DNA of 63,889 nt, filler included, from Xylographa opegraphella (GCA_022813865.1; 4 parts of 4 records of this genome joined end to end with filler, not necessarily neighbours in it), one strand, 5' to 3'. Counted from the whole stretch's first letter, positions 1 through 63,889 are shown. Notes: generated from the letters alone by a model not told the origin. Program-made: numbers and translations.

Positions 1-700
1 AGGAGCATTCCTGTTAGGGTCCTTTCCGTACCCGAACTACCCGGTGCTGGGTTGAACCTTAACACGACGCCAAAAAAGGCCATAATAGCTTACCACAAAA
101 ATAAGTAGAATAAAAATGGCTAAAGTATTAAAAACAGACGGGCAAGACACCAGCCCAGTGCAGCCCTCTTGATAAAAAGGCGGCCAAGCTGCGATAAAGA
201 TTTTACAAAGCTAAAAACACGCTAGCGATGCACTTAGCAACAAGAGGAGTGCCAAATATCAGGCCGTAGTGCGAAAGCGAAGAGTGCGGCCATTTACAAA
301 CAGCCCGGCATGTATTAACACAGTATAAAGCCTGGACTGCGCTTAGGAAACGCATGAAAATCGAAAAAGAAGTCACCGAACCCCTGGACTATCGGGAGCT
401 TATCGAGACCACCAAGGGACTTCGTGCAGCGGCCAAAATGTTAATGTATACAGGCCTGTTGGACCAGTTTTCGGTGGCCAAATCACTTCTTTATGAAGGC
501 GTCTAGACGTATAGGGAGGCTAGAACAAGTATACAAGGCAGTTTAATCGTGGCGATGGATTAATACCTACGAAACGAAAGGGTGGTTTTTTCCCCAGAGG
601 GTTCCATTCATATAAACATTAAATAGGGTCCCCGATGGGCTGACTAAAATAAGTGACATAAAGGTGTAGAAATATTATTATTATTATTATTATTATTATT
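1..700 (+). mobile_element. 3' end of a Tad1/I-like LINE: ORF2 C-terminal zinc knuckle region, 3' UTR and (TAT)n tail
   Basis: 234-506 reads LATRGVPNIRP*CESEECGHLQTARHVLTQYKAW...AAKMLMYTGLLDQF, matching the C.CG...T..H.L..C and TGLL.QF end of fungal LINE ORF2. It has an in-frame stop and a C>Y change. The (TAT)n tail at 672-700 ends against AT-rich DNA. Confidence 0.8.
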
Positions 701-1720
701 AAAGTAATTCGAGCCTGTGTCAAGGTTTTTAAAAAGATTATTTTTTAGTTAAAAAACGTTATACACTATCGCGTTAAATCACGCTAAGCCTTGCTTTGAA
801 TATTATTTTAAAAATAATATTTAATTGCTTCAGTCAGTATATTAATTTAATATAATTCAATATAGTATCGTTATTTTAATAATTATTATATATTGATAAA
901 ACGCCGGCTTAATACCGTTTTTTCTTTGTAAATAAATAAATTAATAAAAAATAAAATTAAACTCTCGAATATTGTTTATAAATTTATTATAATAATAAAT
1001 AAATTAATTAGAATAAATTACTGCCCCTAGCGTTATTAATTTATAAAATATTAATTGATTTTACTTTAAATTGCAGTTTATTTTATATATATTACGATTA
1101 TAATTCGTTTATCAATTACGACGTTGAGAACGATTTTAAAAAATATCGATGATAAAAAAACGAATATAATATATAAAATATATTAAAACGACGTTAATAT
1201 AACGCTAAAAAAACGCAATTAATTCGCAAACTCGTGCGTATAACAAGAAGTATAAATTATAACAGTTTTTAGTAAAAAACCTGGTAATATTTTTTATTCA
1301 AGATTTAAAATAAAAACGACTAAACAAAAAGTTTTTATATCGCTTTATTAAATTATTTCGAATGTAAAATATCGTAGAAAAATTAATTTTTAAATTATCG
1401 TTGCCTTTAATTTATCGAATTTATTTAATTATACATTTTTTTATTAAAATCGTATTAGCGCCGGGAAAACGATTATTTATTATTAAAACTGCCGCCGTTA
1501 AAAATTTATCGATAATAACGAGCAATATGAAATCAAAAAAATAATTAATCAAAAAACAAAAAAATAATACATTTTATAAAATAAAATGGCTGAGTTATTT
1601 AAAGAACTACAATAAATAAATTCCATTAAAAAATATAAATAATACGTAGAATTTACGCCAGGTATACGACAATAAAATTGAAAAAATTAATAAAAAACGA
1701 AAAATTTAAACTATATTTTA
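701..1720 (+). mobile_element. RIP-degraded Gypsy integrase plus chromodomain relic (AT-rich block continues to 2840)
   Basis: About 930-1110 reads NK*INKK*N*TLEYCL*IYYNNK*IN*NKLLPLA, which back-mutates to DGQTERQNQTLE.YLR.Y....Q.NW..LLP.A. About 1575-1640 reads YKIKWLSYLKNYNK*IPLKN (chromodomain Y.VKW.GY.....W.P..N). Confidence 0.7.
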
Positions 1721-2840
1721 CGAAACGAGACACTTTTGATTTTTTTAACGAAATTCATAGATTTTATTAAGGTTCATTAATATATCAATTTTACATCGAT
1801 GTAATCTTTTATAAAATTTATGCGGGAAAAGTTTATTTATATATAAATAAATTAAATTACCCTTTAAAAATTTAATTTTTTTTTACGCTTTTTATACGTT
1901 CGACTTTCGTATAATTTATAATATTTTAAGATTTTTATTATTATTTTCTTTGTTTAATAACCTTAATTGCGCGTATTATATAATTTTTAGTTCGTGATAT
2001 CGAGATTTTAACGTTAATGGTTCAAGTTTCGTACGTTAATTTTATATTAATTATTATTATTTATTTTAAATTTACACCACCTTTACGTTTTGTTATTTAT
2101 TTAATTTTTTTACTATTTTTCTATTCTTTCGCATTGGCGTATATTAAACGTTTATTTTTTATTTTTATATCTAATTTTATTATAATTAAACGTAGTATTA
2201 TTAAAATTCGTATTAAAAATAATTTTTAAAAGTAAATTCGCGCGAAATCGCGGCAAAATATTTATTCTTAAAAATAATTTATTTACGCCTTAACTATTTA
2301 GATTAGTTTTTTTAATCAATTATTTTTACGTTTTCAGGCTCGCTTTTACATTTTACTATTATTATTTAAAATAAATAATACGTTTCGAGCGCCTATTCGC
2401 GTTAAATTATTGAAAAAAATTATAATTATATGTATTATTTTGTGAACTATAAACGATGTTACGCTGTTTATATTTACTTTTAAAATTAATTAAACGTATA
2501 TTAATCGCTTAAATCCTTTCGAAATTTATTCAAATTGTCGTAAATTTTAAAATTTATATTTAAAATTTAACGTAAATCGTTAAAAGAAAATTAACATTAA
2601 AATTTACGTTAAAACGTTTAAATATTAAATAAATAATTCTCATTCGTTTATTATAAATTGGCTATAAATAATTATTTATACTTTAACGTTTTAAAAATTA
2701 AATACTAATCGTTTTAAATATATTTAATCTCGGGAAACGGTTAAAATTTATTAAAAATAAAAGTTAAAATTATTAAAACGCTAAATTATAACTATCGAGC
2801 GTATAATTATAATTAATTTATATATTATAAATATTATACG

Positions 2841-3070
2841 TGTAACGGCGTGTTACATGGCACCTTAACAAGTGATAGACGGAACGGGACTAAAGCGCGT
2901 CCGGGACTCAGGCTAGTTCGAAAGCGGTTAGGAGTCTTGGCGTTAGCACTGTTATTTTAACTTCTACGTGTATTACTAAACTTGCTTCCTTATATTATTC
3001 TAGGTTGAAATCGCTCACCTATAGCTGAGGTTCTAGGCCTGCTTTTCTGGTGAGATAGCGAGCCGTAACA
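2841..3070 (+). mobile_element. LTR, family A (230 bp)
   Basis: Termini TGTAACGGC...GCCGTAACA; near-identical to 61299-61529 and, reversed, to 55574-55822. No matching TSD at this copy (ATACG/CAGAT). Confidence 0.9.
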
Positions 3071-3597
3071 CAGATAGTTCAATGAAGCACTGGTTCCACC
3101 ATACTGATTCCACCCATTCATTTCAACTTTATATAATAATATATTATAATGTAAATAATTAATCAATCTAATATAAATATATAAAATCGTAATATTTTTG
3201 TAAAAATTACGTAAATAACGTTAATTACATAAATTATTTCAAGGCTACGTAAAGTTACGTATGATTACGTATGCATCACCTGATCGGACATAATATCCGG
3301 TCAGGATGATGTTCGATCGGCCGATTCGAACATTCGGTCATCGGTCAATAATGGGCCCGAAATAGGGGTCCCATATTGCGACAGGTAGCGCCGGAGGCCA
3401 AGGGTTCAGGGACTAGTACGTAACAACTCTAGCCCGTAACACTAGACTCTGACTGTGGACTCTCTCTAAAGGTAGGCATGGGGTTTTGTTTCGCATTAAC
3501 CCGAATTTAAAGCTTTTGTTATAGCTCTGTTGGCAAGTTCTCGTATATCTGCTTAGCTTTTTGGCGTTCACGAAGTATCCTTGGTGAACGTCCGGAA

Positions 3598-6500
3598 ATG
3601 GCTGAACGTGTCTCAGATCTAGACGCTTTCGCAGGGAATGGAAACAGAATTCCTTCTGGTGTGATCCGTCAAGCCGAAGCAGTCGCTTCAAACCAGAGCC
3701 AAGCCACAGGATCCGCACAAGCTGGAGCAAGTAGTGGACCGGAGAATCTTGGAAAGTTCTCGAATTTGCAAAAGAAGGGTGCCGGAGCAGAATATAGTGA
3801 CCATGATCCGTAGGAACCTTCGCCACATAGGCACCTCATACTTCACTAACCTCGTAGAGTAGCCCTCATTTTAATGTTGGAAGCGAGCGAGCGGCACCTA
3901 CCAGAGGACCTGGAGATTTCTTGTATGAGGGAACAATTGAGGATGCACCTCCTCCAGAGTACAGTGCAAACTATGGTCTTGTTGATCTGAACCAAGCTGG
4001 ACTGAATACCCGCGCCAATGTTGCTAGTGAGATATGTTCAGTTTTAGTAAAATCAGACTGTGCTAAGAAGTCCAGATGATGGTCGGGTCGATATCCACAT
4101 TAATCAGAAGTCTCGTCGGCTAACTAATCTCCTTGTCCCTGCGCTACGGAGTCAACTCAATCTGCGGCGTGTTGATGAGCCGCCAGAACCTCCGCCAGGC
4201 TATATCCCTCCTTCTCTTGCCGGCCTCCATGGACAGACACCGCCACCACCCATGAATGTGGTGATTCAAGTTGTTGGATCGCGAGGAGACATTCAGCCCT
4301 TCATTTCCCTTGGTAAAATCCTGAAAGGGATATATGGACATCGCGTACGGCTGGCCACTCATCCTGTGTTTAGAGGCTTCATCGAAGAAAATGGTCTCGA
4401 ATTTTTTAGTATTGGTGGCGATCCTGCAGAACTGATGGCGTTCATGGTGAAGAATCCTGGTCTAATGCCCGGAAAAGATGCACTTCGAAGCGGCGATATT
4501 GGCAGAAGGCGGAAGGGCATGTATGAAATCGTCAAAGGCTGTTGGAGGTCCTGCTTTGAAGCGGGCGATGGTACTGGTCTAGAAGTATCAGACAACGATC
4601 TTAATCATCGAAGAAGCTACAATAATGGACCTGCCGTGCCAGATGATCGTGCTGATCAGCCATTTGTGGCTGATGCGATTATCGCTAACCCGCCGAGCTT
4701 TGCTCATATTCACTGCGCAGAAAAGTTGGGTATCCCTTTGCATTTGATGTTCACGTGAGTCAAATGGGGATATCGCCTGAGAGCAAAACACTGACGAAAC
4801 CTGAGTATGCCATGGTCGCCGACGCAAGCTTTCCCTCACCCGCTCGCCAATATCCAGTCATCCAATGCAGAGGACAGCATGACTAATTTTATTTCTTATG
4901 CTCTGGTTGAGATGATGACATGGCAAGGACTCGGGGACGTTATCAATAGGTTCAGAGAGAAAAGTCTTGGGCTGGAACCTGTTAGCTTAATGTGGGCGCC
5001 AGGAATGGCCTCTCGTTTGAGAATACCGTACACATACTGTTGGTAAGCTAGGCCCCCTTCATTGCAGTACTCTCATTTTCACTAATTATCGCTGGTGACT
5101 TATTTCTTAGGTCGCCAGCCCTGATACCGAAGCCTAAAGATTGGGGGCGACATATCTCCATCTCGGGCTTTTATTTCTTATCGCATGCGGCAAACTATAC
5201 GCCTGCTGATGACTTGAAAGCCTTCTTGGATGCGGGACCCCCACCAATCTATATCGGATTTGGTTCAATTGTGCTTGACGACCCTGATGGAATGACTAAG
5301 CTTATATTCGAAGCTGTTAAGGAAACGGGGCAGCGCGCTGTGGTGTCGAAAGGATGGGGTGGTTTTGGCGCAGACACGTCGGCTATTCCCGAAGGGATCT
5401 TTATGCTCGGTAATGTCCCTCACGATTGGCTGTTCAAGCATGTCTCATGTGTGGTTCACCACGGTGGAGCCGGTACCACGGCTGCGGGAATTGCACTTGG
5501 CAAGCCCACAGTAATTGTGCCATTTTTTGGAGACCAGCCTTTCTGGGGAGCCATGATTGCGAAAGCGGGAGCTGGACCTTCACCAATACCTAACAAAATA
5601 TTGACCTCTAGCAAACTTGCGGCAGCTATAATGCAAGCACTTGAGCCACTCACGCTTCAACACGCACAGGAACTTGGAGGACAGATTAGATCGGAGAGGG
5701 GGGCAGAGACTGGAGCACAGAAGTTCCACGATGCTCTCGATGTCGACAGCTTGCGTTGCGCTCTGGCTCCGAGCCGTACAGCTGTGTGGCGTGTCAAGAG
5801 CACAAAGACACGTCTCAGCGCATTTTCTGCTGCTGCATTGGGGAACGAAGGTTTATTGGACTTCAATGACTTAGAACTGTAAGCAATTGTTGCCATGGAG
5901 TCTTATGACACTTCTGACACAAATGTTCAGGTATCGTCCGAAAGAGCTCGAATCCGAAGACGGACCGCTTGAACCGATTTCAGGGGGCGCCTCGGCCCTT
6001 CTCGGAACTATTGGGAGTTTAATGATGGGAGTCGCGGATTTCCCGGTGGATTTATTCCAGTCCTTATCGGGCCGCATCTCAGCGGATACCCATTTGGGGG
6101 ATAGTACATCAACTGCTTTGACAGCAAATTCTTCAGGACTCGATTTCGGAGCTGAGCAGTCAAACAAAACTTCCATGTCTACAGAATTCAGCCAATCGCG
6201 TTCTGATACTCCTTTTTCCAACAACCAACTGGGTCTGGGGCATGAAACGAGTAGGCCAATTACGTCAGACAGTCCGCGAATGAGTAGCTTGAATGCGCAA
6301 CATGCGATGTTGCCTCAGGCATCGAGTTCAGAATCATTTGTGGAAGCGACGAGCATGGGCGGATGCAGAGCTAGCGACAACGATAGCAAAGCTTTATCGA
6401 AAGGCCTTACAAAAATCACTTCGCATAACGAAAGCACCGACAAATATCTCTCTAAATCTGACTCGGGTGTTGTTCATGAGATATCTTTGGATACAGCATT

Positions 6501-7887
6501 GGGAACAGGAAAAGGAGTGGGAAGAATAGTAGGGGCAGGACTTAAATCTCCCATGGAATTTACTTTGAGTCTAGCCAAGGGTTTTCACAATGCGCCGAAA
6601 TTATATGGCGACGAAAGTGTCAGACAACCTGACCGCATTACAGGATTTCAAAGTGGGATAAGAGCGGCTGGAAAGGTACATATTATGAAACTCTTTTTTT
6701 GAAATCCTGCTGATACATATCAGGAGTTTGGCTTTGGGTTCTACGATGGCATAACAGGGTTGGTTACTCAACCACTCGAGGGCGCAAAGAAGCAGGGTAT
6801 GGCTGGATTGGTAAAGGGAGTTGCTAAAGGGATCGGTGGAGTAGTGTTAAAGCCTGGCGCTGGTAGGTTTAACATCCTCCGTGTTTAGTCCGACCTAATG
6901 CCTATAGCTATATGGGGCATTCCCGGCTATACATTCAAAGGAATTTACAAAGAGCTACAGAAGCACTTGGGTGCGAGTGTCCAGAACTACATCATAGCCG
7001 CTCGTACGGCGCAAGGTTATGAAGATTGGAGACTTTCGAGCCCAGAAGAACGTCTTGGTGTGGTGAGCCGCTGGCACGCCGCGCAAATCGAGCTATCGAA
7101 GCAAAAAACCCAACGAGGTCAACGACCATCCACACTGCGGGAACACCCAGATACGGGGCGCAAGGGTTCGAAACAGCTGAAGCAAGATACTCAGAGAAAG
7201 AGCAAATATTCGAAAGGAGTGCAAGCCCGGGATGAAGGGGCGATTTATCAAGAACGGTCCCCTCCGGCAGCTTCTGTTCCCGAGGAGACAAGCTTGGAAG
7301 AAGCCATTAGACAGTCAGTTGAGGCCACCTCTACAGGAAACGCCGAGGAAGATATAATGATCGAAAAAGCCATCAGGGCAAGCGTTGCTGAATTACAAAC
7401 GACACCGACAAAGGGTGATGATAATGATGCGCTAGAACGGGCAATCCAAGCCAGTCTCCGCCAAGCAAAGCAACCACGTTCCAATAACATACCACCTGAT
7501 GCACTGCCAACAAGTACCATTGAACATGACGAAGACCTCGGAAGAGCTCTCCGAATGAGTTTGCAGAATTATAATGACCAAAGTGATAGTGAAGGACTTC
7601 ATGTCTGCCATGACCGGGATGACTCAGGCGTTGACACAGACGAGGACGAGAACATCAAACTTGCGCTAGAACACTCCAGGCTGCCCGCCAGTTCACCACC
7701 AGCATATCACGACGATACCCTCCAGAGAGCCTTGGAAGTCTCCCGGCAAGAACGTCAGGATCGCGAAGATGGCAAAGAAGTTGCAAGATCTGAGGAGGAC
7801 ATTGTACTCGAGTACATCAAGAAACAGAGTCTTGCGGAGGCAGCGCATAGACAAGCAATGACTCAGACAGGCAAACCTGATCGTTGA
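3598..7887 (+). CDS. Sterol 3-beta-glucosyltransferase-like GT1 enzyme with ATG_C-like segment and C-terminal UIM-like repeats; 8 exons
   Basis: Motifs VGSRGDIQPF, HRVRLATH, ANPPSFAHIHCAE, PIYIGFGSI, VPHDWLF, VHHGGAGTTAAG, VPFFGDQPFWG. Predicted exons 3598-3809, 3858-4026, 4076-4754, 4806-5042, 5111-5878, 5931-6675, 6724-6862, 6908-7887, with GT-AG introns. Confidence 0.9.
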
Positions 7888-8561
7888 AGTAGGATGAGAA
7901 GCGGAAGGATGTTTCGGGCAATTACCAGATCATTACATCTCGGTCGGAAGACATTTTACTTTGTTATATATCTCACTGCTAGTTTTAACTGTACCGTTAA
8001 TGGCTGAGAACGACGAATGCGATGACCCAGAGCTTATTCTACTTCCTTTTCTTTAGTGATCGCAGTATGCCAGTCGTAGTGCAAAGAAGATGTGTTGGCT
8101 ACTCGGAGAACGTCCATCAACGCTTGGTTTTACGCCTGTGCTCCATAACAACAGTGATGAAATTCCTCAGCATTCGTTCACCCTTGTTTATCCGCAACTT
8201 TGTGAACCCGCATCCGTGTACCAAATCCAAACACTCTATATGCCTGTTCGATTGAGATTGTCATTATCGGCACTGATCTACGGATTCTTTCCACGATTTT
8301 TGCATTACGAATTCCTAAATGCCTAGATACTATCTTTCAGCAATCTTGGATTCGTCGGAGCTGCCCGATCTGCACATCCAAGACTTGTGGCATGCTAACA
8401 AGAACATATTCGCTGGATAAACCGGCTTCTTTGTTTGTCCTAGGGTTCATAACGTTATTGCTTCTCTATGGTGTCCTCTTCTCCGGGAAGATTTTTGGTT
8501 CAAATGACTTAATCATTGGTATCACTTTACAGCAGAGACATTTTTGTCTTCTTGGTAGCTT

Positions 8562-10277
8562 TCATCTTCTCCGTGATTTATTAGAAGATTTGACGCCACC
8601 GTTCATAGCTGCACGTTTCGTGCCACGATTATCACCATCACCGGCATCCTCCACGCCATTCATCCACTCCCTACCCTCTCCTGGACTTTTCCGTCTCATT
8701 GTCCCAGGACCTACAGCTACAATCTCCTCTTCACTCTCGCTATTGTCGACATTCAGTAATACGGGCATGCGGAATGCATCTTCCTCAAATTCACCCTTGG
8801 TAGGTTCGACCGTTAAGACATCTACTGACTCGTCTTCCAGATCCAATCGTCTTTTGTGTATTTCCTCGATTGGATGTATATCAAACTCATCCTCGCGCTC
8901 TATGTACTCCACATTTTCTTCGACTTCGGCGAAATCTGGAGCCAAAGCTGACCAACGCTGTGGTGATATCATGGACCAGATATATACCCTTCCTGTTTCA
9001 AGACCACATGCCGCGACTAAAGGTCGGTTCGGATGCCACTATATGCAGTTGCGCTTAGTCCCAATTGCACTTACTCACCGTCGGAGAACATACCTCAACT
9101 ACCCCAAGCTCTTCTTTGGGACCTTCTAAGATCTTGACAAGACTACCATGACTTCGCTCCCACACATATACATCATGATTCATGTAGGTAGAGGCTGTGA
9201 CATACTCACCTGTAGAACTAAAGGCTACATGATTCCATGATAGTCTATTGACGACGTCTTGGAACTTATGCTCAACCTCGATCTTGAGGTTATCGATATC
9301 TAAATCTAGTTGTGATAGATCAGGTATGGGGATCGTGCGAATCACACGGTCGCTAGAATTCGATACCATATCTCTACCAGACGCAGTCAGGCGGAGGTAT
9401 ATTACTACCCCGTTACATAGACGTGTTGAGTGTATTGTCTGACATGTTTCCGTCTCTATAATGTTCAGCCAACCTTTGCTCGTACCAGCAATAATATGAT
9501 TTCCCACAGCAGTGAAAATCGTTATACATGTTGTTTGCTTGGAATTTTGGGCGGCCTGCTTCTCCGTGATGTCCTCTGCATCAATTTGATTTCTGCGCGG
9601 TGCAGAAGGCAATTGACGCTTGTTAGGTGTTGTGGATGATATGTCGACCAACATTGGCTGGTCTTCGAAGAGGGAGGCAACGAAAAGGAAGCTTGAGTCT
9701 CGTGAGCATGTGTCCTGATAGAAGATCGTCCTCCGCATACTGGTTGTATGGATGTAATTCTGCAATGTATACTGGAGCTTCAAATCGAACCGTTCTCACT
9801 CTGGATCCATCTTTCAGATCCCAGAGAATACATTTCCAGTCTTGCGAAGAGCTAAGGAGATATCTGCCATTCCTTGACCAACTGCTCTTTCTTCGTAAGT
9901 TTTGTTGGAAGACCTACATGTTAAGGACGTACCTGAGCGATTGAATTTGCCGCGTGTGACCACGGAGCTTGTGGGCCACACCGTCTGTCTCCACGTCAAA
10001 GATGATAACAATACCATCGACCTACTCACTAGGTCAGAATCGGTCTTGAGCATGGGTCCCCAGGGGATTCAGTATGGAGCTCACTCTGCCAGAAGCAAGG
10101 AAGTCTCCTTTGCGATTGAAACGAATACATGTAGCATGACCAGACCCTACATGGATTTAGACGATTTCAACTTTCGTGGCTTTGAGTCGGCAACACAGAA
10201 TGCTCACTCAGCTTGCCCGTTAGAGTGTCTGGATAATCTTGGGCGAGCACGAAAGGATCGATCAAGGATAGATTCAT
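8562..10277 (-). CDS. SWD1: COMPASS/Set1C WD40 subunit Swd1 (RBBP5 ortholog), multi-exon
   Basis: N-terminus MNLSLIDPFVLAQDYPDTL (ATG at 10277); next exon RSGHATCIRFNRKGDFLASGR; HKFQDVVNRLSW, WERSHGSLVKILEGPKEEL, QRWSALAPDFAEVEENVEYIEREDEFD. Stop at 8562-8564. Confidence 0.95.
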
Positions 10278-10918
10278 TCTTTGAGACCAACACGATGGGA
10301 CATGCTAGCTATGTTTTGACAGTGGTGCGCGCTCATTAAATATGTCTTTAGGCAAGTCTAACACATCTGAAAGTATTATTTATTGGCGTCCAAATGGGGG
10401 ATGTTATTTCGGTACTGAGTACGGAGTATGTATTTCACGATATTTGATGTAATCTCATTGTACGCCTTACGATAAGGATAGCCGGAAACGCGCTAGAGTA
10501 GACTAGTCGGATGCCTACTAGTAATCCGAAAAGTCTACTGAGGCAGTGACTCCTTTGTTACTCTATCAGTAATCACAAATACCTCATCTCATCCTGCGTC
10601 GTCCATATCGCGCACCCAATCGCGATAGTTGTAGCAACAGACTCGGAGCAAGGTTGCAGTACTGGACATTAGCCACGTGCGAAAAGGTGAAGAGAGGGGA
10701 ACGTGTCGTCGGCCCGGGCCTGCTGGCCTCTAGGCCAGCACCGATCATATCTATAGCTCCATCAGTTGTCAGATAAACCTGGAGTCCTGGGAATGTTGTG
10801 CGGAAGACAATACGTCTAAGAAAGTGTCTTCGACAGGTGATCCTATATGGGTAGCATCTGCTCGTATACTTCGAAATTTCTCTACTCTGATACGTGATTT
10901 TGGTAACAATCAAGAAGA
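10278..10918. promoter_or_regulatory. Divergent intergenic region (probable bidirectional promoter) between SWD1 and RPB1
   Basis: 641 bp separate the head-to-head ATGs at 10277 (-) and 10919 (+). Promoter function is inferred from geometry only. Confidence 0.6.
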
Positions 10919-13900
10919 ATGGCGAATCTCAACTTCCAGCACTCTGCTGCGCCGTTGCGTTCAATTCAAGAGGTCCAGTTCGGTCTTTTGTCGCCAGAGG
11001 AGATAAAGAACATGAGTGTCGTTCATGTTGAGTATCCTGAAACTATGGATGATCAGAAAATACGTCCTCGGGAGAAGGGTCTAAATGACCCGAAGCTCGG
11101 CTCGATCGATAGATCTATCAAATGTGCTACTTGCGATGAAAATATGTCCGAGTGCCCTGGACATTTCGGGCATATCGAGCTTGCCACACCGGTTTTTCAT
11201 ATCGGTAAGCGCATTGGATCCTAACCTCGTGGCCAGTATGTTTAACAGAAATCAGGTTTTATATCGAAGACCAAGAAACTACTAGAGATGGTCTGTCACA
11301 ATTGTGGCAAAATATTGGTGGACGAAGTTAGATAGCCCTTAAAGGATGACCGGAGTTTTCCCGTAGCCGTTTGCTAATATTGGTGCCATGCAGAGCAATC
11401 CTGAATTTGCAGACGCCCTACGTTATCGAGATGCTAAGAGACGGTTTGAGGCGATATGGAGACTCTGCAAGTCGAAATTAGTTTGTGAGAGCATGCCGAT
11501 TGGCGATGATAATGAGATGGAAAAGTCTAAAGAGCCAAAGCATGATCACGGTGGTTGTGGCAACCTTCAACCGGAAGTTCGAAGGGACGGTCTTAGTCTC
11601 ATAGGGACATGGAAGCCGCAGAAAGGCGACGATGATAATGAAGGGCAACTCCCAGAGAAAAAAAAGATCACTCCAGCAATGGCTCTCAACATATTTCGAC
11701 ACATCTCAGCTCAAGATGTGAAGAAGATGGGCCTAAGCAACGATTATGCACGTCCCGAATGGCTGATTATAACGGTTCTGCCGGTACCGCCTCCACCAGT
11801 ACGGCCTAGTATATCTGTTGATGGCACTGGTCAAGGTATGCGAGGTGAGGATGATTTGACTTACAAACTGGCAGAAATTATTCGGGCCAATCAAAGCGTT
11901 CGGCGGTGTGAAGCTGAAGGAGCGCCTGCCCATGTAGTCAACGAACACGAGAACCTTTTACAGTTTCATGTCGCTACCTACATGGACAACGATATTGCCG
12001 GCCAACCGCAGGCTTTACAGAAAAGCGGTCGTCCTGTCAAATCTATTCGGGCACGTCTTAAGGGCAAGGACGGCCGACTTCGAGGTAACCTTATGGGGAA
12101 ACGTGTGGATTTTTCTGCACGGACTGTTATAACTGGAGACCCGAATTTGTCACTGGATGAAGTAGGAGTGCCTAGAAGTATCGCAAGGACACTAACCTAT
12201 CCTGAAACGGTCACTCCCTATAATATCCATAAACTTCATCAGCTGGTTAAGAATGGACCCAACGAGCATCCTGGTGCCAAGTACGTCATCCGTGATTCTG
12301 GAGAACGGATTGACCTCCGTCATCATAAACGTGCAGGAGAGATCTCTTTGCAATATGGATGGAAAGTTGAAAGACACATAGTCGATGGAGACTACATTAT
12401 CTTCAACCGTCAACCGTCTCTGCACAAAGAATCTATGATGGGACATAGAGTTCGAGTGATGCCTTACTCCACCTTTCGGCTTAATCTCTCTGTTACTTCA
12501 CCCTACAACGCCGATTTTGATGGGGACGAAATGAATTTGCATGTACCGCAGAGCGAGGAGACAAGAGCGGAAGTCAGCCAACTCTGTATGGTGCCTCTCA
12601 ACATTGTATCGCCACAGAGAAACTCGCCACTTATGGGTATCGTCCAGGACACACTTTGTGGGGTTTACAAAATGTGCCGGCGGGATATTTTCTTGACTAA
12701 CGAGCAAGTCATGAATATACTCTTATGGGTTCCGGACTGGGATGGGATAATTCCGACTCCAGCTATTCTCAAACCTGTTCCGAAATGGACAGGCAAACAA
12801 ATTATCAGTCTGGTCATTCCAAAGGGCCTTAATCTCATTCGTCCAGGGAAGGAAGGATTGTCCCCTATAGACGACGATGGTTTATTCATTCACTCCGGTG
12901 AGCTAATGTTTGGGTTGTTGAACAAGAAAATTGTAGGAGCTAGTAGTGGTGGTGTTATCCATATCATCTTCAACGAACTGGGGTATGAAGTAGCCATGAA
13001 TTTCTTCAACGGATGCCAGACTGTGGTCAATTATTGGCTTCTTCACAATGGCTTTAGTATTGGTATTGGTGATACCATACCCGACGCGAATACTATTCAG
13101 TCAATTCAGATAGCAGTCACTAAACGCAAGGACGAGGTCGAAGCTCTTACCAAACTGGCCACTGAAAACGAGCTAGAGTCTCTGCCCGGCATGAACGTCC
13201 GGGAAACCTTTGAAAGCAAGGTCTCGAAAGCGTTGAACACTGCGCGAGATGACGCCGGCACCGTGACTGAGCAGAGCCTGAAGGATATCAATAATGCCAT
13301 CCAGATGGCTCGATCTGGGTCCAAAGGTTCGACCATCAATATTTCTCAAATGACAGCAGTCGTGGGACAGCAGTCTGTAGAGGGGAAACGTATTCCTTTT
13401 GGGTTTAAAGATCGTACACTGCCCCATTTCACAAAAGATGACTACTCTCCTCAGTCGAGAGGGTTCGTGGAGAATTCCTACTTGCGGGGTCTTACGCCAG
13501 CGGAGTTTTTTTTCCATGCTATGGCTGGTCGCGAAGGTCTTATCGATACAGCTGTCAAGACTGCGGAGACCGGGTATATTCAGCGTCGTCTAGTGAAGGC
13601 CATGGAAGACGTGATGGCAAAATATGACGGCACGGTACGGAACTCCCTGGGTGATATTGTCCAATTCGTATACGGAGAAGATGGTCTTGACGGTGCTCAC
13701 ATCGAACAACAACGACTTGATATCATCACCTGCTCTAACGCGCAGTTTGAGAGAAAATTCCGGATTGATTTAATGGATCCCAAAGCAAGTTTATCTCCTG
13801 ACATACTAGAGCAAGCTAATGCCATTGCTGGAGACGTGAAAATACAGAACTATTTAGACGAGGAGTGGGAGCAGCTGAAGGCTGCCCGGGAGTTTCTTCG

Positions 13901-16295
13901 GACAAAGAAAACCGACGATAATGAACAACTCCAATTGCCGATCAATGTCCTTCGCATTCTGGAGACCGCGAAGACAACTTTCAAGATTAAGGATGGCGCA
14001 CGAAGCGACCTGCATCCTGCTGAAGTGATACCTCAAGTTCGTGAGCTGCTTGAGAAACTTGTCGTGGTACGTGGTGATGATCCACTTTCCAGAGAAGGTC
14101 AGCACAACGCCACTTTACTTTTCAAAGCACATTTGAGGTCTCGCCTAGCTTTCAAGCGAATCGTGGTCGAGCACTCGCTCAATAAGCTGGCTTTCCAAAA
14201 TGTCCTCGGCGAGATCGAAAGTCGATTCTGTCACGCTGCAGTAAACCCTGGAGAGATGGTTGGTGTCCTTGCCGCACAATCAATCGGTGAACCTGCGACA
14301 CAGATGACTCTGAACACGTTTCATTTCGCTGGTGTATCCTCGAAGAATGTTACTCTTGGTGTGCCTCGCCTGAAAGAAATCTTGAACGTGGCCAGGAATA
14401 TCAAAACCCCAGCAATGACAGTATATCAAGAAGAAGGTATGACTGGAGATCAGGAAAGTGCCAAATTGCTCCGAAGTGCCGTAGAACATACTACACTTCG
14501 ATCCGTTACGGAGACTACTGAGATATATTATGACCCTGACGTGCAGTCGACCACTATTGCAGCGGACTTAGATATGGTTGAATCCTATTGGATTATCCCA
14601 GATGAAGCCGGTATTGATGCTCATCGCCAATCGCGTTGGCTGCTTCGTATAATCCTTGGGCGTCGAAAACTCCTCGATAAAGGTTTGACAGTGCAAGATG
14701 TTGCTTCCAAAATCAAAGATAATTACCCGACCGACCTAGCGGTCATATTCAGTGATAATAATGCTGATGAGCAGGTGATTCGTATCAGGATGGTTGCTGA
14801 TGGCAAAGGGGAAGATGACGATGATCTGGAAGAGGACGTCATGCTCAAGAGACTGGAGAATCATATCCTTGATACCCTTACCCTACGAGGTGTACCTGGT
14901 ATTGACAGGGCTTTCCTTAGTCAGAGAACCAAAATGAGAGAGAAGACAGACGGCGCTCTGGTCATGATCAAGGACGACCCTGAATGTTCAGAGTGGTTCT
15001 TAGATACAAGTGGTTCTGCTCTGGGACAAGTTATTACAATTCCGGGTGTCGACGCCACTAGAACTTACTCCAATTCGTTTATCGAAGTATTCGAAGTTTT
15101 CGGAATCGAGGCAACAAGGTCGGCTTTGATGCGTGAACTGACCGCTGTACTGGCTTTTGATGGATCCTATGTTAACCACCGTCATCTGGCTCTTCTCGTG
15201 GATATTATGACTGCTCGTGGCCATCTGGTACCTATTACGCGTCACGGCATCAATAAAGCGGATACTGGTGCATTGATGAGGTGTTCTTTCGAAGAAACAG
15301 TGGAAATTTTGCTTGAAGCTGCAGCTGTCGGCGAACTTGACGACTGCCGTGGAGTTTCCGAAAACGTGATGCTTGGCCAACTTGCCCCTTTGGGAACTGG
15401 TGAACTGGATGTTTTCCTTGATCAGAAGATGCTTGATACTGTGATTTCAGATAATGCTAGGTTTGGGATCATGAACTACGTTCAAGTCAAAGGGGCGACT
15501 CCGGCTGATGGCGCTGCCACTCCGTATGATGGTGGTTCTCCAATGCAAGATGACAACTATCTGGGGAGTCCGAATTATGGCTCTTCGTTCTCTCCAATTG
15601 TTCAGTCCGGTTCTCAAACGCCCGATGGTTTTACAGCCTATGGAGGCATGTCCGGTTTCAGCAGTGGTGGCCTTAGTCCTTATAACAGCAGAAGCCCTGG
15701 TGGAGGTTATTCACCGAGCAGCCCGTTCAACGCAACGCCGACTTCTCCTGGGTTCTCTCCCGCTTCCCCTGGCTACTCGCCTACTTCTCCAGGTATCAGC
15801 ATGACTAGTCCCCGCTTTCCCTCCTCTCCAGGGTTTTCTCCAGCAAGTCCCGCATATACGCCAACATCTCCTGGTTACTCTCCAACATCCCCTAGCTACG
15901 GCCAGGTAGGTATTTCTCCCACGTCACCGTCGTACTCACCTACGTCACCAAGCTATTCTCCTACATCTCCGAGTTACAGTCCAACATCGCCCAGCTATAG
16001 CCCAACATCGCCCAGCTACAGTCCGACCTCTCCAGTCTACAGCCCGACCAGCCCGCAATTTGGGGGTGGCTCTGCAGTGAAACAGCACTCGCCAACCTCT
16101 CCAACTTCACCTGCAAGCTACAGCCCGACTTCGCCGATGTATAGTCCAACTAGCCCCGTTGGCAGTTACTCGCCTACTTCTCCGAACTTTAGTGGATCGC
16201 CAACATCTCCGGGCTCAGCGCCGTACTCTGCTTCGTCACCCAAGTGGTCGCCGACATCTCCGAGTTATTCTCCAACTTCACCGGGGAACAATTGA
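10919..16295 (+). CDS. RPB1: DNA-directed RNA polymerase II largest subunit; exons 10919-11204, 11256-11326, 11394-16295
   Basis: Zn motif CATC...[28 protein letters not shown], catalytic [24 protein letters not shown] trigger loop, YSPTSPS CTD. Confidence 0.99.
15708..16292 (+). repeat. RPB1 CTD heptad region (degenerate)
   Basis: Five exact YSPTSPS units (four in tandem) among many variant heptads and spacers. Confidence 0.95.
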
Positions 16296-16499
16296 GTCAC
16301 TTGCGTTGAGGCGATGATGCAAACTGGTGCTGATTCATTTGTTCTCGACTGACACCAAGCTCTACATTTGACAACCGTTGCAGTTACTGTCGGACGAGGT
16401 GAGGAGTTTGTAACAATATGTTTGAACGACTCGCCTTCGTAAATATCTGTATTCACAGAGGAATTTGAATTGATTAAAGAGCGAGTCATGATGTGTTAT

Positions 16500-18798
16500 T
16501 ATTTAGCAATAAAATTGTTCGATTTCTCTGCATTTTTAATGAGAAATCGATGTTGTATTTTATTTCGAATTGAAATTTAAATATTAAAAAATTCGAGCGT
16601 GAAATACACGGGAATTAATCAATTATCAATTAATTATTAATTAATTTAATATCGATATAATTATATTAAATTTATCAGTAATTTATTAATAACTCGAAAT
16701 ATTTATTTCGTTTAATAACGCCCGCGGGCGTGTTAAGGTTCTCACCTTCACAGGGTAAACTAGGGACGTTAGGGGATTAACGCTCGATGATGAAACGACC
16801 CGGCTTTAATTGCCTCTCGTTGCTTCCTGGTACTTCTATGAGGGGCACCTGGGGGCATGGAAGAGTACTTCGAACAGGACTTTTATATAAAGTAAAGAAT
16901 TCCTTTTGTTATAAAAGGCGTATTTAACTTATTTTATAATTTAGCTTATAGAATAAAAGATTTCAATATAATTTTATACGAAAAATTTTTTTTTTTTTAA
17001 GAACGATAAATTTGTTATTATATTTTTTTTAATTATTTATTAATGAATTCAACTCAGATTTCAAATCAAGCTGTATCAATGAGATTCAAAATGGTAATAA
17101 AACGTTATTAATCGATTTTTAACGCGAATTGAACTCGCGTAATAATTATTAAATTGTAAATTATATATAAACGTAATACGCGCGCACAACTCGATTTTGC
17201 GAGCGAATTGCGTCTTGCGTAACATTCGTATATTTAATAATCAATTTTTCAATAATGAATTTATCAGCGAAAAACTCTCGTTAAAAACCTTTTAAAAAAT
17301 TTATTAACATTGTATATTTTTAATCGATTTAACGAAAAACTCTCGCGAAAATAAAACGCGAGTTTATTATAAATTTTGTTATAAACTTTGCGTAAATTTA
17401 TATAATTTGCGTAAAAATTTTCGCGAAAGTTTTCGCATTTTAATATTCGCGATAATACAAACCTGCTGCCTTTGATTAACAATTTGAAAAATTTGAAAAC
17501 TTTGAATTTTATTAAAACCTTGAATTTGTAACTTTAAATTTTTAAAAACTCGAGAGTCGCGCGTATCGCGTGTTTCGTACGAATTATATTTTATCAAATG
17601 GAATTTAAATATAAACGTTTATGATTTTAATAGCGTATTTTACGTAATTATATATTCAAATGAATTTATACGAGTAAAAAAATTGTAATTATTGAAATAC
17701 TCGCATAAATTCGTTAAAATTTAAATTAACGATATAAAACGCAATTAATCGATTTTTGACACGAATTAAATTTTTATAATAATTATTGAAATATAAATCG
17801 CGATTCAGAATATATTAAACGCGTAAAACTCGAGTTTGCGAGCGAATTGAATTTTAATTAAAATTCGTAAACTTAATAATTAATATTTTTATCAAGAATA
17901 AAATCCCGCTTTATTTACAAAATAACGAAAATTTGAATTATCATAAAGTCGACGACGTTAATACGCGAGTATATAATTTTATAATTATTTATAATTAATA
18001 TAACATAATTATTTATTTTTATATTTTATACAAAATATTTACTGCGTTATTGATATTCATTATGTTTTTTAATAAATCCTAAACCCGGGTTAATTATAAA
18101 TTTAATTATTATAAAACTTTATTATTAATTAATTTAATCGTTATTTTTACCTTTATAAATTATTAAATCGATTAAAGTATTTAAATAAAATATAATTACG
18201 AAAGTTATTATACGTAAATTTAACGATTAATTTATATAAATTTATTTTAAATTTATCATACGATTATTTTTAAAAAACTTTTTTCTATATTTATTATTAA
18301 TATAAAAAAATCAGTATTAATATCGACGTTGTAATAAATACTTTAAATTAAAAAAGTTTTTATTCGAATATATACATATTAAGTTTTGTTATATTAAAAA
18401 TAAAATATTTATTAATAAATTAAATAAATAGTATAAAAACGCGTCGTACGTTACGTTAATTATTATTATTCAAATAATTATTTAAAGCTTTGAAATATAC
18501 GACTTTAATAATATTTATATTTATATATTTTTAAAATATTACGTCGTTAAAAGCCGAAAATAATAATATTAATTATTTTTTTGTCGTTTTTCTACGAATT
18601 AAATTTAAACTTTTTTTAAAATATTTATTAATATGAAAATATTAATATTAATATTGATAAAAAAATTATACGACTTTAAAATACATTAATTATAAAACGA
18701 TATTAACTGTTGAGAATAACGTTATTTGATAAAATACTCTTTATATTGCCTGAAGGCAATATAAACGTTAATTTGCTTTTAAATTAGCGTGGCCGTAT
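16500..18798. repeat. AT-rich RIP-like degraded repeat DNA, family not assignable
   Basis: Sharp GC drop about 200 bp after the RPB1 stop; remaining C/G is mostly in CpG; internal duplication AACTCGA(T/G)TTTGCGAGCGAATTG near 17188 and 17827. Confidence 0.7.
16731..17099 (+). mobile_element. Solo LTR, family C (related to the LTRs of the 56292-63160 Gypsy)
   Basis: Starts TGTTAAGGTTCTC; its 3' portion aligns to the reverse complement of about 62797-63030 (AACAGGACTTTTATATAAAGTAAAGAATT...). TSD GGGCG/AAACG, the second copy being G>A mutated. Confidence 0.8.
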
Positions 18799-19202
18799 TG
18801 TAACGGTGGAGTTCCCTTAAACAGGGGGCAGAATAATGACAGCGATCAAAGATGTCTGATGTGACGATTATGACATCAGTCACAAGAAATAGGGGTCGGG
18901 CTGGATCAGGACTAGCACCTTTAGTNNNNNNNNNNNNNNNNNNNNNNNNNNNNNNNNNNNNNNNNNNNNNNNNNNNNNNNAAATCGTCCACCTAAAGCTT
19001 ACGTTCTAGGCGTGCTTGTGTGGTGAGTTGATGAGCCGTAACATCTGAGAGAGGTGAAAATGAAAGGGTTGTTTATTTAAAATTAACTATTGCCTTCGAT
19101 ATATAAATTAAATATAGCCAGAGTTCCTAGGACTTTTATTATATTTATATAATAATTTAATTACTATGGTTTAAAACCTTTAAAGTGTTCAAGTTCTTTA
19201 TA
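18799..19202 (+). mobile_element. Probable LTR (family D) interrupted by a family-B LTR
   Basis: Starts TGTAACGGTGG, GC-preserved; shares CCTTCGATATATAAATTAAATATA with 19537-19560. The right boundary is uncertain. Confidence 0.45.
18860..19043 (+). mobile_element. Family-B LTR with TSD TCTGA (contains an N gap)
   Basis: TGTGACG...GCCGTAACA flanked on both sides by TCTGA; matches 62392-62574. Confidence 0.9.
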
Positions 19203-19204
19203 AA

Positions 19205-19308
19205 TGTGACGATTATGACATCAGTCACAAGTAATAGGGGTCGAGCTGGATCAGGACTAGCACCTTGAGTATATAGTCTTGCCCATGGAGCAGCCTCATC
19301 GCTTCTCC
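19205..19308 (+). mobile_element. Family-B LTR, 5' part, truncated at contig end
   Basis: TGTGACGATTATGACATCAGTCACA...; near-identical to the start of 62392-62574. Confidence 0.9.
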
Positions 19309-19408
19309 NNNNNNNNNNNNNNNNNNNNNNNNNNNNNNNNNNNNNNNNNNNNTTAATTAATTAANNNNNNNNNNNNNNNNNNNNNNNNNNNNNNNNNNNN
19401 NNNNNNNN
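19309..19408. other. Artificial contig linker N44-TTAATTAATTAA-N44
   Basis: The same 100-bp construct occurs three times; the 12-mer gives stops in all six frames. Confidence 0.95.
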
Positions 19409-19696
19409 CTTACAACCGGGCGCTAGTCCTCTAGTGTTTTAGCTCCACCCTGCAAAGGGAGAACCTTAACATTAAGGTGCCATGTAACACGCCGTTACAC
19501 CCCCGCCCTGATCCAAATACACGTGCCTTTTAATAACCTTCGATATATAAATTAAATATAATCAAAATCCCCAAAACTTCTGCTATAATTATATAATAAT
19601 TTCCTTATTATAATAATAATTCTAATGGTCGTCCTAGTACCTTGTGCCCATATTATAATTATTATTATTAACTGCTCGGTCTAGGCTATTCTATCA
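19409..19696. mobile_element. Nested LTR fragments: family C end (19409-19471, -), family A end (19472-19499, -), family F body (19500-19696, +)
   Basis: GAGAACCTTAACA is the reverse complement of the 16731 start; TTAAGGTGCCATGTAACACGCCGTTACA is the reverse complement of the family A start; CCCCCGCCCTGATCCAAATACACGTGCCTTTTAATA recurs near 38134. Confidence 0.75.
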
Positions 19697-19918
19697 TCCG
19701 GGCTGCCCTCAGGGCCTTACCCTGTCATGATGCTTGGCGGTCCGTGACAGCTCGCTTCCTCGCAACAAGCCCGGGAAAACTTTTAACCCGCAGGGGTCTA
19801 GTGCGACGTCTGAGGCAATGAGGCAAACCATGGCAACAGATCGTGTATCAAGCTCGTTTCTCTTCCAGCAGCTAGGCGTGGTGGCCACCATCGGATCTGC
19901 TTCACACCTCCCAATGCG

Positions 19919-21292
19919 ATGAGTAACCTTGATCAGTTTGCAGCCTACCCCTTGCGACATAGATGAAAGCTTACCTCGTCCAGAGCCATTTCCGAACTCC
20001 GAGCCTGCAGAACAATCCCCGAGTCCCAAGTCCGCGAGCTATGTTACAAGGCGCGCGAGCTACTCATAGAGGAGGGCAATGTCGTCCAAGTGGACGCGCC
20101 GGTCACAATCTGTGGTGACATTCATGGGCAGTTCCATGATCTCATGGAGCTGTTCCGCGTCGGGGGCGATGTTCCGGAGACCAACTATTTATTCATGGGC
20201 GATTTTGTCGATCGCGGCTTCTACTCCTTGGAGAGCTTCCTCCTCTTGTTGTGCCTCAAAGTCCGCTACCCAGATCGGATTACGCTGATAAGAGGGAACC
20301 ACGAATCACGACAGATTACGACGGTATACGGGTTTTATGACGAATGTCTGCGCAAATACGGGAGCGCAAATGTCTGGAGGTACTGCTGCGAAGTGTTCGA
20401 CTATTTAGCCCTCGGTGCGCTTGTCCTGGGGACAAGTGCTGGATTGGAGCCTACGGGCAATGCTGATCGGGATACACAAACGACATTACCGATTGATGAC
20501 GACGATATTGAGATCGAAATCATGAATGCGAGTAACGAGGTCACTGCGCGCTTTTCACGTAATCGACGACGACCTCGAGAGCACGAATCTGCCTTGGGTT
20601 CATCCCCGACCACCGGTCCGACTTCTGGCACGATGTCGAGGAATGGGCCAGCAGGCACAGGGGCTACTGGGGATAGTGGAGGGTCAAGAGACAGCTGTGG
20701 TGGCGCTGTGCTTTGTGTGCACGGAGGGCTGAGTCCGCTAGTAGAAACAATAGACAAGATTCGATTGCTCGATCGGAAACAAGAAGTGCCGCATGAAGGG
20801 GCCATGTGCGACTTGCTGTGGAGCGATCCCGACGAGATTGATGGATGGGGACTCTCGCCACGTGGTGCCGGTTTCCTGTTCGGCGCCGACATCGTGAAGC
20901 GATTCAACCACGTCAACGACTTGTCATTGGTGGCCAGAGCGCATCAGCTGGTGATGGAGGGATTTAAGGAGATGTTCGACTCGAGTATTGTGACGGTATG
21001 GTCGGCTCCGAACTACTGCTATCGATGTGGAAATGTGGCTGCCATTCTCGAGTTGGGTGAAGACACAAGCAATGGCGGGATCATCGCCCGGAGTAATGGG
21101 GATGCAGGCAGACTTCAAGCCTTAACACCAGTACCAGCTGAGCCACGGACGGGACCGGGAAGGAGATACAGAGTCTTCGAGGCTGCACCACAGGACTACA
21201 AGGGCATGCCAGCGAAGAAGCCTGTGGCAGACTACTTTCTTGTGAGTGCGGCCTTTCTCGTCCTTGACCTCGGCTAACAAGAGTGGCAGTAA
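19919..21292 (+). CDS. PPH3: Ser/Thr protein phosphatase 4 catalytic subunit; exons 19919-19935, 19984-21241, 21290-21292 (stop only)
   Basis: [14 protein letters not shown]...; GDIHG, GDFVDRG, RGNHE and SAPNYC motifs; PP4-type [16 protein letters not shown] and C-terminal KKPVADYFL. Confidence 0.92.
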
Positions 21293-21688
21293 ATCATCAC
21301 GGTGTCGTCTCTTTCCCAAAGACTACGACGCAAGCAGCATAAAACTTAGAGATACCCTAGATAGATAGAGCATAAAGAAACTGTAAATACCTTTGGTCGT
21401 ACCGTTGGGCAAATGTTGCAAGGATTTTGTAGACATCATGATCACGGCATTGCAATTTGGCTCAAAAGTGCGTTATCTCTCCGGCGCACATTAAAAAGTC
21501 ATTTGAAACAAGAGTATCTATCCACTGCGGTACAGATGGATCAAAATCGTCCGAGAACAGAAGTGTAAAGACATAGGCACAACAACACAGCCAGGGTAGC
21601 AACAACAAAGGTATCCTTCAGGTACCGATGACACATGTCCATCCCGCCATGTATCTAAACATTGCTACACTTACGCCTCAACCCGCTC

Positions 21689-22359
21689 TCAAGCGTGTGC
21701 GTGAACCTCCACAGCTCCGCTCCTGTGCCACGTAGCCAGCCTGCATCCGCAGTGTCCACACATGTGAACAACGTCCTTCAAACTGTTCATGCAGAAGGGG
21801 ATGCAGCCGAGGCAGAAGCAAACACAGAGACCAAGAGCCCAGGCACTAGCAGAAGGATCTGTTAGCTAACGCTCAACGAGTGCGACCAGAAATCAAAAGG
21901 CGAGTTATGAGCACGTACTAGGTGGTGTTGCCGGACTCGTATTGAACGCGTGTCATAGCTCGGGTGCCACAAGCTGGGCAATCAACCGGAGTTGGTCCTT
22001 GACCGATAGACGCAAGAGGTGTAGCATTTTGGTACTGCATTTGTTGGGGTTGTTGAGGCATCATATTTCCTGCTGGAACTTGCTTCATCTCGTTGCCGTA
22101 CGTTTGTTGCCCTTGAGGCATGGCGCCCTGGTTATTGTGCACACTCATGTCTTGCTGATATTCTTGCTGATATCTATCATCACAGGTTTAGGCTGGGTTG
22201 AGAATTGTTTCGGCTCAATGAACGTACGTTTGTTGAGGTTGCTGGACCGGCATAGAATGCTCTTGGTAAGGAGGGACTGTGGTAGAAAGTAAGTTTCAAT
22301 GCTTGGGGAGACTCTATTCGAGAATTCAAAGACTGACCGTTAGACTTCATATCAGCCAT
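21689..22359 (-). CDS. LITAF-like zinc-ribbon protein, 4 exons
   Basis: Spliced reading MADMKSNVPPYQEH...Q/P-rich...PTPVDCPACGTRAMTRV...AWALGLCVCFCLGCIPFCMNSLKDVVHMCGHCG...: the CxxC, hydrophobic stretch, HxCxxC pattern of LITAF, with a PPY motif. GT-AG introns. Confidence 0.88.
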
Positions 22360-25025
22360 ACTGTGAGATGTGGCGAGTAATGAATGTGGAGGTTTTGTTA
22401 GCAGAGCTCGGTATGATTAAGGTATGAAGCAAGAGGGGTGTGAACAGTGTTGAAAAGAAGACGAGGAGCCCAGTGAATGCACATGAGCACTTCACTACGG
22501 AGTATTCGCATTCTTAAATAAGCCTCTTGTCGTTAAAGGGGCTTAGACACAAAGCCCGCGACAAGCATAGCAGCAGCGTTACCACCAATAAATGCAGCCT
22601 TACCACGCAGCTCCATGGCGGTATCCTGGAGACGAATGAAGGACAAGTATTTGACATGCGACTGTTGCACCGCGCGGACTAGACATGACTGCGCCCAGGC
22701 CCGAAGTCTCAGCTGCGGAAAGGTACAAGGGTACCACAAATGATATTGGTTCCATAATATCCCTGCGAGCTTCCTGCTGGTCGTCTTCGTGTCGCGAAGC
22801 CTCTTGCACTTAAAATTATCGGGCATAATCCATCCGCCTTGTGTGGAAATTACTATGTGATAATGCTGAGGCCTGGAAACGCGGAGCACGCCATGGCCTG
22901 TCGGCTGCGCTCACAGATCGCCCCCTTTACATGAATCCGTCAGGCTGTAAAACGGAGACACACAATCGAATTCGAGATATCCGATCAGACTGACCCATCT
23001 GTTGCCAGCGAGATCAGGTAAGGTAGTGTAGCGTTTTGGTCTTAATATAGCAAATGTCAGTAGGGTCAGCCATCTTGGCAATGCACTAATTCCGGTCGGG
23101 TCTAGCCTTTCATCACTGGATGCGAATGAGCCAATCACGGCACACCACAGTTTCTGGGCAAGCGCTTTGCTGAGCGGAGCCGCTTGGTGCGCCATAACGA
23201 ACAGTCACCAAGTCCGAAGGCGTAAACGGACACCCACTCAGTATCTTGGCTGGAACTCTCTACATCAAGTCCAAATACGGAGACTCTTGTTGCAGAGATC
23301 ACAATAGAACGGACATGTGTTAAGGTGATACGAATGGAGCTATCTACTGAAAATCAGATTGGGTTCTATAATGTTACTACTTCATCTACCCAGAGTGTGT
23401 GAATATAGATTATTCGACTCCATGGTTGATCTTCAAAGATCAGCTCGTGATATGTCATCGACTTGTATGGCCACGTAGTTCCCCGCAGCGTTTTGGCCAA
23501 GGGACTCGTGGTAGATAGGGTATGCTTGGATACTCACCGGGTCCACGTATGCCAGGTAGGGTGCATGAGTATGCTCCCAGAATTCAATGTGTTTTCTAGC
23601 CTTCACAGGCTCGGGCAATCGAATCCGTTGCATGCAGAACCGAATATGAGAAGACGAAACGCAGTAAAGTGCTACATGCATAGGAAACTGTCGATACTCA
23701 CCCATAAGTCAGAGCTTAGGTCAACCAAGTCTATAACCTATAGGTTAGTCCCATATGATTCAACATCGTCGATTCAATGATATACATCAATGGTATTTTA
23801 CAGAAGCCCTTCTTTCTAGTATTCAAGAATCTTTGATTCTCATCGTATATAGAAGTCTCGCTCTTAAAACATAAACAGTATTGAAACTGTTAACCTGGAT
23901 ATCAGACAAATAACGAAGAACTAGTATCGACACAAATACGCACGTACACCAAGGTTAAGACTCAGAACTGTATACGCAGTTAGAGCTCGTTCCTGTAACG
24001 ATCAGCAACTCACAAACTCATAGTTGCTTGACAATCACGACACATTGAGCAAAAATAGGATTCCTGACTCAATCTAAGGTCCTAGCTGCATATACCAGTT
24101 GCGATTATTAGCGTCCAAATGCAGTTCCACTCCACCGGGATATCCATTCTCAAACGAAGGTGGAAGGACATCTGAGAGCCACGCCACCGGGCTTGCTGCC
24201 CAGAGTAGTATCACGGCAGCAAAATCATGACACCAAATCACGTAAAGCAGGATATCATTGATGTTTGAAACTTGAGCCTCATTAAATGTATCAATGTTGT
24301 CCCTACATGGTTTTTGACAAACAACAGTGGAATTTTGTATTTTCTCGACCCCCTTCAGTACTTTTGTCTGGACTTATATTGCCGGAGGTATGGAGTATCC
24401 TCAGTAACAGTTGTCATACTTTCAAGCTCCCACCAGCATAGTTTTCTTTGCTCAGCTTGTAAGCTCGTTTAGTACGGAGAATTTGCGAGCGGCGTAAATC
24501 ATCTCAAAGCCGGTCAAGGTTGGATTCGCGGCGGAGGCATGTATTGAGATTGCTATCACTGTATATCTGCGATAATGCTTCCACTGATGAGGGCATTGGA
24601 TGACGCTTTCCTCCGGGATGAGAAATGTGATCCAGTAATGGAATGCTTGCGTAAAAGCATTATGCTTTTCGGTTATTCTACAACATAACCCATTGGGCTA
24701 GTAACCCTAAAACCAGACCCGAAACCAGACCCGACATCATCATGGACTACCTATTGAATGGACTACCCTCCATATTTATCTGCCTTCCCATTTCTCATCA
24801 ATAGCGTTGCCTAAGCTGATGTGGCTACGGCTGAAAAATGGAGCCGGTCTTTTAGGTCCTACTCAGCCGTGAGCGGCTGAGAGCCCGTGCGTTATCTTAT
24901 GGTCTATCTTCGTACTGCTATGTCCCTCGCACATAATAATCTTCATTTTTCACGCTGTTCATTATCTCTGTTTCCAATTATTATTACCTTGACATAGCTG
25001 TCATCTTTATCCGCTCAAAGCGAAG

Positions 25026-26038
25026 ATGCCTTTCCATGCGCTGTTGTTGACCCTCTTTGGCTTTCTAGCCACGAGAATCGTGTGCAGCACGAGTGGAACC
25101 AGCTACCAGTCAATCTTGGTACCTGGGTCAGTCACGGGTGGGAGTACGACGGAACACATCATCCACAGTAACGGCAAGGCTCGACACTATCTTCTGCATC
25201 TCCCTGTACAGTATGATGCCAACCAGCCAGCGCCATTGATCCTGTCTTTTCATGGCAATAATCACAACGCCCACTATCAAGAAAGTCTGTCCCAGTTCTC
25301 GGATAAATCGTTCAACGTAAATTCTATCGCAGTGTATCCCCAAGGGCTCAACGTGAGTGATCACACCGATAGTGAGATCGAGGTTCAGCTAAAACCCATT
25401 AGGATTCCTGGGAGTCGGCGCCGTATGCTGTCGCCGATTCTAGAGACTTCGATTTCATATCCGCTCTCCTCGATCTTCTCCAGTCCACGTACAATATTGA
25501 CGTTACTCGTGTCTACGCAACAGGCATGTCTAACGGAGGGGGCTTCGTTGGGGCGCTTGCATGCAATAGTAAACTCTCTGGCCGAATAGCCGCTTTCGCA
25601 CCTGTTTCGGGGGCATTCTACGAGCAGCTGGGCAGCACGACGCCCCTCGTTGGTCCTTGCGAGCCGAACATAAATCGGTCCTCGATTCCCATATTGGAGT
25701 TTCATGGTCAGGATGACAATATAATCAAATACAACGGACAAAGGAACCGTGAGGGAGCCACAATACCCACCATCCCGTCTTGGCTGGAAGGGTGGGCTGT
25801 GAGAAATGGTTGCGCAAATGGCACAAATGGCCATGTCGAGAACCTGCATGGTGGCAAAGTAAACAAGACATCCTGGAGTTGTAACTCACACCAGAACGTT
25901 GTGACGGGGTACAAAATTGCAGGGTGGGCCCACTGGTGGCCAACTACGGAGAGGAGCGATAAGACGAAAGATCATCTCACGGTATTGAACGCCACTACAC
26001 TCATCATGGATTTCTTCGGTAAACATGCTTTGGATTGA
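25026..26038 (+). CDS. Secreted alpha/beta-hydrolase, feruloyl-esterase-C/CE1 (LpqC-like) family; exons 25026-25352, 25403-26038
   Basis: Hydrophobic signal peptide; R.YLLHLP..YD...PAPLILSFHG; AVYPQG; nucleophile elbow RVYATGMSNGGG; FHGQDDNII (Asp); GWAHWWP (His). Confidence 0.88.
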
Positions 26039-26173
26039 AAAGCGCGCTAGCAATGGTCAAACTTAAGTCCGATAACACCGAACAAGAACCACACATATCA
26101 TCATATACGAATGTAGGAGTTCATATTTGACCCAAACCTTTATATCAATTCTACCGTGACCCATATATTGCCG

Positions 26174-28913
26174 TTAGTATAGATCCCCATTATTGTACCC
26201 ATATGAGTTGCTTCCGAACCCCATATAGCCCATTCCGTTGCTACTATTTGGAGGAGGATTCTCGAAGCCAGCGATCCCATTCATCCCGGAACCAACTCCA
26301 TTGCCCATTATCATCGAGCCGGATTCAGTTTTCGGCCAATTGTCGAACAAGGTCGACTGGTCTTTCAGCCACCAATCCCGACTTTCCTCCAGCAGCGAGT
26401 CCACTCCTCCAAACAAAGCAGACGGCGATGCGTGAGCCTGCGGTGACGCTGCAGCAGCGTTTGGTCCATTACTCCACTGTACTTGCGGTAGGTTTGGCGA
26501 TATGAATTGCTGCTGCTGAGATCCGGTATTGTATGACATAGGCTTAGCCAACGGTGTAGTTGCTGCTTGAGGGATGTGGTTTGGAACATTTGTCGGTGAA
26601 GAGTGACTTGGTATCTTATCGAGACCATTGACTTCGTAAGGAGAAGTGGCGAACATTGTCTCTTGCTTCGGCACCAGAGGAACAGGAGACCTTTGAAGAA
26701 TTGTCGTCGGAGAAATCATACCAGAAACCGGCGATGAAGAATCTGAGACTTTAACGAAGCCAAACTTAGCATCCGTCCTGGTGAGAACCTCGGCGGCCTC
26801 CTCTGGAAGTTCAGTTTTCCATTTTCGAACCTGAACACTAAGGATACCCAAGGTTCTTCGAGCACAAAGCCAGCCTTCAGCAATTTCTTCAAGTTGTTTA
26901 ACTCCGTGAATAATGTCCCGACGAGCATTCTTTTCAGGTAGGTTCAAAAGATGTATGGTGCATGCCGAGTGTGCGATGTACACTGCAATATTACATATCT
27001 GGCGCAGACCATAGGTTCTTTTGTACAACCGAAGTAGTTTGGATATAGTCGCCGCTGCATGAGTACACATTTTCCGCGGTGACACATGAGCTGGCAAGGG
27101 GGAGTTTGCTTGACTGTATTTCAAGAATGGCCTAAAGAGGTGTATGTAAAGTAGTTGAAAAAACATGCTAGAAAATAATCAGTCTGCAGCCGGTCCACAA
27201 TAAGATATCCGAATGACTCACTGCATCACAAGTATATTTGGCAACTGGCCCTCTTTTGGCTCCATCTCCTTTGGTAGATCCTTTCGCCATGCCTCAAGTC
27301 GCGTATGCAGATCGCTGAGCTTCTTCAGCTCTGCCTGTTTTCCAAGAGGTTTTTCTACGTGGGTAGGGTTGTAGAAGTTGGTAAGAAGATCACTACTGAT
27401 CTCACACAGTGATGATATCTGAAGAGCCACAGCTCTCGTTCGCGAAGGTTGTGTGTGTGTTTGACTCAATCCGGAGTCCGTCCATGGTGACCACATCTCC
27501 GCGTCCTCCATGGGAAAAACGTCAAATTTTGGCGACGTTATATTGGACAAATGGAACATGGGTGCACGCCCAAGGTAATTTGACCAGCATCTAGAGACTG
27601 TTAGTTTTTTTTACTGTCATGTTTACACCGATACATACTTGTCGAACAAGAAACATCCCCAGAAAGTGATACGACGAGCGTCGATTTCTTTTTCATCGAG
27701 ACTGCTGGTACCGGAGTCGACATCCAGTCCAAGATCGCAGGCCATCCTAAAACTCATTCCACTGTAGACCCAGCCCTTGGCTTCTCGTCCGCACCCAGCC
27801 TCGCGGACAGACATCAACGCAAGCGCCTGTACAGTTGGCAATCGTGGCTTTTCATGCTCATCATGCTCCATTATCAGCCGCTTGGCTTCGCGGAAGAAGT
27901 GATCTCCGGCAGTTGCAGAATCTCGTGGGTCTGATCTCGCCGCCGGCCAGGAGGTGAAGTGACATCCAAGTGCTAGCATAGCATTGACTAGCAGCGGCGT
28001 ACAATATTCATTCTTCAGTTTTGAGGTCTCAGGTTGCTTGCCCAGAAAGAAGTCTCGAAAGAACAGCGATCTGGAAAGGGTCGTGAAATATGTATAGTGC
28101 CATGTGGTGTACATGTTCATAAGATGAACTATGAGCTCAGCGTCCGTGGTTACAGTGGTCCACGAAGTTATGGGATCCTCCTGCTGTTGTGAAAGATCCA
28201 CGGTTATTGTGACCGGATTCGTATCTTCGCAGGATATTTCCGAATCCAAATAGATTAAATTGGAAGTACCTCCAACAAATTGCACCGAGCCATTCTCTAA
28301 TCGTAGCTCACCTATTTTGCCGGATAACTCCGTCTCGAACCTGGGCACAGCTGGTAGGCCTGTGCTGGCAGGCGAGGAACCAATCTCGTCGGCATCCTCC
28401 TCAATGGGAACATCTCGAGCCAGAATCCCTTCTGCGACATCATCCAGACTTTCGCATGTTCTGATGTCCTTGATCAACGCCGGGACCTCGTGCTCAGGAT
28501 AATTGAGAATTGCCTCTACCAGAGTCTGTAGGGTAGAGTTGCGTGTTTTGAGGCTGTCGATATCCTTCTTGTAAACACCTTTACGGCGATGGTCCGAGTT
28601 GGGATCGTAGATACATTCGGTGCCATATACCGATGCACAGGCAGCGCAACTTGGAGTATTTCCATCGCACTGTAACGGATTGATCTTTTAGCTCTGTCAT
28701 GCACACCAAGTATCACGATCCGCAACTAACCTTGGATTTCCTCCTGCGGCATGCGATGCACGCCGTGCTCACACAGCGTCGCTTCGTCGCAAAGGCATCT
28801 TTGTCTTTGGTCCTCGACTTGGCCTTTTGAGCCTTCGACGACGACTGAGCAGCACTGGTCGTGTGGGTGGATTCAACGACAGGAATCCCATTGATCAGCG
28901 GTGTTTCAGCCAT
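26174..28913 (-). CDS. nirA: Nitrate-assimilation Zn2Cys6 transcription factor NirA/NIT-4, 4 exons
   Basis: KRRCVSTACIACRRRKSK|CDGNTPSCAACASVYGTECIYDPNSDHRRKGVYK is the NirA cluster; Fungal_trans domain REAGCGREAKGWVYSGMSFRMACDLGL; LYKRTYGLRQICNIAVYIAHSACTIH; C-terminal DWWLKDQ. Confidence 0.93.
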
Positions 28914-29600
28914 GACCGTGGACGAGGGTTCTCCCCTCCCTGGTAGCCGGTCACAGCTCCTCGGAGATGTCAAGTCTTGGGGTAGGACCTAGGTACACTT
29001 GCTGACCAACGGAAACCACGCTCTGGGTCGCTTTACCACGTGCAGGATCAGGCGCTCGGAGCGTCCGACCTGATGCCGGCAATGAAAATAACAAAGATCA
29101 AGATTCTGAGACCGAAAGCTTTGGCCGTTTGGCTTCGTCGAGCAAGTGGATTGTTGTTTTGCTCCGGTGGGAGATCAATTAGTGTATCGCCGTCCCCGAG
29201 CAGAACACCTACCATAACTCCAGGGTCAAGAACAGGCGAGTGGTATCGAAGGCATCATGTTCTCGCTGTATTGCCTGCTAAAGTGATTGTGCTTACGACG
29301 GGACCTGATTGGTTGACTTCGAGACTCCATCTCGAGGATCGTTGCGGACTTTACGGAGCTAGTGGCGGATAAAGGATAAGGTACTTCAGCATGCGCGATA
29401 AGACGCTTGGCGACGTGTTTGTGCGATATTTCACACAGTCGTGAGACACCTCAGTTACCGCACGCCTTCTCACAGCTGTCCCCGACGGCACGTCAATCAC
29501 AGCTCTGCCGGTTCTTGAATCCAACGTCTGGCCGGTGCATTCAGCAGCGACGGACTTGTTTGATCGAGATCACTTATGAGAGACAGATTTGCCTCAACCC

Positions 29601-32600
29601 ATGATGGATGCTTCAGATGACAAGGACGTTGTCCTTCAAAAGGCTGCTTCCGATCTGCTGGATCAACTCAAGTCCTCGCTACCGCACTTTCTGTGGCATC
29701 ATAAGCCTCGAGACTGCGAACTCTCGGAGCAAACAAAGCATACTCGGAACATTGTGAGGACGTCTACCACATTAGCCTTGATCAAGCTTGTAGGCCACAG
29801 TACTCCCGTGCCGCAACAACATACACTGATGCGTAGGATGTGGCTAGTTGGAACCTTTTCAGGAGTGGCCACAGCTCTTGGACCCCGAGTTGAGTGTAAT
29901 GCTCACGCCTCTTGTGGAGACCCTCGCCGCCTCATTGTTTCTTCCTTCGTTCAAGTACTACGCATGCCCACCCCAGCTCTCGTCTGTTACTATACCATTA
30001 CCCAGGGCTATCTGCAAGCTTCTCTATACTCTGTGCAAGATTAGAGGTTCTAAAGTCATCAGTCGTTTCTTCCTGAATGAGCCAAAGTATATCGAACTTT
30101 TGTTAAATGCTATACATACTCGTAGTCAATCCCGGGCTCTGAAACATATGTCAGGCCTGCACTCTCGCTCACGAATCACTTGGGAAGAAAATTATATCAT
30201 ACTGCTTTGGCTTTCACACCTCACGATTACACCATTTGACTTATCGTCCGTGGGGTCTACAGCTGCTATGGAAGAAGATTCCATACCATTATATTTCATG
30301 CTTGATGTCGAAATACCCTCTATTGCTCAGCGATTATTAAGACTGGGACTTAAATATGTCACATCCGCCGCCAAAGAACGTGAGGCGGCCGTGACTCTAT
30401 TGGTACGTCTAGTTTTACGACCTGATATGGTTCGGGCCGGCTTGTTAGGAACGCTTGTGAAGTGGAGTGTTGAGACTCTGCAAGGCCAATCGTCTTCTCC
30501 TTCACTGTCCATTTACCCAATCATCGGAATTCTCTCTTTCCTTGCAAATGCCGTCAATCTAGCAGATACACCAATTATTGCACCGTTTCTATCACCAATC
30601 TTCCATTGCATGCAACAAATCAATGCTGTTGCCACACCATTACAAAGTATTATAGTATCATCCGCTATTGCTCGCAAAGTCATTGTCAAAGTGCTTCGTG
30701 CAGTATCCGTGAAATCACTACAGCTTAATGCATTGCCATCACCAAAGCCATCTGGTGTAGTTGAGGTTGTTATAGAGGACGTTATCCAGCAGCTTCTATC
30801 CTGGCTCGCCGATAAGGATACGCCTGTGAGATTCGCCGCGAGTAAAGCACTGAGTGTCATTACGCAGCATTTGCCTTCTTCAATGGCAAGTGAAGTTGTT
30901 GAAGCAATAACTACAGCTTTGGAGGAGAACATACTATGGACAGAGGTCGAACTAAACCAGGCTCAACAGCCGAGACGCAAAGAAGCACAGCGAGACCTTT
31001 CAACCGTCGATGCATTGGAATGGCAGGGTCTTATCCTAACTTTATCGCACCTATTGTTTCGGCAGTGTCCCTCCCCAGAACAGCTTCCTACAGTCCTCGA
31101 CGCCCTAACCATGGCTCTCAATTTCGAGCAGAGGACATCATCCGGGAGCTCAACAGGTACAAGCGTTCGGGATGCCGCTTGTTTCGGCATTTGGTCACTT
31201 GCACGAAGATACAGTACGGATCAATTGTTGGCAATGGATATATCTGCAACCAAGATGAGTTCGTCGGAGGGCGTGTCTGTGTCCGTGCTCCAAGCTGTGG
31301 CTGACGAACTTGTGGCCGCGTCAATAGCCGACCCATCAGGAAATATCCGAAGAGGGGCCTCAGCCGCACTACAGGAACTCATAGGTCGACATCCCGATAC
31401 AATCACTCAAGGCATAAACCTCGTGCAAGTAGTGGACTATCATGCAGTAGCTCTCAGGTCGAAAGCTCTTGAGGAAGTCTCAATAAGTGCAGCAAGAATT
31501 GACGAACACTACTGGCACGTGATCTTGAAAGCACTCATGAGCTGGAGAGCTATTGGGGCTACTGATGCTGAATCGCGAAGGTGTGCCAGTCAAGCTCTTA
31601 GTAGACTGTCAACAATACAAGATGCTCCTGGATTCCTCCTCGTACTGGCCAAGGTTTTAGATAACCTAAAACGACTAGAGGGTCGGCAAGTCGAGGGTCG
31701 GCATGGTCTGTTACTGGCAGCTGGTGCTGTAATACTTGAAGCACTGCATCCAAGCCTTACTGACTCCACAACTGAAATATCATTGGCCGTTTCAGAGTTC
31801 TGGAAGATCTTCGATCACATGACTTTGCTGGAAGACAAACACTTTTTATCATCGCTACTTCGCCCGTTTCTGACGGCGGAGGGCTGCAGCTCCTTGATCT
31901 CATCACTAGCGATGATCTCATGTAATCGTCTATACTCCTCGACCATCCAGCCATCGTCCAATACTATTATGAGATGTGCACATCTCATTGAATCGTCGCT
32001 CCGGCTTACACAGACCACTGTTGTGTCCAACACTTCAGAGGCCGCTCAATGGCTACTCCCGATGATCGATGAAGAGTATCAGGCAATCATTATACATAGG
32101 TGGATTGAAAAGCTCTCGAGGAAGAAGTTGTTGGCGATTCAGGGTTCCGAGAGTGTTTGCGGACAGTTAGCTGTTCTAGGGTCAATATATCATACATGCA
32201 CTCACGTTCCGGACCTACAAAAGCAGATCCTTGACTCGATACTAGGACTACTTGAGGACAAAGTAACTGATATCGAGTCAAAGGTTGCCTGTCTGGAAAG
32301 CTTGAGCAAAGGAATCATTCCAAGCAAAGGTATGTGTATTGCAAGCGTTAGACTTACACTAATGCCTTGGTAGTTTTCGATGCGCGGATGGAAGTTGTTA
32401 TTCTCAACTGTCTTCAAGATTACACTATTGATCAACGGGGCGACATCGGCTCCCTTGTTCGTTTCGAAGCAATCGTAACTGTCCATACGGTCCATAAACA
32501 TGGTATGCTTGTTACAACGAGGCAAAGGCAGGAACTTGTGGCGCGGGTATGCAGCTTGGCCGCAGAAAAGCTTGACAAAATTCGTTACCGTGCGTGGCAA

Positions 32601-33436
32601 TGCTTAAGCGACCTTTGCAATGACATTGATGATGTGGAACTGCCCCTTACGTGAGTATATGCGCCTCAATGAACCTGATTCCGTTAGACTGATCACAATC
32701 AGCTTTTCTGATGTAGGCCAAGTCACATCGGTGGCGTATTTCCTCCAGCTACTGTCTTTGTCATCTGTTCAATGGCTGCGCCGGCCATTACTTGAAGGCA
32801 TCGTCACGTCTGCTGGAGCTGGTTCGGAAAAAGTATTATTGGCATCCAGGGCGGCGATAGTACAGACCATGGAAGGAATACCGCAAGATGAGCGTTCCAT
32901 ACTTTGGGACTGTTTGCTGAGCATAATCCAGACAGAGGTTCAAAACGAGAGGCTCGTGGTTCCGGTGCTCGAGGTTCTTGGATTTCTTTTATCAACCAGT
33001 CTACATGGAAACACTGTCTCAAGCCTACTGGAGTGCGTTATAACTCGTCGTTGCTGACTATGATATGGCTAACCGCCAAAGTTGGCATAAAGTTTTCCTG
33101 CTAGTACAAAGATGCCATTTCAAGTCTGGCAACCTTCACAAAGTCAAGGCAGCGATCGACGTTTATGTTGGGCTTTCTAGGTGTTCAGTCATCCGGAAAG
33201 AAGCGCTGCTCAAGCTGAGTAATATGCTCCTACATCCTTCTGCGATTGTACACCCTCACCATCCCCGGTCCCGCAGCATATCCTGCTAACAATACTAGAT
33301 ACGCAATAAGGCTGCGGAATCACTGTTCGTAGTCACGACGAGCTCCAGCTTGGACTTGACAGTTTGGTCGCGTCCACCTGGCGAACTGAAAGCAAAGGTG
33401 CGGGAGCTTCAGGCAACTATTAGCTCCGCTCCATGA
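29601..33436 (+). CDS. Tubulin-specific chaperone D (cofactor D, Cin1/Alp1 family), multi-exon
   Basis: EPFQEWPQLLDP, LYTLCKIRG.K.I.RF, YIILLWLSHL...PFDL, DKDTPVRFAASK, VRDAACFGIWSLARRY, RRGASAALQELIGR, DYTIDQRGDIGSLVR, AEKLDKIR. Stop at 33434-33436. Confidence 0.92.
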
Positions 33437-34552
33437 AGAAAAATTGAAAAGCGCTGTGGGGCTTCCGAACCCTACCTGATGCTACGTTCCACACTGTTCG
33501 ACTATGCTGGTTGAAAGACTTCTCAGACTTAATCGTCGCAAGTAGGCAAGTAAAAATTCACACTATTGGTGATTATGCCACAGATATTGGTAACTGAAAA
33601 GAACGCTTTGGATCAATATAAAGAACATGCAGGCCCGTGAAGCTACAGTACTGGACGGAATGAGGAGGCTACCTACCATTCCCATAGAGCTTGTCATAAG
33701 GTGATTTTGTATTGCTGACATCATGCTAGTGTAATGTGAAGCTTTGGCAGGTTGGCTGTTCAATGTATCGCAATGTATAGCAGGAAGCCTCCTGTCCAGG
33801 TACAACATCGTCTACCACTGTAATGCTGGCCCCCACTCGGGTAAGGTAACCAGAATCGGCTCGTGACATGCGCCGCTAGAATATGTGACCTTTAACGAAG
33901 GATTGAAGACGCCAAGCTCAACTAAAATACGACTAAACTGCTGCGAGCAAGCGCGGTTCTGATACCAACGTACATCCCTGCAAGCAACGCCGTGAGACCA
34001 ACACGACTTTCGACATAGCCCACGTTAACAAGTATCTGTAGATTTACTCACCCGACAATCGAATGCTTACTGTGATCAGTTTTCATGTCAACATGTTCAT
34101 GCAGACAGGGCGCACTACCATCTACTAGATTCTTCAACGGGCCCTGACACTCCCGTTCCAGGCTTGTATTCGACGTGGAGTTCTGTACAACCAACATTAT
34201 ATACGTTGAAGGCACAGTACCAATGCCTGTAATGTCCAACATCGCACCAATCGAAGCCCACTCTGTTTTGCCCTTACTATTGGCCCTCTAAAACCTTCTT
34301 AGACATGACGCAGGCCGTTCTTTGGGCTAGTAGTCATGCTTGCTTACACTGCCATTGTGCGGCGTCTTATTGTATAAGACGTGTCCAATTTCTCGCTCTG
34401 TTCTGTTTCTGATCCTTTTCCAACCTATACCCTAGAATACACAAAGGATATACAAAGGGCTAATACCTTATTCTTAGCTTGATATCTTCAGAAACACGGA
34501 GTGCTCGTTGTGCATATCATTTTGTCTCAATTCCCTCCTTTACTGATGCAAA

Positions 34553-36820
34553 ATGGTTCTTCTCAACGGTCTCGCGGCCATAATTAGTCTAGCCACAATC
34601 GCGGGGTGTTCTCCGCTCGATTCAGATGCATCTTCTGGCGTTGGAGGAATAGCGCCCGCTGTTGGGCTTCCGGCCATACCTGCTGTGGCGCATCATGATC
34701 ATGCACTTGGTTCTGGAAACCTGCCACACATGCCTGCTGACCTAGCCACAGGCCAGCTGGCTCCGCACAGCCAGAAGAGCGAAAATCACAATGGACAAGT
34801 AGCTATAGAGAAGCCAGGCAGTCACGAGGCTATCAAAGCGGGCAATAATATCCATTCGCATGTTAAGCATCAGCACCTTGATATAGAAAAGAATCAACGA
34901 AAACCTCTCGCGACTGAGGAGAAAGGCCTTACGCCAGCATCAGCACCAGCCTCGAAGCTCGCGCTTCGTGAAGTTATCGAGCGTGGAATTGCGAATATAG
35001 GAGCTAGATCAGATCCCCCCGCTCAATCGTTCATACAAGCCCTCGGCAACATGTTCAGCGGACTTGGAAAAGATAAAAGCAAGCGTGACGGACCTCCGGC
35101 GCTACCTGCACCCTCCGGACCCGCTCCAGGCGCCGTAAACGCATCTATCTTACTCAATAATGCAAACCCAGCTGTGGGTCTACCACACCCATCACAAGAT
35201 CATTTACCTACCCCTCCGACTCCACCAATGCCTGCCCCCATACCCGCTGAGGCTGCGTTATCTCCTCCAGCCAGTCCTCCACCCGCAGGTTCGCCTTCGA
35301 CGGATTCGAATTCAGCTCAAGCAGATCTCGTAGCTGCGTCTCCTCCAATTGCTGGTTCGCCTCCCACTGCAAAACCTCCAGCTCTGCCAGCTACAGCGGC
35401 AGATATTGCAGCACCCCCTGCTGCTCAAGCATTGCCAGCGGATAATCCGAATTCGCCTGCGAACCCATCCGCAGATTCTCCGGCAGTGGATACTGGAGCC
35501 AGCTCTTCTTTTCTCGATTTGACGCCTCCACACAACTTTGAGCCTGTTCCTGCCAGCCCAGGAGTAGTTGCTGAGTACGGTCACATGGGTCAGTTTGGTC
35601 CACTGAATGAAGTACTTGGTGTCCAGGGAAACCGCGCACATCGATACGGGGTCAACATACAAGGCGCCCAGTCAGTTGAACCAAACCTCCGCGTTGGTCG
35701 TTCATTTTCACGGCAGCATACGAACCAGCACATGCGACGCCACCCAAGTATCAGTCGTTACGGTGCGCATTCGCCTGCAACAAATAATCGTTTGCCACGA
35801 GATGTGGTAACTGATTTCCACGCATCTTTGATAACTAGTCCTCTTGATGGTGCCTCTATGCCACGGGCTGGTCAGCAAGTAGCCTTCCAACGTCATTACT
35901 ACCGTAACCGTCGTGGCGTTAATTTCACTCCCCTGCCTCGAACTCGACGGAGTTTACATGCTCTGAACAGTGTCTACTATCGTCGAGGCGAATCCTCAGC
36001 TTCAGCTGGAGCTTTCGACGGTTCAGCCGAAAATAATGCCAGTGCATCAGGGACTGCAGGAGACGACAAGCCTGTTAAGCCCGACGAGACAACGAAGTCG
36101 GCACCCGCTGCCAGGGCTGACAGTGCAGACAGTAATGGAGTACCAGAGTCGATAGCGAAGCCGGATACTGAGACTGCAGGGATGATGGTAGACTCAAAGA
36201 ATACTGACAAGGCTGAAGTTAATACAGCCGATAAGGTCAACGAACCAGAGGCTAACGAGAAGTCTAAGACGGGCACTACAGATGGTTTGGCAGACAATGA
36301 ACCAGCCTCTAAGTCGGAAGTATTCAAGCCTTCCACAAAATCTAATGGTGCTGCCAAATTAGGCAAAAACATGGGCTCAATGCCGGCTGGACTCGACTCA
36401 TCCTTGGCGATGGGTGATGCTAAAGACGCTATGCTCAAAAAACACCACCCTCACGCACCCAAGGCTCACAATAAAGCCAACCATGGTATTGGAGATGTCT
36501 CGCGAAGCAGGAAACCAAGCGCAAAAACACCGGTCTATAAGCCACGGCCCAAAGGCCAGAGGATGAAAGCCAAGAGCAGAAGACCGTCCATAAGTGATCA
36601 CCATAGCTCACACTTCAACCCGCACCACAAAATGATCCCTCAAATAGCCCGGCGTCACGATTTACAAGTCCGCAACGCCGCTGCGGAGGCCGATGCGTGG
36701 GCTGACGCCCACGCCAATTATCTCGACGAGCGAGACATCTACTTGGAGTACCTTGCGAAGAGGGAGGCGTATGCGTATCCGGAGGCGTGGGCGTGCTCGG
36801 ATCCCAGTGGGTGCAACTGA
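34553..36820 (+). CDS. 755-aa secreted low-complexity (Pro/Ala/His-rich) protein with dibasic sites and X-Ala/X-Pro dipeptide runs; family unknown
   Basis: Single long ORF; N-terminal hydrophobic signal MVLLNGLAAIISLATIAGCSPL; several KR/RR sites; tail VR-NAAAEADAWADAHA-NYLDER-DIYLEYLAKR-EAYAYPEAWA-CSDPSGCN. Confidence 0.8.
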   Translation: MVLLNGLAAIISLATIAGCSPLDSDASSGVGGIAPAVGLPAIPAVAHHDHALGSGNLPHMPADLATGQLAPHSQKSENHNGQVAIEKPGSHEAIKAGNNIHSHVKHQHLDIEKNQRKPLATEEKGLTPASAPASKLALREVIERGIANIGARSDPPAQSFIQALGNMFSGLGKDKSKRDGPPALPAPSGPAPGAVNASILLNNANPAVGLPHPSQDHLPTPPTPPMPAPIPAEAALSPPASPPPAGSPSTDSNSAQADLVAASPPIAGSPPTAKPPALPATAADIAAPPAAQALPADNPNSPANPSADSPAVDTGASSSFLDLTPPHNFEPVPASPGVVAEYGHMGQFGPLNEVLGVQGNRAHRYGVNIQGAQSVEPNLRVGRSFSRQHTNQHMRRHPSISRYGAHSPATNNRLPRDVVTDFHASLITSPLDGASMPRAGQQVAFQRHYYRNRRGVNFTPLPRTRRSLHALNSVYYRRGESSASAGAFDGSAENNASASGTAGDDKPVKPDETTKSAPAARADSADSNGVPESIAKPDTETAGMMVDSKNTDKAEVNTADKVNEPEANEKSKTGTTDGLADNEPASKSEVFKPSTKSNGAAKLGKNMGSMPAGLDSSLAMGDAKDAMLKKHHPHAPKAHNKANHGIGDVSRSRKPSAKTPVYKPRPKGQRMKAKSRRPSISDHHSSHFNPHHKMIPQIARRHDLQVRNAAAEADAWADAHANYLDERDIYLEYLAKREAYAYPEAWACSDPSGCN

Positions 36821-37518
36821 AAGTTGTAGAATCATTGGGATGCGGGGATACCTTTGCCAGGTCGCAAGATGGTCTGTACTTTTGCACGCATAGCAAGGCG
36901 TTTTGGAAATACACACAATGTTTGGCGCTGAACAGGGTATACTGCTTGGTTGGTCCGTAGACGTCTGGAGATGTAAGAATTTATCATCTTTTATTATCAT
37001 CAGATACCCTGGTACACGTAGCACCTTAGACGTTCACAATGAAGATGATGTGTTGTATTGTGTACCGTTACTGTCTGAGCCGCACAGTATTTTACCCGAA
37101 GTGTGCCCGTCCATCTAAAGTCCCTCCATGGGTGGCGGAAAACCTCCCGTGCCGGAAAATATGAGAGGTACTTTGATTCCAAGTGGCTCAGATTTTATAC
37201 ACACATCGATATTTACTATACTTCTGTATAAACCGTGTACTATGGCCATCTCTAAATACTCGGGATCGGTTTATTTAGAAAATTACGCTTTCGTTGTCGT
37301 TTTTGAGCTTGATTTGCATAGAACCTCTTTTTATAACGAAATAGATTTCTTTTTTTACAGCACTACCGCAAAGCTCTTACCATTCTAAACTTATAGAAGG
37401 GTTTTTTTCGAGCCTTAAAACTTCGCAATAATAATAAAAAATCATTGTTAGCCTTGTATTTACTGTAACGCGCATATTTATGCAGGGTCGTCAAGCCAAT
37501 CGATATTTTGAATCGAAG

Positions 37519-37579
37519 TGTTACGGCTCATCAACTCACCACACAAGCACGCCTAGAACGTAAGCTTTAGGTGGACGAT
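37519..37579 (-). mobile_element. Family-B LTR 3' end at contig edge
   Basis: TGTTACGGCTCATCAACTCACC... is the reverse complement of 18983-19043. Confidence 0.9.
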
Positions 37580-37679
37580 NNNNNNNNNNNNNNNNNNNNN
37601 NNNNNNNNNNNNNNNNNNNNNNNTTAATTAATTAANNNNNNNNNNNNNNNNNNNNNNNNNNNNNNNNNNNNNNNNNNNN
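37580..37679. other. Artificial contig linker N44-TTAATTAATTAA-N44
   Basis: Same construct as 19309-19408. Confidence 0.95.
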
Positions 37680-37743
37680 TAAAAAATAAAAAATAAAAAA
37701 TAAAAAATAAAAAATAAAAAATAAAAAATAAAAAATAAAAAAA
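37680..37743 (+). repeat. (TAAAAAA)n simple repeat
   Basis: About 9 perfect 7-mers at the contig start. Confidence 0.95.
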
Positions 37744-38080
37744 GGAGTAAAAGCTTCGAGAATTATTCGTACGGGAAATTGTATAAACTTTTATTTTCTT
37801 AAAATACTCGATTAATTTGACGAATTATAAAACGTTAAAATAAAAAATAGTTAGAAAATCATTCAGAATACGCAGCGAAATACGGGGAAAAAGCAAAAAA
37901 ATAATAAATAAAGAAAAATATAGCGGTAGTGAATATTAAAAAAAATATTAAACTAATTAATATTTTAAAGTAAGTAACTGTTAATTGGTAGAAGCATCAC
38001 TTGCTGGTAGGCATAAAGGAATACCTAAAGGCTAGTTCTATTTATGTATAGCGTAGTTCAGTACTAGCGTAGGAGGTATA

Positions 38081-38169
38081 TGTCACGTTCTCGTGGCCTA
38101 TACCGAACTTCACCGAATATACGATTACTGTTGCCCCCGCCCTGATCCAAATACACGTGCCTTTTAATA
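38081..38169 (+). mobile_element. Truncated LTR (family F) preceded by a purine tract
   Basis: AGGAGGTATA|TGTCACGTTC...; the last ~36 bp match 19500-19535. Confidence 0.6.
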
Positions 38170-38199
38170 GTAACTATAAATAATTTAAGCTTAATATTA

Positions 38200-41100
38200 A
38201 AAAAAATGCTTGAAGCCATCGTTTTTAATATTATAATAAACAATATATTTTTTCTGGTATTTTAATATATAAAATAATATTTAAATTAAATAAACCTTTA
38301 ATAATAAAGAGAATATACGTAAAAAGCGTTGTATTAAATATGAAATACGCCCACGATATTACTATCGAATACCGTTTTTTATCTTTAAGCTCTCCAATTT
38401 AAATCAATTTAAATTAAAATTAAAAATCTCGATTTTATTAAATATCGAAATCAAAATTAATTTAATAAAAAAAGAAGTTATTTGAAAGCTGAATTTATTT
38501 TATAATATCGATAATCACCTAAAATTGATACAGATTAATAGTAATAAAACGGTATTAAAAAAATCTGTAAAAATATGAAAAATAATTTAATATTTAATAT
38601 TTATAATTTAATCGCTGCTAGTGGTCGATAAAGCGAGCTAGTTAATAATACTAAAAATATTATACATATTTGTGACTAATATGAAAACGTCGATAAAAAA
38701 AAGTTATACATAAATAAAGATAATAAATTCGAAATTTAATAAAACTGTAAGATTTTTTAGAATTTAAACAAAAAAAGATTTACCTATTGAAAAGTTGTTT
38801 TATTTATACTTTAATACGTAATTCGAACCTTTGAACGATTAATAAATTTAAAAATCGACGAGAGGGTTTATAAATATATATTAAATAAATATTATTAAAA
38901 AAAATAATGGTTTGTACCTTAATTTATTATTCGTTCAAACAAAAAATAAAACATCGATTATTGTATGTAATTTAGCGTCTTAATTTGAATTTTCAAATTT
39001 ATCGCAGGCTGAGGCTACTCGTTTGTTTTAACGTTAAAATTTAAATTTAATTTACAGTACAAATACAGCCTTTGAATTGTTTATAAATAAAAAGCCGATA
39101 GAATATAATTTGTAAATAAATCAAATTTTGAAGGGGAAAATCCATCTAGATTTGCTGATTAAAAAAGAAAAATATTAACGAAATAAAATTTTATATTTTA
39201 TTTAATCTAATTTATAATCGTCTAAATATTCACTTTTATCGCGTATTAATATATAAATAAAAAACGCTAGTTTGACCTCGAATCGTATAAATAAATTCAA
39301 AATAAATAGATAATTATTTACTATTGAAAGACATTTTTTATAAAAAATATTTTTTAATGAAGAAAATACTTTAGAATAGAATTTTTTGTATATTAAATAA
39401 ATTTACCTAGAGGTAGCCGTCGTTTATAATAATCAAAACGATTAAATATAAATTTTAATAAACTTTTATATTTAAATTGCCTCGTGTGTTGAAATTAAAG
39501 GTAATACGTATACTTAAAGAAAAAATATTAATCGAAATAATTAAATATTGCGAAATTTTTTATGAAAAGTTATAATTTTTAGTAAAGAAATTCGAGCTTG
39601 AAAAATATTGATTTATCAACGCGATTATATATATTAACAAGGTAATTATTTAAAACGTAAATGTATTGTTTAATATAAAGTAATTTATAAAAGAATTCGC
39701 GGGCATGTAAATCGTAAGTTTAATAAATACGTAGTTTAGATACGATTAATTAAAGTTTAATAAAAATAATAAAAATTTTATTGAGTTTTAAATTTCGGTG
39801 AGTTTATTGCAAAATTGTATAATAATAATAAAAAACGAATTCAGTCGCGCAGTTTTACCGAATTATAAATATTATTTTAAATAATTTTTACTAAATTTGT
39901 TGGGTAATTATTGGTAATATAAATATAAAAAGCTCAAGGAATTGATATAATAAAAAAGCCTTGTTTAAAATACGACGATATATTTTAAAATGTATATAAA
40001 ATCTCGATCGAGTAATAATATATAATATAAAATGAATTAAAAAATATATATTGAAGAGAAATTTACAGTTTACAGTCGAATAATTAAAAATCATAAAGTT
40101 TATTTATAAATTTAAAAAAAACTACTGATAATAATAAAAGTTTTAAAAATAGTAAAATAATCGCTTTGCTATTTAGTTAAGAAAACGTGTATTTTTATAA
40201 AAATTTATATATATTTTCGATTGTAAGTAAAAAATTTGCGATAATAATGGTTTTATTTCTTAATTATTTAAAAAAACGTTGTACTCGAGTAAAGAAACAA
40301 TTAGCAAATCGCTATAAATATTTCAAAATTAAATTTTATTATAGTTTCAGCGATATAAAATACAAATTATTAAAAAAATCGACGAAATTAATCTCGATTT
40401 ATACGCTCATTCAATTAAACAAAGTTCGATTTTGCTGTAAATAACGCGAAACGAAAAGAAAAAATTCATTTATTATAATAATAAAGTTTGGTTAAAGCCC
40501 GAGAAAATTTATAACGAGAAAAAAAAGAATATCGAAAATTATTTAGAATTTTAAAGAAAGTTAAAACTTATTTTTTTAGGATTTTTTTATAATAAAAATA
40601 AATACGCAAATTTTAATAGTATAATTAACTTAATTAGCGTTAAGTATAGGGAAAACGTTAATAAATTAATAATTAATTTAAATTCGATTATTTAGTTTAA
40701 AAATAAAATTTATTATTAACAATAAATAGTTAACTATAAATAAATTATCGAAACGATCTTGAAATTCTAAAAACAACGAAAAAAACGAAAAAAACGAAAA
40801 AAATGTGAAACAAATTCTTAGATAGTTAATTATATTGTATAAAAGTGTATTTTTGAAATTTAATCGTAGCGGCCACTGGGAAGAAGCAAAAAAAAGCGAC
40901 AGTTAAGAATTATGGGTTATTATTTTAAGTTTCGAACTTTAGATATTTAAAATTTTATAAAAAATATACTATATAATTATTATCATTAAAAGGTTGATTT
41001 AATATAAAAGCTGTTAATAAACGAAATTCAAAGCGAAAGCCTTAAAATATTTAACGAAATAGTAAAAATATATATTTGCGACGAGTAATAGATAAAAAGG

Positions 41101-42430
41101 AAAATTAGTAACAGATTATCGCCTGCCAGTAGATTATAAACGAAGTATATAAACATATAAAAATTCTATATTAAAAAATAGCCGTTATATATTAATGGAA
41201 AAAATGGTATAAGAACTGCAAAATTTACAAAAATTATTAGCGAAGATTTTTACAATTAAAATCGAATATAATTTTTATTACGTATAATTAATATTGTTCG
41301 AAAATATAATCGTAAACGTAATCAAAATATGTCAAAAAAGAGGTAAATCATATAATAATCGCCCGAAAGATTTATCAAGTTAAATAAAAATTAAAGCTTC
41401 CGAAAACGTAAATTTCAAAACGATTACTCGATTTTTATAAAAAAACGTTATCATTCGCCACGAATTTTTTAGAAAATAATTTTAAATAAAAATTAGAAAA
41501 TAAAAAATATATTAAAATACTATTGAAATTGTATAAAATTAAACGAATATAACTTTTTATATATAATTCAAGCGCGAACGATATAATAAAAAAATTAAAT
41601 TAATCATAAATAAGCTAGCAAAGCTAATATATAAACAACTAAATATATAATTTAAACTGTTATATTCAATTTTATAAGTTAATTAATTTAATATTCGTTG
41701 AATTATCGATATAACCCTATTTTAATTTATTTATAGAAAAATACATATATTATCGATCGAGGCCAAAATGCCTAGTTATAATAATTTACTTCAAAATTAA
41801 ATTCGAAATACAGTCGATCTGCTTGTATTACAAAATTTATAATTATTATAAAAAGATAAAATAAACTTGAAAAAAATAGCTTTAAAGTTTAAAAAAAATA
41901 AGTGACTAAATGAAAAAATACTTCGACGTTAGTAAAATTACTAAAAACAAAATATATAAAATGAAAAATTTAATTTTTCTATACAATATTAGATTTAAAA
42001 ACGATCATTTATTAAATTAAAGATTTCATTTTTAATAGCAAGGCTCTTATCCAATTATCGAAGCGAATTTTATTAAAAAAGTATATTGTCTGTAAAAATT
42101 AAATAATATAAAAAAATTAATATCGTCTCTAAAAGAAAATTGAAATTATATGTTAAATGAAAAAACAAAAAAACAAAAGAATATACGACAATTCTGGCGA
42201 ATTTAAAAAAGTAGTATTTTAATAAAAATACAATCGACGATAAAAATGAATTTTAATATTTTAAAATAATTATTTCGTTAACATAATATAAAAACAGTAA
42301 TTAAAACCTTAAAAATAACTACGATTTAAACAGCTTTGGCGATAATAGCTTTCATTTAAAATAAAACTTAAAGTTCGAACATTTTGCTGAACGAAAAGTA
42401 AGAATCAAGGTTCAACGGGGGCGAAAATAT
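38200..42430 (+). mobile_element. RIP-degraded Gypsy pol (protease, RT, RNase H, integrase), Ylt1-like
   Basis: About 39570-39790 back-mutates to FLVKK...Y.LINA...NKV.I.DAN.......F.EEFAGM..VSL.D...GYDQ (RT). About 41320-41500 resembles AREDLSGW.E......VA.F....VI.RHG (integrase). Ends in GGGGGCGAAAA then TGTACA (PPT/LTR junction). Confidence 0.65.
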
Positions 42431-42499
42431 GTACATATCGAAGTCGAACGAAAGTGGAAAATCAGTGAATAAAACGTCGAAGACCGCGTTATTCTTTAT

Positions 42500-45400
42500 T
42501 TAAAAAAAATATTCCTTTTTTTATCAGGGTTAGCGAAAGTAAAAGAAAAACGTATAAATAATTACGCTAGCGATTGTATTAACGATTTTAAAAAAAATTC
42601 CTTTTATCTTTTTATATTTTACGACTTTAAATTGTACCTTTGAATTTAAATGATTAAAACGGGAACGAGAATCTTTGTACTCGAATAATATTATGTCAAG
42701 AGATTTATTTTTGTTATTGTAGTAATCTTTTTTATATTCATGGCGGCAATATCTTCTATGTTTATAATAGCAACTTTTTCTATATTCGTGGCAGTAACTT
42801 TTATTATATTAGCGACGGCATTAACGTTAACGTATTTAAAATATTAATTTCCTCTCGACTACGACCTTATTTAATTTACAATAATAATAATTTTATTAAT
42901 ACGACGATATCGTTTTTATTATCATAATAATATTCTTTTTTTACGATATCGAAATTTTTACCCTAGTAATAATTAAAACTATATTCGATTTTATAGCTAT
43001 AATATTTTTATTATTACAATAACGATTGCTTATACTTTTTTTTATAATTACTAATTTTTCGCTCTGGAAAGCAGTATTTTTTAAATTTAGTTGTAATATT
43101 ATTATCGTACCAGTTTTTAATAAAAATTAAATTTATCTTACCTCGTTATTTTATTACAACTTATCGCTTTAAAATAGACCTTTTATAGCCGTTTAATAAA
43201 AATATTAAAATATTAAAAAAACAAACGAGACGATCGCAAAAGTAGAATAAACTTTATAAAATATTTATTATTTCGTTTAGGCCTTTACAATAATTTAAAT
43301 AGTGTAAAAACTTGATGTAAATTTAAAAAAAATTTGAAAAGCTTTTCGCGTTTCTTTACTTCAATTAGAATTAATTAAAAAAATTGTATTATATTATTAA
43401 AAATGTAAGAAATCGAATTTTTTTAAAAAAATTACAGTCGGTAAATAGTAATATATGGCAAAGATGCAGGTATTGCTATAATAAATTATATTTCAATAAT
43501 GCTTTAAAAATAATATTTTTTGTTATAATATCTGCAATCATTATGAGTAAATTTATTAAATATATTGCTGTTTAGAAATATAATTGATTCAATACATATA
43601 GAAATAAATTCGAAGATCGAAAGAAAAAGATAAAAAAATAGGTATAATAATCGCAGTTTTTTTTATACTAAATTTTTTTGAACAAACTATCGAGATTTTC
43701 AAGATCGATTTTCCAGAAATAACGATGGTTATATGAATTTAAAAAAGATATTGATAAGAAATAAAGTTAAAATTTATCGATTGAGCAGGAATTCGAAAAA
43801 GAAAAAAGAAATAAATTTTTGAAATATTAATTTTTAAAAATTAATAAAAGGAATTTTCCAAAGAAGTTTTATCAAAGAGTTTATTTTGCTGAGATTTTTA
43901 ATAATATTGTTAAGAATGACGATGAACTGTATAAAGTTTATAAAAGAGTTATTATTAGAATGTTATTTTTTATAATAAAATTATGATAATATTAATGATG
44001 ATAACGAAAATAATCAAAAGAATAATAAAAAGAATAATACAGTAAAAGCCAATTTCGCGGCGAATATTATTAAATTTTATAAATATAAAAAATGCAAATT
44101 GCCCTTCCTTTTTAATAATAAACTTCATTAATATATTCGCCAAAATTAATATATTGAACCGTTTAAAATTGATACAAAAAATTTACTTTTCGTCGAGTTA
44201 AAAGTGCTTAAAATATAAATGTACGATGAAAAACTTTTCGGTCAATAAATTGTGAAATCAATATTTTCGAAAATTTTATTAATGAAAGAGTATCCGTTTA
44301 AAGACTAACGATACGCTACGATTGAAATTAATTTAAACTTTTTCATTAGCGAGAAAGCCAATATTTATTTAAATATGAAATATATTATAAAATTTATTAA
44401 TAAAGACTTTCTTTAATAGCGCTATTTTAATGTAAAATTTAAAATAAAAATTATTTTTATAAAAGTTCGTAGCATTGCCTCGTTTAGCCGTACAGCGAAT
44501 CAATATACCGTTATATTTTTTAAAAACGATAATAGTAGAATAGTTTATTTTAGGCGGGAAATTTATTTAACTAACAAATTAAAAGCGAATATATTTATAA
44601 AAATTCATATTATTACCCCCGAAGGTATTTTAATTAATCTTATATTAAAAATAATTATATTTCAATTTTGCGATTTTATTTAAATAATTACATTTATTAA
44701 AAATCGATTATTAAAGATTTGAAATAATATTCTGCGATAAAAAACGATTATTTCGTTTTATACTCGTTAAGCTATATTTATTAAAGGTGCTAAAAGAAAA
44801 ATGTTGAATTTTTTTAAAAATTGTGATTTTCTTTCGAATCGAATAGGGTTCCATAATAATTATTGATATTTGCTTATATTATTAATTATAATATATTTTT
44901 AGTTTTCGTACAAAACGACTTTGATACAAACGTCATTTTATTTTAAAATATACGTATAAAAAACGTAGTAATATATAAAAACTAGGGATATTTTATAACG
45001 ACGGTCAAAATGTTATTAAATAACGCAAGATTTGCCGTCAAATTATCGAAATCTTCGAAATTAAAATGATCTAAAAAATTATAAAAAAAAGTCACTAGTA
45101 TCAGTACTGCTAGTTAACGTTGTTATTTTAAAAATTAATTTTTTTGATCGTTTAAAAGTATAAACTTGCGAACGAAATCATAATTTATAATGATATATCG
45201 ATTATTGTATTTTGGAAATTTACTGCGGCGAAATATTTTAATTCTTGAATTAATAAAGGAAATACTGCGAACGTATTTAAATTCGGATAAATATATTTTT
45301 AATAAATAATTAAAAAAGTACTATAAATTCAAGCAGGCCACAGTATATTTAATAAAACAACGAAATTATAATATTATTAATAAAGTTTTTAATATATTAT

Positions 45401-46430
45401 ATGCTTAAAAAAGAATAGAAAAAACGAAATTTATTATATTATTTAACTATTTATATTTTGTGGTTTAAAAGAATTAAAGCGTATAAAATAAGGGAAAAAT
45501 AGTTATCGATATTCAAGCCCTGAATAAAATTATTATATTAAATATTTATTTTATCCCCTTTTAAGCGAAAATATTAACAGTTATTAATAACGCTATATAT
45601 ATTATTATTATCGTTGACGTATATTTGTTTTTTATTATTAATTAATAAACAAAATATATCGATATCGTTTAACAGTTTCATATTATAAAGGCAAAAAAAC
45701 CTTGAATATAATCGTAATAGAACATCGAAATTCTTTAATATATATACAAAAAGTAATTAACAAAATTTTGAAACTCTGGCGAAACCTTGCAAAAACTTAG
45801 GTTAATAATATTGTAATTTTTTTATTTTCTTTAAAAAAGTATTTGTAATATTTTAACGAAATCTTTAAATTTTTTGCGTTATTCAATATATACCTTTTAT
45901 TTAATAATTTTATTTGAAATAGCATTTAATAACTCTGCTTGATTAATGTGTTAACGCTTTAGGATTAGCGATCGCAAAGGAAAAATTTATAACGATATTA
46001 TAATCAATATTTCCGCGATTACTAAAACAGTTTAAAGATTATTTAGAATTAATAGATTATTTGCGATAATATGTTTTCTATTACGCAGCAGTCTTTCGGC
46101 TATTATAATTCCGAAAAACAATTCTTAATAAATTTATGCAAAAAGGTATCCCAAAGGCCGTCGGGAAAATTTGTAAAACATTACTTAATAAACTAGAAAT
46201 TATAGTATTAATATTTAAGCAACTGGCTGCGTTTTTTTAAATCTAGAAATCATTTTTAAGGCCGTCGATATTGGCGTATATTATGATCAAGCGACAGCTC
46301 TATATTAATATAAATTTATTATATAAAACTGAACACGACGCTTACGCGTATTATGCTATCGAATCCATGATCGATGACACGAATTCTCCAAAGCATCGGC
46401 TCTGCAGATTATCATTTTTTTATTCACACA
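42500..46430 (+). mobile_element. Second RIP-degraded Gypsy (gag, C2H2 finger, protease region, RT, start of RNase H); degraded DNA continues to about 48900
   Basis: About 45490-45560 reads KGKIVIDIQALNKII.LNIYFIP (KGRVV.DIR.LNK...D.YP.P); about 45798 reads *VNNIVI (YVDDIVI); about 46270-46320 resembles L.HYD.KRQLYI..D; C2H2-like finger at 44084-44140. Confidence 0.65.
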
Positions 46431-48541
46431 ATTATTCGCTTTCAGCAGTCCTTGTGACAACTTTGTATTTTACAATAAATAAAAATTATATACTTTTTGT
46501 TTAATATTATATAAAATACGTGCGTTTTTTAATATATATCGTAAGTTTTTGTAAAATCTCGAATAAAATATTTTAATATAAACCAGTTATAATATTTATT
46601 AATAAAATAAAATATTTTAATTACTTCGAAATATCTCGTTATTAAAATATCGTAATATTGTTTTGAAATATGATTACGCAGTATAAATAAAATAAAAATT
46701 TATTTTTTTCGAAAAATAATAGACCGTTACGAATAATAAAATTAAAATATATTATCGATATTACGGTAACGAAGGAAACGTATTATTTTTTAAAAAATAA
46801 TTGTTTAATTTCGAGCGATAAATTAATTTGAACAACGTTAAATATCGCGATAAAGTATTCTTTGGTATTTTGTATTATCGTTCACACGCGATTTAAATTT
46901 TTTAAAAAATACATATAAAAAGCTTTACGTAAGTAAATTATAGTATAAATTTTTGAATTTAAAATTACTTATTTAATTCATGCGCCGCGATAATACGTTA
47001 ACTAAATTCAATTTTTCAAACATGTATAAAATTATAAAATTAAAATTAGCAAAATATTTTATTTATCGCATTTGACGACGCGGTGAATAATTCGCAATAT
47101 TTTACGATAACTGTTTTATAATCATAAATATATTTTAATCGAAAAATATTTTTTTTAAAACGTATAATAATTCTTTGATTTATTTCTAACGTATTTTACA
47201 AAAGCTAAAATATTTGTTCAATTTAGTTAATAACAGCGTTGTTTTGCTATAATAAAATCATTTACGAATTATTATATTAAAAGTTGGAAATTATATCGAA
47301 TTTTAAGAATTAAATACAAAATAAATGATATTAAAATTATCTAATTATTTTTTTACTTTGTATATAATTTTACGAAATAGATTATTCTTTAGTAATCAAA
47401 ACTTTCGCAATATTGTAAAATAATCTAATATGATTTAACCTATTTTAACAATAATTTAATATAAATAATTAATAATATTTCAATTTATAAATTCACTTTT
47501 CGCTTCAATCGTTAATATAATGCTTTTTTTACTACGGCAAATAATTTTTTAATTATTAAAAATAATTATGTTTTATTTTATTTAGCTAAAAAAGCCTGCG
47601 TACAAACAAGACGATTTTTAAATATTTAGTCCTATAAAAATATAATAATAATATTTAAATTTAAGATTAATAACTATCGAATCGCTCAGATTGCCTCGTT
47701 TAATTAATTATTAATTCAATTTTTACGCAAGAGTAAACAAGATAAAAAATTCAAACAAAAGTTAATATAATTAAATTACTACAATTTTTTGCAAAAAATT
47801 AATAAATATTAGAAAGTATTATTTTTTGACGTAAATTATCGATATTATCGCGCGTTAAGAAAATTAAACGTTAAAATACTATAAAACTAAATTATTAAAT
47901 TTTTTTCTCGAGGCCTATATTATTAATTATAATATAATTTTTAAATTTGCGTTTCCGATTAAAAGTTTGTTATATATAATATATTTATTATATATTAAAA
48001 AACCTTAGTATGTACGGCGGGAAATTAAAATTCTAAAAAGAATTTTATCGATAAAATATTAAACTTAGAAATTATATTAAATGTGATCTATATATCGTAA
48101 CCAATTTATTTTAAAACTAGAACGTTAATTTAGTATATAAATTCTTATAAACATTAGCGATATTTCATCGGCGTTGCGTAATTGAAAAATGTATAATTTT
48201 TAGATTCGTTTATTAATCTTTTGGAATTTATTTTTTATAAATTATTTAAATCGGCATCGTAGTTTTTATTCTTAACGATATTGTAATTTTTATTTTAATT
48301 ACTGTATGAGACCTCGATAAAGTTTATAATAATCGTTAATCAACTATAAATTACTTAGTCGTTAAATAAATAATTAATTATCGATTGTCGTTAACTAATT
48401 TCGAATTAATCAGCGATTTAAAGTTTTATATATAGTCGAGAGTTTATTAATATAAAATTAGTTACTGATTAATATGTAATTAATTGTCGATTTTTAATTT
48501 TTAATTATCGGTTGAAAGTTCTGCACGCACGCGAGTTATAA

Positions 48542-48661
48542 ATTATCAACGTTAATATTATCAACGTCAATATTATTAACGTCAATATCATTAACGTTAA
48601 TATTATTGGCGTTAATATTATCAGCGTTAATATTATCAGCGTTAATATTACTAGCGTTAAT
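48542..48661 (+). repeat. 15-bp tandem repeat, 8 copies (consensus ATTATCARCGTTAAT)
   Basis: Units differ only by C/T and G/A transitions. Confidence 0.9.
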
Positions 48662-48935
48662 TAATTCTTAACAGGACGTTTAATTCGTTAAAGTATAAAA
48701 TTTAATATGAAATATTTACGTTAAACAAATCAATTAAAAAAATTATACTTTAAATTTTTTTAAAATTTTTTATTTATAAAATAAAATTTAATATACTTAA
48801 CTATCAATAATTATAATGAATAAGTTTAAAATGTTTAAATAACTTTCGTAAGTTATATCGTACATTTTAGTATAATAATCGAGTTATTTTTAGATCTCGT
48901 TATAATAATAACGCTTTTATTATAAATTTAGCGAT

Positions 48936-49149
48936 TGTCACGAGCAATGTGAACTTTTGTGTGAATAAAGAAAATGATGAATATTTATGGAAACGGGCCC
49001 CATTTTATAGGGCCCTTTTACGCTAATTTTGCAGAAGCAGGCGAGGTAAAAGCTCTGCAGAATAAGGCCCCCAGTAAGGAAGCCATGCACAGGGTGGGCC
49101 TTAAAGAGGAAGTCACGTGGCTGAAAATCACGTCTTGCGAGCTGTATCA
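48936..49149. mobile_element. Solo LTR, family E (214 bp), TSD GCGAT
   Basis: TGTCACG...TGTATCA, a GC-preserved island flanked on both sides by GCGAT. Orientation not determined. Confidence 0.85.
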
Positions 49150-49513
49150 GCGATAATAAATAACGATTTTTTTTAAATTAAATTTTGTGATTTAATATAA
49201 TTATCGTTTTTACGGCGATAAAAATTTAAATTAAATTTATCTTTAACGTTATTTCGTTTATCAAAGGTTTCGTTTGGGCGAATAATAAAAATAATTATTC
49301 TAAAAATTATATCGAAGTTTTTGTATAAATTTACGAAGTTTTTATACAGTATATAATTCAGTATATAATTTTTATTTGTTTTATTTTATTCGCTGCGATT
49401 TAATTAATCGATAAATAAACTCGTTATATTATAAATTAAATTAATCGATTGAATCCAATGAGCGAAGTAGCTAAATTAATCGTTAAATCGAATAAATTAA
49501 ATAAGTTAATGAA

Positions 49514-49762
49514 TCAATAAATTCAATAAATTCAATAAATTCAATAAATTCAATAAATTCAATAAATTCAATAAATTCAATAAATTCAATAAATTCAATA
49601 AATTCAATAAATTCAATAAATTCAATAAATTCAATAAATTCAATAAATTCAATAAATTCAATAAATTCAATAAATTCAATAAATTCAATAAATTCAATAA
49701 ATTCAATAAATTCAATAAATTCAATAAATTCAATAAATTCAATAAATTCAATAAATTCAATA
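49514..49762 (+). repeat. Perfect 9-bp tandem array (TCAATAAAT)n, about 27 copies
   Basis: Read directly; produces the spurious NLL-repeat ORF. Confidence 0.97.
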
Positions 49763-49817
49763 TTTTATATGATTAATTTCTAGGGTAAATTTTCGCTGTA
49801 AAAGAAACTATATATAT

Positions 49818-49955
49818 TAATATATATAACTTACTCAATATATATATATTATTTCATATATATAACTTAATTAATATATATTTTATTTAATATATATAAC
49901 TTAATTAATATATATTTTATTTAATATATATAACTTTATTAATATATATTTTATT
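49818..49955 (+). repeat. About 34-bp AT-rich tandem repeat, about 4 copies
   Basis: Unit TAATATATATAACTTAATTAATATATATTTTATT at 49888, with a one-base variant at 49922 and weaker copies upstream. Confidence 0.8.
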
Positions 49956-49999
49956 TTTAACTATTGTAAAATTCAAACTATATATAAATTAAGTTTTAC

Positions 50000-52900
50000 T
50001 TACATTTTAATAATAAAATCGGATAATTTAAATATTTATTATTATTTTTTAATTTTATAATCATCTCGCGTAGTATTTGTACGAAATAAAGATCGATATT
50101 CTTTAATACTAAAAATTCAAAAATTATCGATCAAATCTTGATTTTATTAGACCTGGAAATTAAGTATCGAATTTAGGATAAATTCGCTAACAAAATTCTT
50201 TTATTTGCGAAGTATTTATATTATAGAAAATACGTAAGATTTTCTACAATAAATATACGTAAATATTTATTAAAATTCTATTTTCATATTTTTTATGATA
50301 CAGTTTTCGTTACAATAGATTTAACGTTTATTATTTTTTATTAATATACACAATTCGATCGTATTATTTAGATATTTTATTATCGAAATCAATAATAATT
50401 TTTAAATTATAATTAATTATATAAATTCAATGAATATTGGTAAAAGAAATATTAAAGAAAATCAATTTTTTATAATTAATAAAATCAATCAATTATAATT
50501 AATAAAAATTACCTTTTATTATTCAAAAACCTCGTATTAATGAAAAACGATAATATAATTTAAATTTTTTCAAAATTATAATATTTAAATATCGTTTTTA
50601 TTGTTATTTTCGTCATTACGATTGCGTTTCTTTGTAAATAAATATTTATCAATTAAATTGAGATATTAAATTTTTAGAAATTATAAATTTTTTGAAATAT
50701 TAATTCTAGGCCCCAGTGAGTTTTGAACGCAAGAACTAACGAAAAACGTTTTTTATTAAAAAATTAGCCTATTAAATTTAATAAAACTACGTTATCGGCT
50801 ATCTTTTAAATATTTTATATTTTAACTCCTTAAATAAAATATTAATATTTATTATCGTCAAATACTTATAAGCAAAATCTATTGAATACAAACCTGCGTA
50901 TATATTAAAAAGATTTATTATTTTATTTTATTTTAATATATATTTACAGCTTATTCGTAATACATTAAAAACTTCGATTTTAACGTTAAAACCTTTTATA
51001 ATAATATTTTTTATGATAATATTTTTCGTATTAAAGACCGCTATATTGAACATCGTTATATTAAAACCCGTTATATCGAGAGTAGTTGTAAAAAACCCTT
51101 TATATTTATAATTCAGTACTTAATATATTAATAATATTTGGCATTTCGGCATTTAAACCAGAAATAACAATAATAAATTTAATATTATTAATAGAATTAA
51201 AAGCGTTTTTTGCGCATTAATATAAGTTTTAATAATAATATTTTTTATAAATAATCATTAAATAAATCATTTTATAGAAAATAAAAATATTACTGCCTAC
51301 GATAGTATTACATTTTATAATTCTACAAAATGCCCAGATAATAATTTTAATAGTAAATTAAAATCGATTGTTATATTTAATACGTAATTTAATAGTATAA
51401 AAATATAAAAATCGATATTAAATTATTTTTTTCTAAACTTTATAATATTAAAAAAATTAAAATTTGTAGCTCGATCTGTTTTAAACATGGATTAATTTTG
51501 AAATATTATAATAAATTTGAAATTCTAGATCAGCGACTAGGAAGAAAAAGATTTAAAAAATATATAAATATTTTTTTATTTTAATCTTTAAAAAAATATA
51601 AAAAATATAATTACGTGTTCAATACAGAACGCTGGCCTGTACGTACGCTTTGATAATACTTGGTAATTGCTTGGCAGTTTAGCCTTTTTATATGATAATT
51701 TTAGGGCCTTTATAATAAAGTGTTTTTATGCTTTTAATACAATTAAATTTATTGTAATAATATAATAGTATTATTTTACTATTAATTTTAAAGTATTGAA
51801 ATTGTCCGCGAAATCGCTAGATTTTTAGCTACCAGATTTTAAGCTATTAAATTTAATCTTTCGATTACAGCTTATTTACGTAATAATTTAATAGTAGCTT
51901 TATAATTTAATATTTTAATTAAATTCGTTAAATATTCTTTTGTAATAAATATCGATAGCAAAAGCTATTAATTAACATAAATCTTTTTAATCTGTTAAAA
52001 GAATTTATAAAACGCAGTACGAGGCTACATTAACGGCCTTGCTATCTAATATATTTTTTTAACTTTATAATTTATAAAGCACTTTTTTCAAAAGAATTAA
52101 TATGTTTTTTAGAAAAAAACCTTTTTTTAAAAATTAATTAAAATCCGATTTAAACTTAATTAAGTTTTTTTATATTTTATGTACGTTTACGATATTTAGA
52201 GATTGAATTAAATTTCGCATTTAATTACGTTATACTGATTATATAGAAAGTAATATAAGAGCTTTTAAGATCAATTTATCAATCGGAAATATTTTTAAAT
52301 ACAAATTCCGTATATATTAATCTATTTTTTAAGAAAATTTAAGCCAGAATCTACGATACAGTAAAACTATACTTTTAAGTAGTATAAATTCTTATCAATA
52401 TTTAAAATCGCTCGATAAAATAAAAATAATAAATTAAATGTAATCTCGACTGGGTTTACAATGAAAAAAGTTTCTTTAAATAATGAAACGATTTAATTAA
52501 TAGCTATTAAGTTTAACCCTATTATTTAATCTCGAAATTTTAAAACGATTTAGTATTTTTAAACGGTTTAATATTTTAAACGACTATTCGAATCGCTATT
52601 TAAATATGTTATATAAGAAAACGGTAATTGATAGCTAAGTTATTAAAATATTTCAATATTTAACTTTTTTAAAAAGTAAAAACTTAGCGAAAATCTTGAA
52701 ATATATTATAAACTTTAATAATATTCGGAGAATTAATTTTTTTTAACAAATTCTTAATTTTAAATATTTGATGGGCTTATTAAAAGCGATATTATCGCCG
52801 TAGTTTAAAAATATAACTATATAATAATCGTCGACTATTCGTTATTTCTCTATTAATAATTAATCGCTAGTAAATATAAAAATCGTTTGATTATAATAAT

Positions 52901-54760
52901 ACATCATAGCTAAAAATTATTTAATATAACAATAATAAAATATCGTAATTCGTTAATATATATAAAGGTAAATAAATATAGTATTTCGAAAATTTCGAAA
53001 ATTTCATCGCATATACATAAACAACGTAGTAGTATTTTTAAATTATTATTAAAGTATATTAATTATTTATCATATATTTTTGATAAATTTAAAACTATAA
53101 ATATTTCTGTTAAAATTATAAAAATCTTTCTGAGCTTTTTAAATATTAAATTATTAAAGTAAATCATAAATTCGCTTAAATTAATAATAATTGAGAAAAA
53201 TTCCTTATTATAAGCAAGTTAAACTTTTCTCGAATATTCAAGCAGCTCGAAATATATTTTAAATTTATAAAATATATATATAATTATATTTCAATATACG
53301 CCGACATGTTTTATTTATTATAGTTAAAAACGATTATATTTCTAAAAGCTTCGCCGATCGCTAATAATGGCAGAAAGAAATTTTTAGCTCGGTTATTTAT
53401 TTATCAATCGATATTTAAAAGATTAATTAATATCGTTTAGAATTATGTAAAAATTATTGTTAAATTTAGTAATATTAATATATTTTAATTAATTTCGAAT
53501 ATTTCGATCGATTTCGACGAGTTAAAAATAACAATAAACGCTATAATTTATTACGTTAAGCCCGGTACCGACCTATTTAAATATCTTTTAAATTAGTAAT
53601 TTAATTAAACTTTTTAATCGATTTATAATCGACGTTGAAATTCGGTACTAACCAATTAAATTAAAAATAGCAGGTTTGATTTGAATATCTGAAAACGTTG
53701 AATACATAATTGAGAACTATAAATAATCGATTATTATTGTTATAAATTATAAAGCAATCGTTAAATCGTTAAACAAATTAATCTTACAATATCGTTAGTA
53801 AAGGAATTAAATTTAGAACTAATTCAAGCCAGCGAATATGTTTAACGATTCTTGTTTGATATTTAATATAAATTAAAAAAGCTCAATATCGTTCTAAATA
53901 TTTTCGCAAAAAATTTAAAAAATAATTATTTATAAATAATGTCGAGGGAGGGCTTAACGCGTTATAATTATATTACGAAAATACTAAAACGTCGTATTTA
54001 TTTTTATTAAAATACGCGTTTATTTGCTCGCTCGTTAGAATATCGAAAGAATCTAAAAATTATACTGTTAATAAATATTTGTAAGACTCGGTATATATAA
54101 AAATACTAAAATTAGTTATGAAAAACGATAATTTATATTAAAATAATAAAACCAAATTGCTTTTTATGCGCTACAAAAGAATTTAATTTATAAATTTGAC
54201 GTTTTTATAAAATCGTATAAATATGAAAAACAAAAACTTTGTTTATTTATATTAATTTTACATAATCTTTTTCAGAGCGTATACGGGAATATAGATACTT
54301 TAAATATATACGTTTTTATAAAAGTTTAAACGCGATTTAATATATTCGGAATTTGAATAAAAATAATTCTTTTTTATTATACTACTTGTAGTATTAAATG
54401 ATTTAAATTAGAAAATATAAATCGTATAAAAATCTATAATTAATTAAATCGATATTAATATTATTTTATATCATAGTTAATAATTTTTGTTTTTGCTTTT
54501 TCGATGTTCCGCGAAAGATTTGATATACTTTTTTTAATAACGTATAAACTTTTTGTACGAGTAATTTTAATAATTAAAGTTTTCATATTCTCGGTTTTAT
54601 AATAGGCAAAAGTATTATTTAAAAAATTAAAAGTAAATAAATTGATTTTACTAACAAACTTTTTATTACATTAAAACTACAACTTTTTAAGTGATTTTTA
54701 AAAAGTCGTATTTAATTAGTTAAGCGTAAAATTAATATATTTTACAGTCTATTATTTTTC
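50000..54760 (-). mobile_element. RIP-degraded repeat block, possibly a LINE ORF2 on the minus strand
   Basis: Weak motifs only: about 51620-51690 IIKAYVQASVLY (cf. .Y.ACV....LYG), about 53560 RSVPG (cf. K.APGPDG), YVN near 51975. Motif spacing is irregular. Confidence 0.35.
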
Positions 54761-54774
54761 AATAAAAAAATAAA

Positions 54775-54841
54775 TAAAATAAATAAAATAAAATAAAATA
54801 AAATAAAATAAAATAAAATAAAATAAAATAAAATAAAATAA
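54775..54841 (+). repeat. (TAAAA)n simple repeat at contig end
   Basis: Read directly. Confidence 0.95.
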
Positions 54842-54941
54842 NNNNNNNNNNNNNNNNNNNNNNNNNNNNNNNNNNNNNNNNNNNNTTAATTAATTAANNN
54901 NNNNNNNNNNNNNNNNNNNNNNNNNNNNNNNNNNNNNNNNN
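54842..54941. other. Artificial contig linker N44-TTAATTAATTAA-N44
   Basis: Same construct as 19309-19408. Confidence 0.95.
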
Positions 54942-55424
54942 CCCCTACTGCGAAGACCTTAGGGGGGACAATCAGGGCTCGCTAGCGCTCACCCAGAACC
55001 CATATTTTCATAAACGCTCCAAACACATCGACGTAATATATTACCATATTCGAGACCTGGCAAAGCAAAACTAAATCAAGATAACGTACGTATTTATATA
55101 GAATGTGGTCGCGAACCGGCTAATTAAGGTATTAAATCCTATTAAAAATAAGCAGTTTACAAGGCTTCTGAGTATGTTAAACAGTAGAAATACTACAGTA
55201 GTTAAGGGATGTCACAATACAGGCTGAGTAAAAATATTGAAAATCCAGGGGGTTAGCAGCCTGTGTTGTCGGCTTATACTATAGCCAATTAGAACTAGTT
55301 TAGCACAGGACTCAAAGAGTCTTCTGAAGCCTTAGCTTCAGGAGAATTCTTTACCTTCTTAATGATTAAGCAATGCACTGCTATCTGCTGCCAAAACCCC
55401 TGTGCCTAATGATTAAATTCAATA
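54942..55424 (+). mobile_element. 3' end of a Ty1/Copia element: RNase H relic, PPT and 3' LTR (55235-55424)
   Basis: GDNQGSLALTQNPYFHKRSKHIDVIYYHIRDL is the Copia RNase H signature; VANRLIK resembles ADGLTK; LTR termini TATTGAA...TTCAATA are mutated TGTTGAA...TTCAACA. Confidence 0.88.
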
Positions 55425-55573
55425 AAAGCTTTTATTTTTATTTAAAGATCGAAGGGCCATTAAAAGCAAATAAATATTTACGTTAAAATTAATTTTTAAA
55501 AAAATTTAAATATACAACTCGCAAAATCGTTAAAGGTTTTTAATAATAATACGAAATCGATTACGATAAAACT

Positions 55574-55822
55574 TGTTACGGCTCGCTATCTCACCAGAAA
55601 AGCAGGCCTAGAACCACAGCTATAGGTGAGCGATTTCAACCTAGAATAATACAAGGAAGCAAGTTTANNNNNNNNNNNNNNNNNNNNNNNNNNNNNNNNN
55701 NNNNNNNNNNNNNNNNNNNNNNNNNNNNNNNNNNNNNNNNNNNNNNNNNNNNNNNNNNCCGGACGCGCTTTAGTCCCGTTCCGTCTATCACTTGTTAAGG
55801 TGCCATGTAACACGCCGTTACA
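55574..55822 (-). mobile_element. Family-A LTR with TSD AAACT (contains an N gap)
   Basis: Reverse complement of 2841-3070, with AAACT on both sides. Confidence 0.9.
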
Positions 55823-56784
55823 AAACTTTCGTTTTAATAATTATATTTATTTTTATAAATTTTTATTTATTTTTATAATGTTGCGATTTAAATTTTTTTA
55901 TTTTAATAGTTTTTATATAAAAAACGTACGAAACGATCGCGTCGCATATTTTATTTAAATAAAAAAATATAATTATTTTAAAATAAATTTTGTAGCTATT
56001 CGAGAGTAAAAAAATAAAATACGAAACTGTTTTTATAAAAGTATTAAAAATAAAATAATAAATTTTTTATTAAAAATATATATTTACTATTCGATAACAA
56101 AATGCTACTCGATAACGAAACGGTAATTAATAATAATTTCATTAATAATAGGCCCCGATGTTTATATACAATAAAAATATGAATATAAAAATCTATAAAC
56201 TTAAATGCCCAAGGGGCGCCCCCGAAAAAGGCCCCCGGGGCGAATATAATTACCCGGGAATTAAAAAGTTTAGAAAATAAACGAAGGCTTTTGTTACGAT
56301 TCTGCTTTTTATTAATATAATTCGATTCAGGATCTGGGTTGAATTCGTTAATAAATAAATAAAAAGACACAGTAATAAATCAATCGTTTTTTAAAGGTAA
56401 TAATTTTCGTATAGTAATTGTATTGAAGCTTATTATTTTAAAATTATAATATAAATTGAATACGTTTTTTATAATAAAAGAAATTCTTTACTTTATATAA
56501 AAGTTTTATTTTAAAATTATAATATAAATTGAATACGTTTTTTACAATAAAAGAAATTTTTTACTTTATATTAAAGTTTTATTTTAAAATGCCTTCCATG
56601 CCTCTCGAGGGAGACTATTAAAATAAAAAAAATTATGCCTTTTATGCCTCCTTAAAGAGGCAAAGAAAGCAATCAAATTAAAGTTCCCTCGACCCTTGTT
56701 TTATATAATATTGGTCAGAATTTTATTATTAGCTTTCTCCGCCAGATTCTTGCTCCGAAAGAATTTCAGCAATTTCTTTATATT

Positions 56785-57200
56785 ATATTAAAATATAAAT
56801 TTACCAGCGCTTACCGTCGAGAGATTTAATCGCATAACATTCGTAATAGCAGAAAATTCACGATGTATTCTTGCGATCGTTATATTACAAAGTATTTAAT
56901 TTATAAAAATTTTTCGAAATCGAAGTTCTGCGTAAATTGTATTGCGGTTAAAACTCGTTGTTTTTGAATTATTATAAAAACTGACCGTCGCGATTTAAGA
57001 AAACAAAAGAGTAAAATAAAACGTCGAATAATTAAATTAAAACAAATTTTAAATTAAGCTTAACAAGCCCTTGATCGTAAAAAACGTCGATTTTTAAATA
57101 TTAAAAACGAGGAACGGGAAATATTTTAGCGTAAAATATTTAATATCAAAATCCTGGAAAATAATAAACATTAAAAAACGAAAGCCTTTATTAACGATTT
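56785..57200 (+). pseudogene. Antisense accessory ORF of the Gypsy element: Zn2Cys6-like cluster plus coiled coil, RIP-inactivated
   Basis: 56872-56961 reads CDRYITKYLIYKNFSKSKFCVNCIAVKTRC. Reverting two TAT codons to TGT gives C-x2-C-x6-C-x8-C-x2-C-x6-C. A K/R/E/Q/L helical segment follows in the same frame. Confidence 0.7.
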
Positions 57201-57207
57201 TTTAAAG

Positions 57208-57407
57208 CTTTTTCTTTTTCTTTTTCTTTTTCTTTTTCTTTTTCTTTTTCTTTTTCTTTTTCTTTTTCTTTTTCTTNNNNNNNNNNNNNNNNNNNNNNNN
57301 NNNNNNNNNNNNNNNNNNNNNNNNNNNNNNNNNNNNNTTCTTTTTCTTTTTCTTTTTCTTTTTCTTTTTCTTTTTCTTTTTCTTTTTCTTTTTCTTTTTC
57401 TTTTTTT
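57208..57407 (+). repeat. (CTTTTT)n simple repeat spanning an N gap (57277-57337)
   Basis: Read directly; lies between the pol end and the antisense ORF. Confidence 0.9.
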
Positions 57408-60400
57408 CCTTTTAGGGCTTTGAAAGTTTCTTTTTCTAAAATTTTAACTTTATTTAATATTATTATTGAAGAAACTCCTGGTAATTTTTAAGGCTAGTAA
57501 GTGGTTTTTAAATATTATTTAACTCTGGGTATTTTTTTATTTGATTAAATAGTTCTGACTTTGCTTATTCAGGTTTTTTTTACTTCGAATTTTATTTTAC
57601 TTTTTTATTGTATCAAAAAGTTATTTGTAATAAAGTATTGACGTTCACTGATTTTAACAAAAAAATATAAAACACTAGGTATACTCTTGCATTTTTTGGC
57701 AAGTTAAAAAAGTAGCTAATTAATTCTTTAATTCATTTGATTTAAAATAATTCGATTTTAATATAATCGAGTTTTTTGCTTTAATCTTTGCTGATTATTA
57801 AATTTTTTGTAGAAAAGTAATCTTTATCCCCTTTTTTTTAGCTGAGGTTTATTCTTTTTATTTTTATATTTTGTAGCAGCAATTTTATCGTTATTTTATT
57901 AAATTTTTTTAATAACGCTTCGTGCGTATTTTTTAAATCCTTGATTAATATTATTACTTTATTAATATTAAATTCTAACCTTTTTTTTAAAAATAATTTC
58001 GAATGTCGTTTTGTATTTGCGAAAAAGGGCGATATTCCCGTTGTTGTAAATTGCTTATTATTTAGCGCCAATTATTTTAAAAACAATAATAATATTTAAT
58101 TATTCTGTTTGAAGTTAATAAAGTATCGTAAATACACTTTTAAACTTTGGTTTATTTTTTTCGTTTAACCATTTATTTGTGGGTAATAAGCGGTTAATAT
58201 TTTTAACTTAACTTTTAATTCGAATATTAAGGTTTTTTAAAAGTTTAACATAAATAGCTTATTTTTTATTAAATATTATTCCTGCTATAAACCCATAATC
58301 TTTTATTAATTTGTTTAATAAAAGAAAAGCTAGCTATTCTGTTATAAATGTTTTTCTAAAAGGTACGATAATAAAATATTTAATAAGTTTATTTATAAAT
58401 ATTATTATTAAATTATATTTTCATTCTGTAGTTGGATTTTCTGATTTTTGTAGTTTTATAATAAAGTTAATTGAGATTTATTCCTATGGTTTTTCTGGAA
58501 TATTCCAAAATTAAATGTTTTTATATACTGCATGTTTTGTTGATTTATTTTTTTAATATAATATGTATTTCTTGATATATTCCTTTATATACTTTTTTAT
58601 ATTTTAGAATTTATAGTTTTTTCTTATAGATCTTATTATTTTAATAATTCCTGAATGGCTATTCGTTAGTTTATTATAATAATATTTAATTATTTCTTCT
58701 GCTGACAATTCTGTTAAACCTTTTGCAATCGCTTTTATTTCGAAAGTTACGATTTATTTTGTAAAAATAAAAGCTCGATCGTTATTCTTTCGTAGTAATA
58801 TTTTGTTTATTGATTCTTTGTTTATAAGGTTTTTTTTCTGTTAAATACATTTACTCTTTCATCATTTTTTTAATATATATATAATTTTAAATTTGTACTG
58901 TTCGAAAAGTTTTATCAATTTTATTTGTTTTTTATTAAGTACTTTTGTTGTAATAAAATTTAATAAATTTTTATAATTTATATAAATAGTAAACTTTAAG
59001 CAACTTTTTGTATATATTTTTTAATTTTAAATAAATATTATTTTAGCGAGTAGTTCCTTGTCGTGAATATTATAGTTTTGTTCTACTTATAATATTTTTC
59101 TTAAATAATATGTAATCAAGTACTATTTCCCATTTTATATTTATAATAAATATATATTTATAGCTAAGTTTAATGCGTTTGTTTTTATTTTCGCAGATTT
59201 TTTTACCTAAAACATTATCAAGATTGGTGGTTTTATAATATTTTTTTAAAAATTAAAAGCTCGTTGTTGATTCGAATCCCATTTAAAATATATATTTATA
59301 TGTGTTCAATTCGTTAAAGGTATCGCCTTTTTCAAATAATTTTTAAATAAAATTTTTATTAAAGTTTGTAAATTCTAGAAATCTCAAGATCTTTTTTGTT
59401 ATTATTAATTAAGGTTATTCGAGTATAGCTCGTATTTTTTCTGAATTTATTTTATTTTCATTTTTATTAATTATGAATTTTAAAAAAGTTACTTCGTTTT
59501 TGCTAAATTTACATTTTTGGATTTAAAAAGCAATGCTGCTTTTTCTAAATATGTAAGTACTTTCTGCATATATTTTATATATTCCTTTGCTAATTTCGAG
59601 TAAATAAATATATCGTTTAAAAAAATTATTATCGTTAAATTTAAATATATTATTAATACGTTGCTGATTAACGCCTGACAAATAATTAATGTATCAATTA
59701 ATTTAAAAAATATAATTTAATATTCGTATTATTTATATTTATTTCGAAATGGAGTTTTTTATTCCTCGCCTTTTTTTATTTTAATTAGATTATATACGAT
59801 TTTAAGGTCAAGCTTGGTAAAAGTTTTTACTTTATTAAATTTATTTCGTATTTCGCTGATCTTTGGTAAAGGATATTAATTTTTAATAATAATATCGTTT
59901 AACTTTCCATAATTAATATAAGATTTTAAGCTTTCGTCTTTTTTTAATTTATATTACGGAATATTTTGCTAAGAATTTTAATTTACGTATAAATTCTTTT
60001 TTTAAACTTTTATCAATATATCTACGAAGCTTTTGAAGTTTTGATTCTAATATATTATATATAAATTTAACTATTGACTTCTTCCCTGATTCGAGATTGA
60101 TTTTATTGTTTTAAGGTTGATGCTTAAATAAAGCATTAAACTTTTTCTTTTTCTAAAAAAATCATGTTTATGTTTTATATTCTTTAGGGATATCAAAAAG
60201 TGCGTTATTTTTTTTTAAATTTTAATTTAATTCGCCTTGTTGAATTTTTGCTAATGCTTATCGAGCCGAATCCTCGAGTAAAATCGTTTTTATTTAAAAA
60301 TAAAAATTTTATAATCTCGATCGGTTTTCGATTTTTTTATTATCGTTCTTTATTAATATATAAAATATATGTTAACAACGCGGTTAATATACATTTTAGT

Positions 60401-61298
60401 AAATATTCTTTTTATTTTAGTTTAAAAATACGTTGTGCTTGATTTATTAAAATAAATTTAAAATAATATAACATCTGGTTATAATAATTATATTAAAAAC
60501 TATTTTTTATAATATTAATAAATAGTAACAAAAAGTGAATTTCTATATCTTTCGTTTTTCTTTCTTAATAATCCGTCGACTATTATTATTTAAATTTATT
60601 TTAAAGTTAAAAACTCGAAATCGCAGCTCTACGCGAAAGTACTAAATATATAATTTATATTAGCTTTAATATTTAATAATGCGATTATTCGATAATCGTT
60701 TATTTTAATCGAAATTTTTATAAAATTTATATAATTTAAAAACTTTTAATGTATTTTAGGGTATATTATATTAACTTTTATATATTTTTTTATAATATAT
60801 ATATATAAAATTTCTGTTCGAGATAGCCGTAAATTTCTTTAATTTTTATATATATTATATATTTTTTATGAAAATATTATTGCTATAATAAATTTTCGTA
60901 ATCGCTTTTTTTCGAACGAATTTCGTATATAATAAAATTGTGGCCAAATTCTTGTATATATTCTGGAAAGTACAAATATTTTCGTTTTTCTCGAAGCTGC
61001 CAAGGGTATTTATTCTTAAAGTATTTATCCTAGATTTAAATTCTACAATAGGCCTTTTTTATATAGTCATTATAATCATGATTTTTTAAATAAATTTTAC
61101 AGTACGTGCTTATACAAATACTACTGTATATTAAACTATAGTATAAATATTTTAAATTTATTTAATAATTTTATGTATTTTTTTTTTTAGTTTTTATCGG
61201 CGTTATTGACTCGTTAATTTTTTTATAAATTCAATTTTCGAAATTGTTTAACTCGATATTTTATTCCTTGAAATTCTTCTCAATTTACAAGCTATTAA

Positions 61299-61529
61299 TG
61301 TAACGGCGTGTTACATGGCACCTTAATAAGTGATAGACGGAACGGGACTAAAGCGCGTCCGGGACTCAGGCTAGTTCGAAAGCGGTTACGAGTCTTGGCG
61401 TTAGCACTGTTTATTTTAACTTCTACGTGTATTACTAAACTTGCTTCCTTATATTATTCTAGGTTGAAATCGCTCACCTATAGCTGTGGTTCTAGGCCTG
61501 CTTTTCTGGTGAGAAAGCGAGCTGTAACA
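61299..61529 (+). mobile_element. Solo LTR, family A, TSD ATTAA, nested in the Gypsy gag region
   Basis: TGTAACGGC...GCTGTAACA with ATTAA on both sides; no gap. Confidence 0.95.
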
Positions 61530-62391
61530 ATTAATGTTTAAGTCGCTTTTTTATTGTAATTGATTTTTACTCAAGGGCTATTCTTCTTGTATTAAATATT
61601 GGTTTTTTTTATTTTTTCGTAATTTTTGTTAATATTAACTTAATCGTTTAAAATTAAAATAAGTTCCGTATTCTTTTCCTTGTATGAAAATAGCTGATTA
61701 TTTTTAAATATCGATTTCATCGAATATTTTAGGTATATATTTATTTATGATTTAAATATTTTGTTCCTTGACTAATAGTTTTTAGCAATGTGATCAATTT
61801 TTTTATATATATAATAAATATTTTCTATTTTCTTACCCCGTAAGTGCTGTTTTTTAAATTCTTGCTTTTGCTTTTGAAATATTGATCCATAAGGGTTTGG
61901 CGTTTTATATAATTTTTCTTTTACTTTAAAGCCGTTTTTTAGTAATTAATTCTTATCGTGCCTTCAATTTCGTGTCTGCGTTTTATAGTTTTTTCATACA
62001 GTTTATCATTAATTTTTATATATATCTCGATCATTTTATCTATAATTTTAATTACGATGTTAATTTCTATTAATTTATTTTTTACCGAATCTTTCAATCC
62101 CCTGCGGTATATTACTATTAATGTATTGTCGTTCTATTTAATTTAAATCGTAAATTGTTAAAATCGAGTCGAGTATTTTGTATAAAATTCTTTTTGTTTG
62201 AAATGCTATATAATTCGTATTGCTATATTTTTTTCGTTCGATGGTTCGAAAATTCTTCTGATTTTCGTTTTGAATATCGCAAAGTTTTTTAACTATTTGG
62301 AGTTTTCGTCGTCAAAATCCTTGAATTGTTTTTTTAAATAAAAGGCGATTTATTTCTGAGCTTGTCCTCGCATGTATATAATGACGAAAAG

Positions 62392-62574
62392 TGTGACGGC
62401 TATGACATCAGTCACAGGTAATAGGGGTCGGGCTGGATCAGGACTAGCACCTTTAGTATATAGTCTCGCCCATGGAGCAGCCTCACCGCTTCTTCATCTT
62501 AATCTGGGTTGAAATCGTCCACCTAAAGCTTACGTTCTAGGCGTGCTTGCGTGGTGAGTTGATGAGCCGTAACA
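62392..62574 (+). mobile_element. Solo LTR, family B (183 bp), TSD AAAAG, nested in the Gypsy gag
   Basis: TGTGACGGC...GCCGTAACA with AAAAG on both sides; no gap. Confidence 0.95.
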
Positions 62575-63889
62575 AAAAGTAATCTTTTTAGTTTTAGGAC
62601 ACTGTTTCCCTAAAATTCGAAGAATATATTTATTTGTATAAGTCAGTTTTTTAGATAATTTTTATTTTCTTTATATTTATCGGGTTTTTTTACCTTGACG
62701 TGATTATTTTTTATAATATTTTTTTATTACTTTCTGCAACGCTTGGGGTTGGGTTTAATCGTACTCCTGATACACTTATTTTAAAGGTATTTAAAGTATT
62801 ACGATTTTACTTTTTATTAATATAATTTGATTAGGGATCTGGGTTGAACTCGTTAATAAATAAATAAACAAATATAGTAACAAGCTAATTATTTTTTAAA
62901 AGTAATAATTTTCGTACAGTAATTTTATTAAAGTTTACTATCCTAAGATTATAATATAAGTTGAACACGTCTTTTACAATAAAGGAAATTCTTTACTTTA
63001 TATAAAAGTCCTGTTTTAAAATGCCTCCCATGTCTCTCGAGGGAGGTCACTGAGGCAAAGAGGTGATGCCTCCTATCCCTCCTCAGGGAGGCAGAGGAGG
63101 AAATCGGAATAAAGGTTCCCCCGACCCTTGTTTCACACAACATTGGTCAGAACCTTATCAGCTCTGCGGGCCTTCTTTATTTATTTTTTTTATTTTTTTC
63201 GAACTTTTTAAATATAGTTAATATAGAATATATTCAGGGCTTCGCTCTGAATATCTCCTTATCTTTATTAGAATTAATTTTATACCTTTCAATTTCAATA
63301 AACGATAGTAAAATTAAGTAGTTTTATTTAAAAGGCGATTTTCGCGAAAATAAAATAGGTATATAATATAATAATTAAATTGATTATTATATACGAGACG
63401 ACGGTATAACACAAACGAAACGATATTTAAGAATTAATAAAAGTAAAAAAACGATTTAAAGTTTTATAAAATCAGGGACTACAAAATATAATAAAAAATT
63501 TCAAAAAATTAATATAAAAATACTATAAATAAAGGAATTAATATCTTCGATTAAATTATATTTTAATAAAATTTAAAATTATGCAATTTTACGTATACGA
63601 AATATAAATAAAACGCAGAAAATAAATAAAATTTATTATAAAGTTAAAGCAAAAATAGAAATTCGATCAAAATATATAATTTTAAGCAAAAAATAATAAT
63701 AAATTTTAGAAAAAATAATTAATAAAGATATTATACTGTTAAACGTGAAAAATATATATATAACGTTATTAAAAAAACTATAATAATCGTTTATTAAAAG
63801 CGAATGAAATAAAAAATAAAAAATAAAATATGTTGAAAGGTACGATGGGTACTGAAGCGCAGTGGTCATTCTAGCAGAATATATGGGTA

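Follow-up and report, generated by a model that had tools for sequence, protein, structure and literature searches.

In a 63,889-nucleotide stretch of Xylographa opegraphella DNA (GCA_022813865.1; filler included), referred to here as the window, a minus-strand Ty3/Gypsy retrotransposon carries a conserved gene on its opposite strand, placed between pol and the 3' LTR and dead in this copy. We read positions 56785-57491 (plus strand) as, with high probability, the RIP-inactivated relic of an antisense accessory gene of a chromodomain-type element. The lesions in the window copy comprise the change of the start codon from ATG to ATA, the replacement of two cysteines by tyrosine, six in-frame stops and the expansion of a microsatellite. 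Two homologous proteins, one of them intact, and further copies of the segment in the same genome indicate that the element family had such a gene. The features of the element and of the gene are collected in Table 1.

The window consists of gene-rich DNA (45-54% GC) alternating with blocks of about 19-24% GC, and the antisense frame lies in the large AT-rich block at its right end. For 56785-57204, the RIP indices were 1.0 (TpA/ApT) and 0.6 ((CpA+TpG)/(ApC+GpT)), compared with 0.73 and 1.25, respectively, in the genic part of the window. By the usual thresholds, the RIP-type indices of the AT-rich block are positive. Within this block, 56292-63160 on the minus strand is a complete, RIP-mutated Ty3/Gypsy element with an LTR pair, a target-site duplication and gag, RNase H and integrase domains. 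The LTRs are in direct orientation and their ends are of the TG..CA type, partly mutated to TA; on the plus strand the 3' LTR runs TG...TA, its terminal CA having mutated to TA, and it contains an internal 73-bp tandem duplication. Transitions account for 61 of the 68 differences between the two LTRs. The purine run next to the 3' LTR presumably acts as the polypurine tract (PPT).

Based on minus-strand translations read through with X at stops, Pfam detected, in this order, Retrotrans_gag (E 1.9e-4), RT_RNaseH (2.5e-10), RT_RNaseH_2 (6.3e-10) and Integrase_H2C2 (6.2e-7), and gave no match at E ≤ 0.01 to RVT_1, the model of the RT polymerase domain. Two GC-rich insertions, 61295-61561 and 62360-62575, lie within the gag-pol region. 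On the 3' side of the integrase, the minus strand reads ...KKYPELNNIxKPLTSLKNYQEFLQ..., in which NNIxKP and LKNYQEFL are compatible, after RIP, with the chromodomain consensus, and we take them to represent a RIP-mutated chromodomain end. The chromodomain type of the element, assigned by this motif, is putative; Pfam Chromo was not detected on the mutated end of pol. Past the last recognisable motif of pol, K-N-Y-Q-E-F-L at 57489-57469, the minus frames hold nothing recognisable. Neither Rfam nor tRNA scanning, over 55-63.9 kb and over the window, returned a match, and no further copies of the antisense segment were found inside the window. The initial annotation of this DNA had placed the frame between the chromodomain and the PPT of a minus-strand Gypsy element, a position with which the LTRs, the domains and the purine tract agree.

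Table 1. Coordinates of the retrotransposon and of the antisense gene relic in the window.
Feature	Position	Strand	Evidence or remark
Target-site duplication	GCTTT 56287-56291, GCTCT 63161-63165		5 bp, one C/T transition apart
3' LTR	56292-56729	-	Repeat search and alignment with 62797-63160
Polypurine-tract-like run, GGCGGAGAAAGC on the minus strand	56730-56741	-	Abuts the 3' LTR, directly upstream
Antisense ORF relic, main part	56785-57204	+	140 codons, 6 in-frame stops; phmmer, alignments, RIP-reachability, tblastn
Six-cysteine cluster, spacing 2-6-8-2-6	56872-56961	+	Translation; P0003 alignment
Linker I-I-[TI]-x-x-D-R and charged segment	56968-57204	+	Alignment with P0003; AlphaFold2
(CTTTTT)n microsatellite with 60-N assembly gap at 57278-57337	57208-57413		Falls within the S/F-rich stretch of the ORF
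C-terminal part of the antisense ORF, ...ILTLFNIIIEETPGNF	57402-57491	+	Stop at 57489-57491; lies partly over the pol end
Internal gag-pol region, heavily mutated	57414-62796	-	Pfam on read-throughs with X at stops
Chromodomain-like C-terminal end of pol	57421-57654	-	By motif
5' LTR	62797-63160	-	Plus strand TA...CA; repeat search, pairwise alignment

The antisense frame opens some 55 nt from the inner edge of the 3' LTR, immediately beyond the polypurine tract, and the ORF occupies the entire space from this tract to pol. Translated from 56785 to 57210 in frame 1, the plus strand reads ...FTMYSCDRYITKYLIYKNFSKSKFCVNCIAVKTRCF up to a stop and continues into a K/R/E-rich stretch. The cluster has the pattern C-x2-Y-x6-Y-x8-C-x2-C-x6-C, with the codons of Cys1, Cys4, Cys5 and Cys6 starting at 56872, 56929, 56938 and 56959, respectively, and TAT codons starting at 56881 and 56902 in positions 2 and 3. 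The translation thus agrees with the plus-strand frame of four Cys and two TAT first described, whose coordinates are codon starts. When the Zn2Cys6 spacing was relaxed to [CY], this cluster was the sole stop-free match in the six frames of the window. When the 31.4 kb of AT-rich DNA was simulated 300 times with an order-2 Markov model, any relaxed match arose in 5% of the simulations and a match with four or more Cys in none (0/300); across 6 Mb of simulated sequence, 15 relaxed matches turned up, all of them with fewer than three Cys. The number of stops is unremarkable, and stop density was rejected as an uninformative sign of coding, since 7.6% of 140-codon windows in AT-rich DNA have six stops or fewer. 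Pfam applied to the window peptides gave no Zn_clus and only one sub-threshold match, to ZapC_N, and the comparison of the window peptide with solved structures gave no zinc-cluster protein and one sub-threshold match that was unrelated.

The frame was read through with X at its six stops (P0001) and compared by phmmer with 1,835,955,588 representative proteins. Exactly two proteins were found at E ≤ 1e-3, P0002 (166 aa, E 3.2e-8) and P0003 (177 aa, E 6.6e-8), and each spans nearly the whole query. Both derive from ENA assemblies, where they are encoded on contigs of 361,890 and 8,706 bases, respectively, and each is a single-member cluster. P0003 is intact from Met to stop and has an ordinary composition; P0002 is rich in K/I/N/F/Y and resembles a RIP-mutated copy. 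In the reverse direction, tblastn of P0002 and P0003 against the window returned this locus alone, with E values of 1e-17 and 8e-13.

The window frame, P0002 and P0003 align without gaps from before Cys1 to beyond the linker, at identities of 26-38%. P0003 has the complete cluster, C30-x2-C33-x6-C40-x8-C49-x2-C52-x6-C59, and in P0002 Cys occupies positions 2 and 3 and Tyr the remaining four (1, 4, 5 and 6). Each of the six positions is Cys in at least two of the three sequences, and the alternative is always Tyr; this alternation corresponds to TGY to TAY, the change expected from RIP at TpG. P0003 has Cys at both sites, 56881 and 56902, for which a loss of Cys by mutation of TGT to TAT had been proposed, and its Met1 lies opposite the ATA at 56785, which had been suggested to derive from an ATG start. 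The charged segment at 56968-57204 is the counterpart of residues 68-141 of P0003 and of an F-N-I-x-[AI]-L motif.

Beyond the cysteines, 77 of the 140 aligned residues of P0003 are reachable by C>T or G>A changes only (37 of them being identical), compared with 26.7 ± 4.4 in shuffled controls (maximum 41 in 2000). For P0002 the corresponding values were 67 of 124 and 21.8 ± 3.9. Three of the six in-frame stops lie opposite Q, R and Q of P0003 and can be reached by RIP transitions. Taken with the phmmer matches, these values bear out the earlier idea of a conserved frame.

The family found consists of three sequences, namely the window copy, P0002 and P0003. Word-indexed protein searches with P0001, P0003 and the three-sequence alignment, which cover near lengths only, gave no further members. 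An alignment-driven scan of JGI metagenome contigs yielded 591 pattern stretches and a scan of viral contigs 108, none of them confirmed. Three stretches of JGI metagenome contigs (L001-L003) that matched a degenerate DNA pattern from Cys4 to the linker were discarded as unrelated, AT-rich chance matches.

Towards its C-terminal end, the gene runs into the microsatellite and its gap of Ns, across which the reading frame cannot be tracked; P0002 and P0003 have short S/F-rich stretches at this position. Beyond the gap, the C-terminal piece of the window aligns without gaps over the last 17 residues of P0003 and ends on the same final residue, which makes the flanks of the gap colinear with the homologues. 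A misjoin at 57277-57337, which the initial annotation had named as a possible source of error, is at odds with this colinearity. The start proposed at 56785 agrees with the alignment to Met1 of P0003, and the end of the frame near 57200 has to be moved to the stop listed in Table 1. The C-termini of the homologues read ...EIPGNF (P0002) and ...ILGLLYGTDEAAPGSS (P0003).

The last antisense codons lie opposite the K-N-Y-Q-E-F-L of pol. Back-translation revealed that the C-termini of P0002 and P0003 are both compatible with K-N-[CY]-Q-E-[LF]-L being encoded on the other strand, in a phase that matches pol in the window. Among controls, this held for 5 of 20,000 random 17-mers and for 0 of 293 other windows of P0002 and P0003. 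This suggests that the genes of P0002 and P0003 likewise run antisense over the end of a chromodomain, as judged from C-termini that are themselves homologous to the window sequence.

Based on the three-sequence alignment, AlphaFold2 predicted one long helix for residues 68-141 of P0003 (pLDDT 85-96) and gave values below 50 for the N-terminus and the Cys domain. The predicted helix is basic at first (KARKAFIRKKLKDQRRR...) and then acidic. Prediction of a homodimer from two copies of residues 25-145 scored 0.29, against a mark of 0.32. Among solved structures, a profile of the family retrieved nothing beyond a designed coiled coil and a capsid protein, both with E near 1. The nearest language-model neighbours of whole P0003 in the ESM Atlas were clusters of hypothetical proteins of Ascomycota (0.95), and residues 22-70, compared with named clusters, had neighbours at about 0.8, none of them a Zn_clus family.

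The initial annotation had called the gene an accessory gene for a Zn2Cys6 protein with a coiled coil and had proposed a check against PF00172. The six Cys and a long predicted helix stand, and membership of the GAL4 family is not supported. Pfam Zn_clus scored 11.5 bits on P0003 (E 0.33, cutoff 21), matching profile positions 16-34 only, and the window peptides gave no match. The spacing 2-6-8-2-6 falls within the C-x2-C-x6-C-x5-12-C-x2-C-x6-8-C of PF00172, and, as in GAL4-type proteins, the cluster sits close to the N-terminus, ahead of a linker and of a predicted long helix that may self-associate. In GAL4-type clusters, the interval from Cys2 to Cys3 holds several basic residues and a Pro stands a short way ahead of Cys4. 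In contrast, the Cys2-Cys3 interval of P0003 is I-E-K-G-L-V, with a single basic residue, and S-D-Y, without Pro, precedes Cys4; the protein of about 177 aa also has no further domain. As far as alignment and prediction go, the layout of cluster, linker and long helix resembles that of a zinc-cluster factor, and we do not file it under PF00172.

The segment is present in other copies of the element. Among public sequencing runs, one DNA run, possibly the source sample of the window itself, and no RNA run contained the stretch; contigs of this run were compared at 80% likeness, and two further runs gave next to nothing. The segment is covered by at least two further contigs from this genome, with identities below 90%, in line with the expectation that sister copies would carry it. 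One of these (record 7, 3,074 nt) covers 56662-56798 and 56894-57126, with 38 differing letters in the second piece, and two sister contigs share differences over 56802-56851 and 56939-57108. About 70% of the changed places in the sister copies, summed over the table of changes, are transitions. In the 40 of 259 rows of differences that were compared by position, A stands at 56939 and 56960 in both sister contigs, so that Cys5 and Cys6 read TAT there. The presence of the segment in other contigs means that it belongs to the element family and is no private insertion.

These data bear on the possibility that a fragment of a host gene, for instance the N-terminal exon of a zinc-cluster factor, was captured once and carried along without a role for the element. 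Fungal zinc-cluster factors are numerous and combine an N-terminal cluster with a coiled coil. Gene capture is among the possible origins of additional ORFs (PMC7264820). Against capture, there is no Pfam-level similarity to host Zn_clus domains, six Cys and several motifs are conserved across three sequences that keep 26-38% identity, several copies exist in the genome, and the end of the gene is interlocked with the coding sequence of the chromodomain. All of this argues for long-term maintenance within the element, and we consider capture of a passenger fragment unlikely.

Less probable still is that the real coding strand is the sense strand of the element, as an extension of pol or a sense ORF3, with P0002 and P0003 being gene calls on the wrong strand. 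It is true that one minus-strand frame over 56778-57198 likewise has only six stops, that the last 20 or so antisense codons overlap real pol coding sequence, and that opposite frames of real genes can appear protein-like. However, P0003 is an intact protein of 177 aa with a Met, a stop and six regularly spaced Cys, its helix of 74 residues is predicted with high confidence, and it has an ESM recognition value of 2840, compared with 2300 as the level attained by 9 in 100 proteins after shuffling or reversal. In addition, the last motif of pol ends near 57469 and the minus frames beyond it are unrecognisable. A chance Cys pattern in AT-rich, RIP-mutated non-coding DNA, for which one could cite the abundance of Tyr codons, the ease with which A-rich sequence gives charged, helix-like translations, the unremarkable stop count and the very many windows scanned at first reading, is made hardly credible by the simulations and, more decisively, refuted by two homologues at E near 1e-8 with Cys at the predicted positions, by their alignment and by the RIP-reachability.

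In its intact form, of which P0003 is the example, the antisense accessory gene would have encoded a product of about 170-180 aa with a basic N-terminus, a six-Cys cluster C-x2-C-x6-C-x8-C-x2-C-x6-C, a linker L-I-I-T-D-x-D-R, a helix of about 75 residues that is basic and then acidic, and an S/F-rich tail. Our confidence in what such a protein would do falls from the cluster through the helix to the biological role. The six Cys rather likely hold zinc, and they would bind two zinc ions in the manner of a binuclear cluster. The basic part of the helix probably binds nucleic acid, and the helix may pair with itself.

As to the role, we tentatively propose a small nuclear, nucleic-acid-binding regulator that would act on the transcription or the chromatin state of its own element family, with somewhat less than an even chance of being right. 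Such a regulator would be made from an antisense promoter in or at the 3' LTR. With so little room upstream of the frame (about 55 nt), transcription would have to start in the reversed 3' LTR or beyond it. [quoted passage not shown]

The products of antisense ORFs have so far lacked recognisable features (PMC7264820), and the gene family described here offers an architecture that can be read: a six-Cys cluster with binuclear spacing, a long helix that is basic and then acidic, and an end that overlaps the chromodomain. The window copy is a fossil, and P0003, an intact natural member, is the useful object for follow-up, through which zinc binding, oligomeric state, nucleic-acid binding and antisense transcription become directly testable. 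The work also illustrates that a search with the stop-masked read-through can bring back a gene that RIP has erased. Protein databases contain hardly any such genes, with two matches in 1.84 billion. If the family did encode a zinc-cluster factor with a regulatory role like that of HBZ (see below), the fungal Zn2Cys6 transcription factors would have in it their first relative carried by a transposon, and the antisense accessory ORFs of LTR retrotransposons a first clue to function. Our literature searches brought up no description of a zinc-cluster ORF within an LTR retrotransposon, and the terms 'antisense', 'binuclear' and Zn_clus do not occur in Muszewska et al, 2011 (PMC3248453).

Among known systems, HBZ of HTLV-1 offers an analogy of layout only. 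HBZ is a basic leucine zipper factor. It resembles the product described here in being small and nuclear-factor-like, in having a basic region and a helix, in its antisense orientation and in starting beside the 3' LTR; it differs in belonging to a human retrovirus, in being a bZIP protein and in having no cysteine cluster, and there is no homology. Its antisense promoter lies in the 3' LTR (PMC7264820). That the window element encoded a zinc-cluster, coiled-coil DNA-binding factor unrelated to brtn (see below), transcribed antisense from the 3' LTR and tuning the LTR promoter or countering silencing in the manner of HBZ, appears doubtful to us.

The aORF-3R genes of plant Ty3/Gypsy elements, such as gene23 of maize Grande and those of rice RIRE2, Silene Retand and Phaseolus PvRetro13, share with the window gene the slot between pol and the 3' LTR and the antisense orientation (PMC7264820). 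Most copies of a family retain them, some of their products are nuclear, and antisense promoters have been discussed for them; the same source describes their products as having no clear similarity to other database proteins and leaves their function open (PMC7264820). Unlike the fungal element described here, they occur in plant lineages with long internal regions, and Grande has an internal promoter (PMC7264820). In the window element, the start is no more than about 55 nt away from the LTR.

The closest precedent is found in fungi. Outside plants, the slot has been described in Boty of Botrytis cinerea and Sclerotinia sclerotiorum, and Boty-like Gypsy elements of these genera are reported to have brtn, an antisense gene that occupies this slot (Zhao et al, 2011, Virology 417:248, cited in PMC7264820). 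PMC8365987 assigns the gene to BcGypsy1 and notes its absence from the current B05.10 annotation; no 'brtn' was found in supplements of that paper. A Boty-like element with both a chromodomain and brtn has been reported (PMC4227169), and a Monilinia transcript that matches both a truncated chromodomain Pol and BRTN (PMC5987419) suggests that the two genes are adjacent or overlapping, as in the window. In both cases a fungal Gypsy element, with a chromodomain that is putative in the window, has an extra gene on the opposite strand between pol and the 3' LTR. The passages on Boty and brtn in these four papers (PMC7264820, PMC8365987, PMC4227169, PMC5987419) mention no cysteine cluster or coiled coil, and no protein named BRTN was among the matches of phmmer (1.84 billion proteins) or of the word-indexed searches.

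That the gene family of the window and brtn are the same is a serious possibility, if one we would put a little below even. In that case the gain would be smaller and would still include a domain-level description of brtn and a wider distribution for it. The arrangement is less novel than implied at the outset, the antisense slot having its precedent in brtn (PMC7264820). The kind of feature is known; what appears to be new, unless brtn belongs to the same family, is the architecture of the protein and the way its gene overlaps the chromodomain.

Further Gypsy remains, of the same family as the complete, RIP-mutated element at 56292-63160 or of a related one, were found in the window, together with short repeats, rich in GC and belonging to one family, that RIP has spared (listed below). 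More degenerate Gypsy-like fragments, of which the table gives three examples, make up a 19-kb block at 37000-56000, with a GC content of ~19-24%. In a tblastn search of the window with P0002 and P0003, homologues of the antisense ORF that lies between the pol end and the 3' LTR of the element, this ORF was not found in any of the Gypsy-like fragments of the block.

Gypsy-like remains and GC-rich repeat copies in the window
Feature	Position	Strand	Remark
Solo LTR or LTR fragment	16854-17099	minus	Gypsy family same as or related to the element
pol fragment	1827-3070		Gypsy family same as or related to the element
Degenerate Gypsy-like fragment	39574-42373		weak alignment to pol of the element
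Degenerate Gypsy-like fragment	43490-45456		weak alignment to pol of the element
Degenerate Gypsy-like fragment	49402-51612		weak alignment to pol of the element
GC-rich repeat	61295-61561		inserted within the element
GC-rich repeat	62360-62575		inserted within the element
GC-rich repeat	55542-55822		inverted
GC-rich repeat	18860-19043
GC-rich repeat	19202-19306
GC-rich repeat	2984-3070
GC-rich repeat	37519-37579

The GC-rich repeat copies share a core of ~90 nt, which ends in ...GAGCCGTAACA. Besides the two within the Gypsy element, others lie at the edges of AT-rich blocks and beside N gaps. Rfam and tRNA scans of 55-63.9 kb and of the window returned no match for these repeats, which may be the ends of a different LTR family, or may represent a miniature element shorter than the length on which RIP acts.

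The 3' LTR of the Gypsy element carries a 73-bp tandem duplication (56419-56613), which is missing from its 5' LTR. Directly downstream of the opposite-strand pol end, a (CTTTTT)n microsatellite of >140 nt (57208-57413), broken by a 60-N assembly gap, forms an expansion within the S/F-rich stretch of the antisense ORF.

Adjoining an N gap, a less mutated open piece of 43 aa (54943-55074, plus strand) contains ...NQGSLALTQNPYFHKRSKHIDVIYYHIRD...; it had no match in Pfam, and we take it to resemble the C-terminal end of Ty1/Copia pol.
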